Shown here: positions 1 through 64,000 of the stretch, one piece after another
Numbering within the stretch: position 1 is the first letter of the stretch
Layout of the letters: every line of letters starts with the position of its first letter
NCBI RefSeq assembly: GCF_016711335.1
Contig: NZ_JADJTF010000001.1
Location: 2,321,401 to 2,385,400, forward strand
Length of the DNA stretch: 64,000 nt
Reading direction: 5' to 3'
Source of the DNA: Thiofilum sp.
GTDB taxonomy: Bacteria > Pseudomonadota > Gammaproteobacteria > Thiotrichales > Thiotrichaceae
Made by a program: the position numbers and the translations under genes
Notes under the pieces: generated by a model
The model's input: the letters and a program-made list of their open reading frames with translations, nothing else
Told to the model about the DNA's origin: nothing
Databases searched by the model: none

Positions 1-105
1 AATAGAAATAGCCCCCGCTTTATGACCAGCTAAAAAGGCCTCCTCACTGCGACAATCGATGCTTGCTAGCACTCCACTGGAGGTGGATTGTGATATACTT
101 GGCAT
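1..105 (-). CDS. Rhodanese-like domain protein, N-terminal part (5' partial; start codon at 105..103)
   Basis: Minus-strand translation from ATG at 105: MPSISQSTSSGVLASIDCRSEEAFLAGHKAGAISI, a rhodanese-type D.R...F..GH..GA.NI motif. The ORF runs off the window edge. Confidence 0.4.
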   Translation of the reverse strand, partial: MPSISQSTSSGVLASIDCRSEEAFLAGHKAGAISI

Positions 106-132
106 AGTGTTTTGAAAGCCTCTTATGGATGA

Positions 133-363
133 GTGTTAAGCCCTATGCTAATACGAATTGGTTTGCCTGTGTTGCTAGTTTGTAGTCTTACTGCATGTGC
201 TAACCCTGCGGTCAAACCGTGGGAGCGTGGTGTATTAGCCGAACCTGCAATGACGTTTGGACATGATGCGCTCAAGGACAGTATTGCGGATCATGTGTAT
301 TTTTCTAAAGAGGCGACCAGTGGTGGACGCTCTATTGCCGGAGGAGGCTGTGGATGCAATTAA
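133..363 (+). CDS. DUF4266-type small lipoprotein
   Basis: 76-aa ORF with lipobox LLVCSLTAC and a Gly/Cys-rich tail. It lies immediately upstream of a DUF3570 barrel gene and overlaps it by 10 nt, the canonical DUF4266/DUF3570 pairing. Confidence 0.55.
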   Translation: MLSPMLIRIGLPVLLVCSLTACANPAVKPWERGVLAEPAMTFGHDALKDSIADHVYFSKEATSGGRSIAGGGCGCN

Positions 364-1568
364 GCACTTGGCAATCATTAGCACTCGCCGCCGCTAGTTT
401 AGTAGGCACATCGAGCGTGCAAGCCGCCCAATGGGAGCATGATGCAGCCTTATTATATTACGGTGAATCCGATGAGCGCGTGCAGGCAGGTAGTATTAAA
501 TACCAAGGCAAACGTGGAGCTGATGAAGATGATAAATTCACCGTTACCGCTGGGGTAGATGCTTTAACCGGAGCTTCGCCTTTAGGGGTTGCACCGAGTT
601 ATAACGCCCAAACCATGACCAGCCCTTCGGGTAAAACCATTCAAATTCCCGCCGGACAACTTCCCCTCGATGATAGTTTTAAAGATGTACGGGTATCCGG
701 TGCATTGCAATGGGATAAAGGCATTAATGAGCAGTGGCGGCATAATAGCGGTGTGACTTTTTCCAAAGAGTATGACTATTTACACACGGGAGTAAACAGT
801 ACCCTAAGTCGTAATGTTAATAATAAAAACACAACGCTCAGTGCTGGAGTGGCCTTAGGTTATGATCAAGTACAGGCTATTGAGGGTAAACCGGTTCCTT
901 TAACGCTAGCAGGTAGTGCGCGCGCGGGCGATGGGACAAAAAAGAATGCTGAAGTGATGCTAGGGGTGACTCAAGTTTTGTCTAAACGAGCGATTGCCCA
1001 GCTTAATTACAGCTATAGCCAAGCCTCTGGTTATCTCAATGATCCGTATAAATATATCAGTATTACCACCCCAGCGGGTGTAGTGAACGAGAACCGCTAT
1101 GAGGCTCGCCCTGATACGCGCAAAGGTCATACTGTTTACGCAGCGCTCAAATATAAAGCGAATGATAAAACCACACTCACCAGTAGTGTACGCTTACAGC
1201 AAAACGATTGGGGTACGGATTCATTCACGGCTGAACAAGCAGTGCGCTTTGATTTAGGCAATGAGCGCAGTATTGAGCCAAGCGTGCGCTTTTATCATCA
1301 GAAAGCGGCTGATTTTTATAAGCCACAACTCTTAACTACGGAAGCATTACCGCACTATGCCTCAGCCGATTATCGCTTGGCTGAGTTTAATGCTTATACG
1401 GTGGGAGCCACCTACCGCTGGAAAGGCAGCAAAAACAAAGAGTGGCGCATCACAGGTGAGTACTATAAACAAAAGCCTAAAGCTGTTGCCTTGACAGCAG
1501 GACAAGCAGGTTTGAATGCGAATCCGGGGTTTGAGGCGGTCATGGTATCGCTAGGTGTGAAGTTTTAA
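354..1568 (+). CDS. DUF3570-family putative outer-membrane beta-barrel protein
   Basis: 404-aa ORF with a signal peptide (ALAAASLVGTSSVQAAQ). Alternating beta-strand-like composition, aromatic-rich throughout, ends ...VSLGVKF. Sits next to DUF4266 and ApbE genes. Confidence 0.55.
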   Translation: MQLSTWQSLALAAASLVGTSSVQAAQWEHDAALLYYGESDERVQAGSIKYQGKRGADEDDKFTVTAGVDALTGASPLGVAPSYNAQTMTSPSGKTIQIPAGQLPLDDSFKDVRVSGALQWDKGINEQWRHNSGVTFSKEYDYLHTGVNSTLSRNVNNKNTTLSAGVALGYDQVQAIEGKPVPLTLAGSARAGDGTKKNAEVMLGVTQVLSKRAIAQLNYSYSQASGYLNDPYKYISITTPAGVVNENRYEARPDTRKGHTVYAALKYKANDKTTLTSSVRLQQNDWGTDSFTAEQAVRFDLGNERSIEPSVRFYHQKAADFYKPQLLTTEALPHYASADYRLAEFNAYTVGATYRWKGSKNKEWRITGEYYKQKPKAVALTAGQAGLNANPGFEAVMVSLGVKF

Positions 1569-1570
1569 AG

Positions 1571-2458
1571 GTGACTTTGCAGCTACAAGCAACTGAGCAC
1601 GGTTGGGCTGGCTATTTTCAGGCAATGGCTAGCCCTTGTATGATTTTACTAGAGCAAGCTCTGCCCTATGAGCAGGCTTATCAAAACCTAATGCACCTCG
1701 CTCAAGAGGTGTGGCGCATTGAGCATAAATATTCACGTTATCAATCTGATTCGGTATTAAGCCATATTAATCAAAATGCAGGTCAAGTGACGGCTATTGA
1801 TACTGAAACCTATCAACTCCTGTTTGTAGCTCAACTATTATGGCAATTAAGCGCGGGGCGTTTTGATGCTACCAGTGGCGTATTGCGTCGTGTGTGGCGC
1901 TTTAAGGGACAAAACTCTATCCCCACTCAAGAGCAAATTAATGAGCTATTGCCTTTTGTTGGCTGGGATAAGGTCAAATTAACTACCGAGCATATTAAGT
2001 TACAAAGGGGTATGCAGCTTGATTTAGGTGGGGTAGGGAAAGAGTACGCCGCAGATCGCTGTGCTCATTTAGCGGGTGAGTTAGGTTTAGACCATTGTTT
2101 AATCAATCTGGGGGGAGATATTGCTACTGATGGTCGACGTGCTAATGGCGAGGCGTGGCAGATTGGGATTGAAGATAGTCAGCAAGTGGGGAAAGTAGGG
2201 CAAACTGTACCGCTCTTGCAAGGCGGAATGGCTACCAGTGGTGATAGTTTTCGTTTTGTCGAAGTGGGGGGACAGCGTTATAGCCATATACTAGATGCAC
2301 GCACGGGCTGGCCTGTAACGGGTGCACCGCGCTCAGTCACAGTAGCTGCTCCTAATTGCACCGAGGCGGGCATGTTAAGCACTTTAGCGCTATTACATGA
2401 CGCAGCAGCAGAGCCTTTTTTAAAGCAAAGCGGGCGTCCCTTTTGGTTGCAGTGGTAG
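1571..2458 (+). CDS. apbE: ApbE-family FAD:protein FMN transferase
   Basis: 295-aa ORF with FQAMASPCMILLE (the ApbE F.AMGT..I motif), GGVGKEYAADR and later ATSGD motifs. Downstream of DUF3570. Confidence 0.7.
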   Translation: MTLQLQATEHGWAGYFQAMASPCMILLEQALPYEQAYQNLMHLAQEVWRIEHKYSRYQSDSVLSHINQNAGQVTAIDTETYQLLFVAQLLWQLSAGRFDATSGVLRRVWRFKGQNSIPTQEQINELLPFVGWDKVKLTTEHIKLQRGMQLDLGGVGKEYAADRCAHLAGELGLDHCLINLGGDIATDGRRANGEAWQIGIEDSQQVGKVGQTVPLLQGGMATSGDSFRFVEVGGQRYSHILDARTGWPVTGAPRSVTVAAPNCTEAGMLSTLALLHDAAAEPFLKQSGRPFWLQW

Positions 2459-2472
2459 CGCTTAGGATTGCT

Positions 2473-3009
2473 CTAAGATTGTTCTAAACAGGGATGCTCC
2501 GCATTAAAGGCTTTGACAGGTTTTTGCGGTAATTGATTGAGAGGCCAATGTTCTGGAAAGGTATAACCCTCACCACTGAGTTGTTTGCGTTCTTCCCAAA
2601 TCTTTTTACCGCGACTGGAAAAATAAATACGGTATTCATAGGTAGTATTATTCACTGCACTCGCTCGCACAAAGGCAAAGCGTAGACGGCTTTTGATGTC
2701 ATAATATAAATCAGTCTGTACCACCGAATCATCTGAGCCACCAGCAAAAGTATATAACTGTGCTATGCCTTGTGAGTTGCTATATAAATGGCGCTCACCG
2801 TCAGCGTGAGGTTGACAGTATTCAAAAATCCGACTTTTTTTATTAAGTTGTCCCGCCTGTTTAGCATTTTGAATACTATTAAAAATGCCACGTATGGTGA
2901 CAATATCAGGATGATTAAACCAATTATTAGCCGTAATAGGCTCCGCTTGAATAGTTAAGCTCAAGCTCATTAGCAACATACCGCCACTGATTACTGCTAA
3001 AGGTTTCAT
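2473..3009 (-). CDS. Secreted hypothetical protein
   Basis: 178-aa ORF with N-terminal signal peptide MKPLAVISGGMLLMSLSLTIQA. No recognisable domain. Confidence 0.5.
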   Translation of the reverse strand: MKPLAVISGGMLLMSLSLTIQAEPITANNWFNHPDIVTIRGIFNSIQNAKQAGQLNKKSRIFEYCQPHADGERHLYSNSQGIAQLYTFAGGSDDSVVQTDLYYDIKSRLRFAFVRASAVNNTTYEYRIYFSSRGKKIWEERKQLSGEGYTFPEHWPLNQLPQKPVKAFNAEHPCLEQS

Positions 3010-3019
3010 AGTGTCGTCT

Positions 3020-3361
3020 CTACGCTTTCTTCACAAACTCTGATTTTAATTGCATTGCGCCGATGCCTTCAATCTTGCAATCAATATTATGATCGCCTTC
3101 GACTAAACGAATATTTTTTACTTTAGTACCCACTTTCACTACTAAAGACGAGCCTTTGACTTTGAGATTTTTAATCACGGTCACGCTATCGCCATCTTGT
3201 AGGGGATTACCATTTGCATCAATCACTTGCAACGCTGCGTCACTGGTTTCAACCGGTGCGTCTTTTGACCATTCGTGTCCACATTCAGGGCAAATGTATT
3301 GATTGTTATCCTCGTAAGTATAGGTCGAGTGGCATTGAGGGCAGGGTGGAAAATCATTCAT
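3020..3361 (-). CDS. phnA: PhnA/YjdC-family zinc-ribbon protein
   Basis: Internal ATG at 3361 gives a 113-aa protein starting [31 protein letters not shown] followed by a C-terminal beta-domain, matching the PhnA-family hallmark. The longer ORF to 3457 adds a non-conserved leader. Confidence 0.75.
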
Positions 3362-3429
3362 CTTAAATCCTTCAGGGGCTAAAGCAGGCAAAAATGGGGC
3401 GAAGTGTAGCAGATAACTTGATTTAGACG

Positions 3430-3999
3430 TTAAAGAGTTTGTTGTCCTAAAATCCAAGGCAGTAATCTCGCCATATTACGCGCATCATCAATACCGCGAT
3501 GATGAGTGCCTTGTAGCGTTAGTCGCGCTAACCTTAGCGCATAATTCATCCCATACGCTTTAGGTAATTGCTGAGTGGTGGAAAAGAGCTTTTTAATATT
3601 TACATGCGGTGCGTCTATGGGAAAGGGTAACTGATGATACTCACTATCTTGTCTTAATTGGTTATAGTCGTAATCACCCCAAGAACAAAATACTATATTT
3701 TCATAAGGTTGCAACCAGTGCTGCAAGGTTTGAATCGCTTCAGGATAGGTGGGGGCGCTATCCACATCGGTTTGCTCAATCGTGGTTAAGGTGGTGCAAA
3801 ACGGTGTGAGAATCGGGTGGCGCATAGGCTTAATAAAGGTATTAAACTCAGCGACTATTTGTAAAGAGGAGGCGTCAACCATCACTGCACCGATCTCAAT
3901 GGTTTCCATCGCTTTGCGCGGCACAGTATTTTGATCGCAACAAGTGGCTTCTAAATCAATGATTAAGTAATAAGAATAGGGGGATAAAGGATGTGTCAT
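3430..3999 (-). CDS. DEDDh-type 3'-5' exonuclease domain protein
   Basis: 189-aa ORF with LIIDLEATC (Exo I motif), FCSWGDYD (Exo II) and [14 protein letters not shown] (Exo III with His), as in ERI-1/KapD-like exonucleases. Confidence 0.65.
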
Positions 4000-4250
4000 G
4001 TACGTTGTATGTGTTTACCTAGTTTATAATCTACGCTGGTTTGCCATGCATCTTGTTCTTGTGCGATTAAGGCAGGATTAGCATAGCGTTTTAAGCTACC
4101 TCGTAAACTTTTCTTATGAACAATAGTTGGCATAATTTTTTGGGGAGCTGTGAGTACAATAATTTCTACTTCTTGCCCCCAAAACTGTTTAGGTAGTTGG
4201 AGATGGATTTCTCCATTAGCTACGGTTTGAATGCTGCGTAGGGCTTCCAT
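3996..4250 (-). CDS. Small hypothetical protein, translationally coupled to the exonuclease
   Basis: 84-aa ORF whose stop overlaps the exonuclease start by 4 nt. Contains GEIHLQLPKQFWGQEVEIIVL, a swapped-hairpin/AbrB-like motif (inference). Confidence 0.35.
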   Translation of the reverse strand: MEALRSIQTVANGEIHLQLPKQFWGQEVEIIVLTAPQKIMPTIVHKKSLRGSLKRYANPALIAQEQDAWQTSVDYKLGKHIQRT

Positions 4251-4406
4251 TAAGCAATGCCTCTCTAGATAAGTTAGTGCAAGGATAGCATTATGAGTTC
4301 AAGATAGGAGTGATATTCTGAAAATAAGAATATCGGAATAGATACTAAAAAATACCCTGTAAAAATATGTAAAGCTATCCTTATCACTAATCAGCCAGTA
4401 TGGGCA

Positions 4407-4766
4407 TTAAGCGAGCGCTGCATTCACCTTTTGTAGGAATACATTTTCACGGCTATCTTCGCCATCGGCTTTGACGACCGCTTCAAGCATTTTGATACAG
4501 GAGTCTTTTAAATCAGTACCTTTAAAAAATGCACATTGAGTGGTAATAAAGGTATCAAAGGTGGTCTCGCTTTCAATAGCTTTACGGACTGAGGCGGTTT
4601 CGCGCATAGCGAATAAACCGATTTCTTTCATTGAGTCCCATTTCAGAGTATTGAGCAGCTTTTTAAACGCTTCTTCTTCGGCGAGTGATAGACGTTTATC
4701 TTGATAGCGTGCAGCGAGCATGAGTTTAACAAGTGCTTCGTTTTGAGCTTGAGTGAGTGTAGTCAT
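4407..4766 (-). CDS. TerB-like family protein
   Basis: 119-aa ORF with two halves carrying TerB-like motifs (LVKLMLAARYQDKRLSLAEEEAF and LEAVVKADGEDSRENVFLQKV). Confidence 0.4.
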   Translation of the reverse strand: MTTLTQAQNEALVKLMLAARYQDKRLSLAEEEAFKKLLNTLKWDSMKEIGLFAMRETASVRKAIESETTFDTFITTQCAFFKGTDLKDSCIKMLEAVVKADGEDSRENVFLQKVNAALA

Positions 4767-4844
4767 GATTCAGCATTAGCCCTTTATGGATGTGGCAAAA
4801 ATAACACACAATGTAGCTTTGCTTAGCTGAATCGCACCTTGACA

Positions 4845-5279
4845 TTAGGTAGCTTTTGGCAGGCGTTGAATATACTTATAGGAAACCCGTTCAAACCCTA
4901 AATGTTCATAAAAAGCCTGTGCATCAGCACGTTGCAGACCAGTGGTGAGTTCCAATACTTGACAATGTTGCTCTAGAGCCTTTTGTTGTGCCTGTGCCAT
5001 TAATGCTTTACCTATCCCCCACCCGCGCAGTGCTTGATCCACGACTAAGGTCATAATACGACAGTAGCGTTCTGCACTAGGTAAGTAATCAAAGTAAATT
5101 AAGCTCATGACCCCAACCACTTTATTATCTAATATGGCAACATAAATAGCGGGATCATGAGCGGGGTTTAATAGCGGTTTAAGTTTATCCGCAGGGGTTT
5201 GATAGCCTAGTTGAGCCAATAATAAGGAAATAGCGGTAGCATCTTTAAGAGTGGCGGTGCGAATTGATAGAGGCAGCAT
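4845..5279 (-). CDS. GNAT-family N-acetyltransferase
   Basis: Motif A RGWGIGKALM, beta-alpha acetyl-CoA fold pattern. Likely start is ATG at 5279 (MLPLSIRTATL); the ORF-track start at 5294 is a TTG. Confidence 0.8.
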   Translation of the reverse strand: MLPLSIRTATLKDATAISLLLAQLGYQTPADKLKPLLNPAHDPAIYVAILDNKVVGVMSLIYFDYLPSAERYCRIMTLVVDQALRGWGIGKALMAQAQQKALEQHCQVLELTTGLQRADAQAFYEHLGFERVSYKYIQRLPKAT

Positions 5280-5290
5280 GTTTTTAACGG

Positions 5291-5704
5291 TCAATACTTT
5301 TTATTCATATCTACAGTGAGCTTCGCAGAAGCTAACTCATCTTCATCAAAGGTAAAAGCCGATAAATTGATAATAAATTTTGTCAGTGGTATTTCTTTTG
5401 GAAGATCCATCTGCCAGACAAGATCAAAATCACCTTCTGGTTGAGGTAGTGGCTTGCCAATTTTGCCCAAAACTTCATTTAGATCATAGGTTTTCTTCCA
5501 AATACTAACCGAGCCAAGTTTTACTATGACATCTGCATAAGCACCTTCTTCCAGCGATCTTAAGAGACTACCTTGCAGTCTGCACTCAATCGTTTGTCCT
5601 GGATTAATACGAGTAGTTGAAACAGAAAACGAAGTAATTTTTAGCAACTCACAGGAGGCATCGCTAGTAATTGTATAAGACCAATTGCAAGTTTCTTGGG
5701 GCAT
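5291..5704 (-). CDS. Hypothetical protein, possible ML/MD-2-like beta-sandwich lipid-binding fold
   Basis: 137-aa ORF. Two Cys in the N-terminal region and spacing of hydrophobic strands reminiscent of ML-domain proteins (weak inference). Sits between the GNAT gene and a decayed copy of the GNAT 5' end. Confidence 0.4.
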   Translation of the reverse strand: MPQETCNWSYTITSDASCELLKITSFSVSTTRINPGQTIECRLQGSLLRSLEEGAYADVIVKLGSVSIWKKTYDLNEVLGKIGKPLPQPEGDFDLVWQMDLPKEIPLTKFIINLSAFTFDEDELASAKLTVDMNKKY

Positions 5705-5751
5705 AATAAAGTTCTTCAGGGGGGTGAAAAGCTTAAAAATATAACAAACCT

Positions 5752-5826
5752 TAGACCTTTACAAGTAGAGACTGGAAGGCGTCAGCGTCCTTAAAGGTAG
5801 TAGTGCGAATCGATAGAGGCAGCATA
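5752..5826 (-). pseudogene. Decayed duplicate of the GNAT 5' end (encodes MLPLSIRTTTFKDADAFQSLLVKV*)
   Basis: 5776..5817 aligns with 5239..5280. The core gtgcgaat(c/t)gatagaggcagcat is 24/25 identical. The translated stub parallels the GNAT N-terminus MLPLSIRTATLKDATAISLL. Confidence 0.6.
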
Positions 5827-5934
5827 AGATTAGTACTCATACACAGTGATCTCACTATAGTAGCAAAGTAATAGAGTCATTTTTAGGGATAGAGTACTTG
5901 TGTGAGCGCTATGTTTAATGCTACATAACGCTTT

Positions 5935-6279
5935 ATGAAACAGAGTCCTTATTTTTTACGCGGTCGTTTTTGGATTGAAAGCCCTACCGGAACCTTTCTA
6001 GGTCAGGGGCGTGTGGTGCTATTGGAGCATATTCGTACTTATGGTTCGATCAGTGCGGCGGCACGGGTGATGAATATGTCGTATCGTCAAGCATGGCAAT
6101 TAGTCAATACTATGAATAGTCATAGTACCGCGCCTTTGGTGGAAAGTGTGACCGGAGGTAAAGGTGGGGGTGGCGCTATATTAACCGCCACCGGTGAGCG
6201 AGCGATTAGTCTTTATTACGCGGTTAAACAAGATTTTGAGCAGTTTTTAGAGCAGCGTTCACAACAGTTAGACTGGTAA
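5935..6279 (+). CDS. ModE-like molybdate-responsive regulator, N-terminal wHTH domain only
   Basis: 114-aa protein with GSISAAARVMNMSYRQAWQLVNTMN (ModE N-terminal HTH signature) and GGKGGGGAILT. No C-terminal TOBE/Mop domains. Immediately upstream of modAB. Confidence 0.7.
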   Translation: MKQSPYFLRGRFWIESPTGTFLGQGRVVLLEHIRTYGSISAAARVMNMSYRQAWQLVNTMNSHSTAPLVESVTGGKGGGGAILTATGERAISLYYAVKQDFEQFLEQRSQQLDW

Positions 6280-6294
6280 AAAATTTTTGCTCTG

Positions 6295-6318
6295 CGCTAT
6301 ATAAATTTGGGAATAACG
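6295..6318 (+). promoter_or_regulatory. Putative ModE operator upstream of modA
   Basis: cgctatataaatttgggaataacg: imperfect dyad CGCTATAT...(rc)CGTTATT, resembling the ModE-box class CGnTATATA-N-TATATAnCG. About 26 nt upstream of the modA ATG. Confidence 0.3.
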
Positions 6319-6343
6319 TAACCTACTGAAAAGGAATTAATTA

Positions 6344-7135
6344 ATGAAAGTATTATCCTATGCTTTATTGGCACTTACGCTAGGTTTGAGTGCAGTGCAG
6401 GCGGCTGAGGTACAAGTCGCAGTTGCCTCTAATTTTACTAAGCCGATGGAAAAGATTGCTGAGGCGTTTAAAACCAAAACCGGACACGATGCTAAATTAT
6501 CCTTTGGTGCTTCGGGGGCATTTGTGACCCAAATTAAAAATGGTGCGCCGTTTGAAGTGTTTTTATCAGCGGATGATAAAAAAGCAGCGCCTCTAGTAGA
6601 GGAAAAGTTAGCGATTGCGGATACCGCCTTTATTTATGCCCAAGGTAAATTAGCGCTCTGGTCAGCACAGGATAAATTCGTCGATGATCAAGGTAAGGTT
6701 TTAGAAGGTGATACGTTTAAACATATCGCTATTGCTGATCCTAAACTAGCCCCCTATGGTACTGCGGCTATGCAGGTTCTGGATCAATTAAAGCTTACCG
6801 ATAAAGTGAAAGCTAAAATCGTTCAAGGTGAGAATATTGGTCAAACCATGCAATTTGTAAGTACAGGTAATGCCGAATTAGGGTTTGTCGCTTTGTCTCA
6901 AGTTATCGCTGAACCCTCACAAACAGGCTCAGTGTGGATAGTGCCAGACGACCTATATGCTCCGATTAATCAGCAAGCGGTATTACTCACCAAAGGCGAA
7001 AACAATGAAGCTGCTAAAGCCTTAATGGACTTTTTAAAGTCCAATGAAGCCGTTTCGATTATTGAAACCTTTGGCTATAAAGTACCTGCTACAGAAACAC
7101 CTAGCACTACAACGCCTGATGCTCCTAAGTCCTGA
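6344..7135 (+). CDS. modA: Molybdate ABC transporter substrate-binding protein ModA
   Basis: 263-aa ORF with signal peptide, SNFTKPMEKIAEAFK, SFGASGA and FLSADD motifs typical of ModA. Confidence 0.85.
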   Translation: MKVLSYALLALTLGLSAVQAAEVQVAVASNFTKPMEKIAEAFKTKTGHDAKLSFGASGAFVTQIKNGAPFEVFLSADDKKAAPLVEEKLAIADTAFIYAQGKLALWSAQDKFVDDQGKVLEGDTFKHIAIADPKLAPYGTAAMQVLDQLKLTDKVKAKIVQGENIGQTMQFVSTGNAELGFVALSQVIAEPSQTGSVWIVPDDLYAPINQQAVLLTKGENNEAAKALMDFLKSNEAVSIIETFGYKVPATETPSTTTPDAPKS

Positions 7136-7805
7136 GGATTGGTCGGCTATTGGGCTGACCTTACAGTTAGCCCTTGTCACCACTGTTATTTTATTAGTGA
7201 TGGGTACACCGATTGCATGGTGGTTAGCGACTACGCGCTCGCGTCTTAAAGTGCTAATCGGTTCAGTGGTGGCGTTGCCCTTGGTATTGCCGCCTACGGT
7301 ATTGGGCTTTTATTTATTAGTGTTTCTGAGTCCACAAAGTACCTTAGGGCAATGGATGCAAAGTATCGGGCTTAATACTTTGCCTTTTACCTTTGCGGGA
7401 ATGGTGGTGGCCTCAGTTATTTATTCCGCTCCTTTTGTGATTCAGCCCTTACAAAATGCGTTTGAAACGGTGAATCGTCATTATTTAGAGGTAGCCGCTA
7501 CGTTGGGCGCGTCTAAGCAGCGCACTTTTTGGCAGATTGTGTTGCCTTTGTCGCGGCATGGGATTTTAACCGCCTGTGTGTTGGGGTTTGCGCATACGGT
7601 GGGTGAGTTTGGGGTGGTACTCATGATCGGGGGTAATATTCCCGACCGTACTCGTGTGGTATCGATGCAAATTTATAATCATGTTGAGGCGCTCGAATAT
7701 GAGCAAGCGCATACCTTAGCGTTAGGTATGGTGATATTCGCCTTTGTGGTGCTAGTGATGATGTATTGGCTCAATCAATATACTGCGCCACGTAAGAAGT
7801 ATTGA
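7119..7805 (+). CDS. modB: Molybdate ABC transporter permease ModB
   Basis: ATG at 7119 (MLLSPEDWSAIGLTLQLA, typical ModB start) overlapping the modA end by 17 nt. The longer ORF from 7044 is also possible. Carries the EAA-like loop of ABC permeases. No modC follows. Confidence 0.8.
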   Translation: MLLSPEDWSAIGLTLQLALVTTVILLVMGTPIAWWLATTRSRLKVLIGSVVALPLVLPPTVLGFYLLVFLSPQSTLGQWMQSIGLNTLPFTFAGMVVASVIYSAPFVIQPLQNAFETVNRHYLEVAATLGASKQRTFWQIVLPLSRHGILTACVLGFAHTVGEFGVVLMIGGNIPDRTRVVSMQIYNHVEALEYEQAHTLALGMVIFAFVVLVMMYWLNQYTAPRKKY

Positions 7806-7833
7806 GAACTTTGCTTGATCGCCAAGCCTTTGC

Positions 7834-9831
7834 TCAGTCCCCTAATAAAGCGCTTAAGCTTGCTACATAAGCACTCGCTGTAGCTTGTCTTTGTTCGGGG
7901 GTAATGACTTTCTTATCTTGCCATTCAATATGTTCAGTCGGTAATTCATCTAAAAATCGGCTGGGATCACAGGTTTCTGTTTCACCGTATTTAGTGCGCG
8001 TTTTGGCATAGCTAATGGTTAAATGCTGCTGGGCGCGGGTGATGCCTACATAGGCTAAACGCCGCTCCTCTTGAATACCTTGCGCATCTTGGCTATTCAA
8101 ATGCGGTAGCGTGTCATCTTCCATACCCACTAAAAACACTTGAGGAAATTCTAGCCCTTTTGCAGCGTGCAATGTCATTAAAGTCACTGCATCTTGCTCG
8201 GCTTCCTCACTATTGCGCTCTAATAAATCCACTAAGCTCATATGAGCGACCATTTCGCTAATCGACTCTTTACCCTCACCATCGGCATAGAGTTTGTCCA
8301 TCCATTGCACGACTTCATGCACATTTTCCATACGCTTTTCAGCAATTTTGGGTGAATTGCTGCTTTCATGTAACCAATCCTCATAACGCAACTCGCCCAT
8401 TAAACGCTTCACCATTTCAGGAGGGGGCGTATTATCCGCATCACGACGTAATTGATTTACCCAGCCAGTAAAATTATCTAAGCGTTCTGAGGTTTTATTT
8501 CCCACCCGATCCGCAAAACCCATTTCTTGAGCAGCGGTAAATAAACTTACATGGCGTTGATGCGCATACTCACCTAACTTTTCTAAAGTGCTCGTACCTA
8601 TTTCGCGGCGCGGGGTATTAATTACGCGCAAAAAGGCTGTGTCATCATCGGGATTACTCAGTAGGCGCAAATAGGCTAGGGTATCTTTTACTTCAGTACG
8701 CTCAAAAAATGAAGTACCACCCGTTAATTTATATGGGATTTGATTTTCTCGTAAATACTTTTCAAATAGCCTACTTTGATGATTGCTTCGATATAAAATA
8801 GCAAAGTGTTTAAACGGTATTCGATCTCTAAAACGACGCTTTAGCATTTCGCCTATGATCATTTGTGCTTCATGATCAGCAGTACGACAAGGCATAATTA
8901 AAATCGGCTCACCTTCACCCAAAGTACTCCAAAGCTGTTTTTCAAATAGGTGTGGATTATTGCTAATGAGTTTATTGGCACTTTCTAAAATACGCTTAGT
9001 GGAGCGATAGTTTTGTTCTAGTTTAATTACTTGTAGTGTTGGATAGTCGCGTTGTAATTGAATAATATTTTCTGGACGTGCTCCGCGCCATGCATAAATC
9101 GATTGATCATCATCCCCCACTGCCGTAAATGCACCGCGAATACCCGCTAATTGTTTAACTAATTGATATTGGCAGGCATTAGTATCTTGATATTCATCCA
9201 CTAATAAATAGCGCAGTCTATTTTGCCATTTTTGTAGTACTTCAGGATGTTTCTGAAATAAGCGCACTGGTAAAACGATTAAATCATCGAAATCAACGGC
9301 ATTATAGGCTTTAATTTGGCGCTGATAGTGCTCATAAAGTTTAGCGGCTAATAATTCATCTTCATTAATGGCTTGCTGTAAAGCTTGTTCTGGATTAATA
9401 AAATTATTTTTCCAGCGTGAGATAGCATGACGAATACGCTCTACATCACCCGCTTCAAATTTTTCGGCTAATTCGACTAATACGGATTGGCTATCCTGTG
9501 CATCTAAAATACTAAAACCATTTTTATAGCCTAGACGTTTTACTTCTGATTTAAAAATCGAAAGTCCTAAGGTATGAAAGGTGGAAATGGTTAAGCCTTT
9601 ACCTTCACCTGCGCGTAGTAATTTACCAGCGCGTTCTTGCATTTCGCGTGCAGCTTTATTAGTAAAGGTAATCGCGGCAATACTTTTAGGATCGTAATTA
9701 GCTTGGCGAATGAGCCATGCAATTTTTTCGGTAATAACCCGCGTTTTGCCACTACCAGCTCCGGCTAGTACCAGTAAAGGTGAGCCTAAATGCGTTACCG
9801 CTTCGCGTTGTTGAGGATTTAAGCCAGTCAT
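7834..9831 (-). CDS. rep: ATP-dependent DNA helicase Rep (UvrD/Rep family SF1)
   Basis: Start ATG at 9831 (MTGLNPQQREAVTHLGSPLLVLAGAGSGKT, Walker A). Also DEYQDTN, QNYRST and TLHAAKGLEF motifs. The 665-aa length fits Rep better than UvrD. Confidence 0.75.
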   Translation of the reverse strand: MTGLNPQQREAVTHLGSPLLVLAGAGSGKTRVITEKIAWLIRQANYDPKSIAAITFTNKAAREMQERAGKLLRAGEGKGLTISTFHTLGLSIFKSEVKRLGYKNGFSILDAQDSQSVLVELAEKFEAGDVERIRHAISRWKNNFINPEQALQQAINEDELLAAKLYEHYQRQIKAYNAVDFDDLIVLPVRLFQKHPEVLQKWQNRLRYLLVDEYQDTNACQYQLVKQLAGIRGAFTAVGDDDQSIYAWRGARPENIIQLQRDYPTLQVIKLEQNYRSTKRILESANKLISNNPHLFEKQLWSTLGEGEPILIMPCRTADHEAQMIIGEMLKRRFRDRIPFKHFAILYRSNHQSRLFEKYLRENQIPYKLTGGTSFFERTEVKDTLAYLRLLSNPDDDTAFLRVINTPRREIGTSTLEKLGEYAHQRHVSLFTAAQEMGFADRVGNKTSERLDNFTGWVNQLRRDADNTPPPEMVKRLMGELRYEDWLHESSNSPKIAEKRMENVHEVVQWMDKLYADGEGKESISEMVAHMSLVDLLERNSEEAEQDAVTLMTLHAAKGLEFPQVFLVGMEDDTLPHLNSQDAQGIQEERRLAYVGITRAQQHLTISYAKTRTKYGETETCDPSRFLDELPTEHIEWQDKKVITPEQRQATASAYVASLSALLGD

Positions 9832-9847
9832 GTAATTGTTACCTATT

Positions 9848-10786
9848 TTACCGATGTGTCCACAAACCCAATAGCCAGTTTTTACCACTTACTAATAAAA
9901 TACCCAACAGCACTAAGGCAGCACCCATAATAAAATTAATTTCCAGCGGTTCATGCAAAATCAATACACCCGCTAAGACGCCAAACAGCGGAGTCATAAA
10001 AGAAAATACTCCCAATTGTGCGGCAACATATTTTTTAAGTAAGGCGAACCAAGTTAAATAGCTAAAAAAGGACACAATTACTACTTGAAAAGCTAAGCTA
10101 CTGAGCGCTACCGGAGTAGGGTTGAAGTGCCATTGTCCCAATAGCCCCGCAGTGGCTAAGATCATGATAGCGCTGATAGTGAGCTGATATTGTAGCGTCT
10201 GTGTGGCGGGTGCTTGGGCGAGTGTCGAGCAGCGCACGGTGACGGTGGTCGCCGCCCAACTCAGTCCAGCCCCTAAAGCGAGTATATCCCCCCAGAGTTG
10301 TTGAGGTAGTTGAGTCACAGTGGGCGTGTTTTTACCCAAAAATGCTAGAGCTAGACCAATAAAAGCCAAACCAATGCCGGCCCATTGCAATAAATGTAAA
10401 CGCTCGCTCGGCAGAGTCCAATGCAAAGCAAAGGCGACGAAAATAGGGGCGGTGTATAAGAAAACGACGGTATGGGAGGCGGTGGTATAGCGTAATGCTT
10501 CACCCACTAAAACAAATTCTAACCCAAAAAATAACCCTGCTAATACGCCGCCTCGCCAAGTGTCAGCGGTAATAAAACGTTCGCGCCTAACATACATCAC
10601 TAAACCCACTAATACCGCAGCTAACAAGGAGCGCAAGCCAATTTGAAAAGTAGGAGTGAGATCGGGTGCAGCGAGTTTGAGACTAATTTGTTGCCCGCCC
10701 CAAATCATACAAAGGAGTAGCATGGTTGCCATAGCTTGAGCGTCTAGTGAGCGGCGTGTATTCATCATGGTTAAAGTTAATAGCAC
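9848..10786 (-). CDS. DMT-superfamily (EamA-like) transporter
   Basis: 312-aa ORF with about 10 predicted TM helices and two EamA-like halves. Confidence 0.7.
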   Translation of the reverse strand: MLLTLTMMNTRRSLDAQAMATMLLLCMIWGGQQISLKLAAPDLTPTFQIGLRSLLAAVLVGLVMYVRRERFITADTWRGGVLAGLFFGLEFVLVGEALRYTTASHTVVFLYTAPIFVAFALHWTLPSERLHLLQWAGIGLAFIGLALAFLGKNTPTVTQLPQQLWGDILALGAGLSWAATTVTVRCSTLAQAPATQTLQYQLTISAIMILATAGLLGQWHFNPTPVALSSLAFQVVIVSFFSYLTWFALLKKYVAAQLGVFSFMTPLFGVLAGVLILHEPLEINFIMGAALVLLGILLVSGKNWLLGLWTHR

Positions 10787-10972
10787 AGTGAGTAGGCGGC
10801 GGATTGTAAACTAGGCGGTAGATTTTTGCTGCTGCCATTGTGATTTATAAGGCTTAGGCACTAACTCAGCCTCGATTCAGCATTGGTTAGGCAGTAGCTC
10901 AATATGGTATTACTATTCAGCTCGTTGTAAGCAGCTTATTGGTTGCATAAATAAAATAATTAGAGGCTTGGC

Positions 10973-12226
10973 ATGAAAACTATTGCGTCATTGACATCAT
11001 TTAAACGGATTACTACGTTAGCACTGTGTTCGAGCATGGGGTGGGGATTGATCTCCGTAGTAGAGGCTAATGAGCGCTTGCAGGAAATTGCACCCCCTTG
11101 GATGCAGCCCCAAACCGTCGCCCCCCAAATGGTCAGCACTCCAGCACCTGCTACCGCGGCGATTAATAATGTGCTGAAAGCGGCACAACAAGGACATCCA
11201 CGCGCTCAATATGATCTGGCTTTGATGTATCAGACAGGGCAAGGGGTGAAAAGCGACTTAAAGCAATCTACTTACTGGCTTAATCAAGCGGCTCAAGGGG
11301 GTGAGCCTGAGGCTCAATATTTATTAAGCCAATATTATCACCAAGGTACACTGGGTCGTGCGGATATAAAACGTGCTTTGCATTGGGCAACAGAAGCGGC
11401 TAAACGGGGGCATGTGGAAGCACAATATTGGCTGGGTGTGACTTATGTCAATGGGGATGGGGTAAGAGCGGATGTAGATCAAGGGCGCTATTGGCTCAAA
11501 CAGGCAGCACAACGGGGCTTCAAAGAGGCTCAAGTCGCTTTGCAATCAGTTGTAGCACCAGAAGCTCAAGCAGTAGTTTATAAGCGCCCACCTTCTTCAG
11601 CCTCGCCTGTAGAGTTAGCTTTAAATAGCCCTAATATTGAACCCACTACTCCACCTGATTATCCACCCGCTGCGGCTCCTATGCCTGTACAGTTACCAGA
11701 ACCTGATATGGAGGCTATGTTGGCTGCACCTAATACACCCATTCCATCAGCGATTCAGCGTCAAGTACAAGATCAAGCTGAGGCTAGTGGCGGGGCGCGG
11801 ATTAATCTGAATGGTATGAACCCCAATGATATTTTAGAGCTAGCCAATTCAGGGGATCGTTATGCACAGTTTTTGATTGGCGCTTTATACGAGGAAGGTT
11901 CAGGCGGCTTTAGTCAAAGCTATCGTGAGGCGGCGCGTTGGTATCGCAGGGCAGCACGGCAAAACTACCCAAAGGCACAATATAATTTAGCACTGATGTA
12001 TGAGGATGGACGTGGTGTAGAGCAGGATTATAAACAAGCAGGGCAATGGTATGCTCAAGCCGCTAAAGGTGGCTTTACTAAGGCCAAGAATAATTTAGGT
12101 ATTTTATATGTGACGGGGCGAGGGGTGCGCAAAGATCGCAAAACAGCCGAGTATTTATTCAAACAAGCCGCCCAAGAGGGAGATACCGATGCGGCTTATA
12201 ACTTATCACGCTTGGTGAAGGGGTAG
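10973..12226 (+). CDS. Sel1-repeat (TPR-like) protein, secreted
   Basis: Signal peptide, then at least 7 Sel1 repeats (AQYDLALMYQTGQGVKSD...; AQYNLALMYEDGRGVEQDYKQAGQWYAQAA) separated by a Pro-rich linker. Confidence 0.8.
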   Translation: MKTIASLTSFKRITTLALCSSMGWGLISVVEANERLQEIAPPWMQPQTVAPQMVSTPAPATAAINNVLKAAQQGHPRAQYDLALMYQTGQGVKSDLKQSTYWLNQAAQGGEPEAQYLLSQYYHQGTLGRADIKRALHWATEAAKRGHVEAQYWLGVTYVNGDGVRADVDQGRYWLKQAAQRGFKEAQVALQSVVAPEAQAVVYKRPPSSASPVELALNSPNIEPTTPPDYPPAAAPMPVQLPEPDMEAMLAAPNTPIPSAIQRQVQDQAEASGGARINLNGMNPNDILELANSGDRYAQFLIGALYEEGSGGFSQSYREAARWYRRAARQNYPKAQYNLALMYEDGRGVEQDYKQAGQWYAQAAKGGFTKAKNNLGILYVTGRGVRKDRKTAEYLFKQAAQEGDTDAAYNLSRLVKG

Positions 12227-12260
12227 TGGTTCCTTCTTAAAATCACGAGGTTACTTGGTA

Positions 12261-12308
12261 GTTAAACCCTAATATGTTTGAACTAAGTGTAAGTGGTTAG
12301 GGTTTAAC
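12261..12308. terminator. Possible bidirectional hairpin between convergent genes
   Basis: gttaaaccctaa (12261-12272) and ttagggtttaac (12297-12308) form a 12-bp stem with a 24-nt loop, between the Sel1 gene (+) and the 12304 ORF (-). The loop is long for a canonical terminator. Confidence 0.3.
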
Positions 12309-13300
12309 TGTTTTGTAATAGTTGGGCTAAATCAGAGCGTTTAATTTGGTTTAATGCAGTCGATAATTCACTTAGTTGCTGACGACATTCTAACCATTCC
12401 CATACGCCCTGAGGTTCTAACCCGTGTTTGAATCGGCGGCGATCAGCAACGGGAATTTCAAAAAGATCGGCTAATTTTATCCAGTCATCTTGCAAGCGTT
12501 CACATAGCTGTATTTTGGCTAAACCACTGTAGTTGAGTGTTTGTTGTACAGGGGAGTTTACCCCGATTTGAACCTCAATAACGGTTCGAGTCTGAGCAGC
12601 AATGACTTCATCTTCTTGAAAAGCACTGACCAATAAAGTTTTCTTACCGCACTCAGAACAAGTGACTTGAAAATACTTGGGTTCTGTGTTCTCACCACGT
12701 TTCAAAAGAAATACATAAAAAGGTGGAGTAATTTTACAGTTATCACCCGATGCTTCTACTCGGTAGCGAATGATAGTTTCACTTTCGGGACGGTAAACGT
12801 GTCCCAGTGCAGATTGAGCTTTGGGTAAGTCTGCTAATAGAGTGACAGGTGAATTTGGCTGTTTAATTGAAACAGCTAGGTCAAATGCCTTATTAATAAA
12901 AACTTGTTCTGGACTAGAAACATCTAAACGTATTTTTTCTTCGGGAAAGTGATAGTTATTTTTTATAAATTTATTTGCTTTCTGTGATCCTTTGAACTTA
13001 TTAAATAGCCAAGAGATAGGGCTGATTGAGACTTGCATAATAGCAGAAATAATACTATGGGAAGGTGTGGTGGGATTTTGAATAGTAATAGCATCAAATT
13101 TTGTACCTTGATTTATAGAGATTTCCTCAGAGGAAGCAGCATTAGAACTAATGAGCTCCGTAGATTCCTTAATAAGATCAGCAGATTCCTTTAATGGGGG
13201 GTTTTCACTTCGAGCTTGAATGAGTGTTTTCTCAGTCTCAGCAATGATCGCCTCCAAACGCATTTTTTCCTCAACGCGAGTTTCTAAATCATAGCTTTTA
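12304..13300 (-). pseudogene. 3' portion (about 329 aa) of a TIR-domain gene split by an IS insertion: coiled coil, unknown middle domain, C-terminal helical EAD/death-like region
   Basis: The reading frame continues seamlessly from the TIR ORF at 14573..15202 once the IS and one copy of the target duplication are removed (...LRALYKS|YDLETRVEEKMRLEAIIAE...). The ORF-track start at 13311 is a GTG inside the IS inverted repeat. Confidence 0.7.
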
Positions 13301-14572
13301 TCTCTGTACACGACAAAACCACTAACTTATTGATTTAGCATGTTTGTCATGGAGATGGTGAAAGTCCACCGCTCCTATGTTTTACTCTCTAGTTACCACA
13401 CAGGAGAGCAAAATGGATCTGAGCGATGGACTACGTGACAGTTTAAAAGCCCACTTGAGTTGGGGCAAGCCCCGTTTGGATTGTTTTGTGGGAATGCTGC
13501 ATACTTTGCTGAGTGCGCGACAAATGAATTTGGCGTTGTTGGCGGTACACATAGATTCTGACACCGACATTGGTTCCCGCTATCGACGGATGCAACGCTT
13601 TTTTAGCCAAGTGTTCTTTAATTACAATGACATTGCCCATTTTCTTATGGGAATGTTCGCCTTTAGTGGTCAACAATACTACCTCACACTCGACAGAACC
13701 AACTGGAAATGGGGCAAATCCAACCTCAATCTCCTGACTTTGGCGGTTGTTTACCAAGGTGCGGCTATCCCCGTTTACTGGATGGTGTTGAACAAACGCG
13801 GTAATTCTAACCAACGTGAACGTATTGCCCTGCTGCAACGATTTATCAGCCAATTCGGGCGCAACAACATCTTGGGTGTGTTGGCTGACCGTGAGTTTAT
13901 TGGTGGTCAATGGTGGAAGTGGTTGTCTTCCAAAGAGATTCCCTACTTGATTCGTATCAAGGGTAATCAGTTGATGACCGACAAACACAAAAAAGAGGCG
14001 CATGTCCGCTCGCTGTTTGCCAACCTCAAGCCGGGTAAACGGCGCGTTCTCCGTCACCGTCGCGACGTTAGCGGGGAATGGGTTTGGCTCAGTGGCTCAA
14101 AGCTGCCCAGTGGTGAGTTGTTGATTATCGCCAGCAACCACTACACGGCTGATCCCATTGGCACTTATCGGCTACGTTGGGAAATTGAAAACCTGTTCCA
14201 ATGCTTGAAAGGGCGTGGTTTTCACATGGAAGCCACTCACTTCACCAAACCCCTCGCATCAAAAAGATGATGGCGTTGCTTGCCATTGGCTTCTGTTGGG
14301 CGCACAAAGTCGGCGAATGGAAGGAAAAAGCCGTCAAGCCTTTGAAGACGAAAAAACATGGACGCAAAGAGCAAAGTGTCTTCCGTTACGGCTTGGACTA
14401 CTTGACCGATTTATTGAATGGAAGGGTACGGGAAAAAGTGGATAGGCTTAGGCTGCTGCTTCTGTTCCTTTGTCCACCACAATTCATGGCGATCGAGGAT
14501 GGACGGATGAAACTCAGGCGATTTTCTTTTGAAAAAGATTCAATGAGTTAAGCGAATTGTCGTGTACAGAGA
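13301..14572 (+). mobile_element. IS4-family insertion sequence (1272 bp) with terminal inverted repeats and a 7-bp target-site duplication
   Basis: Perfect 16-bp terminal inverted repeats tctctgtacacgacaa (13301-13316; reverse complement of 14557-14572), extendable to about 26 bp with mismatches. Flanking direct repeat gctttta at 13294-13300 and 14573-14579. Internal transposase has the Y(2)R(3)E(6)K motif. Confidence 0.85.
13377..14551 (+). CDS. IS4-family DDE transposase (split into two frames by a 1-nt indel at the C4 run 14250-14253)
   Basis: ORFs 13377..14270 and 14201..14551 are consecutive parts of one transposase: LADREF (DDE Asp region) and YRLRWEIENLFQCLK (IS4 Y-2-R-3-E-6-K signature). 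Adding one C in cccc restores ...THFTKPPRIKKMMALLAIGFCWAH... Confidence 0.8.
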
Positions 14573-15202
14573 GCTTTTATATAGAGCACGTAGTTTTTCT
14601 TCGAGCCGTGCTCGGCGCTCAGCATTGATGCTAGTCAGTGCACTAGAGCTATTAGGTGCTGGCGGTGGTGAAGTGTTGTTTTGATTAAGAGTGCTGCTAG
14701 AAGTATTGCCTAAAGGTGGGAGTACTTTTTTCGAGCCTAATGGTGGTGGTATATAAGCAGGTTGTTTAGTCAAATAGCGGTATAAATTATCGTAATCATC
14801 GGGTAGGCGGTAACAGTTATAGGCTTTCAAAGGCAACGGAACATGATCTAGGTTGCCCTCATGTGGAATCACCGGAATAAATTTATCGTTACTCTGAAAC
14901 GCATCATATAAAGTTTGTGAAATCACCACACCTTCAAAACTTACACCTCGACCCTTTTCTAAGTCCTGCCCACGATAGCGCTGCAAATAAATCGGGGTAC
15001 ACATCAGCAAAACAAAATCAGCCGTTTCAATCTGCTGCTCCATCCATTTAATCCAACCTTCACGGGGTGAGCCATTAAGGTATTGATCAATTAAAGCCTC
15101 AATGCCATCCGTGCGTAACTGATCCGCAATAGAGCGCACAAAATCACGGTGAGCTGGTGAGTCATGGCTGTAACTAATGAATACTTTGGGGCTAACAGTC
15201 AT
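14573..15202 (-). pseudogene. 5' portion of the IS-split gene: TIR domain plus Pro/Ser-rich linker
   Basis: KVFISYSHDSPAHRDFVRSIADQL is the bacterial TIR hallmark FISYSHD, followed by a linker PPPLGSKKVLPPLGNTSSSTLNQNNTSPPPAPNSSS. The current ORF ends with 10 IS-encoded codons (SLYTTIRLTH*). Confidence 0.75.
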
Positions 15203-15370
15203 AAACAGTACCTAGTTAGGGGATGCTAGCTAATTATACATAACTTTAAACCAATAGTGCCTTATATAATCCCTAAAAGAGTCAATAGAGTAGGTTTAGG
15301 TAACTGTTAGAATGGCATTGTATAATCTAAGACAAACACTATTTTGACGAGTTGCTTAGGAGCCTATCCC

Positions 15371-16090
15371 ATGAAAGCCGTTGCTTCACTGCGCTATGGA
15401 GTGATTTTCAAAAAAGCCTTTTCTCGACCGGAGATTTTCAAAGCCTTTGTCAAAGATATTCTAGGGATCGAGCTACAAATCGATCAGGTAGAAACAGAAA
15501 AATCCTTTGAGCGTCCTATCGGCTCTGTTGATAGCCGTTTTGATCTATTTGCCGAGGATGAAGATATGCTCCAAATCGAATTCGACCCTAAAAATCGTCA
15601 TGGCAAAGGAGTCGGCGAAATTCCACATAAAATCCTCTATTTATGCCCCAAGTATGTCAACGACGAAACGCCTGAAGCATGGCGCGAATGGCTTTTAGCG
15701 ATTAATGATAGCCTTGATGGGGAGGTCAACGAAGCTGATTACCAAAATGCTTGCGTGCAACGTGTCTTACAACTTATTGAAAAAGACCATATCACCCCTG
15801 CTGAATATGCGCGTATGAAAGATGAATACAGCGAGGAACAATTACGCATCAAAGAATGGGAAGAAGCGATAGAGAAAAGCAAAGCTGAAGGTATGCAGCT
15901 TGGAGTGGAAAAGGGTAAGAGTGAGGAAAAATATGAGGTAGCACGACGTATGTTAGCTAAAGGTTTGGATGTTAGTTTAGTCGCAGAGCTAACGGGTTTG
16001 GAGTTGAGTTTGTGCAGGCATTGGTGTAATGAAAAAGTACCCTCTGATTATTTACAATCAGAGAGCATTTTGTCTTTAATGCGGTTTTAG
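15371..16090 (+). CDS. Rpn-family recombination-promoting nuclease / putative transposase (PD-(D/E)XK, YhgA-like)
   Basis: N-terminal LRYGVIFKKAFSRPEIFKAFVKDILGIEL (Rpn/Transposase_31 signature). The RFDLFAEDEDMLQIEFDPK region matches the PD-(D/E)XK pattern. C-terminal EKGKSEEKYEVARRMLAKGLDVSLVAELTGL is the typical Rpn tail. Confidence 0.6.
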   Translation: MKAVASLRYGVIFKKAFSRPEIFKAFVKDILGIELQIDQVETEKSFERPIGSVDSRFDLFAEDEDMLQIEFDPKNRHGKGVGEIPHKILYLCPKYVNDETPEAWREWLLAINDSLDGEVNEADYQNACVQRVLQLIEKDHITPAEYARMKDEYSEEQLRIKEWEEAIEKSKAEGMQLGVEKGKSEEKYEVARRMLAKGLDVSLVAELTGLELSLCRHWCNEKVPSDYLQSESILSLMRF

Positions 16091-16098
16091 GTGGTGTG

Positions 16099-16287
16099 CT
16101 AACGCGCCTCAGTCTTGGTCACGCCGCAGCGCTTACATTTATATAAGGTAATGAGTCTACCCAAGCGTACATCAAATTGTTTTTCTTGCACCAGTTCCCA
16201 TTTGTGAAACTTGCTTTTGCACAGCATTAGCCCTTCACCTTGATCAGCGTCGACACTTTTGCGACGAAACGGAAGTACTTCACCCAT
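16099..16287 (-). CDS. Small hypothetical protein (62 aa), overlaps the bolA stop by 8 nt
   Basis: ORF only. Contains KCKRCG. Co-oriented and overlapping with BolA, which suggests co-transcription. Confidence 0.3.
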   Translation of the reverse strand: MGEVLPFRRKSVDADQGEGLMLCKSKFHKWELVQEKQFDVRLGRLITLYKCKRCGVTKTEAR

Positions 16288-16594
16288 GTTGAGAGCCTCC
16301 CATACATAAAGGCGAATCGGCTACCTTGCCCGCACGAGCAAAATACTCCTCCGGTGTTAAAGTGTGCAACGCTAAAGCGTGGATTTGGGGCAATTCATCC
16401 CTTAAAGCTTGATTGACAAGTCGGTGTCGAGCTACTAATTTCTTGTCTGCAAATTGCTCACTCACGATAGTCACTTTAAAATGCGACTCCGAGCCTTGCG
16501 GGACATTGTGCATATGGCTTTCATTGTCCACCTGCAAAAAGTCAGGAACAAAGGTCGCTTGTAAAGTTGACTCGATCTGAGCTTGGATGCGCAT
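16280..16594 (-). CDS. bolA: BolA-family transcriptional regulator
   Basis: HFKVTIVSEQFADKKLVARHRLVNQALRDELPQIHALALHTLTPEE matches the BolA signature (HF...V.S..F.G...V.RH..V...L......IHAL.....TP.E). Confidence 0.8.
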   Translation of the reverse strand: MRIQAQIESTLQATFVPDFLQVDNESHMHNVPQGSESHFKVTIVSEQFADKKLVARHRLVNQALRDELPQIHALALHTLTPEEYFARAGKVADSPLCMGGSQHG

Positions 16595-16771
16595 AATTAA
16601 CCTCTGAAAACTTGCATATCAATCAATAGTGCGTATATTCCATCATACACATTTAAATGGCTTTTGAGCATGTTTCAATCTACGTCCATCAGGGCGAATT
16701 TGGAAGAGGTTAAAGCTCTCCCCAGCCAGTATATCCCCCTAAAGTGACGGGGTTCAACCAGAGAATTTCTG

Positions 16772-17743
16772 ATGAATCAAAAACAAAATTTTGACAATTT
16801 GGCCCATTATCTCAGCAGTAAAATCATCGGTCAGAGCCAACTCATCAATCGTTTGCTCATTGCCCTCTTAGCCGATGGGCACTTATTAGTAGAGGGTGCA
16901 CCTGGGCTGGCTAAAACACGAGCCATTCAAATACTGGGTCAGGGCATAGAGGGGGATTTTCACCGTGTGCAATTTACTCCCGATCTATTACCCGCTGACA
17001 TCACGGGAACTGAAGTATTTTATCCCAGTGATAGCAGCTTTAAATTTCAAAAAGGTCCACTTTTTCATAATCTGATTCTGGCGGATGAGATCAACCGTGC
17101 GCCTGCTAAGGTACAGTCTGCCCTTTTAGAGGCGATGGCGGAGCGGCAGATTACGGTAGCCGGTACTACATGGAAGCTACCTGAACCTTTTTTAGTCATG
17201 GCCACTCAAAATCCAATTGAGCAAGAGGGTACTTACCAATTACCTGAGGCGCAATTAGACCGCTTTTTAATGCATGTATTGGTCGATTACCCAAACGTGG
17301 ATGAGGAGTACCAAATACTGCAATTGGCTCGCCAAGAAGCGCTCCAGCAAGTACGTCATGACACTAAAGTAAAGCAAGTACTGGTGACACAAGCGGATAT
17401 ATTTGCAGCACGGCAACAAGTATTGAGCCTCTATATGGCACAAAATGTAGAGCAATATATCGTGCAATTAGTCATGGCAACCCGTAAACCCGGACCTTAT
17501 GGTGGATTGCTTAAGGGTAGTATTGCCTTTGGAGCGAGTCCGCGTGCAACTCTAGCCTTAGATCGTTGTTCGCGTGCCTATGCGTGGCTCAAAGGACGTG
17601 ATTTTGTCAGTCCTGAAGACGTTCAAGCAATCGCTCACGATGTGTTGCGTCATCGTATTATTATGACTTTTGAAGCTGAAGCCGACGGTATGACACGCCA
17701 AGGCTTAGTTACTGAATTACTCAATGTGGTGGCAGTACCCTAA
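16772..17743 (+). CDS. MoxR-family AAA+ ATPase
   Basis: Walker A GAPGLAKT, Walker B LILADEINRA, sensor ATQNPIEQEGTYQLPEAQLDRF. First gene of a Bat-like operon. Confidence 0.85.
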   Translation: MNQKQNFDNLAHYLSSKIIGQSQLINRLLIALLADGHLLVEGAPGLAKTRAIQILGQGIEGDFHRVQFTPDLLPADITGTEVFYPSDSSFKFQKGPLFHNLILADEINRAPAKVQSALLEAMAERQITVAGTTWKLPEPFLVMATQNPIEQEGTYQLPEAQLDRFLMHVLVDYPNVDEEYQILQLARQEALQQVRHDTKVKQVLVTQADIFAARQQVLSLYMAQNVEQYIVQLVMATRKPGPYGGLLKGSIAFGASPRATLALDRCSRAYAWLKGRDFVSPEDVQAIAHDVLRHRIIMTFEAEADGMTRQGLVTELLNVVAVP

Positions 17744-18661
17744 ATGCAAGCGGGTGACGGTATTGTTTATAGCTCTTTAAACACCCTTATTCGTTTAAAA
17801 GCACAGGTCGCAGCCTTACAACGCGCTAAAAAACACGCTAAGGCGAGTACGTCGGGTGGGTATCGCACGGTATTTAAAGGGCGCGGGATGGATTTTGCTG
17901 AATCACGCCCTTATCAAGCAGGCGATGATATTCGTACCATTGATTGGCGCGTGACAGCCCGTAGCGGCAAGGTGCATACCAAAGTCTTCCAAGAGGAGCG
18001 TGAACGTCCGGTCATGCTCTGGGTGGATATGCGCCCCTCGATGTATTTTGCTACGCGGGGACGGTTTAAAAGTGTCTTAGCCGCTGAGGTAGCCGCCTTA
18101 TTGGTATGGAAAACCATTGAAGCGGGTGATCGAGTCGGGGGCTTTGTGCAAAGTAGTCACCACTGCGGAGAATTAAAGCCTAGTCATACGCGGGGTGCGG
18201 CCTTGCATTTATTGCGCAGTATTGCGGATACCACCCAATTACAGCCCACTGCTCAGACGGCATTAAATCTATTAGATGATAGTTGGGGGCGTTTAAGGCG
18301 AGTGGCTAGTGCTGGTACTCAAGTACTGATCATTAGTGATTTTAGACAGACTACTCCGGCTGCTTTACGTCAATTAGCTTTAATGTCACAGCATTGTGAG
18401 CTAGGTTTGATTCATATCCAAGACCCCTTTGAAGCACAAATGCCCGCTAATCTGAATGGTAAACTACGCCTCACCGATGGGCGTAATAGTTTATGGATGT
18501 TATTGCAACAACGTTTTCGGGAACGTTATGCTGAGCGCTCTAGTCTACAACTCAAGCAATTAAAACAATTTGCTAGACGGTATCGTATGAGCTTTTTGAC
18601 GTTAAGTACTGATATGAATACTACCGAGCGCCTACGTTTATTAGCGCGGGGTATTGCATGA
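17744..18661 (+). CDS. DUF58 domain protein (VWA-like, MoxR partner)
   Basis: FKGRGMDFAESRPYQAGDDIRTIDWRVTAR is the DUF58 signature. Position directly after MoxR. Confidence 0.8.
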   Translation: MQAGDGIVYSSLNTLIRLKAQVAALQRAKKHAKASTSGGYRTVFKGRGMDFAESRPYQAGDDIRTIDWRVTARSGKVHTKVFQEERERPVMLWVDMRPSMYFATRGRFKSVLAAEVAALLVWKTIEAGDRVGGFVQSSHHCGELKPSHTRGAALHLLRSIADTTQLQPTAQTALNLLDDSWGRLRRVASAGTQVLIISDFRQTTPAALRQLALMSQHCELGLIHIQDPFEAQMPANLNGKLRLTDGRNSLWMLLQQRFRERYAERSSLQLKQLKQFARRYRMSFLTLSTDMNTTERLRLLARGIA

Positions 18662-19149
18662 CCCCCAATACCGCAGAATTACCGCTACGCCCGATTCATT
18701 TTCCTGATCCCGTGGGTTGGTGGCCTCCTGCAATGGGGTGGTGGTTACTATTGGCTTTAATACTGGTAACTATCGGTGCTTTGTTGGTGTGGTATTTCAA
18801 GCGCCAACACAACCAGCAACGCTTGGCTATTCAACAGGCACTTAAAGAATTAGACACCATTGAACAACACTATCAAAACGATAAGCGTCAATTAGTACAG
18901 CACATTTCAGCCTTATTGCGGCGGGTCGCTATGCAGCAATATGGACGTACTGCAACGGCGGGTTTAGCGGGTACGGCTTGGGCAACCTTTTTGCAGCAAG
19001 CAGGCAAGCAAGGTATGAATCCTGATTTAGCCAAAGCATTAAGCGAAATGCCCTATCGCCCGGTGGAAGATGTCAATACTAAGCAATTAGTTGCGCAAGT
19101 ACGTAGTTGGATTAATGCCCAACTCAAACCCCATTTGAGGAGGGCGTAG
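18658..19149 (+). CDS. DUF4381-type membrane protein
   Basis: 163-aa ORF with a single TM helix (WWLLLALILVTIGALLVWYF). Conserved position between DUF58 and BatA in Bat operons. Confidence 0.55.
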   Translation: MTPNTAELPLRPIHFPDPVGWWPPAMGWWLLLALILVTIGALLVWYFKRQHNQQRLAIQQALKELDTIEQHYQNDKRQLVQHISALLRRVAMQQYGRTATAGLAGTAWATFLQQAGKQGMNPDLAKALSEMPYRPVEDVNTKQLVAQVRSWINAQLKPHLRRA

Positions 19150-19150
19150 T

Positions 19151-20131
19151 ATGTACGAACTCTTATGGTGGTGGGCGCTGGCTTTATTACCTTTGCCGCT
19201 AGTGGTGTACTGGTTGTTTCCCAAAATTAGCGCGGACAATACGCTAGCCTTAAAAGTGCCGAGCTTGACTGAGTTTGAATTAGGGGAGTGGGTGGAGCAA
19301 AGTACATGGAGTAGTCGCCTAAAATTATTATTAGCAGGCATGATCTGGGGCACTTTAGTGCTCGCATTAGCGCGTCCGGTTTGGATTGGAGAACCGGTGT
19401 CATTACCGTTTAGTGGGCGTGATTTAATGCTTGCAGTGGATCTGTCTGGCAGTATGCGTGAAGAGGATTTTGAACTAAATGGTCGAGTGGTAGATCGATT
19501 AACAGCGACCCAATGGGTAGCTAGTGATTTCATTCAAAGGCGCCAAGGCGACCGTTTAGGACTGATCGTATTTGCAGATCAAGCCTATTTACAGGTTCCG
19601 CTCACCTTTGATACCGCAACTGTTAGACGTTTAATGCGTGAATCCTTTATTGGTTTAGCGGGCGAGCGCACCGCGATTGGCGATGCGATTGGTCTAGCCC
19701 TCAAACGTTTAAAAGATAATCCTGAAAAAAATCGTGTGCTGATTCTAATGACGGATGGAGCTAATACCGCAGGCTCGGTTAATCCGGCGGAGGCATCTGA
19801 TATGGCGGCAAAGTCGGGATTAAAAATCTATACAGTAGGTATTGGCTCCGAGGCGAATGCAGTGAGAAGTGCGTTTGGATTTTCCTTAACTAATCCTTCG
19901 GCTGACTTGGATGAGGGCTTATTAAAGCTGATTGCCAGTAAAACCGGAGGGCAATATTTCCGTGCACGCGATACCACCGAATTTGAGCGCATCTATACTG
20001 AACTAGATCGTTTAGAGCCGATTGAGCAAGAAGGCAAACAATGGCGACCGCAGCGTGAGTTATTTACTTGGCCTTTGGCACTAGCCTTGTTTCTAGGTGT
20101 GGGTCTATTAGTGTGGAGGCGCATGGAATAA
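19151..20131 (+). CDS. batA: VWA domain protein BatA
   Basis: N-terminal TM helix, VWA MIDAS (LMLAVDLSGSM ... MTDGANT) and C-terminal TM helix. Start overlaps the previous stop. Confidence 0.8.
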   Translation: MYELLWWWALALLPLPLVVYWLFPKISADNTLALKVPSLTEFELGEWVEQSTWSSRLKLLLAGMIWGTLVLALARPVWIGEPVSLPFSGRDLMLAVDLSGSMREEDFELNGRVVDRLTATQWVASDFIQRRQGDRLGLIVFADQAYLQVPLTFDTATVRRLMRESFIGLAGERTAIGDAIGLALKRLKDNPEKNRVLILMTDGANTAGSVNPAEASDMAAKSGLKIYTVGIGSEANAVRSAFGFSLTNPSADLDEGLLKLIASKTGGQYFRARDTTEFERIYTELDRLEPIEQEGKQWRPQRELFTWPLALALFLGVGLLVWRRME

Positions 20132-20132
20132 A

Positions 20133-21938
20133 GTGGACTGGTCTGAATTGCACTTTTTATATCCTTGGTGGCTGGTGTTATTAGTAGCACTCCCTTTAGT
20201 GTTATGGCTGATCTATGCGCCTAAACAAACGCAATGGCAACACTGGATCGATGACAAACTAGCGCCCTTTGTGCTCACTGGAAAAATGGCAGAGTCACAA
20301 CGCTGGTCACTAATACTATTAGGTTTAGCTTGGGTATTAGCGGTAGTAGCTTTAGCGGGTCCTACTTGGCAAAAGCGTGAAGTACCCGTGTATAACAATC
20401 CGCATGCGTTAGTGATTGGTTTAGATTTGTCTATTTCGATGTGGGCTAAAGATGTAGCGCCAGATCGCCTGAATCAAGCCCGTTTTAAAATATTAGATAT
20501 TTTAAAGCAGCGCAAAGACGGACAAACCGCTTTGATTGTGTTCGCAGGTGATGCGTTTGTGGTAACACCTCTGACGACTGATACCGTCACTATTGCGGAA
20601 CAAATTAAAAATTTAACGCCCGATATTATGCCCGCATTAGGTAGTCGTTTTGCCCCTGCCATTACCCAAGCGCAGCAATTACTCACTCAAGCCAATGCGC
20701 AACAAGGCGATATTTTATTAGTGACGGATGGCGTTGATGATGCAGCACTGGCTGTAGAGGCAGCACAAGTCGCACGAAGTGCAGGTTTTATGGTATCCAC
20801 TTTAGCGATAGGCACTGAAAAGGGCGCACCTATTCCTATTCCGAATCAAAGTTTTCTTAAAGATGATCAAGGTCGCACCGTCATGGCTGAAGTCAATAAA
20901 ACGGCCATTGCAGCAGTCGCTACGGCAGGACAAGGTTTAGCCTTAGAAACCACGATTAATGATAGTGAAATTGCGCAACTACAAGCTTTCTGGGAGCAGC
21001 ATATTCAAGCTCAAGCGCCGCAATTACAAAATCAACAGGTAGAAGTTTGGTTAAATGCAGGCTATTGGTTTCTGATTCCACTCATTCCATTAGTGTTGGG
21101 TATTTTTAGGCGTGGTTGGCTAGTGCTAGCGGTGGCTTTGCTACTAAGTGCTCGTCCAGAACCAGTGTTGGCTGTGGAATTGGCGCATTTATTTCAAACG
21201 CCAGATCAACAGGCGATGCAAGCCATGCAGCAGCAGGATTTTAAACAAGCCGAGCAACAGTTCGAGCGTCCCGATTGGAAAGCTGCCGCAGCCTATGAAG
21301 GAAAAAATTGGGCAGCAGCAGAGCAATATTATAAAAACCAGACTGCGCTTACAGATCGCTATAATTATGCTAATGCTCTAGCCAAGCAAGGTAAGCTGCA
21401 AGAAGCCTTAAATGCTTATGATCAAGTATTAAACCAAGATCCTCAACATCAGGATGCACTGTATAATCGTAAAGTGGTTGAGGACGAGTTAAAAAAACAG
21501 CAACAAGCCCAGCAAAATCAACAACAGAATCAGAACCAACAAGAACAGCAGCAAAACCAAAACTCATCACAGTCCTCTGACCCTCAATCAGGTGCATCTG
21601 ATCAACAGCAGAATCAAAACGCGGAGCAAGCCGGAGACAGTCAAGGGCAAAGCGACCAACAGCCTAAATCTCAAGACCCAGCCGCAGCTAAGGACACCCA
21701 ACCAGAGGCTGCTGAACCAGAGCCAAAAGAGACGCGACCAGAGTCACAACAGTCACCTAATACCGCTCAGACTAATAGTGCTCCTACACCCGAATCCAGT
21801 GAGCAAAGTCGCGAGCAACAACAAGCGACCGAGCAATGGTTGAGACGGATTCCCGATGATCCGGCAGAATTATGGCGACGTAAGTTTTTATATCAATATC
21901 AACAGCGTGCTCCACAACAGCAGGGTTCACAATGGTAA
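20133..21938 (+). CDS. batB: VWA plus TPR protein BatB-like with a long Q/N/acidic low-complexity tail
   Basis: TM helices, VWA MIDAS (LVIGLDLSISM ... VTDGVDD), TPR-like segment (ALAKQGKLQEALNAYDQVLNQDPQHQDALYNRK), then about 150 aa of QQNQQQNQNQQEQQQ, acidic and Pro-rich sequence. Confidence 0.8.
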   Translation: MDWSELHFLYPWWLVLLVALPLVLWLIYAPKQTQWQHWIDDKLAPFVLTGKMAESQRWSLILLGLAWVLAVVALAGPTWQKREVPVYNNPHALVIGLDLSISMWAKDVAPDRLNQARFKILDILKQRKDGQTALIVFAGDAFVVTPLTTDTVTIAEQIKNLTPDIMPALGSRFAPAITQAQQLLTQANAQQGDILLVTDGVDDAALAVEAAQVARSAGFMVSTLAIGTEKGAPIPIPNQSFLKDDQGRTVMAEVNKTAIAAVATAGQGLALETTINDSEIAQLQAFWEQHIQAQAPQLQNQQVEVWLNAGYWFLIPLIPLVLGIFRRGWLVLAVALLLSARPEPVLAVELAHLFQTPDQQAMQAMQQQDFKQAEQQFERPDWKAAAAYEGKNWAAAEQYYKNQTALTDRYNYANALAKQGKLQEALNAYDQVLNQDPQHQDALYNRKVVEDELKKQQQAQQNQQQNQNQQEQQQNQNSSQSSDPQSGASDQQQNQNAEQAGDSQGQSDQQPKSQDPAAAKDTQPEAAEPEPKETRPESQQSPNTAQTNSAPTPESSEQSREQQQATEQWLRRIPDDPAELWRRKFLYQYQQRAPQQQGSQW

Positions 21939-23667
21939 AGCGTATTATAATAGTTAGCTTATTATGGCTAATGATGGTTAATCTGAGTTGGGCGACGGTC
22001 AGTAGTAGTGTCGATCAAACGGAATTGACTTATGGAGATGCGTTACAACTCACCATTACCGCCAACCACGGTACAGGGGTTGCGCCTGATTTGTCGGTGC
22101 TGAATGATGATTTTGAAATTGCCTCGCAGCGCCATGAAAGCCAGTTTAGTTTAATTAATGGGACTAGCTCGCAAACCTCACGCTGGATTTTATCTCTCTA
22201 TCCACGCAAGTCTGGAAAATTAGTGATTCCCGCTATTACGGTGGGAGCAGAAATAACAGATCCGATTGTGCTCACCATTAATGACGATACTACCCCCAAC
22301 AGCACTAATAATGATAAAGGCAAATCTACCTCAGCGGATGTGTTAATCGAATTTGAAATAGAGCCAAAAAATCCACTAGTACAGCAGCAAATTATTTTAA
22401 CTCAGCGCTTATTAGCGAGTGTGCGTCTGGATAATACCCAAGCTTCCTTAACGCTACCACAAATTGAGCAGGGTAAAGGTCTAGTACGCCAACTCGGTTC
22501 ACCCACAGCGCATAATAGGGTAATACAAGGTAAGCGCTATGATGTAATTGAACGTAAATTTGCTTTAATGTCCCAGCAAAGTGGCACTTTAACCATTGGG
22601 CGTACTATTTTTGATGGGGTGATTCCAGATGCTAATGCTAATAATGACCCATTAGGACACTATTTTGCTTTTAGTTTGGGGGGGAAGAGCGTCCGGCGTT
22701 TTTCTAAACCGTTTGATATTACCATCGCCCCACAAGATCCGAATTACACCGGACAATATTGGTTACCCGCTAAAAATATTAGTTTAAATGCTTCATGGGA
22801 TAAACCTTTAGATCAGCTCAAAGCGGGTGAACCAGTCACCTTAACCATTGCGATTATGGCGGAAGGTTTAGCGGCAGAGCAGTTACCTGCATTGACTATT
22901 CCAGTGCCAGTAGGTATGAAGGCATATAGTGATCAGCCCTTATTCAATGACCAAGTGCGCGACGATGGAGTGATTGGTATTCGTCAGGAGAAATGGGTAT
23001 TTATAGCCTCTGGTGGTGGAGAGTTTACCATTCCTGAAATTACTTTGGATTGGTGGAATACTAAAACACAACAGCAAGAATTGGCGCGTTTAGATGCTAC
23101 ACAATTTAAAGTAGGGGGCGAACCTTTGGTTGTGAATACTCCCGATCCTGCTACAGTCGCCAAACCTGAACCTCAACATAGCGCCCAGCTCCCTAGCGCA
23201 CAACCCTCAAGCGACACCAGACCTCAACACACTATGCCTTGGTGGTTGTGGGCGGTTTTATTAGTGTTAATGGGGGAGTGATTGCAGCACTTGCCTATCG
23301 CCGAGGTAAGTATAAGGCTCAGTCTATGAGTAGTATGCAGGAAAGCTTGCAGCGCGGTAGTTTAAATCAACTCATTAGCGCCTGCGCTCAACATGATAAA
23401 CAAGGGGCGCAATTAGGCTTAACCGCATGGGCACGAGATGTCTTAGCTGTGCCGAGTCCGCAATGGGTGAATCTGCGTGCCATAGCCACCCCTGAATTAA
23501 AAGCAGCTATGGATAGTTTAGAGCAAGCCCTGTATAGCAAAGACGCCTCCAGCAAAAAGTGGGATGGATCAGCACTGATCAAAGCCGTAAAAGCCTTTAA
23601 ATATCCACTGAATCGGCATGAGACAACAACGCATTTGATGCCTTTATATCCTTTAGCAGATAAATAA
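21932..23667 (+). CDS. batD: BatD-family protein (reading frame broken at the G5 run 23272-23276; full length about 591 aa if one G is added)
   Basis: ORFs 21932..23281 and 23239..23667 are consecutive. With G6 the TM helix reads PWWLWAVLLVLMGGVIAALAYRRGKYK (a classic stop-transfer) followed by the usual BatD cytoplasmic tail. Confidence 0.7.
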
Positions 23668-23677
23668 GAGTTTTTAT

Positions 23678-24796
23678 ATGCAACTTGCTCATGAAGATAA
23701 TTTGCGCCTCAATGTGCTTTTCGCCCAGCCGGTACAGGCTATTCGCATCGATGAATCCAACCTAACCTTGTATGCCCTGACGCCTAAAGGTGAAGCCAAA
23801 ATCAGACTAAACCCCACGACGCGTGATGAACAGTATTTGCGCTGGATACGGGAGTGGTTGTCGTTAAAAGTGACAGGTTCGCCCGGCGGCTATCCGGTGT
23901 TTTTACGTCGTTGGACGCGCACCGGACATGCCCGCAATAATCTAGAGCAGATGCTGTTATTGGGTGAGCCGGAGGCTATTGTAGCAGTCGTGCATAATCC
24001 AGAGTTAAGTCATGATTTAGCCCGTCGTGCATGGTGGGCTTATCCCAATGCTGATACAGCACGGCGTTTATTGGAAAAATCGGTAGTAGTGCAGGGCGAG
24101 CTGGGTAAGGAATTAGTAGCTTATTTGATTGAATTTTTGCCTTTTGAAGAGGTGGCGTTAGATATAGTCGATACGGTGCGTTTGTGTTTACAGGGCGAGT
24201 TATTAGACGGTAGTGAGCGCGAAAAGCTCTGGAATCGTGCTAAGCGCAAAAATGCATTTTATGTTGGATTTCTTCATGCCGATGCAGCCCACATTCCGCT
24301 CCCTGTGCCAGCGCACCCGTTAGCAGTAAGTATTAGGGAAAGCTTGAGTGAACTATTAGCAGCTAATAATCCTTTTGCTAATGTGTTAGAGCATACATTA
24401 AGTGAGGGCGGACAAAAGTGGTTACAGGCATTACTGCTAGCTTTAGATAAGCCCACCGATCAAGAGGTGGTGATTTCGCTATTTCGCGCGATTCAGAAAC
24501 GTTTTAATGTGCCATTTCCTGAAGCTAGAGGGGTGACTATTGAGGTGGCATTGATGCGGGCGGATGAGTATTGTCAAGGGGTGGGGACACCGGAGGCATT
24601 GGTCGAGGTATTGCAGGTATTGCCTCGTGAGTATCAGGAGTATCTGCGCTCTATTTTGGTGTTAGCACAGTTGGGTGAGGATAGTTTGAATCCGATTTTT
24701 GGCGGGAGTGATGCGGTGGGTTCGGTGATGCGTAAGCATTTGGAGCCTTTGACGAAGATGATTCAACAAGCGGCTAAGGCTTTGCTAGGCAAGTAA
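23678..24796 (+). CDS. Hypothetical alpha-helical protein (372 aa)
   Basis: ORF with coding-like composition and an RBS. No domain confidently recognised from sequence alone. Follows the Bat operon with a 10-nt gap. Confidence 0.45.
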   Translation: MQLAHEDNLRLNVLFAQPVQAIRIDESNLTLYALTPKGEAKIRLNPTTRDEQYLRWIREWLSLKVTGSPGGYPVFLRRWTRTGHARNNLEQMLLLGEPEAIVAVVHNPELSHDLARRAWWAYPNADTARRLLEKSVVVQGELGKELVAYLIEFLPFEEVALDIVDTVRLCLQGELLDGSEREKLWNRAKRKNAFYVGFLHADAAHIPLPVPAHPLAVSIRESLSELLAANNPFANVLEHTLSEGGQKWLQALLLALDKPTDQEVVISLFRAIQKRFNVPFPEARGVTIEVALMRADEYCQGVGTPEALVEVLQVLPREYQEYLRSILVLAQLGEDSLNPIFGGSDAVGSVMRKHLEPLTKMIQQAAKALLGK

Positions 24797-24837
24797 GTTA
24801 ATAAGCTATAGAAATTGTTAGTCTTACCTAAGAGATT

Positions 24838-25293
24838 TTAAATTTGATTGCTTTGGTTTCTTTCAAAGATATATTTTTTAACCCAAGCGATTTGCTCCTC
24901 TGTATCAGGGACTACAATATTTCGGGCTTTACTCAGTATAGGGAAGATATTTTCAAAGGGAGTGTTCAATTGATGTAAAAGGCAAGCTGCAAATAATCCT
25001 GATCGACCTATTCCTGCACGACAATGAATAGCAACAGATTTATTTTGCATAAGCACATCATAAGCCTGATCAAGTATTAATGAAAATTCATTAATAGATG
25101 TCGGAGTGCCTCTATCAGCGATAGGTAATGAGAGAAACTTGATATTCACCTCGGCGCATAAATAGGGTTCTTGTTTTAACTCTAGCTCTCTAACCTCCTG
25201 CGGTTCAAGTAATGAAACTACGCAATCAATAGAGTTAGCTTTCCAAGCCATGATTTCTTCTTTTAACCACTCACCACCTTTTGGACGTGGCAT
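24838..25293 (-). CDS. Dual-specificity/protein-tyrosine phosphatase-like protein (CX5R)
   Basis: Active-site P-loop VAIHCRAGIGRSG (HCX5R(S/T)). Start placed at ATG 25293 (MPRPKGGEWLK); the longer ORF to 25407 is possible. Confidence 0.6.
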   Translation of the reverse strand: MPRPKGGEWLKEEIMAWKANSIDCVVSLLEPQEVRELELKQEPYLCAEVNIKFLSLPIADRGTPTSINEFSLILDQAYDVLMQNKSVAIHCRAGIGRSGLFAACLLHQLNTPFENIFPILSKARNIVVPDTEEQIAWVKKYIFERNQSNQI

Positions 25294-25417
25294 AATAGCT
25301 AAGCGGAGCGGTTGAATATCGTTAATCCAATAGATAGAGGGAGAAAACACTATTTTTAACTCATAATAGTAGGTCTTTAAGAAAAATATACTGCTTATAG
25401 GCAGCATTTCAAAGTAT

Positions 25418-26713
25418 TCAATTCAACTGCACCCTAATTCCCCAAGGTACTCCCGCACTTCCTTTTACCAACCACAACACTGGATAATGCGGTACTATCT
25501 GCGGGAAAAAGCCCTGTGCATCAGTAAAGTAAATTACTATATCCGGCATGCGATCCTGTCGATTTACCCATTCAAACACTGGACGAAAATCAGTTGTTCC
25601 GCCCCCCGCAATCTCCGCAGGCAATACCACTTCCTCCCAAGGCTCAAATTGACGCGGAAACCCCGCCACTATCTCAGCATCACACGCAATCAGCGTAATT
25701 CCCGCCCGAATCTGCCCCTTTAGCGCATTAAGCTCGGCTAAACATTCCTGCAATTGCTCATGACTAATCGAGCCACTCACATCTACCGCTACCACTGCAT
25801 TAATCTGCTGACTTTTGAGACTCGGAAAAATCGCTGGATTTCCGCGCCGTGTCGAGGGACGAGTATAGCTATAGTCATCTCTCGCCATTCCGGTTAGATA
25901 ATGCGCTAACACACTGCGCCACGGTAAACGCGGTCGTAGCATCTCCTCAACTAAACGCTTCATCACTCCACTAAGCTTTCCGGCTTGCTCGGCTTGTTGA
26001 GCCGCTCCTGCTAGACGTTGTTGCCATTGCAGCGCCAGCTCTTCTACCTCGGCAGGGGTTAAAGGCGGTGGAGGATTGCCACCTAATGCCGAGGGATCAA
26101 ATTCAGGCGGTTGTTGCGAGCGTGCCGAGGGTGGATTAGGTTGTTCACCTTGTTCAGTGTCTTGCTTAGAAGGTGTTTGAGGTTTAGGTTGAGTATTGCG
26201 TTGATCGAGTGGATTAGATTGTGAGTGTTGACCCCCTTCATTAGGATTATCCTCTTTATCGTATAAATGCTGATCTAGCGTCTCAGACCTATCGTTATCG
26301 GCGATACAGGGATAAATCTCCTCGGCGGTCATTCCCACATATTGCTTAAGCATGATCATGCCGGGGGGCGGCTTTAAACCTTCATCCAGTAAAATCGGAT
26401 TGAGTGCATAATCACACGCTAAGTCCCAACGATGCTTCACGCGATGCTGGCGTCGTGCAAAATGCCCTAAAGCACAATGCAAGGCTTCATGCGCTAGCAC
26501 AAATTGCATTTCATCGGGGCGCAGCTCGGCAATATAGGCAGGGTTATAATAAAACTTACGTGCATCGGTTCCGGTGGTGACACACCATGAAGGATCGGCT
26601 GCTTGTAAGGGCAGGCGTAGCACTAAAGCACCTAAGAAGGGTTTATCTAAAATTAAACGGGTACGCGCTGCGACGATTTTGTCTTCAATGGCTTGGGGGG
26701 TGAGATCAGTCAT
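25418..26713 (-). CDS. DUF2201-type protein: N-terminal putative HExxH metallopeptidase domain plus C-terminal VWA-like domain
   Basis: VLAHEALHCALGH (HExxH), central Pro/Gln-rich linker, C-terminal VAVDVSGSI (MIDAS-like DxSxS). Start at ATG 26713, 2 nt after the stop of the upstream AAA+ gene. Confidence 0.65.
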   Translation of the reverse strand: MTDLTPQAIEDKIVAARTRLILDKPFLGALVLRLPLQAADPSWCVTTGTDARKFYYNPAYIAELRPDEMQFVLAHEALHCALGHFARRQHRVKHRWDLACDYALNPILLDEGLKPPPGMIMLKQYVGMTAEEIYPCIADNDRSETLDQHLYDKEDNPNEGGQHSQSNPLDQRNTQPKPQTPSKQDTEQGEQPNPPSARSQQPPEFDPSALGGNPPPPLTPAEVEELALQWQQRLAGAAQQAEQAGKLSGVMKRLVEEMLRPRLPWRSVLAHYLTGMARDDYSYTRPSTRRGNPAIFPSLKSQQINAVVAVDVSGSISHEQLQECLAELNALKGQIRAGITLIACDAEIVAGFPRQFEPWEEVVLPAEIAGGGTTDFRPVFEWVNRQDRMPDIVIYFTDAQGFFPQIVPHYPVLWLVKGSAGVPWGIRVQLN

Positions 26714-27749
26714 AGAGCATGACATCGCCGATGGTTTCAGCCCATTGTGCAAAAGCAGGCACTGCAAAAATGCTATCACCCACTGCACGGAACATATCAG
26801 ACACCAACATCACCCCCATTTCACGTAAAGGTAGGGTTTTAGCATAAGTCAAAATATGTCCGTAGACTTCCAGCGCTGAGCTACTCCCTTTAGCGCGAAT
26901 CGCTCGCCCCACTAAAGCCGATGCAATGGCATATTGTAAATCAACCTCTTTAGGCGTTTTTACCGTTTCGCCGCGTAAAATAGCATCAAGATTGGGCATA
27001 TGATCAAGGTGATCAATAAAGGCTTTGAGTTCAATTCCAGCCGCTTGACCAATACAAGCTTGTAGAGTGGGGAGTAATAATTGCGGCGAGTGGGCAAACT
27101 TTTGTAAAGCGCGATGCGCAAATTCCCACGAGCGCGGGGTAGGGAAGGCTACGGGATTTTGGGCTGGATCAAATTTAAATAGTAATTCAGGGCGAAAACG
27201 TAAAAAGCCAATAATGCGTTCGTCTATACCACTGTGATACGCCCATGCCACCCAATCATCCAGATTAATATCCACTTCAAAATGTGAAAAACGATTAGCG
27301 AGGGGGGCGGGCATAGTATAGGTCACACCTCTATCACCCTGACGATTACCCGCCGCAAAAATAGCCCAACCTTCCGGCACAGTATAATCACCTAAACGTC
27401 GATCTAAGATTAGCTGATAAGCGGCGGCTGAGACACTCGGTACAGCGGAAGTAATTTCATCTAAGAATAAAATACCTTGTGCACCATGACGTTGTGTATT
27501 AGGGAGCATGGCAGGAATTGCCCATTCCACTAGCCCCTGCTCACGAAATGGAATACCCCGCAGATCACTAGGCTCCATTTGTGAGAGACGAATATCAATC
27601 ACAGCCACCTGATGGCGCTGTCCCACTTGTGCTACGATTTGCGATTTACCTACGCCGGGCGGTCCCCACAGCATCACCGGAGTATGACTACCGTGCAGGG
27701 TGGCCTCAAATTCTTTATCAAGTACTGCACTGAGCAATAATGGGCGCAT
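26706..27749 (-). CDS. AAA+ ATPase, MoxR/CbbQ-like (AAA_5)
   Basis: Walker A LWGPPGVGKS, Walker B ILFLDEITSA, sensor AAGN. Paired with the VWA/peptidase gene. Confidence 0.75.
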   Translation of the reverse strand: MRPLLLSAVLDKEFEATLHGSHTPVMLWGPPGVGKSQIVAQVGQRHQVAVIDIRLSQMEPSDLRGIPFREQGLVEWAIPAMLPNTQRHGAQGILFLDEITSAVPSVSAAAYQLILDRRLGDYTVPEGWAIFAAGNRQGDRGVTYTMPAPLANRFSHFEVDINLDDWVAWAYHSGIDERIIGFLRFRPELLFKFDPAQNPVAFPTPRSWEFAHRALQKFAHSPQLLLPTLQACIGQAAGIELKAFIDHLDHMPNLDAILRGETVKTPKEVDLQYAIASALVGRAIRAKGSSSALEVYGHILTYAKTLPLREMGVMLVSDMFRAVGDSIFAVPAFAQWAETIGDVMLYD

Positions 27750-28106
27750 GAATAATCCTTTAGCGAGTGGTCGGTAGCAGGTTTGAAGTTCGAGTATAAG
27801 CGTTGAGGGACAACGGTTGAAGTAAGCCCTTGGTAGAGTGCTCTATCCATTAGAGATAGTAAGTTTGAGTTAAAAGTAATCGTGTGTTTTTGGAGCAGTC
27901 TTGGCGGTAAGGATGCCGCCTTGAAGCGTACAAGGACGTATTTACAGCGTCTGCGGAGGAAATGCACGATTACTTTAGCTGGATACTTAGAAACAGTGTA
28001 AATCTATTGATCCAAGCTTTAAATAATGGACTTTGCCTGCAATATGTAGTGTGCTTTGGTATGCTTAATAGCGCTAGGCGTTAGAGCCTTTGTTTTAGGA
28101 TCGAGA

Positions 28107-28454
28107 ATGAAGCTAACACCAATCATATTATGGGTGTTGGGGATTGTGCTGTTTGTATTTAGTATTCGGATTTGGGTAGGGTCGGGAAGCTATCCTGAAA
28201 TCTGGGAATTAGAGCAGCGTATTCAAACCCAACAAGATGAAAATCAGCAATTAGCCGAGCGTAATCGCCAATTACAAGCCGATGTCACCAGTATTACGCA
28301 AGATAATGACACGATTGAGGATTATGCACGCAGTGAGTTAGGGATGGTTAAACAAAGCGAAACATTTTATCAGGTGATTCTTAAAAACCAGCCTGAAACC
28401 CCAATGTTAGCGCCTGCTCCTACCAATACCACTACTGGAGTACGTGTTGAGTAA
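28107..28454 (+). CDS. ftsB: Cell division protein FtsB
   Basis: ATG at 28107 preceded by agga. TM helix, then coiled coil LEQRIQTQQDENQQLAERNRQLQADV and the FtsB C-terminal motif DYARSELGMVKQSETFYQVI. Confidence 0.8.
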   Translation: MKLTPIILWVLGIVLFVFSIRIWVGSGSYPEIWELEQRIQTQQDENQQLAERNRQLQADVTSITQDNDTIEDYARSELGMVKQSETFYQVILKNQPETPMLAPAPTNTTTGVRVE

Positions 28455-29160
28455 TACTAAAGCATGGGTAGTGATTCCCGCTGCGGGGGTCGGTAAGCGT
28501 ATGCAAGCGGATCGTCCCAAACAATACTTAACCCTGCGCGGCAAAACGGTGCTAGAGCACACACTCGATTGTTTTGTCGAGCATGCAGTCATTGCCGGAA
28601 TCGTGGTCGTGGTCAGTGCGGATGATCCGTATTGGGGGCACTTAGAATTTGGGCACACCATTACACCGATTTTTCGTGCTGAAGGCGGTAAGGAGCGAGC
28701 CGATTCAGTGCTAAGTGGTTTGCGCTATTTAAGCGAGGTATTGCATCTAGAAGATGAAACCCTAGTATTAGTACATGATGCGGCACGTCCTTGCTTGAGC
28801 CAGACCGATCTCAATCACTTGGTAGCAGTAGCACAGCAAAACCCAGCGGGTGCATTATTAGGCTATCCAGTACGTGACACTATGAAGCGAGCGACAGAGC
28901 AGAGTTTAGTAGTACATACCGAACCTAGAGACAGACTATGGCATGCTTTGACCCCACAAGCCGCTCCTTTAGGGGTAATCAAACAAGCATTGGAACAGGG
29001 CTTAGCGGCGGGAACAGCGATTACGGATGAAGCCTCAGCGCTAGAGTCTTTAGGCTTAAAGCCCCAGCTAGTGGAGGGCGATGCTTGGAATATTAAAATT
29101 ACTCGCCCTAGTGATTTAGCTTTAGCAGAAATATTGCTGCAATTAAGAGAAGGGGACTAA
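28444..29160 (+). CDS. ispD: 2-C-methyl-D-erythritol 4-phosphate cytidylyltransferase IspD
   Basis: VIPAAGVGKRM (IspD P-loop-like motif), VHDAARPC. Classic position after ftsB. Confidence 0.85.
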   Translation: MLSNTKAWVVIPAAGVGKRMQADRPKQYLTLRGKTVLEHTLDCFVEHAVIAGIVVVVSADDPYWGHLEFGHTITPIFRAEGGKERADSVLSGLRYLSEVLHLEDETLVLVHDAARPCLSQTDLNHLVAVAQQNPAGALLGYPVRDTMKRATEQSLVVHTEPRDRLWHALTPQAAPLGVIKQALEQGLAAGTAITDEASALESLGLKPQLVEGDAWNIKITRPSDLALAEILLQLREGD

Positions 29161-30113
<953 letters not shown>

Positions 30114-30130
30114 CAAGATGTAGGTGCAGT

Positions 30131-30604
30131 ATGAGAATAGGACATGGTTATGATGTACACGCTTTTAGGGAGGGAGATTTTATTGTCTTAGGTGGGGTGC
30201 AAATACCCCATACTCATGCTTTTAAAGCACATTCTGATGGTGATGTATTAATTCATGCCATTTGTGATGCTTTATTAGGAGCTTGTGCTTTAGGGGATAT
30301 TGGCAAACATTTTCCTGATACCGCGAGTGAATATAAAAATATTGATAGCCGTATTTTATTACGCCATGTGTTTAGTTTGGTACAGGAAAAAGGTTATAAG
30401 CTAGGTAATTTAGACGGCACTATTATTGCCCAAGCCCCTAAAATGGCTCCGCATATTAATGCTATGCGAGAGAGTTTAGCGGCTGATTTGCAATGCTCGA
30501 TTGAGCAAATTAATGTTAAAGCTACTACGACGGAGCGTTTGGGATTTGAAGGACGGAAGGAAGGTATTTCAGCTCATGCAGTGGTTTTATTATTAATCAC
30601 TTGA
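30131..30604 (+). CDS. ispF: 2-C-methyl-D-erythritol 2,4-cyclodiphosphate synthase IspF
   Basis: [12 protein letters not shown]...[17 protein letters not shown] matches the IspF zinc-binding and catalytic motifs. Confidence 0.85.
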
Positions 30605-30655
30605 GCTATGGAATGTTCTACCTAGTTGAATAGATAGAACATTCAATCAGTGTGA

Positions 30656-31117
30656 TTATTGAGCCGCGTAAGCGCCTACACCACAGAAAAAGCCTTTATC
30701 GTTTTTCATTACATAGCTTTTCTTAGCTTTTAGGTCTTCAGTTCCGGGATAAGGCCATTTGTATTCAACCCAGCCTTTGCCCGCTTCGGATTTAGCCATA
30801 TCGATCATATTGAGGAACAGTTTATCGCCGTATTTATCGAAGTCTTTCATATTTTGACCGACTAATTCAGGCTTTACTGCATGAGATAACATTTTGCCTT
30901 CTAAATCCATACAAAATACGTATAGATCTTTTTCTTGATAGCCACCCGCTTTATCAGCGAATACAGTGAAAGCTTCTTCACCTTTTTCATTCACTAATGT
31001 AGCGGCTTTTTCACTCATCGCTTGCGCTTCAGCTTCCGTACCCATTTCATCCGCAGCTAACACATTAAGACTGAATGCAGTTAATGCAACACCTAAAACA
31101 TAGGTCAGTTTTTTCAT
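30656..31117 (-). CDS. Periplasmic Cache-like (sCache_2-type) sensor-domain protein
   Basis: Signal peptide, then YVFCMDLEGKMLSHAVKPELVGQN ... GWVEYKWPYPGTEDLKAKKSYV ... FFCGVGAY, the single-Cache pattern. No transmitter domain. Confidence 0.45.
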   Translation of the reverse strand: MKKLTYVLGVALTAFSLNVLAADEMGTEAEAQAMSEKAATLVNEKGEEAFTVFADKAGGYQEKDLYVFCMDLEGKMLSHAVKPELVGQNMKDFDKYGDKLFLNMIDMAKSEAGKGWVEYKWPYPGTEDLKAKKSYVMKNDKGFFCGVGAYAAQ

Positions 31118-31414
31118 TAGAAGGCTCCTCCTTCAGTTAATCAATCCTACTAGCAGCACTACACCACTACAGTGCAATGCCTAAAAAACTCTCTCTCAAG
31201 TCTTGAACAGAGTGTAGCGTAGTTTAGATTTTTTTAAAGAGGAATTACCTGAAATAGTCGACAATTTTATTAATTGGTTAATTATTAAAACCTATGGAAG
31301 GGCTTTGGAAAGAGCTTAGTTGATTTTGCAAGGGAGTACATCAAAAATATTGTCAACAATAACCGTAACTATTGAGACAAGAGCTAGTCCTCAAAGTAGG
31401 CTAGCTCCTGAGTT

Positions 31415-32587
31415 TTACGGTGTTTTGGTAGTGTCAGTCAGATGCACCATTTGATGCATCACACTATCTAAGCCGCCATACACATTAAGATTTTGCACAT
31501 TCGCGGTAATTTTTTCTAAAATTTCCAGCTCTTTCAAGCGCAATAGAATCGGATTACCTTCCATGACTTTGGCGGTGTTATGCAAGGAGCGCGTAGCCTG
31601 AGTTTCTTCACGACGTTTAATTAAATTAGCCTCAGCCTTTTTCTGTGCTTCCACTACTTCAGCTAAAATCGCTTTCATATCACCGGGTAAAATAATATCG
31701 CGTGCCCCAACACTTTTTAAGTTAAGACCGTACTCAGTGCATTTACTGCTGGCAATAGTGAGCACCTGTTGATTTAATAGATTTTTATCTTCTAATAACT
31801 CGTCCAAAGTTTGCGTTGATACCACACTGCGCAAAGCTAATTGCAATTCACGATATAAAAAGTCATGGACGTCAGCTAAGGCGGTTTTTACCAGCATAGG
31901 TTCTTGGATTAACCAAGTAGCTGATAAATTAATGCGTAAGCTCACTCGATCCTTAGTCAAAATTTCTTGACCATTGATTTCCATATTTTGCAGGCGCAAG
32001 TCCATTTGTTGCACTACTAAGCGTCGATTGAATGTCCACCATGCATGTTGACCACTCTTGAGAATGCTATATTGTTGTCCGTCAACCTCCAAAAATCCCA
32101 TGTGACCTTCTGGAATAATGGTGGATTGCACAGCCATATTAGCGGCACGCATGACTATAGTATCTTTGCTACTTAAAATCAGACGCGCTAAAGAGGGCGG
32201 AATAGTAAATTCATCTGTAATATCCAACCATTCAAAGGTTATAGGCTTATTAGGTTTCCAATAAGCGCCTTGACGTGCGGGAGGCAATAAGTCTTTCAGT
32301 ACTTTATTTTGATACACTAGCCCTACTTGGTGCATAGTGGTTGACCACTCAACCACATAATCTTTGAAAGCACTAGGGTAGTGAGCCATCAGATCTAACA
32401 CTTTTTCATCCGTAATCGGCTTTAAAGCTCCGCTAGTATCATAGAGTTGCAGGCTATAGTTGCCCTCCCAGAACCAAAAACTATAAACGCCAGACGTTAA
32501 AATACGTTGAAATTGTTGATCACGATACAAAAGACCTAACTGTCCTTCCGGCACAGTTACCTGTTGTTTTAATTGTAAAAAGCTCAT
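31415..32587 (-). CDS. SPFH/Band-7 domain protein (cytoplasmic, slipin-like)
   Basis: C-terminal DIILPGDMKAILAEVVEAQKKAEANLIKRREETQA plus heptad tail, typical of SPFH proteins. Duplicated N-terminal beta-rich modules (VPEGQLGLL / IPEGHMGFL). Confidence 0.55.
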   Translation of the reverse strand: MSFLQLKQQVTVPEGQLGLLYRDQQFQRILTSGVYSFWFWEGNYSLQLYDTSGALKPITDEKVLDLMAHYPSAFKDYVVEWSTTMHQVGLVYQNKVLKDLLPPARQGAYWKPNKPITFEWLDITDEFTIPPSLARLILSSKDTIVMRAANMAVQSTIIPEGHMGFLEVDGQQYSILKSGQHAWWTFNRRLVVQQMDLRLQNMEINGQEILTKDRVSLRINLSATWLIQEPMLVKTALADVHDFLYRELQLALRSVVSTQTLDELLEDKNLLNQQVLTIASSKCTEYGLNLKSVGARDIILPGDMKAILAEVVEAQKKAEANLIKRREETQATRSLHNTAKVMEGNPILLRLKELEILEKITANVQNLNVYGGLDSVMHQMVHLTDTTKTP

Positions 32588-32893
32588 GTTTGATTCCTTA
32601 ACAACACTTAGGCAAGTTTATGTTTGTCCTAGCTGTAAAATAATAATGTTTGAAGGAATATAAGCAGATGTCGTGCCAATGGTTATTGGTTAGTAATCAT
32701 AGACTGATAAGTAGTTGTTTACTTAGGGTATATTTATTTGTATGGGAAAATGATTAGGGTATTTTAGTGCTAAAGACTATTAGCAAGAAAGCTTTAAGCT
32801 ATCTTAAAAGATAGCAGCTATTTGAAAGACCATAGAAAGGACAGGTGAGAGGAGGAGAGCAAGAGTATAACTACAAGGTAGCGCAAAAACGCA

Positions 32894-34285
32894 CTACCTG
32901 TCGTCGTCATCATGATGATGGTGATGGTTAGAGGCTAGTTGAGCGCGACTGGGTAATTTTAAAAATAGCCCCGCTAAAAAGGCTAAAAACATAGCGTTAG
33001 CAGGCGTATGAGAGGTGAATTCTAAAATAGCATGCAGCATGAATAACAAAATCCCAATACCCGCCGCCACTTTAATAATTCGCTCCCGATCCCAGCGAGT
33101 ACCCCACATAGCCACCCAGCCCATGATATACACCACTAAAGTGAGCAAGAGTAAGACAATACCCAAAGCACCTATCTCTAGAATTAGCTCCAGATAGTCA
33201 TTGTGAGCATGGTTAATAAAATGTAATTGTTCGACTGGCTGGAAACTACGATAAATTTCTTGGAAAGTACTAGGCCCCGATCCTACTGGAAAGAATTCTT
33301 TAATAGCCTTAATAGTAGTTGCAAACATGCGCCAGCGCTCATCTTCTGCGGGGCTAGCTACAATAAAACGATTTAGGACTGGAACTAGACCTATACTAGC
33401 TAATAAAGCTGATCCTAATCCCAAAATACTAGCCACTACTCCAAAAGTTTTGCGTCCCCCCATATGAGGTGCAAAGGTAGGTAGGGTAATTAGAAGAGCC
33501 AAAATAGTAAGTAGTACACCTGCACGAGAACGCGTAAATACCGCACCCACTAAAATAATTAGTAATAAAACTAAATAAAATAGGGTAGTGCTGATACGCC
33601 ATTCATGAGTTTCTCGATGTTCATGATCTCTAGTTTTAAGCCCAATACTATAAATTGTCAGCCCTATTGCGATGGGTAAGCAGATGACCAGAAAGGTAGC
33701 TAGATGATCACGGTTACGATAAGTACCTTGTGAGCTGCGGCCAGTATCGGCAGAGAGCCATTTCAATACCTCTGCATTAGGATTGGTATATTGCATAAGT
33801 GCAAGCACAGCTTGGAAGCTAGCTAGTACTAACAATAAGATAACTAAATAATAACGTTGTTTGGCATTTAAGGTAGTAGTAGCGACTACAATAGCTATTA
33901 AAGGGAGCATAGCTAAAAAAGCATGCACTGTTTTATAAGGTATAACACTAATAGCTAAATAAGGCTTAAGATTGGCTTGTTGAGTTAACCATTGTAATGA
34001 TGCTTGATAACGTTCTCTACCTGGTAGCTCTATCCACCACTCATAAGGCAGGGGAATTAAATACACCAAAGGTGTAATAAAAATTAAAAACAATAATAAT
34101 AGGCTTAGTTTACTAATATGAGTGCGCCAATTATTCGTCCAAAATACCAGTAGTAATAATATTAAAGCCGCCGCTTCTAGAATGAATAATGACTCTAAAG
34201 TGCGGCCACTATATAAAATAGGAATAGCTAAAAATAGTAAGGTGATAATACCGGTAGTTAGCCATTGGGTTTTAGTAACACTCAT
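32894..34285 (-). CDS. O-antigen ligase-family (Wzy_C) membrane protein with a C-terminal H5D4 tail
   Basis: About 12 TM helices and a large loop carrying Wzy_C-type conserved R/H residues. Ends ...ASNHHHHHDDDDR. Confidence 0.65.
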   Translation of the reverse strand: MSVTKTQWLTTGIITLLFLAIPILYSGRTLESLFILEAAALILLLLVFWTNNWRTHISKLSLLLLFLIFITPLVYLIPLPYEWWIELPGRERYQASLQWLTQQANLKPYLAISVIPYKTVHAFLAMLPLIAIVVATTTLNAKQRYYLVILLLVLASFQAVLALMQYTNPNAEVLKWLSADTGRSSQGTYRNRDHLATFLVICLPIAIGLTIYSIGLKTRDHEHRETHEWRISTTLFYLVLLLIILVGAVFTRSRAGVLLTILALLITLPTFAPHMGGRKTFGVVASILGLGSALLASIGLVPVLNRFIVASPAEDERWRMFATTIKAIKEFFPVGSGPSTFQEIYRSFQPVEQLHFINHAHNDYLELILEIGALGIVLLLLTLVVYIMGWVAMWGTRWDRERIIKVAAGIGILLFMLHAILEFTSHTPANAMFLAFLAGLFLKLPSRAQLASNHHHHHDDDDR

Positions 34286-35604
34286 TCTTGGGGAATTCCA
34301 TTAGCATCTATAGGCACTATACTTAAATCGTCGAACCAAAGAGTACCATTAAACGTCTGTTTATTAGCATAGGGGCTAGCTGCTTCTAAGCGAATCAGTT
34401 GAGCTTTACAGGTTTCCTCTTCAGGAACAGTAAACCTTATACTCAAAGTACTCCATGCAGTCCGATCTTTAAGTGGAGTACTTTCTCCTAGCAAAGTTTG
34501 TTTAGCGTCCATACAGCGAATACGCCAACTTAAGCCCTCAGCCGTATCAAGTTTATCTATTTTATAAGCGAGCTTCAGCTCATAAAGCTTAGGTTCTAAT
34601 ACTAAAAACTGACTAATATGTTGAAATTTTATCGGCTCTACCGAGTTGCGTAGATTAATCCTAAGGGCTTTGGAACCCTTCATACCCTGTGTAATATTAG
34701 GTTCTATAGTAAATAATTTATGTTTTACTATACGCCAGTAAAATCCCCCCTTGTTATAATTACTATCTTCAAATCCACCATCGTATATATTACCGCCTAG
34801 TTTTACCTGATAATTCACTAAACTTTCTGTCCAAGCGAGTTTTGCTTCAGGCCAAAAGCCGTCTTTTATTAGACGCTCTACATAAATACTTAATTCGCGT
34901 ACTGTCAAAGCACTGTCTGAGGTGCGTCGAGTTTCAAATAATAGATCTAATAAATCACCATGCTCTGGCGATTGAGCAACAAAAGCAAAAAAGCGCTCCC
35001 ACCAAGGTGGTGGCTGTTGTATAAATGGTAAAAGCAAATGTTGAGCATTAGGATCGGCTGCTATTTGGAGTAGCACGGGGAATAGTTTTTTAGACAGATT
35101 AGGATCGCGAATCAGTAAAATATTCCATTCTTGGAGTAGCTTTTCTAAATTATTGCGCCTAGTCCAATAATCCGCTAGGTAAGCACGGTTTTGTGGATGA
35201 GCAGGCCATAATGCTGAAGCTATATCGGCTAGTTGGCTAGCGGTATCCATATCTTGTAGCTTTTCATAAATCCCTAGTAATTGAGCAAATCCATTACCAA
35301 AAGTGATATCTTGCTCTAGGGCTTTTAGGGCAAGCGTTTTAGCCTGCACTAATTGCTCGTCATTGACCGTTTGATTAATGTCGCCACTATAAAAGGTACG
35401 TGACTGCTCCCATAACGCTTGGCTACGTTGTACTTGCCAAGACTCTATCGGAGGAAATAAACCTTCCATCCCTTTGAAATCGGTTTCAGTATAGTCTGGA
35501 TAAGTAAAATCATTAGGTCCTACCCCTCCTAGGCGATAGGTTAATATTAAGTAGCCTAGACCTAAAAGGATTGCAATGAGAAAACTACGCCACAGCCAAA
35601 TCAT
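34282..35604 (-). CDS. Membrane-anchored hypothetical protein (helical repeat region plus C-terminal beta-rich domain)
   Basis: N-terminal TM helix, TPR-like helical middle, C-terminal beta-rich segment. Its stop overlaps the Wzy_C start, so it is likely co-transcribed within the polysaccharide locus. Confidence 0.45.
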   Translation of the reverse strand: MIWLWRSFLIAILLGLGYLILTYRLGGVGPNDFTYPDYTETDFKGMEGLFPPIESWQVQRSQALWEQSRTFYSGDINQTVNDEQLVQAKTLALKALEQDITFGNGFAQLLGIYEKLQDMDTASQLADIASALWPAHPQNRAYLADYWTRRNNLEKLLQEWNILLIRDPNLSKKLFPVLLQIAADPNAQHLLLPFIQQPPPWWERFFAFVAQSPEHGDLLDLLFETRRTSDSALTVRELSIYVERLIKDGFWPEAKLAWTESLVNYQVKLGGNIYDGGFEDSNYNKGGFYWRIVKHKLFTIEPNITQGMKGSKALRINLRNSVEPIKFQHISQFLVLEPKLYELKLAYKIDKLDTAEGLSWRIRCMDAKQTLLGESTPLKDRTAWSTLSIRFTVPEEETCKAQLIRLEAASPYANKQTFNGTLWFDDLSIVPIDANGIPQE

Positions 35605-38600
35605 TAGGCATTACTCGGCAAACGTTTACGACTGCTCTTAGCACCATAACTGTAATAATAATCATAGTTATAACCGTAACTAGAGCCTGTTTTCATCTTA
35701 GTCATAATGACACCAATCAAATTAGCATTCGCCTGACGTAAACGCTGATACGCATCTTCCAATGGACGTTTTTTACTTTGCGCATGTGCGGCTACTAAGA
35801 TAGTAGCACTAGCTCGGTTGGCAATAATCAATGCATCCGCTAGACCCATAACAGGGGGGGAATCAATGATAATCATATCAAAGCGATTAGGGGCTAAAGC
35901 AAAGAGTTCATCCATACGTTCACTGGAAAGCAGTTCAGCAGGGTTCGGCGCAAGTGGTCCTGCAGTAATAGCAAAGACGCCTTTCATAGGAGTATCTTGA
36001 ATCACTTCTTCAATGGTAGCTTGATGAGTCAAATAAGTACTCATTCCAATGCTATTATCAAGGCTCAAGCGCTTATGTAGGGTGGGTTTACGTAAGTCAC
36101 AATCTACCACTAGGATTTGTTTACCAGATTGAGCAAACACTGCAGCTAAGTTAGTACAAGTACTGGATTTTGCTTCACTAGGCATCGAGCTAGTAATAGC
36201 TAAAGTCAGAGGTGCGCCATGACTCGTGGAAAATAATAGATTAGTTCTCAGCGAGCGGAATGCCTCAGCCATGGCAGAGGTAGGATCTTGATAGCTAATT
36301 AAAGCCACGTCTTTATCAGCATGATGCTTAATGAGTGGTGTAATGCCTAATAAAGGTAGTTTAACAACCTTTTCTAAATCATTGGTGGTTTTAACGCGAT
36401 CATCAAGAAACTCTAATAAGAACGCCAATACCGTACCTAAAAATAAACCTAGCACTAAACCTAAGGCTAAATTGAGTTTAGTATTAGGTTTATGCTTTGC
36501 AAAAGGTATCACTGCGGGGTCAACTACGGATATATTATTGGCCTTGATACCGCCTGCTACACCAATCTCTTTAATACGCTGTAATAAGGCGTCATATAAA
36601 TTACGGTTGGTTTCCACCTCACGTTTGAGAGTGTTATAGCCAACACTTTTATCATTAAGTTCGGTTAATTCAGCTTTTTGCTTTTCCAAGTCTGCTCTTA
36701 AAGCGGCTTCGCGTTGTTGTGCTGCCTTAAGGGCGGACTCTAATTCATCGGTGCTGGTTTGCGTAATTTTATTAGTTTCATCTTGAATTTGTGCCCGTAG
36801 TCTACCAATACGCTCTTCAAGGTTCTTTAAGGTGGTTTTGGTAATTGTGGAAGATTCTTGAGTAATCTGAGCGCGTAACTGATCAATGCGTTGAGTTAAA
36901 TTATTCACTGTACTTGATTGTACAGTACGCGTTTCAACGGCGATTTGTGCTTCTAACTCACTAATTCTTTGTCTTAGATTATTCAGTGTAGTATTACTGA
37001 CAGTTTGAGTTTCACGTAGAATCTGAGCCTCTAATTCGGCAATTAATTGTTTAAGATTATTAATATTATTACCTTTTACTGTCTGCGTTTCAGCAGTAAT
37101 TTGACTTCTGATAGTATCAATTTTTTGTTTTAATTGTACCATCGTGGGGTAAAGTGGCTTATAGACTTGTAGTTTTTCTTGATATTCGGCTTGTAAAGTT
37201 TGTAGTTGGCGTGTTAAAGCTTGAATAGTAGGATCGGTACTCTGTACCTTGGAGGCTTTAACTTCTGCTTGATAATCACTTTGTAGCTTAGTTAGTTGTT
37301 GGCGTAAGCTAGTCACTACCGGATTATCACGGGCAGTAGAGGCTTTTAATTGGGCTTGATACTCACCTTGTAGCTTAGTTAATTCTTGGCGTAACCCACG
37401 TACCACTGCATTATCACGTGCCGAAGGAACACTTCTTTCAGCAATATAATCGCCCTCCAGTTTAGCTAATTCTTTGCGCAGGTTTTTAACCACTTCGTTA
37501 TCATAGGCAGTGGGAGCGGTTAGTTCAGCTTGATATTGGGTTTCTGCTTGAGCTAACTGTTTTTTAAGCTCTTGGATGGTAGAGTTACTGAGTGTTTTGC
37601 TCGCACCACTACTAGCACGAGTTTTTTCGTATTGACTTTCTGCCTTAATACGCTCGCTTTGAGCGTCTGATAAAGTCTTGGTTAAGTTTAATAGTGTTTG
37701 ACCTACTAAAGTTTGCTTATTTTCTGGGTCGACACTAATAATGCCTTTTTCTTTAGTAAAATCAACCAGTTTGCGCTCAGACTCATCTAGCTTACTTTTT
37801 GCCTTGATTAGTTCCGTATTTAAAAAGCCTTCTGCATAACTAGCCGCTTCACGCCGCCGCTCTAAATTCATTTGAATGAAGTTTTCGGTTAGCGTATTGG
37901 CAATACTAGCGGCTTTGACAGGATCAATATGGTCGTAGGAAACGGTGACAATTTGTGAGTTTTTGACAGGCGATACCGTTAAGCCTGCTAGAAACTTGTT
38001 CTCTAGAGGCGGTGCACCCAATTTTTTTGCTAACTCTTCAGGATTAGGCTTAGTGTTGGGTATAACAATATTGTTATTAGTTTCATCGACAATCTCAGTA
38101 TCACTGTTCTCAGAAACCGTATTGGTAGTACCACCGAATAGAGCTTTGACTTCATCTAGGGTTTCTGCAAAGAAAGGTTTAGCTAATTGTTCACCTGTTA
38201 AGTCACTTTCTAAGTTTAACGTATCAATAGTACGTCTAGCTAAGTTACGGCTTTGCAATAACTCATATTGAGTTTGATAAAAATCTTTATCATTGACACG
38301 AGTATCTTGTGCTTCAACACCGAACTCTAATAATTTACCGGAAGTCTCTGGCTGAATTTGCAGAGTGGCACTGGCTCGATAAATAGGCGTCATCATTAAA
38401 GTGGCAATAAGTGCTACCATAAACACTAGAGCAGCTATGGATATAATTAAGCCTTTACGTCTAACAATGACTTGCCACAATTCACGTAAATCAATTTCAT
38501 CATCCGCTTCATCATTACTAGGCTCTTGATAAGAGGCCGTAATGACTTGTTGGTTAGCTTGGGAGGGAAAAGCTTGGCGTCGCCCATACTCTGGCGCATT

Positions 38601-38615
38601 TAACTCGGCATTCAT
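35604..38615 (-). CDS. Polysaccharide co-polymerase / tyrosine autokinase (Wzc-like), 1003 aa with an expanded repeat coiled coil
   Basis: N-terminal Wzz-type TM region, very long periplasmic coiled coil with two families of tandem repeats, second TM, then C-terminal BY-kinase domain (Walker A TSSMPSEAKSST, DCDLRKP) and Tyr-rich tail SSYGYNYDYYYSYG. Confidence 0.8.
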   Translation of the reverse strand: MNAELNAPEYGRRQAFPSQANQQVITASYQEPSNDEADDEIDLRELWQVIVRRKGLIISIAALVFMVALIATLMMTPIYRASATLQIQPETSGKLLEFGVEAQDTRVNDKDFYQTQYELLQSRNLARRTIDTLNLESDLTGEQLAKPFFAETLDEVKALFGGTTNTVSENSDTEIVDETNNNIVIPNTKPNPEELAKKLGAPPLENKFLAGLTVSPVKNSQIVTVSYDHIDPVKAASIANTLTENFIQMNLERRREAASYAEGFLNTELIKAKSKLDESERKLVDFTKEKGIISVDPENKQTLVGQTLLNLTKTLSDAQSERIKAESQYEKTRASSGASKTLSNSTIQELKKQLAQAETQYQAELTAPTAYDNEVVKNLRKELAKLEGDYIAERSVPSARDNAVVRGLRQELTKLQGEYQAQLKASTARDNPVVTSLRQQLTKLQSDYQAEVKASKVQSTDPTIQALTRQLQTLQAEYQEKLQVYKPLYPTMVQLKQKIDTIRSQITAETQTVKGNNINNLKQLIAELEAQILRETQTVSNTTLNNLRQRISELEAQIAVETRTVQSSTVNNLTQRIDQLRAQITQESSTITKTTLKNLEERIGRLRAQIQDETNKITQTSTDELESALKAAQQREAALRADLEKQKAELTELNDKSVGYNTLKREVETNRNLYDALLQRIKEIGVAGGIKANNISVVDPAVIPFAKHKPNTKLNLALGLVLGLFLGTVLAFLLEFLDDRVKTTNDLEKVVKLPLLGITPLIKHHADKDVALISYQDPTSAMAEAFRSLRTNLLFSTSHGAPLTLAITSSMPSEAKSSTCTNLAAVFAQSGKQILVVDCDLRKPTLHKRLSLDNSIGMSTYLTHQATIEEVIQDTPMKGVFAITAGPLAPNPAELLSSERMDELFALAPNRFDMIIIDSPPVMGLADALIIANRASATILVAAHAQSKKRPLEDAYQRLRQANANLIGVIMTKMKTGSSYGYNYDYYYSYGAKSSRKRLPSNA

Positions 38616-38633
38616 TGGTTCTATTATCCCTGT

Positions 38634-39368
38634 TTAGTTAATTAATGTATTGAGGGCATTAATAGGGCTGATAAATGATGCAGCCTCTTTGATCCAATAA
38701 CGGCTATCAGAACGATGTACTACAATCCTATCATCATTTTGTAAATAAGGATCATTAAGCTGACCATTGCGAATCGCAGTAAGGTTGAGGCGGTAAGCTT
38801 TCACTTTATTATTAGGTAGGGTACGAAATAGTATCACTTTATCTTTAGAGGCTAAGGTAGTGGGGCCACCTGCTTGTGCAATAGCTTGCATTACGGTCAT
38901 AGCGCCTTCAATAGCATATACATTGGGCTTGGTGACCTCACCTTCAACAGTCACGCGCTGATTAGCTGCTTCTTTAACCAAAACGGTAATTTTGGGATTA
39001 TTTAAGCCTTCGGGATGATTGGAGTAGGCTTGCTCGAGCGCACGAGCTAATTCTTGCTGAGTCAAACCTTGGGCTTTGATTTCTTTAATGATTTGTAAAG
39101 CAATATAGCCACGCGAGTCGACTCTTACCTCTTGGTTTAAGCCTTCAGCAGGGAAGATTGTAATGGCTAATAAATCTGAGGCTCCAATCCGATATTCAGT
39201 TTGAGGAGGAACATAGCTCAACTCATTAATATTGGAAAAAATTTGGTTTCCATTATTCGTCGCAGGACCTGATGTAACAGGAAGACCACCACCTGTGCTA
39301 CAGCCTGCTAGGGCTAGACAGCATACAATAGATGTGAGATTTAGTTTTAGTTTGTTCATCATATCCAA
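38634..39368 (-). CDS. Polysaccharide export lipoprotein (Wza-like, Poly_export plus SLBB)
   Basis: Lipobox LALAGCS. Poly_export motif YRIGASDLLAITIF. A second SLBB-like domain follows. Confidence 0.75.
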   Translation of the reverse strand: MDMMNKLKLNLTSIVCCLALAGCSTGGGLPVTSGPATNNGNQIFSNINELSYVPPQTEYRIGASDLLAITIFPAEGLNQEVRVDSRGYIALQIIKEIKAQGLTQQELARALEQAYSNHPEGLNNPKITVLVKEAANQRVTVEGEVTKPNVYAIEGAMTVMQAIAQAGGPTTLASKDKVILFRTLPNNKVKAYRLNLTAIRNGQLNDPYLQNDDRIVVHRSDSRYWIKEAASFISPINALNTLIN

Positions 39369-39391
39369 ATTTACTATTCAATCGAAAATCA

Positions 39392-40225
39392 TTAATGGCG
39401 ACCAAAAAGACGCTGCAAGAAAGTTTTAGACTTAGGACTGTCATTGGCAGCAGGTCGCAAAGGCGTTTTCAGTGGGTCGATGCGTAGGGCAGGTATTGTA
39501 GGTACTGAGCTAGGCGCAAGGTTATCCACGATGGCCAAAGGGCGCTCCCACACGCAATAATGGGCTTCTTGTTCACCTACAAGCAATGCAGCAGCTTTAA
39601 TGCCTTCAGATAAAATAGGCGGACGACGTTCTACTCCATGCGCATCGGTCGCTATTATATGCACATAACCGTCTTGTAGGAATTGTTCCGCATATTTTTT
39701 AGCACTGCGTCCAAATTGTCCCGTAATAGCACCCGCTGTAATTTGAATCCAAGCCCCCATACGAGCCGCATCAGTAAACTGCTGGTAGTGCTCGCCTACC
39801 CAAGTTAAACGTTCGGGGTGAGTAATCAGTGGAACATATCCCGCATTTAAAAAATTTTCTACTTGTCCCAGAAAATCATTAACCGGAACATGATGTGAAG
39901 GCTCTAGGAGAAAATAGCGTGAATGATTAAGCGTTGGAATACGCCCCGTTTTTAACCCCCGCATAACATCCGGGACCATATGGGTATCTGCACCAATCAA
40001 TAACTTGAGTGGGATTTGAGCAAGATCTAACTGAGTTTGTAATGCATCCAGAGCCGGTGCAATCGTATTTGCACTATTTTCGTATAATCCCGGATAGATA
40101 TGAGGCGTACAGGCTAAATGCGTAATACCGTCTGCAACTGCCATACGCGCCATGGTCAGTGAGGTTTCTAGATCCTGCGACCCATCACATAGGGCGGGGA
40201 GTATGTGGCTATGTAAATCAATCAT
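39392..40225 (-). CDS. PHP-family protein-tyrosine phosphatase (CpsB/YwqE-like)
   Basis: ATG at 40225: MIDLHSHILPALCDG, then HLACTPH, ADTHM, ATDAHG metal-binding motifs. Cognate phosphatase of the BY-kinase. Confidence 0.7.
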   Translation of the reverse strand: MIDLHSHILPALCDGSQDLETSLTMARMAVADGITHLACTPHIYPGLYENSANTIAPALDALQTQLDLAQIPLKLLIGADTHMVPDVMRGLKTGRIPTLNHSRYFLLEPSHHVPVNDFLGQVENFLNAGYVPLITHPERLTWVGEHYQQFTDAARMGAWIQITAGAITGQFGRSAKKYAEQFLQDGYVHIIATDAHGVERRPPILSEGIKAAALLVGEQEAHYCVWERPLAIVDNLAPSSVPTIPALRIDPLKTPLRPAANDSPKSKTFLQRLFGRH

Positions 40226-40483
40226 ATAAGATTTTTGTAACACCAATTGGGGAAGCAAACCTTAGGCTAGTATAGCGCAACTTCTGTGTGAAGCGTTATA
40301 AATCTTATTTGGGTTTGAATTTAAAGTTAATGTCGATATTTTACTTGGCTTTGTAATAAGTAATTAATTTTATTATAATTTTAAAGAGTGGGTACAGTGT
40401 TTAGTATTTGTTAGAGGGTAGACACTTAGGTCTACCCCTACATTTTGTTGTTAAATATAACTACAGAGTTGAATTTAACAACT

Positions 40484-40867
40484 TTAAGATTTTGGTGTGG
40501 TTTTATCTACTTTTGCGGGTTGTTTAGTCGTTTCTGATGGTGGTGTATCTTTGGATAGGTTGGTTGGAGCTGGAGTACTGGTTTGAGTACTACCCAGTCC
40601 CTCGGTTAAAGAAATATCAGCTTTGATTTTCTCAAATAATTTAGGGCCAATGCCTTTCACTTCCTGAATTTCTTCTAGGGTTTTAAAACCACCCTTTTCA
40701 GTACGATAATCAATAATGGCTTGAGCTTTTTTCTCCCCTACACCTTTAAGCTGTTCTTGTAGAACCTTAATGTCTGCGGTATTGATATTGACTAACTCAG
40801 CTAAGACGGTTGAAGAAGAAATGAGACTCATAGCTAAGACAGTGGCTTTTATTAGTTGTTTTATCAT
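40484..40867 (-). CDS. comEA: ComEA-family helix-hairpin-helix DNA-binding protein
   Basis: Signal peptide, then VNINTADIKVLQEQLKGVGEKKAQAIIDYRTEKGGFKTLEEIQEVKGIGPKLFEKIK (HhH), then a Thr/Pro-rich tail. Confidence 0.75.
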   Translation of the reverse strand: MIKQLIKATVLAMSLISSSTVLAELVNINTADIKVLQEQLKGVGEKKAQAIIDYRTEKGGFKTLEEIQEVKGIGPKLFEKIKADISLTEGLGSTQTSTPAPTNLSKDTPPSETTKQPAKVDKTTPKS

Positions 40868-41037
40868 GGGGTTTACCTGAGTAGTTTATTATTATGGTTG
40901 ATTCAACCGTAAAGAAATTTATTATTTATTTTTATATGAAGCTAATTTTTCTGTATTAACGGTTGGTTTAGAGTGCTCCTTCTAAGGTGTAGGTAAAAGC
41001 TCGTTTTAGGTTATGTTGACATTTAATAAGCTCAAAT

Positions 41038-41137
41038 GTAGAGGTTTTGATCATAGGTGGTTTGGTTCATGGTGCTACCTGTGTATTGGAAGAGATAGCC
41101 ATCGAAGGGGATGTAGGTTTGTGTTAAAGCTGGCATT
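41038..41137 (-). pseudogene. Decayed stub: 5' end of a Uma2-like gene (MPALTQTYIPFDGY...) joined to the 5' end of a DUF29-like gene (MNQTTYDQNLY...)
   Basis: 41093-41140 is about 88 % identical to 44921-44970 (the Uma2 no. 2 start region). 41038-41090 is about 89 % identical to 44206-44258 (the DUF29 start region). Confidence 0.6.
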
Positions 41138-41144
41138 GCCATTC

Positions 41145-41744
41145 CTACTTAAAATCAACGTCTTCATAAAAATCGGTAATTGGGCAGCATAAGCCTACAC
41201 AGGTGAGTTCTACGTTGCTATTCTCGCCTGCAAAGCTAAATAGTTCCCATCGGTGGTTTTCGTTGAGGCGAAAAACTTGTACAAGGTATTGCGTAGGGTC
41301 AATTAACACATATTCACGCAGACTGGTTAGCTGGCGATAGGCATCAAATTTACCACCTTTGTCATAGTCTTTGGTACTTTCCGAGAGTACTTCAATCACT
41401 AGAATAGGTGCATATTTAGTGGTGTTGTGCTCGCGGTCATTGGGGTTGCAGGTGACCATGACATCAGGGTAGAAATAGGCTTTATCGTTGGCGTCGATTT
41501 TGAGGCGCATATCAGACATGTAAAGGCTACAGCCTGAGCCGCGAAGATGTGTTTTTAGTGCGTAGTGTACATTGCCTGTCACTTTAACATGCGCATCGGT
41601 AGCCCCCGCCATATTGGTGATAGGATTCCAATGTAAAGGGTAGACAAAGCCATTCAGGTACTCGTGTTTCTCGGTGGCAACTGTTTCAGTAGCTAAGTAA
41701 TCAGCTTCGGTGATAACAGGCTGTTCAGCGAGGTTGCGACTCAT
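41145..41744 (-). CDS. Uma2-family (DUF820) putative PD-(D/E)XK endonuclease, copy 1
   Basis: 199-aa ORF: EYLNGFVYPL ... YPDVMVTC ... ILVIEVLSESTKDYDKGGKFDAYRQLTSLREYVLID are the Uma2 family motifs. Confidence 0.75.
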   Translation of the reverse strand: MSRNLAEQPVITEADYLATETVATEKHEYLNGFVYPLHWNPITNMAGATDAHVKVTGNVHYALKTHLRGSGCSLYMSDMRLKIDANDKAYFYPDVMVTCNPNDREHNTTKYAPILVIEVLSESTKDYDKGGKFDAYRQLTSLREYVLIDPTQYLVQVFRLNENHRWELFSFAGENSNVELTCVGLCCPITDFYEDVDFK

Positions 41745-41834
41745 GACATATACCTATGTTTTATTGGAGTTAGGTGTCGAGTATAGCAGTTTAGCGTTGG
41801 AGTTGCAGATAGGCTTGGGCGCTTAGTTCAGTCC

Positions 41835-43844
41835 TTAACTCGAAGAGGCTTGTTTTAGGGGAAAGGGGATAATGATGTTAGGGAGAAGGGTAGTAGCTTG
41901 AGAAACATTTGAGGGAGGAGCGTGGTGTTCATTACTAGCGGGTAATGATAACTCGGTTGGGAGGTGAGTGGGTTTGAAACCATTAACATGTTGTAATAGT
42001 AGTTGATAAATCGTATGCAAATCACGTTGGGAGCAGGCGTATTGTAGTGAGTTAATCACTTGTTGGATTTTAGGCCAAGTTAAGTAGTCTTCATAGGCTT
42101 GGCGGATGCGAGGGTGTTGTGTGGTTTGCGCATTATCATCAATCAGTAACTCTTCATAAAGTTTTTCGCCCGGTCTTAAGCCACTAAACTCAATAGCAAT
42201 ATCGCCGTAAGGGTTGGTTTCATCCTTAACCGATAAGCCCTTCAAGTGAATCATGCGCCGCGCTAGATCGACAATTTTAACAGGCTCACCCATATCCAAT
42301 AAGAACACTTCCCCTCCCTTAGCTAAAGCACCTGCTTGGATCACTAACTGTGCTGCTTCAGGAATGGTCATAAAATAACGAATAATGTCAGGATGGGTGA
42401 CAGTAATCGGGCCACCTTGCTGGATTTGTTTGCGGAATAAGGGGACGACTGAACCGGACGAGCCTAATACATTGCCAAAACGTACCATGCTAAATTGAGT
42501 ATATTGGGATTGCTCGGAGATACCCTGTAATACTAATTCAGCCATGCGTTTGCTAGCGCCCATGACATTAGTGGGGCGCACAGCTTTGTCAGTAGAAATT
42601 AATACAAAGTGCTTGACCTTATGAGCGAGTGCTGCCTGTGCAGTATGATAAGTGCCTAAAGTATTATTGCGTATGCCCTCAATCGGGTTGTGCTCAACGA
42701 GGGGAACATGCTTATAAGCGGCGGCATGGTAGAGCGTTTGAATCTGGTGGGTTTTAATGGTTTCATCAAGTCGCTGGCGGTCTTGTACCGAACCTAACAC
42801 TGGGGTAATAGGGATAGTTAAACCTTCACTGCGATTAATTTCCAAAAGTTCATGTTCAATTTGATACAGGGCATATTCACTCAGTTCGTAAAGCACGATA
42901 GAGCTAGGTTGTTGACGGATAATTTGGCGGCAGAGTTCTGATCCTATAGAGCCACCCGCACCCGTGACCATGACATGGTGATGGTGGATACATTGGCTTA
43001 GTAACTCTTGATTGGGTGCTACTGCTTCACGCCCCAGTAGCTCATCTATATCAATCTCGCGTACTTCCTCAATGGAACGCTGCCCGGATAATAGCTCAGT
43101 CATGCTAGGTATAGTGCGTACATGTACCGGCAGTGGCTCTAAGGCTTGGATAATTTGGCGCTTGCGGGTGTGAGAGATGAGTGGCATGGCTAAGAAGATG
43201 TGTTTCACCCCATAATGTTCAATCAAATGTGTCGCTTGTTCGGGTGAGTGAATAGATAAGCCCTGAATTAGAGACTTATGTAGGCTGGGATTATCATCTA
43301 AAAAAGCTACTGCACGATAATGTTCGCTATGTTCTAGGGCTGAGGCTAGTTGTGCGCCTGATTGTCCAGCGCCGTAGATAATAATGGAGGCGCGTTGTTG
43401 TTGGTGTTGTCGTGAGTTGAGTAGTTGATAATAGCGGCGCATCAGGTAGCGACTACCACCAGTAAATAATAAAGCGGTTCCCCAGTAGATAGGGTAAATA
43501 GATTGAGGGATGCCTTTCCAATTGGCAAGCGTTGCTATGACCCAGAGCACCAATGTGCTTAAGGTTACCCCTATAATCACTGATTGTAAGGCGCGTACTC
43601 CCATAAAACGGATAATAGAGCGATAGAGTCCGAGCCTAGTAAAGATGATCAACGTCACTAGGGGAGCAACTAGCATAAGCCAAAGTCCATCATTGAGCTT
43701 GGGTGTCCAAGTGCTAAGACGTAGGGCAAAGCTAACCCAAATGGCAAAAGGGAGTATGAGCAGATCTGCACCAAGCATGATGATGCGTTTTTGCCAGCGG
43801 GGTAGGGCGAATAGGGTATGTAGGGATTGAGGTGGATTAAACAT
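41835..43844 (-). CDS. Membrane-bound UDP-N-acetylglucosamine 4,6-dehydratase-type polysaccharide biosynthesis protein (PglF/WbpM/CapD family)
   Basis: Four N-terminal TM helices, a first Rossmann domain (IIYGAGQSG), and an SDR catalytic domain (VMVTGAGGSIGSEL ... YHAAAYKHVPL ... TDKAV). Confidence 0.8.
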   Translation of the reverse strand: MFNPPQSLHTLFALPRWQKRIIMLGADLLILPFAIWVSFALRLSTWTPKLNDGLWLMLVAPLVTLIIFTRLGLYRSIIRFMGVRALQSVIIGVTLSTLVLWVIATLANWKGIPQSIYPIYWGTALLFTGGSRYLMRRYYQLLNSRQHQQQRASIIIYGAGQSGAQLASALEHSEHYRAVAFLDDNPSLHKSLIQGLSIHSPEQATHLIEHYGVKHIFLAMPLISHTRKRQIIQALEPLPVHVRTIPSMTELLSGQRSIEEVREIDIDELLGREAVAPNQELLSQCIHHHHVMVTGAGGSIGSELCRQIIRQQPSSIVLYELSEYALYQIEHELLEINRSEGLTIPITPVLGSVQDRQRLDETIKTHQIQTLYHAAAYKHVPLVEHNPIEGIRNNTLGTYHTAQAALAHKVKHFVLISTDKAVRPTNVMGASKRMAELVLQGISEQSQYTQFSMVRFGNVLGSSGSVVPLFRKQIQQGGPITVTHPDIIRYFMTIPEAAQLVIQAGALAKGGEVFLLDMGEPVKIVDLARRMIHLKGLSVKDETNPYGDIAIEFSGLRPGEKLYEELLIDDNAQTTQHPRIRQAYEDYLTWPKIQQVINSLQYACSQRDLHTIYQLLLQHVNGFKPTHLPTELSLPASNEHHAPPSNVSQATTLLPNIIIPFPLKQASSS

Positions 43845-43998
43845 AGTTATAGGCTCTGAGGCTGTTTATAGTGCTTGTATGTAGCCGGTTTTTAAGAAAG
43901 TTATGAGATTATTAGAGTTATTGTACTACCCGATCTCTTTGTCCTTAAAAGTATGGGTGAGCCGACGGTTAAGCCGAAGGCAGAAAAATGAGTTTAGC

Positions 43999-44238
43999 TT
44001 ACATTATAATATTATTAAGAATCAGCACCCGGTAGGCGGGTTGGTATTGCCATTTCAGCAGGTGCATGAGCAGAGTTTCCAAAAAGGATTGCAAGGCACG
44101 CTTTTCGGATTTACTCATGTCCTCGATTTCCTCGATGATGTGTTCCCAATCTACTTGATCGAATTTGCGTTCGCGCAGGAGTTGTGCTTGTTGTAATGAC
44201 CAAGTGTAGAGGTCTTGGTCGTAGGTGGCTTGGTTCAT
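43999..44238 (-). CDS. DUF29-family protein
   Basis: 79-aa ORF MNQATYDQDLYTWSLQQAQLLRERKFDQVDWEHIIEEIEDMSKSEKRALQSFLETLLMHLLKWQYQP, the canonical DUF29 helix bundle. Confidence 0.7.
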   Translation of the reverse strand: MNQATYDQDLYTWSLQQAQLLRERKFDQVDWEHIIEEIEDMSKSEKRALQSFLETLLMHLLKWQYQPAYRVLILNNIIM

Positions 44239-44364
44239 GGTGCTACCTGTGTATTGGGTGGGATAGATAAGCGGGCGGGTTCGCCGTGCCTACTTGCGCC
44301 GTAGATGTAGTTACGTTTTCCCTGCATATTATCAGGTCAACTCATTGGGGCGATGCTGTAGTGT

Positions 44365-44970
44365 TTATCCGTTTTTTTGCATGGGGAATGGAACATCTAA
44401 CCCGACTTCACGCCTGACTCTGCGGTAGATATGGTGTACGGCTATTTCTAAACCAACCGATTCCAGCATTAGGGTGTCTTCGGCGTAATAGGATTCTAAT
44501 TGCCAATGGGTGCGGCGGCGGTAAACCCGTAGATAGGGCGTTTCTTGCGAAACCACGACGTATTCCAGCAGGGTAGGAATTTGGGTGTAATTATCGAATT
44601 TTTCTTTGAGGTCAACCCGCTTGGTTGAGCCAGATAGCACTTCGACAATCAGTATGGGGTTAGTGCGGTAATACGGGTCGTCAGTATTTTCACCACAAGC
44701 TGCCATGATGTCAGGGTAATAGGAAAACGGTTTGTTGTCGCGGGTTTTTCCAATCACTTTCATGTCAGATTGCCAGACGCGACAGGTGTCTTTCAGGGCA
44801 TTATCGATAGCAGAACCAAGTGTATGAGCGATGGTGTTATGGGTTTCACTAGCGCCTGCCATGGCGTAGATTTCACCCTCCACGTATTCGCTGCGGGTAT
44901 CTACGTCGCGTTCGCCTTCCAGATAGTCATCGAAGGGGATGTAAGTTTGTTTTAAAGCTTGCATTACCAT
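44365..44970 (-). CDS. Uma2-family (DUF820) putative endonuclease, copy 2
   Basis: EYVEGEIYAM ... YPDIMAACG ... ILIVEVLSGSTKRVDLKEKFDNYTQIPTLLEYVVV, paralogous to 41145..41744. Confidence 0.75.
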   Translation of the reverse strand: MVMQALKQTYIPFDDYLEGERDVDTRSEYVEGEIYAMAGASETHNTIAHTLGSAIDNALKDTCRVWQSDMKVIGKTRDNKPFSYYPDIMAACGENTDDPYYRTNPILIVEVLSGSTKRVDLKEKFDNYTQIPTLLEYVVVSQETPYLRVYRRRTHWQLESYYAEDTLMLESVGLEIAVHHIYRRVRREVGLDVPFPMQKNG

Positions 44971-45010
44971 AGGATTGCTTCCGCTCTACTGTGTTGATTT
45001 AGTAAATATT

Positions 45011-45284
45011 TCAACAAGTATAGCAAATTAGCGCTGGTTTTGCTGGTAGGCTTGGGCGGTCTGGTGTAGGGCTTTGTCGACGCTGACGGGGGGCAAGCCA
45101 AGCAAGTCGCGGGTTTTGCTGATGTCGATTTGTAGGTGGTCGCAGAAGTGTTGGGTGATGGCGTGCGTGCCCATTAGGATTAGTGCGGTTTCTAGCCAGC
45201 CTTGGGGGATGGGGAGTAAGCGTGCAGGTTTGCCTAAGGCGTAGCTGAGGCATTGCAGGAGTTCGGTGATGGAAAGGTCTTCGC
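45011..45284 (-). pseudogene. C-terminal roughly 90-aa remnant of an NAD-dependent sugar epimerase/dehydratase (GalE/WbpV-like), lacking its N-terminus
   Basis: Minus-strand frame reads [85 protein letters not shown], a typical epimerase C-terminus. No upstream continuation. The ORF-track 80-aa Pro/Arg-rich ORF is in a different frame. Confidence 0.55.
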
Positions 45285-45878
45285 CTAGCTCACAATGGCT
45301 CTAAACGTGCGCATGATCAGTATGAGGTCTAACAGTACGTTGTGGTTGGTGGCATATTGAGTGTAATAGCGAAGCTTAATCGGCAGTATGGTTTCTTTGT
45401 AAGTTTGTTCGGGATTATCAGATTGCCCTAGCAGGGTATTTTCATTTTTGAATTCGATGGATGCTAGATCCGTAATGCCGGGTTTAACGGAGAGTACGAC
45501 TTCACGCAGGTGCTCTGGGTAACAGGCGACGTATTTGGGGACTTCGGGGCGAGGACCGACTAAACTCATCTTGCCGATGACAACATCGATCAGTTGTGGG
45601 AGTTCGTCGAGCTTATAGTAGCGCAGAAACGCACCGGAGCGAGTGATGCGGCTGTCATTGCCAACCGTAATTTGCAGGCCACGCTTTTCTGCATCCGTTA
45701 CCATAGTGCGGAATTTGTGGATGCGGAAGGTTTTGCCGAATTGTCCAACTCGTTCTTGGCGAAAGAAAATGGGACCGAGAGAATCCCACTTAATCCAGAC
45801 TGCAATTATCAGAAAAAGTGGGCTAAGTAAAATTAAACCTACAGTGGCAAAGAAAAAGTCGAAGAGTCGTTTTGACAT
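45285..45878 (-). CDS. Bacterial sugar transferase (PglC / WbaP C-terminal-like initiating phosphoglycosyl transferase)
   Basis: Single re-entrant helix ([19 protein letters not shown]), [10 protein letters not shown], and the [22 protein letters not shown] catalytic motif. Confidence 0.8.
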
Positions 45879-47038
45879 TCTTGTAGAATTCCCTTAATGG
45901 CGTTGATAACTCTTGTTTGGTCTTCATCTGTCATTTTGGTGTAGAGAGGCAAACTCACCGCTTGTTCATACGTTGCTAGACTATAAGGGAAATCTTGTGG
46001 TTGTAAGTGATAGCTATCACGCCAATAGGGATGTAGGTGTAAAGGGATGAAATGAACACTGCAACCAATGCCATGTTCTGCCATCGCTTCGATAAATTGG
46101 TTACGCTCGATACCCATTTGTGGGGTTAAGCGTAGCACATATAAATGCCAAGCGTGTAAATCGCCATCCAGTGCGCTAGGTGGGAAGAGCAGGGGTAAGT
46201 CTGCGAGTTCACGGGTGTAGCGTTCTGCCATTTCCTGACGACGTTGTTGGAAACGGTTAGCTTTCTGTAATTGATGGATACCAAGTGAAGAAGCTAAATC
46301 AGTAAGATTGTATTTGAAGCCGGGGGCTACCACTTCATAATGCCAAGCGGGTTTGTTGGAGGTGTAGCGGTCGAAAGCATCGCGGCTAATACCATGTAAG
46401 CGCATGATTTTGCAGCGGGCGGCTATTTCTGGGTTGCGTGTCACGATCATGCCGCCTTCGCCGGTGGTGATGGTTTTGGTGGCGTAGAAGCTGAAAACGG
46501 TGACATCGCTATCCAGTGAGCCAATTAGCTGATCTTGGTAGCGCGTGGGAAGAGCGTGGGCGGCATCTTCCACTACTTTGAGGTTGTGTTTACGGGCAAT
46601 CGTTAAAATGCTCGTCATATCACAGGCTAAACCGGCGAAGTGGACGGGGATGATCGCTTTGGTTTTAGGGGTAATGGCTGCTTCAATTTTGTTGGGGTCG
46701 ATATTGAAGGTGTTGGGGGCAATATCAACAAAGACAGGGTGTGCGCCTAAGTACCGGATGACTTCGGCGGTGGCTGTGAAGGTGTAGGGTGTGGTGATGA
46801 CTTCATCGCCTGCGCTGATACCGATAGCTTCGAGTGCTAAATGCAAGCCAGCAGTGGCAGAGTTGACGGAAATGGCTTCACAATTACCACCGATGAATTC
46901 AGCGAAGTCGGATTCAAAGCGTTTGGTTTTGGGACCGGTTGTTACCCAGCCTGAGCGCAGAGAGTCAATAACTTCGTTAATTTCAGCTTCGTCAATATCA
47001 GGTAGGGCAAAAGGCAAGAAGTTATTGAGGTTGTTCAT
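45839..47038 (-). CDS. DegT/DnrJ/EryC1/StrS-family PLP aminotransferase (PglE-like sugar 4-aminotransferase)
   Basis: [23 protein letters not shown] (PLP Lys region), and a GxxGxxG-like N-terminus. Confidence 0.8.
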
Positions 47039-47625
47039 GTTTTATTCTCTAATTGCTTTTCCATATAATATTGTCCCTTGATATACCCTGTGATTATGAA
47101 GCCTGATTTTATGTAAAAATTAATAGCTACTAAGTTAGAGCAGGTGACATATAAGCCGAGTCTTTTAATTTGGTTGTGTCTACAGTATTCAAAAGCCCAC
47201 TCCATTAAACAGGTTCCAACTCCCTTGGTATCAGGGCGAGCTGCAATAGATAAGATAATATCACTAGCTTCAACAAATGATTCACTATGTTGAAAACTGT
47301 GCTTGAGTTTTTTTAATAAAATTTTAAGTAGCAGCTTGGGTTTAAAAATAAAGTAAAAGAATAATTCCACTCTTTCCTTTTGTTTGAATTGACTGATTTT
47401 TGATGGCAAATCTTTTCCAAAAAAAAGGAAGCCAAGCAAGTTGTTTTTTTGTTGGTTAAGACAAGCTATGGAAACAACATCATTACTTAAAAATAAGGAG
47501 TAGTATTTTTCTAATAGTTTTTGACTAAGACTTCCTGAAAGATGATCTTTTGGATAGCTTTCTCTATGAGTTTTAGCGACTTCGCTTATCTGGTCTTTTG
47601 TTATCGGCTCAACTAAATACTTCAT
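47035..47625 (-). CDS. GNAT-family N-acetyltransferase (AT-rich, possibly WecD-like sugar N-acetyltransferase)
   Basis: 196-aa ORF with acetyl-CoA motif A region ([16 protein letters not shown]). Low GC matches the following O-antigen block. Confidence 0.55.
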
Positions 47626-48746
47626 TGATTTATCTCGAATGAATTTACTACTGAACTAATTAGCATGGCTTGATCTGTTGTTAGAGTAGGTGATATTGGC
47701 AGACTTATTACTTGACGATGTATCTGTTCTGTCAATAAATATTCATGATTGTTCCACTGCTTAAAGGCTTGTTGTTGGTGAGGTGCTATAGGATAATGAA
47801 TGAGTGTTTGTATGCCAGCAATATTTAAATGTTTTTGTAATGATTCGCGATTTGATGTTCGGATGACATATAGATGAAAAACATGTCCATCTAGTGATTC
47901 TAATGTGCTTTCTAAAGAAATGGGTGTCTGAATGTCTTTATGGTTAATATGCTTGGTGTAAGCAAGTGCAACCTCTTTACGATGTTTTATTTCTTTATCA
48001 AGATACTTGAGTTTTACTCGCAATATAGCCGCCTGCATTTCATCGAGTCGGCTATTTAGACCCTGATAGATATTTTCATATTTTTTATGACTGCCGTAGT
48101 TGCCAATAGCTCTGACCGTATTAGCTAACTCATCATCGTTAGTCGTAACCGCACCTGCATCACCTAATGCACCTAAGTTCTTACCAGGGTAGAAACTAAA
48201 ACCTGAAGCATCCCCCCAGCTACCTGCTCTTTTCCCATTAAGAGATGCTCCATGGGCTTGAGCAGAGTCTTCTAGAACTAACAAGTTGTGAGTTTTAGCT
48301 ATAGCAATAATTTCAGGCATTGGAGCAAGCTGACCGTATAAATGTACCGCGAGTATGGCTTTTGTGTTAGGCGTAATTGCTTGTTCAATTAGATCTGGAT
48401 TGATATTGTAAGTAGTAATGTCAGGCTCTACTAATATAGGTATTAGTCTGTTCTCCGTGATAGCCAATATAGAAGCAATGTAAGTATTTGCTGGAACAAT
48501 AATCTCATCACCTTCCTTAAGCTTTCCTAGTTCTTTCCAAGCTCGTAATACTAGAATGAGAGCATCTAAGCCATTGGCAACACCGATGCAATGTTTAGTT
48601 CCACAATAGTCAGAAAATTCACGCTCAAAGCTGTACACTTGCTCACCTTGAATATACCAGCCAGAGTCAATAACCTGCCTAACTGCTTCTGTTAATTCAT
48701 CCTTGTATTGTGAATTAACTGCTTTTAGATCTAAAAAATTAATCAA
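47622..48746 (-). CDS. DegT-family aminotransferase (FdtB/QdtB-like dTDP-3-keto-6-deoxyhexose 3-aminotransferase)
   Basis: PLP motifs ([18 protein letters not shown]). Sits between FdtC-like and GNAT genes, downstream of FdtA. Confidence 0.7.
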
Positions 48747-49306
48747 GTTGCTTGCCTATTTAAAGTATTTTCGTTAAGTTGATAACCTGCCAAGCAGGCT
48801 GGACACGTATAATTTTCCAGTTTTGTACCACATTCACAAACATATCCATATTGTTTTGCAGGGTTACCATATACTAATGCATAAGGTACGATATTTTTAG
48901 TGACTACACTACCTGCACCTACCATGGCATAAGCTCCGATTTCAATACCACCAATGATCGTAGAGTTCGCTCCAATAGATGCGTGATGATTAATAACTGT
49001 TGATAAAAAGCTGATGGGGCGTTGTTTAGAGCGTGGTGTGAAATCATTGGTGAAAGTTACATTTGGACCAATAAAGACATTATTCCCAACTCGCAGACCA
49101 TCCCATAATTGAACGCCTGATTTTATAGTAACATTATCACCGATCACGACATCATTTTCGATTAATGTTAAAGCATTGATGTTGCAATTATTCCCGATTT
49201 TTGCTTTTGCTAAAATAACGCTGAATTGCCAAATTGTAGTATTTTCACCAATATGGCTAGTTTGCACATCTGCTAGAGGATGAATGTTAGAATTGGTTAG
49301 TGACAT
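48743..49306 (-). CDS. Left-handed beta-helix (hexapeptide) N-acetyltransferase, FdtC/QdtC-like, with a C-terminal CxxC...CxxC tail
   Basis: Hexapeptide repeats ([25 protein letters not shown]...). Ends [17 protein letters not shown]. Confidence 0.65.
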
Positions 49307-49691
49307 TTAAAAACTCTTGATAGTCACGAATATAATCGTTTTCATCGTAGTATTGGTTAGCTAGAACCATCAGTACGCAATCTGAGGTAAAGTTGTGCAT
49401 CTCTCTCCAAGTCAAGTCCTCAATAATTAAACCAACAGTGGAGTTATCGAGCGTGATTTCCTCTCGCTGTTTTCCATTGTCTAATATAAATTGACAAGAA
49501 CCCGTAACACATACAGCTAGTTGTTTTAGATTCCTATGTGCATGAAAGCCACGTGATACACCATGTTTTGTTCCAAAAATATAGTAAACGCGCTTTATTT
49601 CAAAGGGTACACTTTTATTAGCTTCCAGCGCGACTAATGAACCACGTTCATCACCAAGCGGTTTAAAATTTACAGTTTTTATTAAACTCAT
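49287..49691 (-). CDS. dTDP-4-keto-6-deoxyglucose 3,4-ketoisomerase (FdtA/QdtA, WxcM-like cupin)
   Basis: [14 protein letters not shown] ... [25 protein letters not shown] is the FdtA signature. Confidence 0.7.
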
Positions 49692-50587
49692 AGACTTTGC
49701 TCCACTAAACCTATCAAATATTGTCCATAGCTATTTTTGGATAAATTATTTGCAGCCTGCATTACTTGCTCTTGTGTAAGCCAGCCATTTCGCCACGCTA
49801 TTTCTTCTAAGCAGGCTACCTTATAACCCTGACGTTTTTCAATGGTTTCTACAAACATCGCTGCTTCTAACAGACTTTCATAAGTACCTGTATCTAGCCA
49901 AGCAAAACCACGACCTAAAAGTTCAATATTTAAACTACCACGTTCAAGATATAATTGATTTAATGTGGTTATTTCTAACTCCCCTCGATGTGAAGGTTTT
50001 ATCTGTTTAGCAAGTTCAACTACATCACTATCGTAAAAGTATAAACCAGTAACCGCATAGCTGGATTTAGGTTTCGTGGGTTTTTCTTCTATGCTGATAA
50101 CTTTCTTGTTTTTATCAAATTCTACAACACCAAAACGTTCTGGGTCTTTAACTTGATAGCCAAATACAGTGGCACCCATTTTACGGTTGGATGCGCGTTG
50201 CAGAATAGGCGTGAAACCTTGTCCCCAAAAAATATTGTCACCTAAAATTAAGCACACATTATCTCTTCCAATAAAGCTTTCTCCGATGATGAAGGCTTGT
50301 GCTAATCCATCTGGACTAGGTTGAATGGCATAGCTAAGTTGAATTCCGAAATTATTGCCGTCACCTAATAGTTTTGTAAAATTAGGTAAATCTTCCGGGG
50401 TGGAAATGATTAATATTTCACGAATGCCTGCTAACATTAACACAGATAGCGGATAGTAGATCATGGGTTTATCGTAAATAGGCAGTAACTGCTTAGATAC
50501 GCCCTTGGTAATTGGGTACAAGCGAGTACCAGTACCACCAGCTAAAATAATACCTTTCATTTTGTTGCTACTCTTGATTGGTTTCAC
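49688..50587 (-). CDS. rmlA: Glucose-1-phosphate thymidylyltransferase RmlA
   Basis: [18 protein letters not shown] ... LGDNIF ... EKP motifs. Confidence 0.85.
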
Positions 50588-51647
50588 CGAGCCGAGTCAA
50601 CTGGTAATCACCATTCAAGACTCTTTGCCACCATATGGTATTATCTAAATACCACTGTACTGTTTTCTTCATACCACTTTCAAAACTTTCTTTTGGTTTC
50701 CAGTGTAGTTCACGTTCGATTTTACTAGCATCAATGGCATAGCGGCGATCATGGCCAGGGCGGTCTTTTACGAAAGTAATCAGGTCTTCGTAGCGTGCTT
50801 CTTGTGGGCGCAGCTCTTGCAGAATAGTGCATAGTGTTTTCACCACTTGAATATTCTGTTTTTCATTATGACCGCCGATATTGTAAGTTTCGCCAATCCG
50901 TCCCTTGGTTACAACCTGATAAAGAGCATGGGCATGATCTTCTACATACAGCCAGTCACGAATTTGGTCACCTGTACCGTATATGGGGAGAGGTTTGCCA
51001 TGCAGAGCATTCAGGATAATATGTGGTATTAACTTTTCGGGGAAATGATAAGGTCCGTAGTTGTTGGAACAGTTGGTAATAATCGTCGGCAACCCATAGG
51101 TTTTACGCCACGCACGAACGAGGTGGTCGGAGCTGGCCTTACTGGCTGAGTAAGGACTGCTGGGTTCATAAGCCGTACTTTCGGTAAACAGGTGTTTTAG
51201 TGCTTGTCCGTTTTCATTAGGATGAGGTAAATCACCATAGACTTCATCAGTGGATATATGGTGAAAGCGAAAGGTCTGTTTACGCATTTCGTCCAAACCT
51301 TGCCAATAAGCACGAGCCACTTCTAGCAGTTTATAAGTACCAATGATGTTAGTTTCAATAAAGGCAGAAGGACCATCAATGGAACGATCTACATGACTTT
51401 CTGCCGCTAAATGCATAATGGAATCAGGCTGATGTTGGCGAAAGACGCGCTCTAATTCAGTGCGATTACAAATATCCACTTGTTCAAAAAAATAGCGATT
51501 TGAATCACTAACCTTTATGAGGTTTTCAAGATTACCTGCGTAGGTTAACTTGTCCAGATTGATAACACTATCATCAGTATTTTGAATAATGTAGCGAATA
51601 ACTGCTGAGCCAATAAAGCCCGCACCACCAGTAATTAATATTTTCAT
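50568..51647 (-). CDS. rmlB: dTDP-glucose 4,6-dehydratase RmlB
   Basis: [14 protein letters not shown] ... [12 protein letters not shown] (YxxxK) ... [18 protein letters not shown]. Confidence 0.85.
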
Positions 51648-52447
51648 AAAAATCTTTTAATGAACTTAAAATCGGAAATTTTTGAAATGATGTGATCGTA
51701 AAAATAATGAAGCAAAATAGCTCTTAACCATACATTAGGGCTGACCAGATGGTAATTTTTTGCAAGAATAAAAGCTTTCTGTTGAAAAATTTTTCTTCTT
51801 CCAGCAGTTATCATCGTATTTTGATTATGAGTCCTGTACATTAAAAGAGGCTCTGCAACATGTGTAAATTCAGTTTCGGCAGCGGCACGTATAACAAAAT
51901 CCCAATCCTCCTCACGTAGATTCTCATCAAAACCACCTATTTCATCATAAAGTTTTCTTGAGAAAAGCATACTGCCAGCAGGGACATGTTGCCTGATGAA
52001 AACAGAATTTAAAATTTTTCCCGACAATGGCTTGGCAGGAAAAAGACGAATAATTTTCCCTGAGTCAGAAACGAATTCCTGGGCCTGAGAAAAGCAAAAA
52101 TGAGAGTTTCTATTATTTTTTAGCACTTCAATCTGTTTTTCAATTTTAGTTGGTTGCCAATAATCATCTGATGCCAGTAATGCCACATAGTCACCTTTTG
52201 ATAGTTCACGTATACCACGATTTAGTGTTTTGCATACGCCAATGTTACTTTGTGAAATAAAGTGAAAAGATTTTTTTTCGGCTAATTCAGTCAATAATTC
52301 AATAGAGCCATCTCTTGAACCATCATCAATAACTATTAGTTCAATATTTTGATAGGTTTGACTAATTACGCTGTCAATGGCATTAATAATGTATTTCTCA
52401 TGGTTATAAGACGGTATAATGACACTGACTAAAGGATTCTTATTCAT
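51644..52447 (-). CDS. Family 2 glycosyltransferase
   Basis: [14 protein letters not shown] ... IDDGSRD ... LASDDYWQP (DxD) motifs. Confidence 0.75.
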
Positions 52448-52449
52448 TT

Positions 52450-53568
52450 TTATTCTGCTAAGATAGATTGGTAAAATTTCAGTAGTTTATTGCTTTCTGA
52501 AGACCAATTGTATTTTTCAATAACAGCCTGTCGAGCATTTTTCCCCATTTCTAGCATAAGATTAGGATTAGATAGCAGTTGTTCGAGTGCTTGGCTAATA
52601 TCCTTAGCTGATTCAGGATTGACACAAATTCCACAATTGTTGTCTTCTATTATTTCCTTCCATAGTGGAAAGTTGGATGCAACAATTGGAAGACCAGCAC
52701 TCATGTATTCAAACATTTTATTGGGTTGCGATTCGATGTGATTTGGTGCAGGGAGAAAAGTAACAGCAGCTACTCTCGATTGAGACAGTAGTTTTGCTAT
52801 CGTTTCACGATTTACTTGACCAAAATAATCTACACAAGACCAACCCATACTTGTTTTTAGCTTTTCTTCGATAGCTTTATTTGCAAAAGTACCTGCTATA
52901 GCCATAGATTTTTGAGAGCCTAATGCACAAGCATCCACAAGAAAAGAAACCCCTCTTATTTCAGATATTGCTCCAATGTAAATAATATCGTATTGCTTGC
53001 TGTGCTGTTCTATTGAATTAAAGTTTAGTTCGTCCACAAAAGGATAGTTATTTATGTCGATAGACTTTGCACCTGCATTACAGAAATGATGATTAATAGA
53101 TGGTGTGGCAGCAATAATTCCATCAAGCTTTCGTATTGATTTTTTTTCATAATATTTGTATGCAGCAGCGATTAATGCTCTAAAATATTTTGGTATATAT
53201 GGCTTTTCACTAATATCGTCGGCATAGTTTTCATGTGAATCAAAAATAACTTTAGAGCCGGGAAATTTACTTTTTATTTTTAGACCAATGTGAATCAATT
53301 CTGGATCATGAAAATGATAAATATCAGCACGCAAATTTGATGCCATGCGATAGACTTTTTTTGTAGAAAAAAACATGCGAGCCAAGCGATTTCCTGCAGG
53401 TTTTCCAGCATCAATAATATTTACACCTTGCTTGACCTCGTTACCTAAACCATCTGCTACAACAAAAGTAACATCGTAGCCATGTTGAGCAAGTGTGACA
53501 CACTCTTTCAAAAATATTCTTATGTCATATCTTTGGTGAACGGATGAAAAGTGAACTATTTTTTTCAA
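52450..53568 (-). CDS. Family 4 (GT-B) glycosyltransferase
   Basis: C-terminal EYMSAGLPIVASN plus E-x7-E-like motif. Confidence 0.75.
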   Translation of the reverse strand: MKKIVHFSSVHQRYDIRIFLKECVTLAQHGYDVTFVVADGLGNEVKQGVNIIDAGKPAGNRLARMFFSTKKVYRMASNLRADIYHFHDPELIHIGLKIKSKFPGSKVIFDSHENYADDISEKPYIPKYFRALIAAAYKYYEKKSIRKLDGIIAATPSINHHFCNAGAKSIDINNYPFVDELNFNSIEQHSKQYDIIYIGAISEIRGVSFLVDACALGSQKSMAIAGTFANKAIEEKLKTSMGWSCVDYFGQVNRETIAKLLSQSRVAAVTFLPAPNHIESQPNKMFEYMSAGLPIVASNFPLWKEIIEDNNCGICVNPESAKDISQALEQLLSNPNLMLEMGKNARQAVIEKYNWSSESNKLLKFYQSILAE

Positions 53569-54638
53569 GACGAAATCCTTTCACGCAAATGTTGCACAAT
53601 TCTTAATGAAGCTTGACCTCCACCATATAATTGATGGGGATCCTGCACTTTTCTACCGATGTTACGTATCACTGCATCAGCGATTTTTAGGTTATCCGCG
53701 CCAACTAACTCGTTGACACCCATTTCAATGAGTTCTACCCATTCAGTTTGATCACGCATAGTGATGCAGGCTTTGCCAAAAAAGAATGCTTCCTTTTGTA
53801 CTCCACCACTATCAGTGAGTACTAATTGACACTTATCCAATAGCCAGACCATTTCAAAATATCCTACTGGATCGACCAAGCGAACATTCAGTTTTAGCCC
53901 TTGCTGTGTAATGAGTTTTCGTGTGCGGGGATGCAAGGGTAAGATAACGGGTACTTGTTCTCGATGAATCTGATTAAGAGCTAGTACAATATTAGCTAAA
54001 CGTTCTGGATTATCAGTATTTTCAGCTCGATGAAGAGTGGCTAGAACGAATTGTTCTGGTAGAGAAATATTAGGTGGCGCAATAGCATTCTTGGAGAATA
54101 GCAGAGCAGCATCTTGCATAACATCGCCAACTTTTAACACTTCCACATTTTTTGTAGCAAAGCCTTCATTATTCAAGTTTTTAACAGCAGTATCAGTGGG
54201 GCAAAACAGCAAATCACTAATTTGATCCGTCAATATTCTGTTGATCTCTTCAGGCATTTGCATATTGAAGCTCCGCAACCCTGCTTCTACATGAGCCACC
54301 GGAATATGCAGTTTGGCGGCAGCTAATGCACCTGCTAACGTGGAATTAGTGTCGCCATACACCAGTACGCGATCAGGTTTGTGGGATAATAATGCCTGTT
54401 CGATTTCGGCAAGCATACGACCAGTCATTTCCCCATGACTACTACTGTTGATATTTAGTTTAATGTCTGGTTTCGGAATGCCAAGCTGATTGAAGAAAAT
54501 ATCTGACATATTAGCATCGAAGTGTTGACCGGTATGTAGCATAATTTCTTTGATGCCACTGGTTTTTCGAATAGCATGAGAAATCACACTGGCTTTGATA
54601 AATTGAGGGCGTGCCCCAATAATGGTGATTATTTTCAT
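53565..54638 (-). CDS. wecB: UDP-N-acetylglucosamine 2-epimerase (non-hydrolysing) WecB
   Basis: MKIITIIGARPQFIK ... HVEAGLRS ... TDSGGVQKEA. Confidence 0.8.
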   Translation of the reverse strand: MKIITIIGARPQFIKASVISHAIRKTSGIKEIMLHTGQHFDANMSDIFFNQLGIPKPDIKLNINSSSHGEMTGRMLAEIEQALLSHKPDRVLVYGDTNSTLAGALAAAKLHIPVAHVEAGLRSFNMQMPEEINRILTDQISDLLFCPTDTAVKNLNNEGFATKNVEVLKVGDVMQDAALLFSKNAIAPPNISLPEQFVLATLHRAENTDNPERLANIVLALNQIHREQVPVILPLHPRTRKLITQQGLKLNVRLVDPVGYFEMVWLLDKCQLVLTDSGGVQKEAFFFGKACITMRDQTEWVELIEMGVNELVGADNLKIADAVIRNIGRKVQDPHQLYGGGQASLRIVQHLRERISS

Positions 54639-54693
54639 AAATAATACTCTTGAATTCAATTATCAATTTCATTCTATCGAAAAGTTGTATGCA

Positions 54694-55974
54694 TTAACGG
54701 AAAAATGAATGCAGATGAGAGGTAGATTTTTTGAGGTTAGTATATTTTATTAGCACATTTCGATTTTGTTTTTCATGTAATACACAAGTGATATTAAGTA
54801 GGACAATGATTGACATCAATTGATACCCTGAAAAAATATTATTTGTCGTCATGGTTACACAAGAAAAAATAATAAAAATGAACAGTGTTATGCCCCACTG
54901 GGATGAAATATTACGCATTGCAAGGCGTAAAAGATAAATTATATAAAATCCAAATAGAAAAATACCTAAAATTCCATACCTTTGAATTATCAAAGCGTAT
55001 TCAGAGTCTATAACAGTTGAAAATTCAGACTTGGCTGGTCCCATACCAAATAATGGTGATTCATAAAAACGTTCTATGGCTAAGGAGAAATTATCTAATC
55101 TAATGTTCAAACTTTCATTTTCCCCCTCAGATGTTAGTTGAGCACCCAAATAAATATACTGTAGCTCCAATGAAAATACTAAGAAAATGATTGAGGTAAT
55201 GAGTAATGTAAGTAAAATAATTTTAATTATGAAATTTAATTTATAGAAGAATAAAAAATAGAAACTGAATGTTGATAGAAATGCACCCAAAATGGTTCTA
55301 CTTTGAGTTGACAATATCAAAAAGGAAAATAGCAATGCAAAAATTAAGTATTTATATGTTTTTTCTTTTAAAAATAATGTGGTAAAGTAAATACTAAAAA
55401 AGCTAGCAATGACTGCGCCGATATTAGGATCAGAGCCAGTAATGGTTATTCGATATCCAGCAAGAGCAGATGCCAAATGTGAACTATCCGCACCTAAGTA
55501 TTTCTTCAGGAGCCATTCCGCAAGGAAAGGTATATTTAGAACTTGAATGTAGCCGATCAATAAAACAAGTATGGCAGACCAAAATAGTAATTTATGGAGA
55601 TGTGATAAGCTCGCTATTCCAATAAAAGTTATAGCCATCATGTAAGGTACAAACTGTAAGTATTTTATTGACTCAATAATATCCCCAGAAACAGGCGATG
55701 AATAACCAGCCGCCCAAGAAAATAAAGCAGAAATCATAACCATTAACCCTAATGCTAATGGCATAAGTGATGCAGTATTAAAAAAAGATTTCTTTGATAA
55801 ATGTAATAAAATTATTAAGAAAACTATGGGGCTTATGAGTGTGACGAGATAAATATGTATATCACCAAAGGCTATGGAGGGTAATGTAATTGAGGATAGT
55901 AGCCCTAAAAATAGTAAATTAACCATTAATTTATTTGGCCGAGTTGTTTTCTTGATATTTTTATCGTACTGCAT
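54694..55974 (-). CDS. O-antigen polymerase (Wzy-like) multi-TM protein
   Basis: 426-aa, very AT-rich, 10-12 TM helices with a large periplasmic loop. Located between wecB and wzx. Confidence 0.5.
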   Translation of the reverse strand: MQYDKNIKKTTRPNKLMVNLLFLGLLSSITLPSIAFGDIHIYLVTLISPIVFLIILLHLSKKSFFNTASLMPLALGLMVMISALFSWAAGYSSPVSGDIIESIKYLQFVPYMMAITFIGIASLSHLHKLLFWSAILVLLIGYIQVLNIPFLAEWLLKKYLGADSSHLASALAGYRITITGSDPNIGAVIASFFSIYFTTLFLKEKTYKYLIFALLFSFLILSTQSRTILGAFLSTFSFYFLFFYKLNFIIKIILLTLLITSIIFLVFSLELQYIYLGAQLTSEGENESLNIRLDNFSLAIERFYESPLFGMGPAKSEFSTVIDSEYALIIQRYGILGIFLFGFYIIYLLRLAMRNISSQWGITLFIFIIFSCVTMTTNNIFSGYQLMSIIVLLNITCVLHEKQNRNVLIKYTNLKKSTSHLHSFFR

Positions 55975-56068
55975 TTTAATTTAAGTGGACTTTATGGGGA
56001 TTTAAATAAATTAACTTTTGATTTTTTAATTTTACAAAAAAGTGTTTCTGTATTACTTGAGTGTGATT

Positions 56069-57469
56069 TTACGTAAATGTAAAATTTATTGCTTGTCGTG
56101 CAATGTCACGAAAAATGAACAAAGCAAATACTAATAAAACACCCCATAACACCATAAGCATTACAACATGGCTTTCACCCAATAAGCTAGCAGCAATAGC
56201 TAACATCACGCACATAAGAGAGAAAAAATAGAGTGCTAATCTGGGTATTGGTTGCCACACCAATATGGCAAATTCAGTGCGGCATACAAAGAATATCCAG
56301 AAAGAAGCACAAGTACTCGCTGCTGCACCCGCTGCACCGTAATGGGGAATCAACAGGTAATTTCCTATAAGATTTGAAATTAAAGCGATTACTGAAGCAG
56401 CTAGCGCAAAAAGCGTTTTCTTAGTGATACCAATACCTACAACCGTAGTTTCAGACAGGGTATAAAGCAATGGAAATCCAAGACAAGCGGCAATAATGTA
56501 CTGTATGTTATGATAAGCATCTGGCAAGATAAGGTTTATCACCCATGAAAATAGCCCAACAAAGCAAAAGATCAATATTACAATAAATAACACATAATTC
56601 GTAACTTGCTGCACTTTATCCAAATTTTTTCCTGAACTTACCCACTTATAAACAGTGGGAGCCCATACTGTCGTGAAAATACTTTGAAAAATAGTCGCTA
56701 CTGCGGCAAAACTTACGGCGACTGAATAAATACCTAGTTCTTCATAGCTAGATAAAGCACGTAAGAAAACTTTATCTACTGAGATTAACCCCCAATAAGC
56801 TAATCCTCCAAAAATAAGTGGGATGGAATAGCGTAACATGCTAAGAATTTTTTCGTTATCAAATTTTTTCGGAATAGCTGCTAAAATTTCTTTGCGTGTA
56901 TTCCATCCATAAATTATGCAGACTAATAAAATAGATAGAGTGTGTGCTGCGATAATTTGCAGGGTTGTGAAGTTAGAGTCTAGTAATACATATGAACTAA
57001 TTAGGAAAAGAAAAAACACTTTTGGTAGAACTTGGCTCATTGAAAAAGCCAGCCCTCTTTCTTGCATTCGTAATATCAGGGATAAAAAGCGAGAAATAAA
57101 TGAGGCTAGCAGGCAGAGCAAGATTAAGATGCCTAAATGCTTATCATCCAAATTAAATAGCCATATCGATATTTTTTCTGGTTGAAATGAAAAGATCACA
57201 AGTGTAAATGAAAGTAGTAAAAAGCCAACTCCTATAGTGTTTTTTAGTAGCAAGGGTGTATTGTTGGATTCATGAAACTCGCGAACGTAGGCTTGATCTA
57301 GTCCTAAGCTGAAAATTAATAGTACAAAACTAATGGTTACTTGCAGCATAGACAAGCGACCAATGTCATCTGGCGAAAAAAACCATGTAATAACAGGTAA
57401 GGTAATTAGACCTATTGCTGCTGAACCAATAGGTCCAATAGAAAAATGTAAAATCTTTTTAGTGTTCAA
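56069..57469 (-). CDS. wzx: Wzx-type O-unit flippase (MOP/oligosaccharide flippase family)
   Basis: 466-aa ORF with 12-14 TM helices and polysaccharide-biosynthesis-protein topology. Confidence 0.7.
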   Translation of the reverse strand: MNTKKILHFSIGPIGSAAIGLITLPVITWFFSPDDIGRLSMLQVTISFVLLIFSLGLDQAYVREFHESNNTPLLLKNTIGVGFLLLSFTLVIFSFQPEKISIWLFNLDDKHLGILILLCLLASFISRFLSLILRMQERGLAFSMSQVLPKVFFLFLISSYVLLDSNFTTLQIIAAHTLSILLVCIIYGWNTRKEILAAIPKKFDNEKILSMLRYSIPLIFGGLAYWGLISVDKVFLRALSSYEELGIYSVAVSFAAVATIFQSIFTTVWAPTVYKWVSSGKNLDKVQQVTNYVLFIVILIFCFVGLFSWVINLILPDAYHNIQYIIAACLGFPLLYTLSETTVVGIGITKKTLFALAASVIALISNLIGNYLLIPHYGAAGAAASTCASFWIFFVCRTEFAILVWQPIPRLALYFFSLMCVMLAIAASLLGESHVVMLMVLWGVLLVFALFIFRDIARQAINFTFT

Positions 57470-57512
57470 CTAAAGACCTTGAGTAAGTATTTTTTACGCT
57501 TTTGATTGGGCT

Positions 57513-58643
57513 TCATGCGAAAAACTCGCTAACCGCTTGAGTAACAGCTTGTTGAGTTTTACGTTCCATTCCAAACCAAATAGGTAGTCTGACTAAGCGT
57601 TCGCTGTCTTGCGTTGTATAGCGGTCAGTACCATGAAACCGCCCAAACTGCTTACCCGCTGGTGCACTGTGCAATGGAATATAATGGAATACAGAAAGAA
57701 TATTGTTTTTACTCATATGTGCTAAGAATGCTGAGCGTTGCTCTATATCTCTGCATTTGAGGTAAAACATATGCCCGTTTTGCTGGCATTCGGCTGGAGT
57801 AATGGGGAGTGAAAGTATCCCGTGCTGTTGCAAATCATTGAAAGCAGTATAGTAGTGATCCCACGTAGTTAAGCGATTGTTATTGATAACTTCTGCACGT
57901 TCAAGTTGTCCCCAAAGGTAAGCTGCTTGGATTTCTGAGGGTAGGTAACTACTGCCAATATCAACCCAAGTATACTTATCTACCATGCCACGAAAGAAGA
58001 GACTACGGTTTGTGCCTTTTTCGCGTATGATTTCAGCACGCTCTATAAACCGCTCATCATTGATTAATAGTAAGCCACCTTCACCGCCGCTGGTATAGTT
58101 CTTGGTTTCATGGAAACTGTATGTGCCGATATGTCCAATTGTGCCTAAAGGTTTGCCTTTATAGGTTGCCATCATGCCTTGAGCAGCATCTTCAACAACA
58201 AACAAATTATGACGCTGGGCAATGTCCATGATGGTGTCCATTTCACACCCAACGCCTGCATAGTGTACGGGGACAATGGCTTTTGTTTTGGGAGTAATTG
58301 CCGTTTCAATAAGGGTCTCGTCAATATTCATGGTATCAGGGCGAATATCCACGAAAACGATCTTCGCCCCTCTTAGCACAAAAGCATTGGCAGTACTTAC
58401 AAAAGTATAGCTAGGCATGATGACTTCATCGCCGGGTTCAATACCGATGAGGATAGCCGCCATTTCCAGCGCATGTGTGCAGGAGGTCGTAAGCAAAGCT
58501 TTTTTGCAGCCCGTTGTCTCCTCAAACCAGCGATGGCAACGTTTGGTGAATTCGCCGTCACCTGAGATTTTCGAGCTTTTCATTGCTTCCAGAACATATT
58601 GCTCTTCATTTCCTGTCAGAGGTGGTTTGTTAAATGGAATCAT
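57513..58643 (-). CDS. dTDP-4-amino-4,6-dideoxyhexose aminotransferase (WecE/VioA-like, DegT family)
   Basis: SYTFVSTANAFVLRGAKIVFVDI ... YSFHETKNYTSGGEGG, related to the WecE family. Confidence 0.75.
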   Translation of the reverse strand: MIPFNKPPLTGNEEQYVLEAMKSSKISGDGEFTKRCHRWFEETTGCKKALLTTSCTHALEMAAILIGIEPGDEVIMPSYTFVSTANAFVLRGAKIVFVDIRPDTMNIDETLIETAITPKTKAIVPVHYAGVGCEMDTIMDIAQRHNLFVVEDAAQGMMATYKGKPLGTIGHIGTYSFHETKNYTSGGEGGLLLINDERFIERAEIIREKGTNRSLFFRGMVDKYTWVDIGSSYLPSEIQAAYLWGQLERAEVINNNRLTTWDHYYTAFNDLQQHGILSLPITPAECQQNGHMFYLKCRDIEQRSAFLAHMSKNNILSVFHYIPLHSAPAGKQFGRFHGTDRYTTQDSERLVRLPIWFGMERKTQQAVTQAVSEFFA

Positions 58644-59203
58644 TTTTGATACTCCTCAAGAAATTGTTTTTCCAGAACTAATAGTTCTTTACTGCGATCT
58701 TTAATTTTTTTAGCGGGATTGCCAACATAGATGCTCCATGCTTCAGTTGACTGACGCACTAACGACATTGCGCCCACTGATGTTCCTTCGGCTAAGGTAA
58801 CGCCGGGCATTATCATTGAGCCAGCTCCAACAATAGAGTGTTCGGCAATGTTAACTGTTGATATAAACTCATTTTTATATTTTTTAGATATATTAGAGTT
58901 TGTCATGGTCATTCCACTGTAATCGTCCGACTGTGTGAATATTTTTACGCCGTATGCAAAAGTACAAAAATCACCCACTTTCATGCCTAGTTGACCGCCT
59001 GCAAATAAACACATTGGTGTTATGTGTACAAATCTTCCGATTTTGATTTTTCCAGAAATTACACAAAAATCATCTATTCTTGAGTTGTCACCAATTTCTA
59101 TTTGATTATGATTATAGATGCTGGCTTTTTTGCTGATTTTTACGTTTTTACCGATTTTCTTAAAGCCAAGTTCTAATAGTTCTTGTTCAGTGTAATAAGC
59201 CAT
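58640..59203 (-). CDS. Hexapeptide-repeat sugar N-acetyltransferase (VioB/WeeI-like)
   Basis: LbH repeats IGDNSRIDDFCVISGKIKIGRFVHI... Overlaps the stop/start of flanking genes (operon). Confidence 0.65.
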   Translation of the reverse strand: MAYYTEQELLELGFKKIGKNVKISKKASIYNHNQIEIGDNSRIDDFCVISGKIKIGRFVHITPMCLFAGGQLGMKVGDFCTFAYGVKIFTQSDDYSGMTMTNSNISKKYKNEFISTVNIAEHSIVGAGSMIMPGVTLAEGTSVGAMSLVRQSTEAWSIYVGNPAKKIKDRSKELLVLEKQFLEEYQK

Positions 59204-59207
59204 GGCT

Positions 59208-60266
59208 TTAATCCTCGAAAATTTTTTGTAACTGTGATTTGAGCGTTTCTTTGTTAAAATAATTTTTTATAATTTCAGAGTTCTTCAGAGATTGCTCTGA
59301 ACTCAGGCTAGTCAGATTTTCTTCTGAACCAATGTTGTCAAAATTAAAAATTTTAAGGTTCATTTCTGAAAGGGTTTGCCAAGGTGTTATATCATTGCGC
59401 ATATAGACCTTCTTACCTAAGCCCAACAGCGAGATGGTGTTACCCATTGCTTGCTGGCGTTTGTGTGCGAAAATCGCGATGTCTATATTGGCAAGAAGCT
59501 CTAAATATTTATCGAATGGCATAAATTCTGTGAGGGGAATGAATTTTTCACCAAAAATTGCTTTACCTTTTTCGATAATCTGTTTGGCATGGTTTTGATC
59601 ACCGTAAGAGAGTGGGCAGTATATTTTTATATCTTCGTTCTTGTAAGGAACTAACTTTTCAAGAATTTCTTCATGGTTGTTGCTGGGATCGGCGGAGTTT
59701 CCTATCAATATATTGGTACTTTGATCATGTCTTGGGGGCAGATCGTAATCAGTAAAAGTATTGCTAAGATACATGATGCACTCATGATATTTACCTTTTG
59801 TACCGTACCATTGTTGTGCTAGGTGATAATCGCCTTCAATGTAAGTTACAAAATTACCTATACGTTTTATGATAAAACTGCGAAGTAGCTCTTTTAGTTT
59901 ATAGTTTCTGTCATTATTGCCTAATTGATGGTAGTAAAGATCACCACCCCACATAACCCAGTAGCATTTTTTTAGAATCCAAGGTGTAAAAAACAATAAG
60001 ATAACTAACTTTATATCAAATAAACCATGCAGAATAACTTTATCAGCTTGATGTATTTTCAGTAGAGCTTGGAGATAATATGAAAGCCCATGTCTAACTG
60101 TTTTCTTCGCAATATATATATTTTTATCTTTTTTTATAAGCTCTTCTTCCATGCCGCTAGTGAGTAGAAAGAAATGCTTATAATAATCAAAATTTTCTTT
60201 GATTAGATTAATGAATTTCGGAGAAAAAGTGTTGCAAGGTAGAATGTGAAGGATTTTTTTTGGCAT
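59208..60266 (-). CDS. GT56 4-alpha-L-fucosyltransferase-like (WecF family, dTDP-Fuc4NAc:lipid transferase)
   Basis: VMWGGDLYY, ILIGNSADPSNNHEEILEKL, PLSYGD; the equivalent E. coli WecF segments are HIWGADLY, ILVGNSGDRSNEHIAAL and PMGY (from memory). Confidence 0.6.
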   Translation of the reverse strand: MPKKILHILPCNTFSPKFINLIKENFDYYKHFFLLTSGMEEELIKKDKNIYIAKKTVRHGLSYYLQALLKIHQADKVILHGLFDIKLVILLFFTPWILKKCYWVMWGGDLYYHQLGNNDRNYKLKELLRSFIIKRIGNFVTYIEGDYHLAQQWYGTKGKYHECIMYLSNTFTDYDLPPRHDQSTNILIGNSADPSNNHEEILEKLVPYKNEDIKIYCPLSYGDQNHAKQIIEKGKAIFGEKFIPLTEFMPFDKYLELLANIDIAIFAHKRQQAMGNTISLLGLGKKVYMRNDITPWQTLSEMNLKIFNFDNIGSEENLTSLSSEQSLKNSEIIKNYFNKETLKSQLQKIFED

Positions 60267-60305
60267 TTGGCGACTAGTTAATTTTAGGTTTGAGGTTGGC
60301 TTTAT

Positions 60306-61883
60306 TTATTTGCTCAAGATTATCTGTACATAATCCTGTTGAATGGCTGTCAAATCCGCCCCCATCGGCAAACTCATCACACGCTGCGCTCTATCCTTCG
60401 CAATCGGCGTACAATCCCCACAACACAAATCCCGATAAGCAGGCTGTTCATTCAAAGGCACAGGATAATGCACCGCTGTTGGAATCCCAGCTTCCCTAAA
60501 CCGCGCTTCCACCTCACTGCGGTTTTCCACCAACACCGTATACTGCGCAAACACACTCGTCCGATCATCCCGCTGCTGTATTCGCTGCACCCCAGCCTCA
60601 TCCATTAAGGCATTATACCGCTGCCCAATGACAACCCGCTGCTCCACTTCCCAATCAAACCGTTCCAGCTTCGCCAGCACCACCGCACATTGCAGCGTAT
60701 CCATCCGCCCACCCACACCCACACGGGTATGGTAATAACGCCGACTCTGCCCATGAATCCGAATCTCCCGACAAGCCTGATAAATGGCATCATCATCGGT
60801 AAAAATCGCCCCACCATCCCCATAACAACCCAAGGGCTTACTCGGAAAAAAACTAGTACAACCAATCGTAGAAAGATGACAACTCTTCCTACCCTTATAC
60901 GTCGCCCCGAAACTCTGCGCTGCATCCTCAATCACTGGCAAATTATACTTCGCCGCAATCGCATTAATCTCATCCATATCCGCAGGTTGACCATACAAAC
61001 TCACTGGCATAATCGCCTTAGTCCGTTCAGTAATTTTAGCCTCAATCAAACCCGCATCCATATTACAAGTATCTGGCTCAATATCCACAAACACCGGCTT
61101 TGCACCCAACAACACAATCACCTCAGCCGTCGCCACAAAGGTAAACGGCGTGGTAATCACCTCATCCCCCGCACCAATCCCCAATGCCATCAAGCTGATC
61201 AACAAGGCTTCCGTGCCACTGGCCACCGTAATGCAATGCTTCGCACCCGTATAAGCGGCGAGCTTCTTTTCCAGTAGTTCCACTTCTGGCCCCATGATAT
61301 ACGTGCCATGTTGCAAAACCGCATGAATATTACGCTGTAATTGCGGACGGATGGCACGTTGCTGGACAGCCAAATCAATAAACGGCATCTTTTCTGGCTT
61401 TTTTGACCATGCTGCCAAACCTTGCTCCAGTAACTCTTTCGGATGCAAGGCAAGTATCTTTGAGGATTTCAAAAACCACTTATCACGGGTGATAATGACC
61501 GGGTTAGGCAAATACTGCTCTGCCAGAAAACCAATTAACTGATCTTCCAGATCATCCCCGACCTCAGCATCCAGCGTAGCCAACTCATCCCCCACTTGTG
61601 GCAGTGGCTTGAGCAAGCTACTCAATTCTTGTAACAAGACACGAGCCGCCTGAATCGATTCACGCCGATTCTGAGCATCTTTTGCCAAGGCACGCTCAAG
61701 CAAGTAATACACCGTACTCAAGGTATGGGGTGCATACCAAGCCTCTACTTCACCATTACGTACCAACTCCAGCACGCTCACCGCATCTGCGTAATAAGCC
61801 CCGCGTGCAGCCAAAGCATCAACCAAGACATTGGTATCAAAAACGAGCTGTATTTGAGTGTGTTTATAGCTATTAACGACCAA
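60306..61883 (-). CDS. In-frame fusion ORF: N-terminal PIN-domain (VapC-like) plus C-terminal WbpE-like UDP-2-acetamido-2-deoxy-3-oxo-D-glucuronate aminotransferase
   Basis: N-terminus LVFDTNVLVDAL...LEDQLIGFLAEQ...ITRDKWFLK (four PIN acidic positions). From MPFIDLAVQQRAI onward near-colinear with WbpE (LQHGTYIMGPEVELLEKKLAAYTGAKHC ... DAAQSFGATYKGRKSC ... FFPSKPLGCYGDGGAIFT). The junction contains a T6 run (61399-61404); one extra base would create a stop just after the WbpE ATG. Confidence 0.6.
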   Translation of the reverse strand: MVVNSYKHTQIQLVFDTNVLVDALAARGAYYADAVSVLELVRNGEVEAWYAPHTLSTVYYLLERALAKDAQNRRESIQAARVLLQELSSLLKPLPQVGDELATLDAEVGDDLEDQLIGFLAEQYLPNPVIITRDKWFLKSSKILALHPKELLEQGLAAWSKKPEKMPFIDLAVQQRAIRPQLQRNIHAVLQHGTYIMGPEVELLEKKLAAYTGAKHCITVASGTEALLISLMALGIGAGDEVITTPFTFVATAEVIVLLGAKPVFVDIEPDTCNMDAGLIEAKITERTKAIMPVSLYGQPADMDEINAIAAKYNLPVIEDAAQSFGATYKGRKSCHLSTIGCTSFFPSKPLGCYGDGGAIFTDDDAIYQACREIRIHGQSRRYYHTRVGVGGRMDTLQCAVVLAKLERFDWEVEQRVVIGQRYNALMDEAGVQRIQQRDDRTSVFAQYTVLVENRSEVEARFREAGIPTAVHYPVPLNEQPAYRDLCCGDCTPIAKDRAQRVMSLPMGADLTAIQQDYVQIILSK

Positions 61884-62181
61884 AATAACGTTCCTCTAGG
61901 GCATCCTGTAACATTTGCTCATCATCACCAATACTAGAGCTAGGGCGCGTCAAAGCTAATCTACCCAACAGTTGATTTAACCGCTCCTGAAGACTTCCGG
62001 GCTTTGCTGGCGGTACTTTTCCTAATGTTTCAGGTACAGGCAAATCGACGAACCAATCGCGAGCTTCCAGAAGTGCCTCGTCCGGTATTTCCACCTGGTA
62101 GCGCATGGGGGCATCGGGTTTTAAATAAATCGGATGTACAAACTTTACCTGACCGTGTTGAACAATAATTTCTGCTTGCAT
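61873..62181 (-). CDS. DUF104-like putative antitoxin (upstream partner of the PIN domain)
   Basis: ATG at 62181: MQAEIIVQHGQVKFVHPIYLKPDAPMRYQVEIPDEALLE resembles DUF104 antitoxins (VYENGVLKPLE..L.EG..V.V.I). Overlaps the PIN start by 11 nt. Confidence 0.45.
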   Translation of the reverse strand: MQAEIIVQHGQVKFVHPIYLKPDAPMRYQVEIPDEALLEARDWFVDLPVPETLGKVPPAKPGSLQERLNQLLGRLALTRPSSSIGDDEQMLQDALEERYFGR

Positions 62182-62191
62182 GGTATTATCC

Positions 62192-62767
62192 TTACGTTGT
62201 GACCTGACCCGCTTTAAGCATATAGGCTTTGCCGGTATGCGGGCAAATTGCCATCCCGTCACCGGTCAGTGGCAAATCCAGTTTTTCACCGTGTTCGCTC
62301 ATCCAGCCAATCTGTTTGGCAGGTACACCCACCATCAGCGCGTAAGCAGGTACATCTTTGTTAACAACAGTACCTGCACCGATAAAGGCAAATTCTCCAA
62401 TGGTAACACCACAAACGATGGTACAGTTAGCCCCTAACGTTGCACCACGTTTGACTAGGGTATTGCGGTATTCATCCTTACGCTCCACTAATGCCCGTGG
62501 GTTATAAACATTGGTAAATACCATGCTAGGGCCGCAAAACACTCCATCTTCCAGTATTACATTGTCATACACAGAGACATTGTTCTGCACTTTGCATTGA
62601 TTGCCGATCACGACCTTGTTGCCAACGAAGACATTTTGCCCTAGGGATACACCATTACCAATACGAGCACCTCCGCATACATGTGCCCAGTGCCAAACCC
62701 GACTACCGGAACCAATTTGAGCACCTTCATCAACGATAGCAGTGGGGTGGATAAAAATGTCATTCAC
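62192..62767 (-). CDS. wbpD: UDP-2-acetamido-3-amino-2,3-dideoxy-D-glucuronate N-acetyltransferase (WbpD-like, LbH)
   Basis: [49 protein letters not shown] is close to P. aeruginosa WbpD. Confidence 0.75.
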
Positions 62768-62769
62768 AC

Positions 62770-63836
62770 CTAAAACTCCAATGGCAAAGAGATAGTCTTA
62801 CCATCACGTGCCGACAAATAAGCTGCAATCAATAGTTCCAGCGACTTTAGACCTTCACGCCCATCCGTCTCAGGTTCAGCATGACCACGCATTACCTCTA
62901 CTATATTGTTGTAATACAGCGGATGCCCAAAGCCATACACCGAAGTGGTTTCATAATTGGCACTCTGAATGTGTGCATCATAATCACGTGGTTCGTCAAA
63001 CTGCCATAGCTGAATGTCGTTAACCGCAACTCCACCAATGCGTACTGTGCCTTTATCACCTAAGATCGTGATTGAACCTTCTAAGTTTTTGGGATAAGTC
63101 AGCATAGTAACTGCCATAGAACCTAGTACCCATTGCGCCAGCGCACGTTTAATACGCCCGTATCTTCCACCTCAATATCACGGGTGGTGCTGGTCATGGC
63201 TTGAACTTTATCTACTGGACCTATGAGCCAATCTAATAAATCAACATAATGGCTAGCTTGATTCATGAATGCACCGCCATCGAATTCCCATGTACCTCGC
63301 CAGCCATTACCTTGGTCATAGTAGGATTGAGGACGCGTCCAAAATACATTGAGATGCACCATGTGAATTTTGCCGAAACGTCTTTCCTCAGTGGCGCGTT
63401 TGAGTAATTGTAAGGTGGTATTGCGGCGGTTCTGCTTGACTACAAATAACCGAACGCCTGCCTCATCACAGGCTTTTACCATGCGTACCCCATCAGACCA
63501 ACGAGTAGCCATCGGCTTTTCAGTGATGACATGTACACCGTATTTGGCAGCTAATACAGCTTGGTCGGGATGTAGACCACTGGGTGTACATAACGCCACC
63601 AGATCAGGTTGGTGGCGCTGTAACATGTCTTCCATACGAAGGTACGCGGGTACATCGAAGCGCTCTGCATAAGGAGCTGATTGAGTAGGATCAATATCAC
63701 AAACAGCGACTAGCTCCAGATCTTGTTGATGCTGCTCAATAGAGCCAAAATGATTTTTGGCAATACGCCCGCAACCTACAACAGCTATGCGGATTTTACG
63801 GTCAGTAATGGTAGGGAACATAGTTATAGACGCCAT
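62770..63836 (-). CDS. wbpB: UDP-N-acetyl-2-amino-2-deoxy-D-glucuronate oxidase (WbpB-like, Gfo/Idh/MocA); frame broken near 63130-63135
   Basis: N-terminal [16 protein letters not shown] (Rossmann); C-terminal [30 protein letters not shown] ... [13 protein letters not shown] ... [22 protein letters not shown]. The two ORFs (63123..63836 and 62770..63117) join as RWRNG|[14 protein letters not shown] if one G is added at the ggg run. Confidence 0.7.
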
Positions 63837-64000
63837 ACGGTAATGTGAAGTGCCTGCAAAGCAGCAGGATCGTATAGAGATTTGATGTCAGTGAGTACCG
63901 GTTTACTACCCCGTAGCAATGCATGCAATTCTTGTGGCTTCAGTTTAGTAAATTCTTGGTGCGCTACAGCAACAATTAAGGCATCAACAGGAGCTTGAGG
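63824..64000 (-). CDS. wbpA: UDP-N-acetyl-D-glucosamine 6-dehydrogenase (WbpA-like) C-terminus (3' partial in window)
   Basis: Minus-strand translation ...[58 protein letters not shown] is a typical nucleotide-sugar dehydrogenase C-terminal tail. Stop overlaps the wbpB start by 13 nt. Confidence 0.6.
   Translation of the reverse strand, partial: PQAPVDALIVAVAHQEFTKLKPQELHALLRGSKPVLTDIKSLYDPAALQALHITVWRL

What the first reader, a model, noticed from the sequence alone, without database searches (positions are those of the whole stretch)
12304..15202. Reconstructed 539-aa protein: TIR, Pro/Ser linker, coiled coil, unknown middle domain, C-terminal helical EAD/death-like module; candidate novel conflict-system effector
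The N-terminus has the bacterial TIR hallmark KVFISYSHDS, shared by Thoeris ThsB, TIR-STING and other NADase immune effectors. The C-terminal about 60 aa (DWIKLADLFEIPVADRRRFKHGLEPQGVWEWLECRQQLSELSTALNQIKRSDLAQLLQ) has the amphipathic pattern of effector-associated death-like adaptor domains, which tether effectors to STAND/NTPase partners. The middle region of about 200 aa, containing CSECGKK, matches nothing I recognise. This combination is not a described defence-system architecture. The neighbourhood is mobile: the IS itself and an Rpn-family PD-(D/E)XK nuclease lie next to it.
Basis: partly seen in the sequence, partly recalled or inferred. Interest (0 to 1): 0.75.

Follow-up and report, generated by a model that had tools for sequence, protein, structure and literature searches.

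The report
IS-disrupted SEFIR NADase effector with death-like adaptor
This is a real but transposon-broken gene for a bacterial immune "suicide" enzyme (a SEFIR/TIR-type NAD-destroying domain) carrying a death-like docking domain; the gene class was described in 2021-2022, so only its exact domain combination and a little-studied middle domain are new.

Summary
An IS4-family insertion sequence (13302-14571, 9-bp target duplication) splits one minus-strand gene. Removing it restores an in-frame 539-aa protein.

- **N-terminus:** it belongs to the TIR superfamily but is the SEFIR type (Pfam SEFIR beats TIR_2; PADLOC bSEFIR E 8e-48). It keeps an invariant glutamate, E90.
- **C-terminus:** it is a confident Pfam bDLD3 death-like adaptor (E 7e-27).
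- **Middle:** it is a conserved ~125-aa Ig-like beta-sandwich found in 263 protein clusters, distantly related to DUF7363. It recurs beside CHAT, caspase, TIR and metallopeptidase domains, and half of the relatives carry an adaptor-sized C-terminal tail (EAD7, EAD1 or EAD8 where identified). The "CSECGKK" cysteines are not conserved.

The closest bDLD3 relatives occur as TIR-, phosphorylase- or esterase-bDLD3 effectors and as bDLD3-STAND NTPases, sometimes in the same locus. This is the system Kaur et al. described in 2021.

The most likely function of the intact protein is an NAD+-depleting effector docked by bDLD3 onto a STAND sensor encoded elsewhere. No partner lies in this 64-kb window, and the gene here is inactivated. 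It is a new domain combination within a known kind, of modest interest.

The parts
14581..15202 (-). 5' part of the split gene (codons 1-207 and the first base of codon 208): SEFIR domain, Pro/Ser linker and the start of the coiled coil
   Evidence: ORF; reconstruction; coordinate mapping
14723..15190 (-). SEFIR (TIR-superfamily) domain, residues 5-160. The candidate catalytic Glu E90 is the codon at 14933-14935.
   Evidence: Pfam SEFIR E 1.7e-18 and TIR_2 E 9.8e-14. PADLOC bSEFIR E 8e-48. pLDDT above 90. Foldseek top hits are SEFIR structures 9ot1 and 5y8e. E90 is 100% conserved in 120 homologues.
14642..14722 (-). Pro/Ser/Asn-rich disordered linker, residues 161-187
   Evidence: pLDDT below 50 for residues 167-185
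14572..14580 (.). Target-site duplication copy (AGCTTTTAT on the + strand)
13302..14571 (+). IS4-family insertion sequence, 1270 bp. Terminal inverted repeats lie at its two ends (repeat arms reported at 13301-13333 and 14540-14572). The transposase is read as two overlapping ORFs in different frames, 13377-14270 and 14201-14551.
   Evidence: Inverted repeat I1. NF033591 transpos_IS4_2 scores 191.9 bits, above the cutoff of 152, and Pfam DDE_Tnp_1 matches. Frame change seen.
13293..13301 (.). Target-site duplication copy (AGCTTTTAT)
12304..13301 (-). 3' part of the split gene (remainder of codon 208 to codon 539, plus the stop codon at 12304-12306)
   Evidence: The called ORF is identical to the NCBI hypothetical protein WAQ53_08190 of a Thiofilum sp. 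MAG.
13135..13301 (-). Rest of the coiled-coil helices (residues about 208-263). It continues the helix that begins at 14641 on the other side of the IS.
   Evidence: AF2 helices 188-240 and 245-263. The PADLOC bSEFIR profile covers residues 2-270.
12949..13134 (-). Low-confidence linker with short helices, residues 264-325
   Evidence: pLDDT 26-67; not conserved in relatives
12547..12948 (-). Conserved ~125-aa Ig-like beta-sandwich 'middle' domain, residues 326-459, a distant DUF7363 relative
12307..12531 (-). bDLD3 bacterial death-like adaptor domain, residues 465-539
   Evidence: Pfam PF20690 E 7.3e-27, 93.6 bits. Six predicted helices. W481, W508/W510 and R529-S-D531 match the hallmarks given in PMC8195603.

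Best explanation
The locus is an inactivated copy of a modular, adaptor-coupled immune effector. The intact 539-aa protein would read SEFIR NADase, flexible linker, coiled coil, Ig-like beta-sandwich, bDLD3 death-like domain.

**Proposed mechanism**
1. The C-terminal bDLD3 binds a matching bDLD3 on a sensor/switch protein, most likely a STAND NTPase of the nSTAND1(-FGS) or AAA16/NACHT-TPR type, encoded elsewhere in the genome (inferred from relatives).
2. Invader sensing makes that NTPase oligomerise.
3. The tethered SEFIR domains are brought together, helped by the coiled coil.
4. They hydrolyse NAD+ through the conserved Glu90, causing growth arrest or abortive infection.

**Shown here:** the domain identities, the IS insertion, and the architectures and pairings of relatives.

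**Inferred:** NADase activity, the identity of the partner, and activation by induced proximity.

In this genome the gene is split by an IS4-family element, so the full-length effector cannot be made.
For: - **Domains.** SEFIR and bDLD3 exceed Pfam cutoffs. The PADLOC bSEFIR hit has E 8e-48.
- **SEFIR identity.** The structure model matches solved SEFIR domains best, and TIR NADases (SARM1, SPARTA) next. E90 in the motif GVxxEG is invariant in 120 homologues. It aligns with a Glu in B. cereus SEFIR, whereas non-enzymatic human ACT1 has Lys at that position.
- **Activity.** The literature reports that bacterial SEFIR depletes NAD+.
- **bDLD3 relatives.** The 43 closest relatives found (up to 62% identity) fall into two sets among the 20 ORFs scanned. 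One set has a C-terminal bDLD3 on effectors: TIR_2, PNP_UDP phosphorylase or DUF676 esterase. The other has an N-terminal bDLD3 on nSTAND1, sometimes with FGE-sulfatase, or on AAA16/NACHT-like plus TPR proteins. Both types occur in one locus in L026, L031 and L033-L035. This reproduces the adaptor-pairing principle and the TIR-bDLD3 with bDLD3-STAND-FGS pair of Kaur et al. 2021.
- **Fused versions.** Close SEFIR homologues in Thiothrix, Thiolinea and Nitrosomonas are fused directly to STAND, TPR or FGE-sulfatase modules. They look like the one-chain version of the same system.
- **Parallel architecture.** An Anaerolineae protein (L008) reads TIR_2, middle domain, EAD7.
- **IS insertion.** Inverted repeats, 9-bp duplication and in-frame restoration.
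Against: - No second bDLD3, STAND NTPase or other conflict-system gene lies in the 64-kb window. The rest of the genome could not be searched.
- No full-length homologue with this exact domain order was found.
- The role of the beta-sandwich is unknown.
- NADase activity is inferred only from homology and one conserved residue.
- The C-terminal third of the bSEFIR profile (positions 283-412) is not matched.
Confidence: 0.7

Rival explanations
1. It was an autonomous single-gene bSEFIR-type defence protein, as in Millman et al. 2022. The C-terminal half (beta-sandwich plus death-like domain) would itself sense the phage and drive self-assembly. No partner NTPase would be needed.
For: - The PADLOC bSEFIR hit is strong and includes the coiled coil.
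- bSEFIR works as one gene.
- The gene is solitary among housekeeping genes.
- Middle-domain proteins elsewhere are also scattered singly.
- Death-fold domains can self-polymerise (general knowledge).
Against: - Only profile positions 36-282 of 412 are matched, so the bSEFIR C-terminal region is replaced.
- Every close bDLD3 relative examined belongs to an effector or STAND dichotomy, with pairs in the same locus.
- Adaptor-bearing effectors are known to be encoded away from their core system (PMC7159879).
Confidence: 0.15
2. The SEFIR domain is a non-enzymatic assembly scaffold, like IL-17R/ACT1 SEFIR. The protein would signal only by forming higher-order complexes that recruit other effectors.
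For: - The best structural match is the helical IL-17RA/RB/ACT1 SEFIR assembly (9ot1, E 1e-8).
- The mutation that abolished bSEFIR defence in the preprint (D40A) was at a residue predicted to mediate SEFIR-SEFIR interaction.
Against: - Bacterial SEFIR is reported as an NAD+-depleting domain.
- The Glu at position 90 is invariant in bacterial homologues and is replaced by Lys in ACT1.
- TIR NADases are the next-best structural matches.
Confidence: 0.05
3. The beta-sandwich plus death-like domain is a bacterial counterpart of the animal UPA-death-fold module (UNC5, PIDD, ankyrin; UPA-CARD of NLRP1/CARD8). It would act as a protease-controlled latch: a CHAT or caspase protease cuts near the sandwich and releases or activates the SEFIR effector.
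For: - The full-length model aligns over 230 columns to ankyrin-B ZU5-ZU5-UPA-DD (E 1.5e-5).
- Of the 106 middle-domain proteins scanned, 20 match CHAT and 5 match the caspase domain.
- Proteolytic release of effectors is proposed for these systems.
Against: - Foldseek with the sandwich alone ranks complement MG domains, an amylopullulanase domain and a mannanase (ManDH5) first (E about 1e-4). CARDB and PapD-like sandwiches follow at E about 1e-3. No UPA or ZU5 entry appears in the top 50.
- There is no sequence-level signal to ZU5, UPA or FIIND in Pfam or PDB searches.
- Which UNC5B domain was aligned could not be seen.
Confidence: 0.08
4. The two ORFs are unrelated genes that merely flank an IS, and the 539-aa 'reconstruction' is an artefact.
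For: No intact full-length orthologue was recovered from any collection searched.
Against: - The 9-bp target duplication is perfect, and excision is exactly in frame.
- The 3' ORF's GTG start and its first codons lie inside the IS end.
- The bSEFIR profile and a predicted continuous helix both span the junction.
Confidence: 0.02

Closest known systems
TIR-bDLD3 effectors paired with bDLD3-STAND(-FGS) NTPases (Kaur, Burroughs, Iyer & Aravind, eLife 2021, PMC8195603)
   Same: - A TIR-superfamily effector sits at the N-terminus and a bDLD3 death-like adaptor at the C-terminus.
- The host is a filamentous Thiotrichaceae-type bacterium.
- The nearest bDLD3 relatives found here sit on TIR_2, PNP or esterase effectors and on nSTAND1/FGE-sulfatase NTPases, sometimes side by side.
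   Different: - The effector is SEFIR-type rather than TIR_2.
- About 300 extra residues (coiled coil plus Ig-like sandwich) separate effector and adaptor. The TIR-bDLD3 ORFs examined are only 270-360 codons stop-to-stop.
- No partner is adjacent.
- The gene is broken by an IS.
bSEFIR single-gene anti-phage system (Millman et al. 2022; PADLOC PDLC03957)
   Same: - It has an N-terminal SEFIR domain with the SEFIR hit stronger than the TIR hit, followed by a helical region.
- The profile match has E 8e-48 over residues 2-270.
- The family is reported to deplete NAD+.
   Different: - The last third of the bSEFIR profile is not matched. Here it is replaced by a beta-sandwich and a bDLD3 adaptor, which implies coupling to a partner rather than autonomy.
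- Function is untested.
Effector-associated-domain (EAD) coupled effectors of NTP-dependent conflict systems (Kaur et al., eLife 2020, PMC7159879)
   Same: - The layout is modular: an enzymatic effector plus a small non-catalytic adaptor.
- The middle domain occurs in proteins carrying EAD7, EAD1, EAD8, EAD9 or bDLD1, alongside CHAT, caspase, TIR, metallopeptidase or lipase domains.
- Such effectors are often encoded away from the core system.
   Different: - Targeted term searches of the two papers' main text found no named beta-sandwich between effector and adaptor. Their supplements were not read.
- None of the top 149 middle-domain representatives carries a bDLD3 or a SEFIR-like domain by my local searches.
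Pfam DUF7363 (PF24063)
   Same: Relatives of the middle domain match it over nearly its whole length (profile positions 1-100 of 107) at sub-threshold scores. The best is 27.3 bits against a cutoff of 28.3. Thirteen of 32 aligned members match at E<=10.
   Different: The window's own copy gives no DUF7363 hit even at E<=10. The family here is at best a divergent sister group. No paper in the searchable library mentions DUF7363.
UPA-death domain supramodule of UNC5, ankyrin and PIDD
   Different: The similarity cannot be separated from generic Ig-like or MG sandwiches. There is no sequence similarity and no ZU5 domain.

Membership tests
bSEFIR defence family (Millman 2022 / PADLOC) | An N-terminal SEFIR hit that is stronger than the TIR hit (the selection rule stated in the paper's methods) | tested here: met
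   Pfam SEFIR E 1.7e-18 (67.8 bits) against TIR_2 E 9.8e-14 (52.3 bits) at residues 5-144. The rule is quoted.
bSEFIR defence family (Millman 2022 / PADLOC) | Match to the family HMM over its whole length | tested here: inconclusive
   PDLC03957 E 8.1e-48, but only profile positions 36-282 of 412 are aligned. The C-terminal third is replaced.
bSEFIR defence family (Millman 2022 / PADLOC) | Stand-alone phage defence with NAD+ depletion | not testable with these tools
   Needs expression of the restored gene.
TIR-superfamily NADases | Conserved catalytic glutamate after strand C | tested here: met
   E90 (GVSFEG) is 100% conserved in 120 homologues. It aligns with Glu in B. cereus SEFIR 5y8e and with Lys in human ACT1. 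Equivalence to SARM1 E642 rests on my own reading of the motif, not on a superposition.
   A PADLOC scan of the whole protein at E<=1 returns only bSEFIR. No STING or SIR2/SLOG domain appears in the protein. None appears among the neighbouring proteins scanned with Pfam and PADLOC.
bDLD3 bacterial death-like domain (Pfam PF20690; Kaur 2021) | Profile match above the curated cutoff | tested here: met
   93.6 bits against 27.1, E 7.3e-27, residues 468-538 covering profile positions 2-72 of 73.
bDLD3 bacterial death-like domain (Pfam PF20690; Kaur 2021) | [quoted passage not shown] | tested here: met
   W481, W508/W510 and R529-S-D531. Six helices are predicted at 465-538, pLDDT 65-87. The hallmarks are as stated.
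bDLD3 bacterial death-like domain (Pfam PF20690; Kaur 2021) | A second bDLD3 copy on a core component (STAND, iSTAND or another NTPase) in the same genome | not testable with these tools
Relatives do show such pairs.
vWA-MoxR ternary conflict systems (VMAP, iSTAND, iSTAND2) | A MoxR plus vWA pair with a third VMAP or iSTAND component carrying the cognate adaptor | tested here: not met
   The nearby MoxR-DUF58-DUF4381-vWA-vWA/TPR-BatD genes (16772-23281) have the layout of the canonical Bat operon. They contain no bDLD3 and give no PADLOC hit.
Pfam DUF7363 (PF24063) | Profile match above the curated cutoff (28.3 bits) | tested here: not met
   The window copy gives no hit at E<=10. The best relative scores 27.3 bits.
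UPA domain (ZU5-UPA-DD supramodule) | Specific structural or sequence similarity to UPA, beyond a generic Ig-like sandwich | tested here: inconclusive
IS4-family insertion sequence | DDE transposase of the family, terminal inverted repeats and a target-site duplication | tested here: met
   NF033591 scores 191.9 bits, above the cutoff of 152. DDE_Tnp_1 matches. The inverted repeats are 33 nt and the duplication is 9 bp. The transposase reading frame is interrupted.

The most novel reading that the evidence does not exclude
The ~125-aa beta-sandwich is an unnamed, widespread module that occurs next to effector and adaptor domains in adaptor-coupled immune effectors. It is found in 263 clusters, mostly from filamentous Chloroflexota and Gammaproteobacteria. 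It may work as a regulated latch or ligand sensor, for example a protease-cleaved or target-binding element that controls release or activation of the effector. That would be a bacterial parallel to the UPA-death-fold modules of animal PIDD, UNC5 and NLRP1/CARD8.
Probability: 0.12. Interest if true: 0.6.

Novelty: new variant of a known kind. Interest (0 to 1): 0.3.

Why it matters
This locus adds little to what is already known about adaptor-coupled TIR or SEFIR effectors, and the copy here is dead.

Two points have some value.
- **A split form of a SEFIR-STAND system.** It links the experimentally validated bSEFIR NADase family to the death-like-adaptor/STAND systems, which have so far only been predicted computationally. 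It appears to be a split version of the SEFIR-STAND fusions common in Thiothrix and Nitrosomonas relatives.
- **A recurring middle domain.** It exposes a conserved Ig-like domain family that recurs with CHAT, caspase, TIR and metallopeptidase effectors and EAD-type adaptors. I found no name or function for it in the literature I could search. If that domain proves to be a regulatory element, it would matter for how these effectors are kept off and switched on.

Tried and rejected
- **Full-length homologues.** A word-indexed search with the full protein returned only SEFIR-domain matches, with at most 52% coverage. With the 3' ORF it returned only itself.
- **Partner in the window.** Single-sequence phmmer and a bDLD3 HMM built from 43 metagenomic relatives found no second bDLD3, SEFIR or middle domain.
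- **Nearby MoxR-vWA genes as a ternary conflict system.** Rejected. They are the Bat operon, with no adaptor domain and no PADLOC hit.
- **UvrD/Rep helicase as a Gabija GajB.** The PADLOC hits are generic superfamily matches, and none of the other neighbouring proteins scanned gave a GajA or other Gabija match.
- **CSECGKK as a zinc motif.** Rejected. The cysteines are not conserved in the family, and the zinc-ribbon hits are at noise level.
- **IS-free orthologue.** A metagenome scan with the middle domain plus bDLD3 matched only through bDLD3. No orthologue with the same architecture appeared.
- **Conserved neighbours of the middle-domain family.** No single family dominates across 18 genomic loci and three more contigs.
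- **Genome scan with alignment A2.** It was repeated with six sequences.
- **Unavailable resources.** The afdb50 fold library was not available. The final Cell Host & Microbe version of the bSEFIR paper is not held, so the published catalytic-site mutant could not be checked.
- **UPA homology.** Not supported beyond generic fold similarity.
Full report
**1. What is in the sequence**

Two minus-strand ORFs occupy the region: 14540-15202 (220 aa) and 12304-13311 (335 aa). Between them lies a 1270-bp element, 13302-14571. It has imperfect terminal inverted repeats beginning CTCTGTACACGAC (33 nt, 82% complementary). It is flanked by a perfect 9-bp direct repeat, AGCTTTTAT, at 13293-13301 and 14572-14580.

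The element encodes a DDE transposase that passes the NCBIfam IS4-family cutoff (NF033591, 191.9 bits against 152).

Three results show the join is real and not a coincidence of frames:
- The GTG start of the 3' ORF and its first codons lie inside the IS end.
- The PADLOC bSEFIR profile aligns continuously over residues 2-270, across the junction at 210/211.
- AlphaFold2 predicts a single helix, 188-240, through the junction.

The 3' ORF is identical to a hypothetical protein of a Thiofilum sp. MAG. In another assembly of that organism the contig ends 114 nt upstream of that ORF, inside the IS, as expected for a repeated element.

**2. The N-terminal domain**

Residues 5-160 match Pfam SEFIR (E 1.7e-18) better than TIR_2 (E 9.8e-14). 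The only PADLOC hit is bSEFIR (E 8e-48). The model is confident here (pLDDT above 90).

Its best structural matches are, in order:
- the SEFIR domains of the IL-17RA/RB/ACT1 assembly (9ot1, E 1e-8, TM 0.74-0.82);
- the Bacillus cereus SEFIR crystal structure (5y8e, 29% identity);
- TIR NADases such as SARM1 and SPARTA.

By sequence it finds the same SEFIR entries in the PDB. More than 750 homologues exist, mostly at 55-68% identity over the SEFIR domain, from Thiothrix, Thiolinea, Nitrosomonas and Methylomonas. There the domain is fused to STAND NTPases (NB-ARC, AAA_16, NACHT), TPR arrays, FGE-sulfatase or CHAT.

However, the bacterial SEFIR defence protein is reported to deplete NAD+ through its SEFIR domain (10.1101/2024.02.11.579819; 10.64898/2026.09.04.749371; system described in 10.1101/2022.05.11.491447).

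Glu90 in the motif GVSFEG is invariant in all 120 aligned homologues. It aligns with a Glu in the B. cereus SEFIR, whereas non-enzymatic human ACT1 has Lys there. Its equivalence to the TIR catalytic Glu is my inference from motif position, not from a superposition.

**3. The C-terminal domain**

Residues 468-538 match Pfam bDLD3 (bacterial Death-like domain 3) at 93.6 bits against a cutoff of 27.1. Six helices are predicted. The hallmarks stated by Kaur et al. 2021 are present: Trp in helices 2 and 4, and RxD at the start of helix 6. Here they are W481, W508/W510 and R529-S-D531.

**4. The middle region**

An exhaustive HMMER search with residues 262-467 found 263 representative clusters at E<=1e-3. 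All align to residues about 326-459.

The alignment defines a ~125-aa domain with the consensus IEExIRLDVAxP...FDLAVAVRQP...YRIEV...FQVT...AYQED..LAAQTR. The cysteines of 'CSECGKK' are not conserved.

The window copy matches no Pfam model. Relatives match DUF7363 (PF24063) just below threshold, over nearly its whole length.

The domain is modelled with high confidence as a beta-sandwich (pLDDT above 90). The fold searches give:
- **Foldseek:** complement MG domains, the amylopullulanase domain and a mannanase come first at E about 1e-4, with CARDB and PapD-like sandwiches lower at E about 1e-3. No UPA entry is in the top 50.

I conclude it is a generic Ig-like sandwich, and the resemblance to UPA is not specific.

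**5. What the middle domain keeps company with**

Among 106 full-length family members, the co-occurring Pfam domains are EAD7 (29), CHAT (20), EAD1 (9), caspase (5), EAD8 (4), APH kinase (3), and TCAD9, EAD9, TIR_2, metallopeptidase M10 and bDLD1 (2 each).

Positions within 149 representatives:
- 105 have more than 120 residues upstream of the domain;
- 74 have an adaptor-sized tail of 50-120 residues downstream;
- 51 end with the domain.

Genomic examples include metallopeptidase-middle-EAD1, PGAP1-like α/β-hydrolase-middle, CHAT-middle, SIR2-middle-CHAT, and TIR_2-middle-EAD7 in an Anaerolineae MAG (L008). The last is the same design as the protein studied here.

None of these representatives carries a bDLD3 or a SEFIR-like domain by my local searches. 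The exact combination here was therefore not found elsewhere.

The family is found mostly in Chloroflexota and Gammaproteobacteria, lineages that include many filamentous forms. This fits the 'multicellular habit' bias reported for these systems. Its genes sit singly in varied, mostly housekeeping contexts with no dominant neighbour.

**6. What the adaptor points to**

A metagenome scan found 43 relatives of this bDLD3 at up to 62% identity. Among the 20 ORFs scanned, two types appear:
- **Effectors with a C-terminal bDLD3:** TIR_2, PNP_UDP phosphorylase or DUF676 esterase.
- **STAND NTPases with an N-terminal bDLD3:** nSTAND1, in one case with FGE-sulfatase, or AAA_16/NACHT-like with TPR.

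Both types occur in the same locus in L026, L031 and L033-L035. This is the system published by Kaur et al. 2021. They list TIR among bDLD3-fused effectors. They describe a conserved pair of TIR-bDLD3 with bDLD3-STAND-FGS. They also note that a Thiotrichaceae genome holds several bDLD3 proteins, some of them away from the core system. The adaptor-pairing principle itself is from Kaur et al. 2020.

**7. The neighbourhood**

Within 64 kb there is no second bDLD3, SEFIR or middle domain. The flanking genes are a Rep/UvrD helicase, an EamA transporter, a Sel1-repeat protein, BolA and a canonical MoxR-DUF58-DUF4381-BatA-BatB-BatD operon.

bDLD3 is known to associate with MoxR-vWA ternary systems. 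This operon, however, lacks any adaptor domain and gives no PADLOC hit, so I regard its proximity as coincidental.

The 'Rpn-family nuclease' at 15344-16090 is only a sub-threshold match to the C-terminal half of the profile. The 3' half of the gene has lower G+C (0.385) than the flanks (0.445-0.461), which is compatible with horizontal acquisition.

**8. Most likely mechanism**

The intact protein was an adaptor-coupled NAD+-depleting effector.
- The bDLD3 docks on a cognate bDLD3 of a STAND-type sensor encoded elsewhere.
- Oligomerisation of the sensor, together with the coiled coil, clusters the SEFIR domains.
- The clustered domains hydrolyse NAD+ through Glu90, producing growth arrest or abortive infection.

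Shown here: the domain identities, the IS disruption and the pairing of relatives. Inferred: catalysis, the partner and the activation mode. In this genome the gene is inactivated. My confidence is about 0.7.

Rival explanations:
- an autonomous bSEFIR-like protein (0.15);
- a purely scaffolding SEFIR (0.05);
- a UPA-death-like proteolytic latch, which could coexist with the main model (0.08);
- an artefactual reconstruction (0.02).

**9. Novelty and score**

The kind is known: bSEFIR (2022), and bDLD3-coupled TIR effectors with STAND partners (2021).

New here:
- SEFIR in place of TIR_2;
- the coiled coil plus Ig-like sandwich inserted between effector and adaptor;
- the observation that this sandwich is a recurrent module that I did not find named in the papers I could search.

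The copy is a pseudogene in a MAG, and no partner or function could be tested. I rate it a new variant of a known kind, with interest 0.3.

Noticed in passing
window 13377-14551 (+): The IS4-family transposase is read as two overlapping ORFs in different frames (13377-14270 and 14201-14551). The switch lies near the CCCC and AAAAA runs at about 14245-14265. It could be a degenerate IS copy or a homopolymer assembly error.
   Followed up: partly
window 15344-16090 (+): A 248-aa ORF with a TTG start, divergent from the SEFIR gene. It matches only the C-terminal half of the Rpn-family profile and scores below the cutoff (38.7 bits against 52.1). It is probably a truncated or decayed Rpn-like gene.
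   Followed up: partly
window 16772-23281 (+): A complete MoxR-DUF58-DUF4381-vWA(BatA)-vWA/TPR(BatB)-BatD operon lies 1.5 kb from a gene whose adaptor family is known for links to MoxR-vWA conflict systems. The MoxR also hits Pfam bpMoxR (E 2e-14). No adaptor domain was found in the operon, so the proximity is judged coincidental.
   Followed up: yes
window 16099-16287 (-): A 62-aa ORF with Cys at position 23 and a C-x2-C at positions 51-54 lies between the Rpn-like remnant and bolA. It has no family match above noise.
   Followed up: no
window 12304-13301 compared with its flanks: The 3' half of the split gene has G+C 0.385. The flanking housekeeping genes are at 0.445-0.461 and the IS at 0.475. 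This hints that the effector gene was acquired horizontally.
   Followed up: partly
L015:1148-2197 (Candidatus Hodarchaeota MAG contig): One relative of the middle beta-sandwich domain lies on a contig assigned to an Asgard archaeon MAG. The contig is only 3.3 kb, so mis-binning is possible.
   Followed up: no
L023:7411-8465 (Caldilineaceae MAG): A stand-alone middle-domain protein (154 aa) is encoded immediately after a 177-aa protein whose only Pfam hit is EAD1. Domain and adaptor therefore also occur as separate adjacent genes.
   Followed up: no
proteins P0002-P0120: SEFIR domains closely similar to this one (most 55-68% identical) are greatly expanded in Thiothrix, Thiolinea, Nitrosomonas and Methylomonas. 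There they are fused to STAND NTPases, TPR arrays, FGE-sulfatase, CHAT and, in one cyanobacterium, a purine phosphorylase domain.
   Followed up: partly
window 10973-12226 (+): A 417-aa Sel1-repeat protein with a hydrophobic N-terminus, possibly a signal peptide, lies directly downstream of the split gene. Its weak PADLOC 'PtuA' hit covers only 47 residues and looks spurious.
   Followed up: no

What the first reader, a model, noticed from the sequence alone, without database searches (positions are those of the whole stretch)
13294..14579. Complete IS4-family element with perfect 16-bp terminal repeats and a 7-bp target duplication, inserted in frame inside a TIR-domain gene
The 16-bp terminal inverted repeats tctctgtacacgacaa at 13301-13316 and 14557-14572 are perfect. 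The element is flanked by the direct repeat gctttta (13294-13300 and 14573-14579). Removing the element and one repeat copy fuses the ORFs 14573..15202 and 12304..13300 into one uninterrupted 539-aa reading frame (...ARLEEKLRALYKS|YDLETRVEEKMRLEAIIAE...), with identical codon phase on both sides. This is a recent, precise insertion that splits a putative defence gene. It leaves a TIR-only product that now ends in 10 IS-encoded codons (SLYTTIRLTH*). It could be a natural example of IS-mediated inactivation or truncation of an immune effector.
Basis: seen in the sequence. Interest (0 to 1): 0.7.

Follow-up and report, generated by a model that had tools for sequence, protein, structure and literature searches.

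The report
ISAba1-like insertion splitting a SEFIR gene
A common kind of jumping gene (an ISAba1-like IS4-family insertion sequence) has landed inside a bacterial immune-type gene of a Thiofilum bacterium, separating its SEFIR/TIR-like domain from its Death-like docking domain; the case is real and clean but biologically ordinary.

Summary
The insertion is real. The inverted repeats, flanking direct repeat and restored 539-aa reading frame are all as described. Both junctions recur at 100% identity in two further assemblies.

Three corrections:
1. Comparison with ISAba1 and 14 Faucicola copies shows the termini are CTCTG...CAGAG. The element is therefore 13302-14571 (1270 bp), with 15-bp inverted repeats and a 9-bp duplication AGCTTTTAT, as expected for the IS10 subgroup of IS4.
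2. This copy is not complete as sequenced. One C is missing from a C5 run (14250-14253), splitting the 379-aa transposase. An intact twin lies on the same 4.0-Mb Thiofilum contig. The defect may be a long-read homopolymer error.
3. The host domain is SEFIR, matching the bSEFIR defence model. It is followed by a coiled coil, an Ig-like domain and a bacterial Death-like domain (bDLD3).

No uninterrupted orthologue was found. A 94%-identical paralogue reads straight across the reconstructed junction, and effector-middle domain-adaptor architectures recur elsewhere.

The insertion most likely uncouples effector from adaptor. That step is inferred, not shown.

Verdict: a new member of known kinds; low interest.

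The parts
13293..13301 (.).
   Evidence: The 9-bp length is inferred from relatives with the same termini.
13302..14571 (+). ISAba1-like insertion sequence (IS4 family, IS10 subgroup), 1270 bp. G+C is 47% for 13301-14572, against 44% in the flanks.
13302..13316 (+). Left terminal inverted repeat CTCTGTACACGACAA. It is identical to the ISAba1 terminus.
13413..14270 (+). Transposase, N-terminal 285-aa ORF. It contains D94, D159, E259 and the YREK motif, and ends prematurely after the frameshift.
14250..14253 (+). C4 homopolymer, the site of the 1-nt deletion that breaks the transposase frame. Close relatives have one more base here (C5 in L003 and L005), and the intact twin P0139 reads ...KPPRIKK...
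14255..14551 (+). Transposase C-terminal part (RIKKMMALL...SMS*), now in a different frame within ORF 14201..14551.
14557..14571 (-). Right terminal inverted repeat (the reverse complement of CTCTGTACACGACAA).
14572..14580 (.). [quoted passage not shown]
14573..15202 (-). Host gene, 5' part: codons 1-210. As sequenced it is translated to 220 aa, with 10 IS-encoded codons running to the stop at 14540.
   Evidence: P0134.
14771..15190 (-). SEFIR domain (aa 5-144), retained whole in the truncated product.
   Evidence: Pfam SEFIR 1.7e-18, PADLOC bSEFIR 8e-48, PDB 5Y8E 8.6e-12.
12304..13300 (-). Host gene, 3' part: codons 209-539 plus the stop. It is annotated in public records as a 335-aa protein (P0001) starting at a GTG inside the IS (13311).
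12568..12942 (-). Ig-like beta-sandwich 'middle' domain (aa 328-452 of the reconstructed protein). It has no Pfam model.
12310..12522 (-). [quoted passage not shown]
   Evidence: Pfam PF20690 at 93.6 bits against a cutoff of 27.1. The model shows a helical bundle at pLDDT 94-98.

Best explanation
**What it is**
- A 1270-bp ISAba1-like insertion sequence of the IS4 family, IS10 subgroup.
- It inserted by DDE cut-and-paste transposition with a 9-bp staggered target cut at AGCTTTTAT.
- The target lies in the coiled-coil linker of a single 539-aa gene in a Thiofilum sp. genome.

**The host gene**
- It encodes an N-terminal SEFIR (TIR-like) domain of the bSEFIR defence type, then a proline-rich and coiled-coil linker, an Ig-like beta-sandwich, and a C-terminal bacterial Death-like domain (bDLD3).
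- bDLD3 is an adaptor thought to dock effectors onto a partner carrying the same domain.

**Consequences for the gene (shown)**
- A 220-aa protein that keeps the entire SEFIR domain, plus 10 IS-encoded residues.
- A promoter-less 3' fragment encoding the Ig-like and Death-like domains.

**Consequence for function (inferred)**
- The effector is uncoupled from its adaptor, so the system is most likely disabled.

**The element itself**
- The IS belongs to a family with at least a dozen nearly identical copies on the same chromosome, including an intact one.
- The copy in the window has perfect ends, but as sequenced it carries a 1-nt homopolymer deletion in the transposase. This is either a long-read consensus error or a real defect.
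- In either case the copy could be moved by the intact twin's transposase.
For: **Sequence anatomy**

**IS4 identity**
- NCBIfam transpos_IS4_2 scores 244 bits against a cutoff of 152. Pfam DDE_Tnp_1 also matches.
- The DDE spacers are 64 and 99 aa, and the YREK motif is present.
- The element fits the IS10-subgroup criteria of PMC2266710 Table 1: 1200-1350 bp, CT ends, 9-bp DR.

**ISAba1 relationship**
- 47% amino-acid identity.
- Identical 15-bp termini, and a 9-bp DR in L047.
- 9 of 14 Faucicola copies have perfect 9-bp DRs.

**Intact twin and copy number**
- P0139 (379 aa) equals the window translation after adding one C.
- At least 12 distinct sister proteins lie on the same 4,015,836-bp contig.

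**One gene was split**
- The paralogue crosses the junction.
- bDLD3 is in frame.
- The effector-mid-EAD architecture recurs.
- TIR-bDLD3 fusions are described in PMC8195603.

**Not an assembly artefact**
- L001 and L046, from two other assemblies, match window 14445-21202 and 6304-13425 at 100%. Each ends about 125 nt inside the IS.

**Domains**
Against: - No uninterrupted orthologue of the 539-aa protein was found in 5.8 billion protein clusters. Two metagenome scans also found none. The pre-insertion state therefore rests on a paralogue and on internal evidence.
- The paralogue's homology stops only 61 nt past the insertion site.
- The neighbourhood is housekeeping, not a defence island.
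- No partner bDLD3 protein was found in the window or traced to this organism. The defence role and the loss of function are both unverified.
- Both halves remain open reading frames, and the insertion is in all three assemblies. Retained or altered function cannot be excluded.
Confidence: 0.9

Rival explanations
1. The element is really intact and autonomous. The missing C at 14250-14253 would then be a consensus error of a long-read assembly in a multi-copy repeat, where short-read polishing works poorly.
For: - The sister copies on the same contig differ almost only by frameshifts at three homopolymers: the C-run, the A-run at 13989-13994 and the G-run at 14073-14076.
- The same frameshift recurs in copies that differ at codons 29-32, which gives a mosaic pattern.
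- There are otherwise no substitutions, and an exactly matching intact protein, P0139, exists.
- Unique regions of the window show no such breaks.
- A single 4.0-Mb MAG contig implies long reads (inference).
Against: - The sequencing technology could not be verified with these tools.
- Homopolymers are also real mutational hotspots.
- A frameshifted master copy mobilised in trans could spread the same defect.
- The two short-read assemblies stop before reaching the site.
Confidence: 0.6
2. The frameshift is real. This copy would then be a non-autonomous derivative with perfect ends, mobilisable only in trans by the intact copy or copies.
For: - The sequence as given has C4. Seven sister proteins (P0121, P0122, P0125, P0129, P0130, P0131, P0132) end at the same ...KPLASKR stop.
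- The 285-aa product keeps the DDE and YREK residues but lacks about 94 C-terminal residues.
- The IS4 family is defined by a single ORF without programmed frameshifting (PMC2266710).
Against: The indel-only, homopolymer-only, mosaic pattern among the copies is more typical of consensus error.
Confidence: 0.4
3. The split is functional rather than disabling. It would yield a free SEFIR module, like the natural 238-aa paralogue, and a separately expressed Ig-like plus Death-like 'adaptor-only' protein that modulates the Death-like signalling network.
For: - A natural SEFIR-plus-coiled-coil-only paralogue of 238 aa exists in the same genome.
- The truncated product keeps the whole SEFIR domain.
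- Both halves are still open, and the allele is present in all three assemblies.
- There is a weak hybrid promoter-like site: a -35 TTGTCG in the IS end plus a -10 TATGAT in the host. A GAGG-N5-ATG at 13272-13261 could start a 319-aa product.
Against: - The promoter-like match is 9 of 12. The region holds fewer such sites (3) than shuffled sequence (mean 5.6).
- ISAba1's known outward promoter hexamers are not conserved here.
- There are no expression data.
- Open frames are expected for some time after any recent insertion.
Confidence: 0.07
4. The two flanking ORFs were always separate genes, or the junction is an assembly chimera, and the in-frame fusion is a coincidence.
For: - No full-length orthologue was found.
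- Public annotation lists the two ORFs as separate proteins.
Against: - The paralogue DNA runs uninterrupted across the exact junction for a further 61 nt.
- A perfect target duplication flanks a bona fide IS.
- The 329-codon open frame, which includes a bDLD3 domain, continues in the same phase.
- The annotated start of the 335-aa ORF is a GTG inside the IS repeat.
- Two independent assemblies reproduce both junctions.
Confidence: 0.02

Closest known systems
ISAba1 (Acinetobacter; IS4 family, IS10 subgroup)
   Same: - Identical 15-bp termini, CTCTGTACACGACAA.
- 9-bp AT-rich target duplications.
- A single DDE/YREK transposase ORF of about 364-379 aa.
- Size about 1.2 kb. The 9-bp DR is also stated in PMC6412058.
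   Different: - Only about 47% amino-acid identity, so this is a distinct element.
- It is 1270 bp long, against 1181 bp for ISAba1.
- ISAba1's outward promoter hexamers (TTAGAA/TTATTT) near the transposase-proximal end are absent.
- The host is Thiotrichales. Closer relatives at 83-97% nucleotide identity occur in Thiothrix eikelboomii, Ca. Thiothrix namsaraevi and an uncultured gammaproteobacterium.
IS10/Tn10-type elements (IS10 subgroup as defined in 'IS4 family goes genomic', PMC2266710)
   Same: - Size within the 1200-1350 bp range.
- 5'-CT ends.
- YREK motif.
- 9-bp duplication.
- Single ORF.
   Different: - There is no Rfam RNA-OUT or other antisense RNA match.
- Sequence similarity to IS10 itself was not measured.
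bSEFIR anti-phage defence protein (Bacillus sp. NIO-1130; Millman et al., bioRxiv 10.1101/2022.05.11.491447)
   Same: - An N-terminal SEFIR domain that scores above TIR.
- The PADLOC bSEFIR model matches at E=8e-48.
- It aligns with the solved bacterial SEFIR domain 5Y8E.
   Different: - The match covers only model positions 36-282 of 412, and the C-terminal half is different (Ig-like plus bDLD3).
- The gene is not in a defence island.
- No functional test exists.
Effector-bDLD3 fusions of the 'EAD principle' conflict systems (Kaur, Iyer, Burroughs and Aravind, eLife 2021, PMC8195603)
   Same: - A C-terminal bDLD3 with the conserved tryptophans and the RxD motif, fused to a TIR-superfamily effector.
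- The organism is filamentous and multicellular, as the paper predicts.
   Different: - No adjacent STAND, MoxR-vWA or FGS partner with a matching bDLD3 was found.
- An extra Ig-like middle domain is present.
- The gene is interrupted.
IS-mediated disruption of bacterial genes in general
   Same: A precise insertion with a target duplication, truncating the product and orphaning the 3' part.
   Different: Nothing mechanistically different. The only particular feature is that the cut falls exactly between the effector and adaptor modules.

Membership tests
IS4 family (PMC2266710) | DDE catalytic triad with spacing D(60-110)D(100-150)E | tested here: met
   D94, D159 and E259 give spacers of 64 and 99 aa. 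The second spacer sits at the lower edge of the range. Pfam DDE_Tnp_1 matches at 1.7e-16.
IS4 family (PMC2266710) | Y(2)R(3)E(6)K signature that includes the catalytic E | tested here: met
   YRLRWEIENLFQCLK at residues 252-266.
IS4 family (PMC2266710) | Single transposase ORF without a frameshift | tested here: inconclusive
   The feature is met by the intact twin P0139 and by relatives L003-L005. It is not met by the window copy as sequenced, which has C4 at 14250-14253. That may be a consensus error.
IS4 family (PMC2266710) | Target duplication of about one helical turn | tested here: met
   The 9-bp duplication AGCTTTTAT. Its length is fixed by relatives with the same termini.
IS4 family (NCBIfam NF033591 equivalog) | Score above the curated cutoff | tested here: met
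   244.1 bits against a cutoff of 152.
IS10 subgroup of IS4 | 1200-1350 bp, 5'-CT ends, 9-bp DR | tested here: met
   1270 bp, ends CTCTG...CAGAG, 9-bp DR.
ISAba1 (same element or isoform) | Near-identical transposase and DNA. My recollection of the ISfinder convention is more than about 95% amino-acid identity; this was not checked here. | tested here: not met
   About 47% amino-acid identity. Only the 15-bp termini are identical. It is a relative, not an isoform.
bSEFIR defence system | An N-terminal SEFIR hit stronger than the TIR hit (the selection rule in 10.1101/2022.05.11.491447) | tested here: met
   SEFIR scores 67.8 bits over aa 5-144, against 52.3 bits for TIR_2. PADLOC bSEFIR matches at 8e-48.
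bSEFIR defence system | Full-length similarity to the validated protein | tested here: not met
   Only model positions 36-282 of 412 are matched. The C-terminal half consists of different domains.
bSEFIR defence system | Protects against phage; located in a defence island | not testable with these tools
   No experiment was possible. The neighbours are housekeeping genes.
bDLD3 / EAD-principle conflict systems (PMC8195603) | A bDLD3 domain with conserved tryptophans and an RxD motif before the last helix | tested here: met
   Pfam PF20690 scores 93.6 bits. The motifs DDW, VWEW and RSD are visible in the sequence. The model shows a helical bundle at pLDDT 94-98.
bDLD3 / EAD-principle conflict systems (PMC8195603) | A second protein in the genome carrying the same adaptor on a core component (STAND or a ternary system) | tested here: inconclusive
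   None was found in the 64-kb window. The closest N-terminal-bDLD3 proteins are not from Thiofilum. The rest of the genome could not be read.

The most novel reading that the evidence does not exclude
The insertion is not simply a knockout. It converts one effector-adaptor protein into two products. The first is a free SEFIR module resembling the genome's natural 238-aa SEFIR paralogue. The second is an Ig-like plus Death-like 'adaptor-only' protein, expressed from a hybrid IS/host promoter. That second protein could act as a decoy or regulator in a bacterial Death-domain signalling network, much as adaptor-only isoforms do in animal innate immunity.
Probability: 0.06. Interest if true: 0.5.

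Novelty: new member of a known kind. Interest (0 to 1): 0.2.

Why it matters
- **As a case of IS disruption:** it is a clean, well-documented natural example of a mobile element cutting an immune-type gene exactly between its effector (SEFIR) and its Death-like docking domain. It would suit a catalogue of IS-disrupted defence genes.
- **As an experimental handle:** the free SEFIR fragment can be compared with the reconstructed full-length protein to test the 'EAD principle'.
- **As a methods lesson:** terminal T/A ambiguity makes 7-bp and 9-bp duplications indistinguishable without relatives, and homopolymer frameshifts in multi-copy IS of long-read MAGs should not be read as biology without read support.
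- **Overall:** it does not change what is known about IS4 elements or about SEFIR and Death-like systems.

Tried and rejected
1. **Uninterrupted orthologue.**
   - The full-length query returned only SEFIR-domain hits and the fragment itself.
   - The C-terminal query returned the fragment plus two distant proteins.
   - Two exact-pattern scans of JGI metagenome contigs returned nothing. One used the junction and the other used gene-specific sequence next to it.
2. **Sister IS copies from the 4.0-Mb contig.** I wanted to compare their DNA, duplications and frameshifts, but the proteins are not in the positional index. The genome is also absent from the genome contigs representatives.
3. **Plasmid collection, nucleotide search.** No match.
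4. **Rfam scan for RNA-OUT-like or other RNAs.** Nothing.
5. **Sequence match of the transposase to Tn5 or other solved transposases.** Nothing significant.
6. **Programmed frameshift at the C-run.** Rejected for three reasons. The family is defined by a single ORF. Relatives have an extra base at the site (C5 in the closest ones) and one uninterrupted ORF. By my reading of the sequence, the local context ACC AAA CCC CTC offers no good -1 re-pairing.
7. **ISAba1-type outward promoter driving the 3' fragment.** The hexamers are not conserved. The promoter scan found fewer sites than shuffled sequence does.
8. **General assembly quality.** Overlapping ORF pairs elsewhere in the window proved to be distinct genes, not frameshift halves.
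9. **Second IS end at 62562-62577 (3 mismatches).** It lies inside a hexapeptide-transferase gene, so I judged it a chance match.
10. **Partner bDLD3 protein.** Not found.
Full report
**1. Observation**

- TCTCTGTACACGACAA occurs at 13301-13316, and its exact reverse complement at 14557-14572.
- With up to three mismatches, the only other match in the 64-kb window is a 3-mismatch site at 62562-62577. None of 100 shuffles gave three matches.
- GCTTTTA flanks both ends, at 13294-13300 and 14573-14579.
- Deleting 13301-14579 produces a single open 539-aa frame on the minus strand, reading ...ERRARLEEKLRALYKS|YDLETRVEEKMRLEAIIAE....
- The upstream ORF as sequenced (14540..15202, 220 aa) ends in ten IS-encoded codons, SLYTTIRLTH*.

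**2. The mobile element**

*Family assignment*
- After conceptual repair, the encoded protein matches the NCBIfam equivalog 'IS4 family transposase' NF033591 at 244 bits against a cutoff of 152. It also matches Pfam DDE_Tnp_1.
- It has D94, D159 and E259, with spacers of 64 and 99 residues. The family signature Y(2)R(3)E(6)K lies at 252-266.
- These are the hallmarks listed in the IS4 review PMC2266710.

*Closest relatives*
- The closest named relative in annotated records is ISAba1 of Acinetobacter, at about 47% identity over 85% of the protein.
- Closer unnamed relatives occur in four records:
  - Ca. Thiothrix namsaraevi, 97% nucleotide identity;
  - an uncultured gammaproteobacterium, 85%;
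  - Thiothrix eikelboomii ATCC 49788, 83%, as a 1272-bp contig that is simply the collapsed repeat;
  - an uncultured Thiothrix, as a partial copy.

**3. Re-parsing the ends**

The first base of his inverted repeat is T. The string therefore also fits 15-bp repeats with a 9-bp duplication. Relatives decide the matter.
- An ISAba1 copy (L047) has exactly the same 15-bp termini, CTCTGTACACGACAA...TTGTCGTGTACAGAG, and is flanked by the 9-bp duplication TATAATAAT.
- In the complete Faucicola mancuniensis genome, 14 copies of a 41%-identical relative end in CTCTG...CAGAG. Nine of them have perfect 9-bp duplications. Three more have their duplication halves exchanged between copies.
- The base after CAGAG varies among the close relatives (A, G, A, C), so it is not part of the element.

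In the window the element is therefore 13302-14571 (1270 bp). The duplication is AGCTTTTAT, at 13293-13301 and 14572-14580. This fits the IS10 subgroup as tabulated in PMC2266710: 1200-1350 bp, CT ends, 9-bp DR. A 7-bp duplication would have been atypical. The reconstructed host protein is unaffected by the change.

**4. 'Complete'?**

The ends are perfect, but the transposase frame is broken.
- ORF 13413..14270 (285 aa) stops shortly after ...THFTKP. The remainder, RIKKMMALL...SMS, continues in another frame within 14201..14551.
- All four relatives have an extra base at this site, which is C5 in L003 and L005, and carry one ORF of about 379 aa. The window has C4 at 14250-14253.
- The IS4 family is defined by a single ORF without programmed frameshifting, so this is a defect, not a feature.

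The same 4,015,836-bp Thiofilum contig encodes P0139, a 379-aa protein exactly equal to the window translation with one C restored. It also encodes at least a dozen further variants.
- Those variants differ from each other almost only by frameshifts at three homopolymers: the C-run, an A-run at 13989-13994 and a G-run at 14073-14076.
- They also differ at one odd spot, codons 29-32.
- The same frameshift recurs in copies that differ at that spot.

An indel-only, homopolymer-only, mosaic pattern with no ordinary substitutions is what residual long-read consensus errors in a multi-copy repeat look like. Unique regions of the window show no such breaks. I therefore consider an artefact somewhat more likely than a real defect (about 0.6 against 0.4), but I could not reach reads or the sister DNA. 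In either case an intact source of transposase exists in the genome.

**5. Is it one gene that was split?**

*No uninterrupted orthologue*
- No uninterrupted orthologue exists in the collections searched.

*Three other lines of evidence*
1. A paralogue in the same genome and in other assemblies (P0135/P0136, 238 aa; L002 5746-6462) is 94.4% identical in DNA to nt 12-691 of the reconstructed gene.
   - It reads TATAAAAGCTATGATTTAGAAAC straight across the junction at nt 630, with a single copy of the duplicated bases.
   - Its homology continues 61 nt into what is now the far side of the IS.
2. The far side is coding in the same phase. It contains a bDLD3 domain (Pfam PF20690, 93.6 bits). The publicly annotated 335-aa protein (P0001) starts at a GTG inside the IS repeat.
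3. A full HMMER scan with the C-terminal fragment shows two independent modules: a middle domain of about 130 aa, and bDLD3.
   - The middle domain recurs between N-terminal effectors and C-terminal adaptor domains.
   - Examples are Astacin-mid-EAD1, M10-mid-EAD1 and X-mid-EAD7, plus CHAT and TIR contexts.
   - SEFIR-mid-bDLD3 is therefore a natural architecture.
   - TIR-bDLD3 fusions are explicitly described in PMC8195603.

**6. Reproducibility**

- Contig JBARPM010000077.1 of GCA_049643105.1 is 100% identical to window 14445-21202 and ends 128 nt inside the right end of the IS.
- Contig JBATSY010000030.1 of GCA_049293595.1 is 100% identical to window 6304-13425 and ends 124 nt inside the left end.
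- Contigs breaking inside a multi-copy IS are what short-read assemblies do.
- Both fragment proteins carry accessions from three assemblies.
- The insertion is therefore not an assembly chimera. It is present in every sampled instance of this gene.

**7. The host gene and the consequence**

*N-terminal part*
- Residues 5-144 are a SEFIR domain: Pfam 1.7e-18, stronger than TIR_2.
- The domain matches PDB 5Y8E, the Bacillus cereus SEFIR domain, at 8.6e-12, and human Act1 SEFIR at 2.5e-7.
- The PADLOC bSEFIR model matches at 8e-48 but covers only positions 36-282 of 412.
- A SEFIR protein of Bacillus sp. NIO-1130 protects against phage phi29 (bioRxiv 10.1101/2022.05.11.491447).

*C-terminal part*

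An AlphaFold model of the C-terminal fragment (mean pLDDT 80.7) shows the following:
- a long helix at residues 6-36, which is the rest of the coiled coil that the IS cut;
- a disordered stretch at 42-110;
- a beta-sandwich at 124-248, pLDDT 94-98;
- a helical bundle at 263-334, pLDDT 94-98.

The sandwich resembles complement macroglobulin domains and CARDB, which is a generic Ig-like fold. The bundle carries the tryptophans and the RxD motif (RSD) that the bDLD3 paper lists.

*Inferred consequence*
- Under the 'EAD principle' of PMC8195603, the Death-like domain docks the effector onto a partner carrying the same domain.
- The IS leaves a free 220-aa SEFIR protein and an orphaned adaptor fragment, so the most likely consequence is loss of coupling and of function.
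- This step is inference.
  - The neighbourhood is housekeeping: UvrD/Rep helicase, EamA, a Sel1-repeat protein, an Rpn-like ORF, BolA and a MoxR/Bat operon.
  - No partner bDLD3 protein was found in the window or among the closest N-terminal-bDLD3 proteins.
  - No expression or phenotype data exist.

**8. Alternative functional reading**

Several points leave a small chance that the split products do something.
- The genome naturally carries a 238-aa SEFIR-plus-coiled-coil paralogue, next to an AAA_14 ATPase that matches PADLOC candidate system PDC-S01.
- The truncated product is similar to that paralogue.
- Both halves are still open.
- Codon differences from the paralogue are mostly synonymous (28 against 11).
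- A weak hybrid promoter-like site exists. It combines a -35 TTGTCG in the IS end with a -10 TATGAT in the host, and is followed by GAGG-N5-ATG at 13272-13261.

Against this, the promoter scan found fewer sites than shuffled sequence does (3 against a mean of 5.6). ISAba1's known outward promoter hexamers are also absent here.

**9. Verdict**

Three descriptive corrections apply:
- a 9-bp rather than a 7-bp duplication;
- SEFIR rather than generic TIR;
- a transposase frame broken in the sequence as given.

Biologically it is an ordinary event. A new ISAba1-like member of the IS10 subgroup, abundant in this Thiofilum genome, has disrupted a member of a known class of effector-adaptor conflict proteins. 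Novelty: a new member of a known kind. Interest: low (0.2).

Noticed in passing
window 13497-13508 (transposase codons 29-32): This is the only place where the sister transposases on the same 4.0-Mb contig differ in protein sequence. The variants are MLHTLL, MLQLLL, MLQALL, MLQDLL and MLHAFL. Relatives in other taxa read MLLALL at this spot, apart from MLRALM in the most distant one checked (P0146). It is either a consensus-error hotspot, for example at a methylated motif, or a real mutational hotspot. It remains unexplained.
   Followed up: partly
window 12568-12942 (-): An Ig-like beta-sandwich domain of about 130 aa with no Pfam model. It occurs in many of the 772 proteins matched by the P0001 search, typically between an effector (Astacin, M10, CHAT, TIR or SEFIR) and an EAD or Death-like adaptor. 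It may merit a family definition if it is not already named in the Aravind-lab papers.
   Followed up: partly
L002 5746-7657 (GCA_049293595.1; the same genome also carries it): A 238-aa SEFIR paralogue is 94% identical in DNA to the first 691 nt of the interrupted gene and then diverges abruptly, 61 nt past the IS site. It lies tail to tail, 4 nt from an AAA_14 ATPase that matches PADLOC candidate system PDC-S01. This suggests modular shuffling of the SEFIR-linker cassette.
   Followed up: partly
L008, L009, L016 (Faucicola mancuniensis NZ_CP171363.1): Three IS copies have their 9-bp duplication halves swapped among each other: TTTAAAAAC, AAAATTTTT and AACACCAAT. This is a footprint of recombination between IS copies, that is, chromosomal rearrangements. 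L018 and L019 are inverted neighbouring copies.
   Followed up: no
window 15344-16090 (+): A divergently transcribed ORF upstream of the SEFIR gene carries only the C-terminal HTH of Rpn-type recombination-promoting nucleases (precomputed PF27070). My own Pfam scan gave no hit. It may be a truncated Rpn-family gene.
   Followed up: no
window 25418-27749 (-): An AAA/MoxR-like ATPase lies next to a DUF2201 metallopeptidase plus VWA-like protein. The pair is about 12 kb from the SEFIR-bDLD3 gene. No link to bDLD3 systems was established.
   Followed up: no
L005 (Thiothrix eikelboomii ATCC 49788, NZ_FUYB01000048.1): This whole contig is 1272 bp and runs exactly from CTCTG to CAGAG. It is a collapsed repeat contig that delimits the element's ends independently.
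   Followed up: yes
window 13261-13316 (-): A hybrid promoter-like arrangement spans the IS-host junction. It has a -35 TTGTCG in the IS repeat, a 17-nt spacer and a -10 TATGAT in the host, followed by GAGG-N5-ATG. In principle it could express a 319-aa Ig-like plus Death-like protein. The match is weak (9 of 12) and not above the shuffle expectation.
   Followed up: partly

Follow-up and report, generated by a model that had tools for sequence, protein, structure and literature searches.

Structure and family of the insertion sequence

The window analysed here, a 64,000-nt stretch of the genome of a Thiofilum species, carries an insertion sequence (IS) of the IS4 family at 13301–14572 on the plus strand, with a length of 1272 bp in the present sequence that would become 1273 bp on restoration of the C discussed below. 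The element is bounded by 16-nt terminal inverted repeats read from the sequence, the left one (TCTCTGTACACGACAA, 13301–13316, plus strand) having its reverse complement in the right one (TTGTCGTGTACAGAGA, 14557–14572, plus strand), and is flanked by a 7-bp target-site duplication, GCTTTTA, with a left copy at 13294–13300 and a right copy at 14573–14579. It interrupts a minus-strand SEFIR/TIR-bDLD3 gene, of which the N-terminal part with the SEFIR/TIR domain lies at 14580–15202 and the C-terminal part with the bDLD3 domain at 12304–13300; removal of the IS together with one GCTTTTA copy in silico restores an open reading frame (ORF) of 539 aa. No further copies of the IS were found within the 64-kb window. 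A scan of genome contigs with a 26-mer from the IS, in a collection outside which the source genome falls, returned a single locus (L006) on a contig of Ca. Thiothrix namsaraevi, which carries an IS that is 97% identical at the nucleotide level from end to end, while scans of metagenome contigs with two patterns bridging the C-run of the transposase gene (with a gap of N{3,7}) gave no match.

The transposase, once its reading frame is repaired, scores 243.6 bits against the NCBIfam model NF033591 (transpos_IS4_2, an IS4 equivalog with a curated cutoff of 152 bits) over residues 39–345, an alignment that spans the repaired junction, and the transposase also matches the Pfam domain DDE_Tnp_1 (PF01609, E = 2.9e-16). 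The signature of the IS4 family is Y-(2)-R-(3)-E-(6)-K, and this can be read in the translation around the catalytic E as YRLRWEIENLFQCLK. The IS is an ordinary IS4-family element. The intact target duplication, the many identical copies and the insertion into the SEFIR/TIR-bDLD3 gene together suggest recent activity. The element is most likely intact and would encode one DDE transposase of 379 aa.

The break in the transposase gene

As written, the transposase is encoded in two overlapping plus-strand frames. The upstream frame (frame A) occupies 13413–14270 and corresponds as annotated to 285 aa, identical to RefSeq WP_296837415.1 (P0124); its alternative starts at 13377 and 13413 give 297 and 285 aa respectively, and it terminates at 14270 with ...EATHFTKPLASKR (HFTKPLASKR). 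The second frame (frame B), which is −1 relative to frame A, is open from 14189 and reads ...PRIKKMMALLAIGF... until 14551, and its downstream portion from RIKKMMALL to the stop (14254–14551) includes RefSeq WP_296835791.1 (P0350). The addition of one C at the C4 run at 14250–14253 on the plus strand, where C5 would be expected, produces a 379-aa transposase starting from the Met at 13413, and this repaired protein is 100% identical to an intact 379-aa transposase, P0001, whose recorded contig is also that of the fragments.

The position of the break can be narrowed by comparison with homologues. From an alignment of the best 120 matches, the 115 of at least 340 aa, taken as full length, were used. 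All of these are encoded by a single ORF and all 115 present the stretch E.T..T..RIKKMMALL without a gap, the R and both K residues each being conserved in 114 and the I in 105 of the 115. Because E.T..TK is read in frame A and RIKK in frame B only, and because the homologues are gapless here, the missing base must fall within two codons, CCCC(C)T. The related IS of L006 reads AAACCCCCTCGC at this site and thus has C5, and the intact proteins P0001 and P0348 read KPPRIKK at the junction. From these comparisons we infer that C5 is truly present at 14250–14253 in this copy of the IS. The preliminary description of the window had placed the transposase lesion at the same cccc run and proposed its repair by one C, which the homologue alignment, the C5 of L006 and the identity to P0001 all bear out.

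Copies of the element elsewhere in the genome

For the Thiofilum species there are 14 different transposase sequences in RefSeq, which were compared at the protein level with the intact 379-aa P0348 as the reference. All 14 agree with P0348 at every in-frame residue save residues 30–32, with no other substitution, and the remaining differences are frameshifts. At least seven terminate in ...TKPLASKR*, which is the C4 state of the window, while at least four shift at ...KHKK|RRMSARC..., where an A6 run has been called as A5, and one shifts at ...VSG|GMGLAQW..., where a G4 run has been called as G5. The corresponding A6 (13989–13994) and G4 (14073–14076) runs, both on the plus strand, are correct in the window copy. 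Three of the 14 sequences begin at Met38, just past residues 30–32. The largest contig of the metagenome-assembled genome (MAG) JADJTF01 is the recorded location of P0124 and of the other transposase fragments; the intact P0348 is also found in Logan assemblies, and for the frameshifted fragments and those ending in KPLASKR the NCBI record is the sole source.

Residues 30–32 form a second suspect site. The window copy has CATACT (His-Thr) at 13500–13505 on the plus strand where the L006 relative has CTGGCC, so that the surrounding hotspot at 13497–13508 reads CTG CAT ACT TTG in the window and CTG CTG GCC TTG in L006, and the intact, Logan-supported transposase protein has Gln-Ala at this patch. 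Across the copies of the same genome, residues 30–32 appear as HT, QL, QA, QD or HAF. When the HT and QA states are crossed with the C5 and C4 states, all four combinations are found (P0001, P0124, P0348 and P0130), as they are when A6 and A5 take the place of C5 and C4. That all combinations occur on otherwise identical backgrounds implies that the changes recur independently, since one defective master copy would not yield them all, and the lack among the IS copies of the scattered substitutions expected from real decay speaks against decay. A comparison with other copies of the IS had been suggested beforehand; made here with protein sequences, it located breaks at other homopolymers (A6 and G4) and one hotspot of the GGCC type.

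The batD and wbpB loci

Two other genes in the window are broken in a comparable manner. The batD gene (21932–23667, plus strand) is split into ORFs of 449 aa (21932–23281) and 142 aa (23239–23667), which match the Pfam families BatD and DUF7939, in place of an intact protein of 578 aa. The break maps to a G5 run at 23272–23276 on the plus strand. At this point a G6 run is present in both GCA_049643105.1 and the Logan assembly of SRR28062878, which encode a 578-aa BatD, and the addition of one G to the window gives a protein identical to theirs, as had been proposed for this ggggg run from the window alone. GCA_049643105.1 may derive from SRR28062878, in which case the BatD comparison would rest on one dataset. 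On the basis of these sequences, batD is most likely a functional gene in the organism.

The second gene is of the wbpB/wlbA type, encoding a UDP-GlcNAcA 3-dehydrogenase of the Gfo/Idh/MocA group (62770–63836, minus strand; 350/355 aa when intact). In the window it is represented by minus-strand ORFs of 237 aa (63123–63836) and 115 aa (62770–63117), which match the N- and C-terminal GFO_IDH_MocA domains of Pfam and correspond to RefSeq WP_296841562.1 (P0255, 232 aa) and WP_296841561.1 (P0256, 115 aa). One additional base restores the frame, and the PDB homologues 3q2i and 3q2k are gapless across the repaired junction. The lesion itself is a complex patch at 63124–63128 on the minus strand, where the window allele is GGGTACTAGG and the intact allele GGGGCCTTAGG, the latter aligning with GGGTAC-TAGG in the window. 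On the coding strand the intact gene reads AATGGGGCCTTAGGT and the window AATGGGTAC-TAGGT, which amounts to two substitutions and one deletion in 5 nt. The intact gene is found in GCA_049643105.1 (L013) and in Logan SRR28060518 (L014), which agree with each other in reading AAT GGG GCC TTA GGT (NGALG), and outside the 5-nt patch over GGCC the 1.7 kb compared around wbpB is identical.

The preliminary description was thus correct that wbpB is broken and that one added base restores its frame, but the lesion is no homopolymer indel: the CCC of the ggg/ccc run that it had placed near 63130–63135 is at 63129–63131, with the lesion beside it, and the restored junction, given as ...NGVLGSM, has an A in P0253 and P0254 where V was proposed, the true junction being RWRNGALGSM. 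The statement that three out of three lesions fall at homopolymers therefore holds for the transposase and BatD and fails for WbpB, where a complex miscall over GGCC is found instead.

Intact WbpB is also recorded on the JADJTF01 contig that is given for the transposase fragments, as MBK8451887.1 (P0254, 355 aa) and WP_296836385.1 (350 aa); the window may therefore represent a smaller contig of the MAG, a duplicated region or another version of the sequence. The contigs of other assemblies branch at 62319–62445, beside the wbpB site, probably owing to strain variation in the polysaccharide cluster. A wbpD-like ORF is located at 62192–62767. As for batD, the sequences point to wbpB being most likely a functional gene in the organism.

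Comparison with other assemblies

The stretch within which a single indel would repair the frame measures 82 nt for the transposase, 85 nt for BatD and 49 nt for WbpB, and since a homopolymer could be chosen by eye in each of these, an outside test was needed. The comparison set comprised GCA_049643105.1, GCA_049293595.1 and the Logan assemblies of SRR28062878 and SRR28060518, all from samples other than that of the window. These four assemblies span 973–13425 and 14445–64000 and so account for 62,009 bases of the window's 64,000, the interior of the IS (13426–14444) being outside. Over these 62,009 bp there are zero substitutions outside two discrepant loci, the batD G-run and the wbpB patch, and both of these break the gene in the window, with both genes being intact elsewhere. 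The compared part contains 57 C/G runs of at least 5 nt, of which one is discordant. Taken together, the homologues and assemblies pin two of the three lesions to runs with a true length of at least 5 nt, and such runs make up 0.48% of the window. Three overlapping ORF pairs (6344/7044, 7834/9848 and 45285/45839) that were considered as possible frameshifts are identical in the other assemblies and represent separate neighbouring genes.

At both ends of the IS the contigs of the other assemblies stop 28–128 nt into the element, with coverage ceasing 125–128 nt in. This shows that the insertion is real and shared, and that the element is repeated in the genome and fragments those assemblies. 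From these breaks at the IS the comparison assemblies appear to be of the short-read de Bruijn type.

Origin of the assembly and candidate error motifs

The window belongs to the Thiofilum MAG Hade_18-Q3-R52-61_MAXAC.390 (JADJTF01, JADJTF000000000; g__Thiofilum), which consists of eight contigs (Singleton et al., 2021, Supplementary Data 3, PMC8012365) and comes from the Haderslev sample of BioProject PRJNA629478; the RefSeq entries P0124, P0255 and P0256 for Thiofilum sp. match its broken transposase and WbpB ORFs exactly. The MAG has a coverage of 84x with Nanopore and 40x with Illumina reads and a polymorphic rate of 1.6e-4, and was produced by a pipeline in which assembly with CANU was followed by Racon, two rounds of medaka and one round of Racon with Illumina reads (PMC8012365). 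Errors in Oxford Nanopore (ONT) consensus sequences are dominated by two classes, one tied to methylation motifs and the other to homopolymer length (Wick et al., 2019, PMC6591954), and assemblies from R9.4.1 data require short-read polishing against frameshifting homopolymer indels (Sereika et al., 2022, PMC9262707).

The IS hotspot and the wbpB patch have in common a GGCC(TT) core in the relative or the intact gene and TAC(T) in the window. Of the palindromic tetramers, none is avoided in the window as strongly as GGCC, which occurs 35 times where trinucleotide frequencies predict 153 (observed/expected 0.23, against 0.72 for the tetramer that ranks second). Such avoidance is the usual footprint of restriction-modification, from which methylation of GGCC, and miscalling at the motif, may be inferred; judged by the avoidance of the motif alone, GGCC is probably methylated in the organism.

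Interpretation of the frameshifts

In our view the three frameshifts are very probably residual consensus errors of an R9-era Nanopore metagenome assembly rather than mutations. Two classes of error would account for them: the under-calling of C/G homopolymers, by which C5 would become C4 in the transposase gene and G6 would become G5 in batD, and the misreading of GGCC as TAC(T), in some cases together with an indel, at the wbpB patch and at transposase codons 30–31, the motif being probably methylated. Polishing with Illumina reads would have cleaned nearly all of the single-copy sequence, leaving about two loci per 62 kb, and contig branching beside wbpB may have disturbed polishing there. 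The IS copies would have retained their errors because short reads map ambiguously to a multi-copy repeat and short-read polishing works poorly in it; the two suspect sites within the 1.27 kb of the IS are roughly 50-fold denser than the residual loci in single-copy sequence. The errors are confined to the multi-copy IS and two isolated single-copy sites, and the pattern of indels described earlier as window-wide was to this extent overstated, with exactly two discrepant loci in 62 kb outside the IS. The underlying proposal of sequencing or assembly error in place of pseudogenisation gains support from the other assemblies, the Nanopore origin of the MAG and the intact IS copies, and that of a probably intact transposase from the identical intact transposases on the same contig, one of which is also present in Logan. 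The frameshift pattern belongs to a known class of artefact and is no biological feature.

Some observations sit less easily with consensus error and, with one exception, are shared with the unlikely reading in which the frameshifts are real, so that the IS of the window would be a defective, non-autonomous element mobilized in trans by a few intact copies, and batD and wbpB would be recent pseudogenes of the strain. The G5 run and the wbpB patch are both single-copy and outlasted polishing with 40x Illumina coverage, which calls for a special explanation; the comparison assemblies are from other samples, so that a real strain difference at batD is conceivable; and the C4 state is common to at least seven annotated fragments, as if a defective copy had been propagated. 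Strand slippage at homopolymers is, in addition, a natural mutational hotspot. The exception, on which this reading does not draw, is the intact WbpB (MBK8451887.1) recorded on the same MAG contig. Against real mutation, there is not one substitution in 62 kb and yet both differences are gene-breaking, and the IS copies lack substitutions beyond one hotspot while displaying three homopolymer frameshifts in all combinations with that hotspot, a pattern that descent would not give and that requires identical changes to have recurred. The wbpB lesion, moreover, comprises three changes in 5 nt over GGCC, and frameshifted transposase fragments occur in NCBI only while the intact form also occurs in Logan. 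A variant in which the C4/C5 and A5/A6 states are real, with most IS4 copies switched off and slippage acting as a reversible throttle on transposition, and in which the batD G5 is a true strain-specific loss, seems to us quite unlikely.

Phase variation or heterogeneity of the population, whereby slippage in C/G tracts would toggle the transposase and BatD and the assembly would have caught the OFF state, would fit the location of both single-base lesions in C/G tracts and the differing tract states among the IS copies. The tracts of known contingency loci are longer than the 5–6 nt seen here, however, the polymorphism of the MAG is very low (1.6e-4), both of the other assemblies that cover batD have G6, and the wbpB patch and GGCC hotspot would be left unexplained; we therefore regard this as very unlikely. 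The chance that the two overlapping ORFs yield a full-length transposase by an IS1- or IS3-like mechanism, through transcriptional slippage or a programmed −1 ribosomal frameshift, is close to negligible. Such a mechanism is brought to mind by the −1 register of the downstream frame and by the A-rich TCA AAA AGA TGA just before the frame-A stop, but the overlap (14189–14270) holds only A AAA AGA and no X XXY YYZ heptamer, and the invariant RIKK, which is in frame B, lies upstream of the A-stretch, where a slip would give LASKK. All 115 full-length homologues are single ORFs, gapless at the site, and intact single-ORF copies encoding an identical protein share their recorded contig with the fragments.

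Among the RefSeq entries for the Thiofilum genome, no fewer than 12 fragments of the transposase and two of WbpB are probably artefacts. Because of such fragments pseudogenes are overcounted, protein clusters are divided and an active IS appears to be decaying, and in counts of pseudogenes or IS decay from R9-era Nanopore MAGs homopolymers and candidate methylation motifs should be masked, especially in repeats. The main value of the analysis is this caution on data quality and not biology, the hint of GGCC modification in the organism being a small by-product.

Comparison with known systems

The element resembles other members of the IS4 family in having a single DDE transposase of about 379 aa with the YREK signature, a length of 1.27 kb, inverted repeats of about 16 nt, a flanking direct repeat and several copies per genome. 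It differs in its target-site duplication of 7 bp, as most members of the family generate duplications of 9–12 bp, and in that the copy as written is frameshifted, which we attribute to error. With the programmed −1 frameshifting of the IS1/IS3 type the locus shares two overlapping ORFs, the second of which is in the −1 frame, but unlike those systems it has no slippery heptamer, the two-ORF layout is present in none of the 115 homologues and the conserved residues fall in the wrong frame. The closest parallel is with the consensus errors of R9.4.1 assemblies. The motif garbled here is GGCC, while the papers on such errors describe Dcm or Dam motifs (PMC6591954, PMC9262707). In other respects the two are alike, with single-base deletions (here in C5 and G6 runs) accompanied by a garbled short palindromic motif, and with ORFs that are broken despite full-length homologues, errors that survive limited polishing and a concentration of the errors in a repeat.

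The gene interrupted by the insertion sequence

The IS4-family element splits a minus-strand gene into two parts (12304-13300 and 14580-15202), and excising the IS together with either of the two 7-bp duplication copies restores a 539-aa ORF. The encoded product, a candidate conflict or immunity protein, has a SEFIR/TIR domain at its N terminus and a bacterial Death-like domain 3 (bDLD3) at its C terminus. GCA_049643105.1, GCA_049293595.1 and Logan SRR28060518 all share the insertion in this gene; a version of the site lacking the IS was not found.

The polysaccharide gene cluster and WbpB

Contigs of other assemblies stop, or overlap by ~127 nt, at 41722/41723 and 62319-62445, and these two break points flank the polysaccharide (O-antigen-like) gene cluster. 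Two Uma2-family genes (41145-41744 and 44365-44970) have repeats of 88-90% identity in common (41033-41142 vs 44201-44970). The cluster region may be a strain-variable cassette. Elsewhere in the window, the gene for a 1003-aa Wzz/GNVR chain-length regulator contains two tandem 87-nt units that are 78% identical (37252-37425).

Intact forms of the dehydrogenase WbpB are on record as P0254 (MBK8451887.1) and P0253 (WP_296836385.1), the same as the WbpB of the window except at the lesion, and the intact gene is recorded on a 4,015,836-bp contig which also bears transposase fragments. The broken halves (WP_296841561/2) also stand as RefSeq proteins of the species. The MAG may hold two copies of the WbpB region, or the window may represent a different contig or version. 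A minus-strand ORF of 525 aa (60306-61883) combines a PIN_3 domain match with a DegT/aminotransferase domain; a frameshift artefact can be dismissed here because other assemblies also call a single gene, and the ORF may be a real fusion or have an over-extended start.

Transposase variants and GGCC avoidance

A related IS on contig JBEUIR010000413.1 of Ca. Thiothrix namsaraevi is one T short towards the 3' end of its transposase gene (locus L006, 1819-1877; GAAAAAGA-TCAATGAG), which alters the final transposase residues. The protein record P0260 ends in ...FEKIQ, consistent with the same change in other records.

Among same-species copies of the IS, transposase residues 30-32 read HT, QL, QA, QD or HAF, with the rest of the sequence identical. 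The variable spot lies at codons 29-33 (13497-13511), a stretch in which the window has CATACT while the 97% identical relative has CTGGCC. The spot resembles a hotspot of base-calling error at a GGCC site; the His-Thr of the window transposase is therefore probably wrong too, the true residues being Gln-Ala as in P0348, an intact transposase of the same species.

Over the whole window GGCC is itself strongly avoided (35 sites where trinucleotide frequencies predict 153, an observed/expected ratio of 0.23), the next most avoided palindromic tetramer having a ratio of 0.72, and CCWGG is likewise rare (7 sites). This scarcity suggests a restriction-modification system of the HaeIII type in this lineage.

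What the first reader, a model, noticed from the sequence alone, without database searches (positions are those of the whole stretch)
36740..37550. Wzc-like co-polymerase lengthened to 1003 aa by two families of in-frame tandem repeats in its periplasmic coiled coil
The periplasmic domain contains about 4-5 copies of an approximately 26-aa unit (ARDNxVVxxLRQELTKLQxEYQAxLKAS) and about 4 copies of an approximately 24-aa unit (TVxNxTxNNLxQRIxELEAQIxxETxT). At the DNA level the nearly identical ttgtagcttagtta(g/a)ttgttggcgtaa stretches recur. BY-kinase co-polymerases are usually about 720-750 aa. Repeat expansion of the coiled coil could change the periplasm-spanning length and hence polymer chain length, and would be prone to slippage (phase variation of modal length).
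Basis: seen in the sequence. Interest (0 to 1): 0.5.

Follow-up and report, generated by a model that had tools for sequence, protein, structure and literature searches.

The report
Wzc-like co-polymerase with a modularly lengthened arm
A polysaccharide-export regulator from a filamentous sulfur bacterium (Thiofilum) carries a periplasmic helical arm about three times the usual length, built by adding the same number of repeat modules to both strands of a helical hairpin; relatives carry 0 to 5 such module pairs, which gives a natural length series for testing how these machines span the cell envelope or set polymer length.

Summary
Gene 35604-38615 (-) encodes a 1003-aa Wzc-type (PCP-2a) tyrosine autokinase. 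It holds two in-frame repeat arrays: five A units (true period 29 aa, aa 343-485) and five B units (period 26 aa, aa 486-613). The arrays meet at a conserved YKPxYP turn.

The repeats are not slippage-prone. Only one unit pair keeps DNA similarity (78%), and the longest exact DNA repeat is 14 nt. The units are 1:1 orthologous with Thiofilum flexile, and proteins at 90% identity or more have the same length.

In 120 homologues, the ascending and descending arm lengths fall into six matched classes: n0 (~760 aa, 100 proteins) up to n5 (1053 aa). No protein has unmatched arms, despite at least 7-8 independent copy-number changes.

AlphaFold2 predicts a long antiparallel hairpin, with a segmented A strand and one 158-residue B helix. 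The turn matches the spacing of the E. coli Wzc residues that dock Wza.

I read this as a modular extension of the Wzc "helical arm", about 3.5-4 nm per module pair and under purifying selection. Its effect on envelope spanning or chain length is inferred, not shown. It is a new variant of a known kind.

The parts
35604..38615 (-). PCP-2a / BY-kinase gene, 1003 aa (identical to Thiofilum sp. MAG protein P0001)
   Evidence: the AlphaFold2 model's best PDB matches are E. coli Wzc chains (E 5e-26)
38217..38501 (-). Wzz N-terminal domain including TM1 (aa 39-133)
   Evidence: Pfam PF02706, 54.5 bits; AF2 helix 54-74
37590..37709 (-). ascending helix of the upper arm (aa 303-342), preceded by a low-confidence hinge at 290-308
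   Evidence: AF2 helix 303-334; pLDDT below 50 at 290-308
37161..37589 (-). A array, the ascending strand of the forearm. Five units: aa 343-368, 369-397, 398-426, 427-455, 456-485. Period 29 aa. Each unit is one ~21-residue helix plus a DNxVV-type break.
   Evidence: AF2 helices 345-366, 374-395, 403-424, 432-453, 462-482; dN 0.024 against T. flexile, the most conserved segment of the protein
37146..37166 (-). hairpin turn V484-Y-K-P-L-Y-P490 (family motif [YF]K[PA]x[YF]P); putative OPX-docking tip
   Evidence: P490 is invariant; K486, P487 and Y489 are at least 90% conserved in 104 sequences; same Y-x3-[HY]-P spacing as E. coli K30 Y336...H340-P341; the K-12 equivalents L333/Y334/T335 contact Wza (PMC13469938)
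36777..37160 (-). B array, the descending strand of the forearm. Five units: aa 486-509, 510-535, 536-561, 562-587, 588-613. Period 26 aa. Same 3-4-3-4 hydrophobic spacing as the A units.
   Evidence: AF2 predicts one continuous helix 489-646
36678..36776 (-). descending helix of the upper arm (aa 614-646), followed by a low-confidence hinge at 646-658
36405..36629 (-). GNVR region and TM2 (aa 663-737)
   Evidence: Pfam PF13807, 55.2 bits; AF2 helix 712-737
35643..36266 (-). cytoplasmic tyrosine autokinase domain (aa 784-991): Walker A (A815-K-S-S), Walker A' (ILVVDCDLR, 834), Walker B (MIIIDSPP, 914), Tyr cluster YGYNYDYYYSY (980-990)
   Evidence: TIGR01007, 179.9 bits against a cut-off of 108; motifs
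38634..39368 (-). OPX partner, a 244-aa lipoprotein (LAGC lipobox). It has Poly_export plus a single SLBB domain and no Wza_C helix, which is the Class-3 OPX architecture.
39392..40258 (-). CpsB/CapC-type PHP tyrosine phosphatase
   Evidence: PF19567, E 5.9e-53
34282..35604 (-). conserved 440-aa protein of unknown family that follows the PCP in all related loci examined
   Evidence: no Pfam hit; homologues in L001, L004, L008, L009, L010
32894..34285 (-). Wzy_C (O-antigen ligase/polymerase-like) membrane protein, the last gene of the export module
   Evidence: PF04932

Best explanation
The gene encodes a Wzc-type polysaccharide co-polymerase / tyrosine autokinase. Its periplasmic "helical arm" (Wzc motif 3) is an antiparallel helical hairpin.

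In this protein the distal part of the hairpin has four extra modules on each strand. The A units form the ascending strand: short helices joined by DNxVV breaks. The B units form the descending strand: one long helix. The conserved YKPxYP turn between them is the tip that, by homology with E. coli Wzc, docks on the Poly_export domain of the outer-membrane export protein.

Each module pair should add about 33-39 Å. The arm would then be about 150 Å longer than in the ~760-aa relatives.

Both strands must stay in register, so only equal copy numbers survive. That gives a quantised family with 0 to 5 extra module pairs.

The array is old, is kept by purifying selection, and is not a phase-variation device.

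The consequence is inferred: a taller or larger periplasmic chamber and conduit between the inner membrane and a short (Class-3) OPX. This could change how the machine bridges the envelope, how long a polymer it accommodates, or both.
For: Shown here:
1. Family assignment and an operon of phosphatase, OPX, PCP, a 440-aa protein and Wzy_C inside a Wzx/Wzy locus.
2. Two repeat arrays that flank the turn.
3. Matched arm lengths. They were measured between invariant anchors R322, P490 and E636 in 120 homologues. The classes are (50-54, 38-42), (79-82, 60-68), (109, 94), (137-138, 120), (166-168, 142-146) and (195, 168). r = 0.996 and no protein is unmatched. P0121 also has five extra modules on each strand, although its B period is 22 aa.
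4. Fitch parsimony on trees built from non-arm columns gives at least 7-8 copy-number changes, stable over 10 resamples.
5. AF2 full-length (pLDDT 77) and arm-only (pLDDT 90) models both give a segmented ascending strand and one 158-170-residue descending helix. The best PDB matches of the arm model are antiparallel intramolecular coiled coils: MukB elbow, Rad50, SMC and chemoreceptors.
6. The A and B units share the same 3-4-3-4 hydrophobic spacing.
7. The turn motif is near-invariant. It has the spacing of E. coli LYTKEHP, whose L333/Y334/T335 contact Wza and whose Y334A and T335A mutants lose Wza binding (PMC13469938).
8. Purifying selection against T. flexile, with dS saturated: dN is 0.024 for the A array, 0.11 for the B array, 0.10 for the kinase and 0.21 for the periplasmic base.

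From the literature: Wzc motif 3 is the arm that extends to Wza D1 (PMC8285477, PMC12881504). Class-3 OPX proteins project only ~62 Å and need an extended PCP (PMC12819527).
Against: - The hairpin geometry rests on AF2 monomer models, and I could not inspect their coordinates. Foldseek TM-scores to known hairpins are low (0.2-0.3).
- E. coli motif 3 can also fold down into a four-helix bundle, so a long arm need not be upright.
- If fully extended, the arm (about 110 + 150 Å) plus a ~60 Å OPX would exceed a typical ~210 Å periplasm.
- OPX length and architecture are the same in n0, n2, n3 and n4 loci, so no partner visibly compensates.
- The sample of long-arm proteins is small: 20 clusters plus P0121, all from Thiotrichaceae-like lineages.
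- The tip homology with E. coli is by motif spacing. HMMER's own alignment in that region is offset.
Confidence: 0.7

Rival explanations
1. The repeats are a contingency locus: slipped-strand mispairing or unequal recombination changes copy number often, which gives phase variation of polymer modal length.
For: The repeats are in frame, and copy number does differ between species. One unit pair (A2/A3) keeps 78% DNA identity and a 27-nt stretch with 2 mismatches.
Against: - The longest exact repeat is 14 nt.
- Third-position identity between units is 0.23-0.50 against a random expectation of 0.29, except A2/A3 at 0.66.
- Units are orthologous 1:1 with T. flexile.
- There are no 26-29-aa length steps within ten 90%-identity clusters.
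- A single slip would unbalance the arms, and no unbalanced protein is seen.
Confidence: 0.03
2. The extra modules do not lengthen the reach. The segmented A strand lets the arm fold back on itself, as in the E. coli class i four-helix bundle. The expansion would then enlarge a lid, cage wall or glycan-binding surface rather than the height of the complex.
For: - The A units are separated by Pro/Gly/Asn breaks.
- E. coli motif 3 is seen folded down as well as upright (PMC8285477, PMC12881504).
- A fully extended arm looks too long for an ordinary periplasm.
- The A array is the most conserved segment, which suggests a binding surface.
Against: - The B strand has almost no helix breakers (only G515 and G604).
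- AF2 predicts it as one helix in both models.
- A zig-zag packing would allow unequal A and B counts as long as the total is even, yet only equal counts occur.
Confidence: 0.2
3. The expansion is a neutral, tolerated insertion in a flexible region, with no functional consequence.
For: It is a rare and patchy variant: about 21 clusters among 5.8 billion proteins. The operon context is the same as in n0 relatives.
Against: - The arrays are more conserved than the protein average although synonymous divergence is saturated.
- Unit sequences stay alike while their codons have randomised.
- Matched counts are maintained through at least 7-8 changes.
Confidence: 0.05

Closest known systems
E. coli Wzc (PCP-2a BY-kinase; PDB 7NHR, 9R62-9R6B), in particular its motif 3 / helical arm
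   Same: - Same domain order: TM1, periplasmic base, helical hairpin arm, TM2, P-loop tyrosine autokinase, Tyr-rich tail.
- Same gene partners: an OPX and a phosphatase.
- The same Y-x3-[HY]-P motif at the hairpin turn, which in E. coli contacts Wza D1.
- Foldseek E 5e-26.
   Different: - The arm is 344 aa (303-646) against 135 aa in E. coli, and the extra length is made of repeated modules.
- Only ~18% identity. The score is far below the NCBIfam Wzc equivalog cut-off (242 against 1068 bits).
- The partner OPX is a short Class-3 type, and the phosphatase is the PHP (CpsB) type rather than Wzb.
- Walker A has Ala in place of the Gly before the Lys.
Normal-length Thiotrichaceae orthologues (for example Thiothrix fructosivorans, P0051, 761 aa, locus L004)
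   Same: Same operon: CpsB, OPX, PCP, a ~440-aa protein, Wzy_C. They are 52-65% identical outside the arm and have the same tip motif.
   Different: They have one A-type and one B-type helix. The query has five of each.
Myxococcus xanthus WzcB-WzaB-WzpB (Class-3 OPX system; the 'Snap-Flex Funnel' model, PMC12819527)
   Same: A PCP-2a paired with a short lipoprotein OPX that lacks the outer-membrane helix. That model needs an extended PCP arm to reach the OPX, and it proposes that cavity size limits polymer length.
   Different: No repeat-built arm is described there. No porin partner was identified in this window.
Alpha-helical hairpins of periplasmic adaptor proteins (AcrA/MacA/EmrA/HlyD family)
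   Same: Works alike. It is an antiparallel coiled-coil hairpin that bridges to an outer-membrane partner by its tip. Its length is changed in evolution by adding or removing repeats in both helices (PMC4446572).
   Different: Unrelated protein family: no lipoyl or beta-barrel domains and no HlyD-type Pfam hit. The units here are 26-29 aa modules rather than single heptads.
PCP-1 Wzz / FepE chain-length regulators
   Same: They share the Wzz fold at the membrane-proximal base. Their periplasmic helical extension is thought to influence polymer modal length.
   Different: They have no kinase and no OPX partner. Their helical barrel is arranged differently from Wzc motif 3 (PMC8285477).

Membership tests
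PCP-2a / BY-kinase (Wzc-like) | Two transmembrane helices flanking a large periplasmic domain with a Wzz N-terminal region and a GNVR region | tested here: met
   PF02706 54.5 bits and PF13807 55.2 bits, both above their cut-offs; AF2 helices 54-74 and 712-737
PCP-2a / BY-kinase (Wzc-like) | C-terminal cytoplasmic P-loop kinase domain with Walker A, A' and B motifs | tested here: met
   TIGR01007 179.9 bits against a cut-off of 108; A815-K-S-S, ILVVDCDLR and MIIIDSPP. Walker A has Ala where Gly is usual.
PCP-2a / BY-kinase (Wzc-like) | C-terminal tyrosine cluster | tested here: met
   YGYNYDYYYSY at aa 980-990
PCP-2a / BY-kinase (Wzc-like) | Overall fold like solved Wzc | tested here: met
   Foldseek against PDB: 9exq_A, 9r64_I and 7nhr_A at E about 1e-25. 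Global TM-scores are low because of the long arm.
PCP-2a / BY-kinase (Wzc-like) | Encoded next to an OPX and a cognate phosphatase in a Wzx/Wzy locus | tested here: met
PCP-2a / BY-kinase (Wzc-like) | Tyrosine autophosphorylation and octamer formation | not testable with these tools
   needs biochemistry
E. coli Wzc orthologue (NCBIfam NF008568 equivalog) | Score above the curated equivalog cut-off | tested here: not met
   242 bits against a cut-off of 1068. It is a family member, not an orthologue of E. coli Wzc.
Wzc helical arm with OPX-docking tip | Antiparallel helical hairpin between the periplasmic base and TM2 | tested here: met
   AF2 secondary structure; hairpin-type PDB matches; matched arm lengths. 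This is model-based, not experimental.
Wzc helical arm with OPX-docking tip | Conserved turn residues that contact the OPX Poly_export domain | tested here: inconclusive
   The Y485...Y489-P490 motif has the spacing of E. coli Y336...H340-P341. Contact with the 244-aa OPX was not tested.
Contingency (phase-variable) tandem repeats | Long, near-identical DNA repeats that can serve as a slippage substrate | tested here: not met
   The longest exact repeat is 14 nt. Unit DNA identity is 32-62%, except for one pair at 77-78%.
Contingency (phase-variable) tandem repeats | Copy-number differences among close strains | tested here: not met
   Members of ten 90%-identity clusters differ by at most 5 aa. 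T. flexile has the same unit count. The sample is small.
Periplasmic adaptor proteins (MFP/HlyD family) | Lipoyl and beta-barrel domains flanking the hairpin | tested here: not met
   No such Pfam or NCBIfam hits. The resemblance is an analogy only.

The most novel reading that the evidence does not exclude
The number of module pairs in the PCP forearm is a genetically encoded ruler. Each matched A/B pair would add about 3.5-4 nm to the periplasmic conduit or chamber. The natural n0-n5 series in Thiotrichaceae would then tune either polysaccharide modal length (a cavity-size model) or the distance bridged to a short Class-3 OPX. Evolution would have to proceed by compensatory duplication on both strands of the hairpin.
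Probability: 0.3. Interest if true: 0.75.

Novelty: new variant of a known kind. Interest (0 to 1): 0.55.

Why it matters
Cryo-EM structures from 2021-2026 showed that the Wzc helical arm swings up to dock the outer-membrane exporter. Current models also propose that the size of the co-polymerase cavity limits polymer length. Both ideas lack a clean length variable to test them.

This family offers one. Orthologous export modules have the same partners, the same tip motif and the same kinase, but their arms differ in discrete steps of one module pair, from 0 to 5.

Three kinds of experiment become possible:
- Swapping or deleting matched pairs, with unmatched deletions as a control.
- Measuring chain length.
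- Imaging the envelope.

These would test directly whether arm length sets polymer length, envelope spanning, or neither. The strict matching of the two arrays is also a clear case of structural coupling that constrains repeat evolution.

Tried and rejected
- **OPX compensation.** I asked whether a shorter OPX goes with a longer arm. It does not. The OPX is a 237-261-aa lipoprotein, colinear in n0, n2, n3 and n4 loci.
- **Unit protein identity as a clock.** The most similar A pair and the most similar B pair in each protein have correlated identity (r = 0.72) and roughly mirrored positions. I first read this as coupled recent duplication. The DNA shows otherwise. In L010, an 18/20-identical A pair has 61% DNA identity and 31% third-position identity. 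In the window, only A2/A3 keeps a synonymous signal. So the similarity reflects constraint, not recency.
- **Arm-only phmmer search of the 5.8-billion-protein set.** It returned nothing, not even the query itself, probably because of compositional filtering.
- **Arm-only search of the 1.84 billion representatives.** It found only two full-arm relatives, P0015 and P0121. The other hits cover only the tip region or are unrelated helical repeats, for example P0137.
- **Profile search built from long-arm proteins.** It added no new long-arm clusters.
- **The 740-aa gene of the n2/n3 loci.** It has no homologue in the window.
- **A second PCP gene.** There is none in the window.
- **Literature.** Searches found no description of repeat-lengthened PCP arms. 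Absence from the held library is not proof of novelty.
- **dS against T. flexile.** It is saturated, so no dN/dS ratio could be given for the A array.
Full report
**What is there**

The finding lies inside one ORF, window 35604..38615 on the minus strand, 1003 aa. Pfam finds a Wzz N-terminal domain (aa 39-133), a GNVR region (663-733) and a P-loop NTPase domain (815-942). NCBIfam places it in the polysaccharide tyrosine autokinase family: TIGR01007 scores 179.9 bits against a cut-off of 108. It is far below the equivalog cut-offs for E. coli Wzc or Etk.

Walker A, A' and B motifs and a C-terminal tyrosine cluster (YGYNYDYYYSY) are present. The protein is identical to a "Thiofilum sp." MAG protein and 82% identical to that of Thiofilum flexile DSM 14609.

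The gene sits in an export module, all on the minus strand:
- CpsB-type phosphatase, 39392..40258
- 244-aa OPX lipoprotein with Poly_export plus one SLBB domain, 38634..39368
- the PCP itself
- a 440-aa protein with no Pfam hit, 34282..35604
- a Wzy_C protein, 32894..34285

This module lies at the end of a Wzx/Wzy-type polysaccharide locus that runs to about 63.8 kb.

**Checking the observation**

Internal periodicity is far beyond chance. The best 22-residue self-diagonal BLOSUM62 scores are 80 at offset 29 and 71 at offset 26, with multiples at 58, 52, 78 and 87. The maximum over 30 shuffles was 42. TRF reports an 87-nt period at 37252-37418. The repeat finder reports three 78-nt spaced copies.

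Cut by hand, and confirmed by unit HMMs, the region contains:
- five A units: aa 343-368, 369-397, 398-426, 427-455, 456-485 (period 29)
- the turn K486-P-L-Y-P490
- five B units: aa 486-509, 510-535, 536-561, 562-587, 588-613 (period 26)

The DNA motif it quoted occurs only twice, in A2 and A3.

**Is it an expansion?**

Yes. Of the 120 best homologues, 100 are 746-782 aa. Twenty are longer: 803-829, 884-889, 925-931, 985-1007 and 1053 aa. Two partial proteins also have long arms.

In the alignment, the normal-length proteins read ...STIQELKKNLAKLQGDYQEKLQIYKPGYPLMVQLQNQISELQTQINQE... That is one A-type helix, the turn, and one B-type helix. The query's extra units appear as two blocks of insertion, one on each side of the turn.

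**The pairing rule**

I measured the ascending arm (invariant R322 to invariant P490) and the descending arm (P490 to E636) in all 120 proteins. They fall into six classes:

| Class | Ascending arm (aa) | Descending arm (aa) | Proteins |
|---|---|---|---|
| n0 | 50-54 | 38-42 | 100 |
| n1 | 79-82 | 60-68 | 5 |
| n2 | 109 | 94 | 2 |
| n3 | 137-138 | 120 | 4 |
| n4 | 166-168 | 142-146 | 7 (includes the query) |
| n5 | 195 | 168 | 2 |

The correlation is r = 0.996, and no protein has unequal module numbers.

A further 1003-aa protein, P0121, has five extra modules on each side even though its B period is 22 aa. So the quantity conserved is the module count, not the residue count.

On neighbour-joining trees built from non-arm columns, the long-arm proteins lie in at least three groups, with mixed copy numbers inside the groups. 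Fitch parsimony needs 7-8 copy-number changes, and this is stable over ten column resamples. A profile built from the long-arm proteins recovers no further long-arm clusters among 5.8 billion proteins. The variant is therefore rare, and the sample is close to what is available.

**Structure**

AlphaFold2 on the full protein used 104-sequence alignment A2 and gave mean pLDDT 77. It predicts helices 345-366, 374-395, 403-424, 432-453 and 462-482, one per A unit. These are followed by a single helix 489-646. Low-confidence hinges lie at 290-308 and 646-658.

The arm alone (aa 296-660, alignment A3) gives mean pLDDT 90 with the same pattern.

The best PDB matches differ by model:
- Full model: E. 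coli Wzc chains, E about 1e-25.
- Arm model: long intramolecular antiparallel coiled coils such as the MukB elbow, Rad50, SMC arms and chemoreceptor hairpins. TM-scores are low, as expected for long rods.

The A and B units have the same 3-4-3-4 hydrophobic spacing. The B strand has almost no helix breakers.

I could not read the model coordinates. The hairpin is therefore supported by secondary structure, by the type of fold matches, and most strongly by the matched counts. It is not supported by measured contacts.

**Link to known structures**

In E. coli, Wzc motif 3 (residues 268-402) is a dynamic helical arm that is required for capsule production (PMC8285477). In Wza-Wzc complexes it stands upright, the periplasmic part reaches about 110 Å, and its forearm contacts Wza D1 (PMC12881504; PMC13469938). 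The contacting residues in K-12 are L333, Y334 and T335. The Y334A and T335A mutants lose Wza in pull-downs.

The K30 sequence printed reads ...QL335-Y336-T337-K-E-H340-P341..., which is the K-12 numbering plus 2. The query reads V484-Y485-K486-P-L-Y489-P490, with the same Y-x3-[HY]-P spacing. K486, P487, Y489 and P490 are at least 90% conserved or invariant in 104 family members. I therefore take the turn to be the OPX-docking tip. This is an inference, and HMMER's own alignment of this low-similarity region is offset.

By my estimate, the n0 arms are 66/52 residues, counted from the hinge at ~303 to the hinge at ~646. That is close to the 68/61 of E. coli. The query's arms are 182/156.

At 1.5 Å per residue, the four extra B units (104 residues) add about 150 Å.

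The partner OPX has the short Class-3 architecture. In Myxococcus such an OPX projects about 62 Å and is proposed to need an extended PCP arm (PMC12819527).

**Age and selection**

The array is old.
- Units are orthologous 1:1 between the window and T. flexile. Orthologous units are 0.71-0.83 identical in DNA; paralogous units are 0.44-0.77.
- Third-position identity between units is 0.23-0.50 against a random 0.29. The exception is A2/A3 at 0.66.
- In another n4 gene (L010), an A pair that is 18/20 identical in protein has 61% DNA identity and 31% third-position identity.

Unit sequences are therefore held by selection. Against T. flexile, with dS saturated, dN is 0.024 for the A array (96% amino-acid identity, the best-conserved part of the protein), 0.11 for the B array, 0.10 for the kinase and 0.21 for the periplasmic base.

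Full-length members of ten 90%-identity clusters differ by at most 5 aa. Together with a longest exact repeat of 14 nt, this rules out the phase-variation idea as far as the data reach.

**What it probably does**

My best reading has three parts.
- The forearm of the Wzc-type helical arm is a modular antiparallel hairpin.
- Its length is set by the number of matched A/B modules.
- The conserved tip keeps its docking role while the spacer varies.

What the extra ~15 nm achieves is open. The OPX does not co-vary. An upright arm of ~260 Å plus an OPX of ~60 Å exceeds the ~210 Å bridged by the E. coli complex. So one of three things must hold: the arms are tilted or partly folded, the envelope is wider in these filamentous sulfur bacteria, or the selected property is chamber size, and hence polymer length as in the cavity-size models. 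I cannot discriminate between these with the tools available.

**Comparison and novelty**

The protein is a member of the PCP-2a / BY-kinase family. All sequence-testable defining features are met, but it is not an orthologue of E. coli Wzc.

[quoted passage not shown] That family is unrelated.

I found no description of repeat-built, length-quantised PCP arms in the held literature. I rate it a new variant of a known kind.

It has moderate-to-good interest. It arrives just as the arm's docking role has been solved structurally, and it supplies a natural length series for experiments.

Noticed in passing
window 34282-35604 (-); also L001 8994-10313, L004 8160-9587, L008 9961-11277, L009 10124-11368, L010 10411-11676: A ~415-475-aa protein with no Pfam domain follows the PCP, directly or after one gene, and precedes a Wzy_C gene in every related export module examined. 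The window protein and the L008 protein are 41% identical. It is a conserved partner of unknown function.
   Followed up: partly
L008 7749-9971 and L009 7856-10090: The n2 and n3 loci carry an extra 740-744-aa gene without Pfam hits between the PCP and the ~440-aa gene. tblastn finds no homologue in the window. It could be the missing outer-membrane partner of a Class-3 OPX, or something else.
   Followed up: partly
window 38634-39368 (-): The OPX is a short lipoprotein (LAGC lipobox, Poly_export plus one SLBB, no Wza_C helix), which is the Class-3 architecture. No beta-barrel porin partner was identified in the window.
   Followed up: partly
window 36171-36182 (-), aa 812-815 of the PCP: The Walker A motif reads S-E-A-K-S-S, with Ala815 where P-loops normally have Gly. 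The same is true in P0002, P0003, P0005, P0016 and P0019. P0009, P0013, P0051 and P0056 have Gly.
   Followed up: no
window 37161-37589 (-): The A array is the most conserved segment of the whole protein against T. flexile: 96% amino-acid identity and dN 0.024, compared with dN 0.10 for the kinase domain. This hints that the ascending strand is an interaction surface and not just a spacer.
   Followed up: partly
window 41145-41744 (-) and 44365-44970 (-); L010 421-1026: Uma2-family (putative restriction endonuclease-like) genes sit inside or beside the polysaccharide locus, both in the window and in an unrelated long-arm locus.
   Followed up: no
window 60306-61883 (-): One 525-aa ORF combines a PIN_3 domain (aa 13-117) with a DegT/DnrJ aminotransferase (aa 179-519). 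It is either a real fusion or an over-extended ORF call.
   Followed up: no
window 32894-32935 (-): The Wzy_C protein ends in a natural His/Asp run, ...SNHHHHHDDDDR.
   Followed up: no
window 54694-55974 (-) and 32894-34285 (-): The locus has two Wzy_C-family genes: one next to the Wzx flippase, and one at the end of the export module.
   Followed up: no
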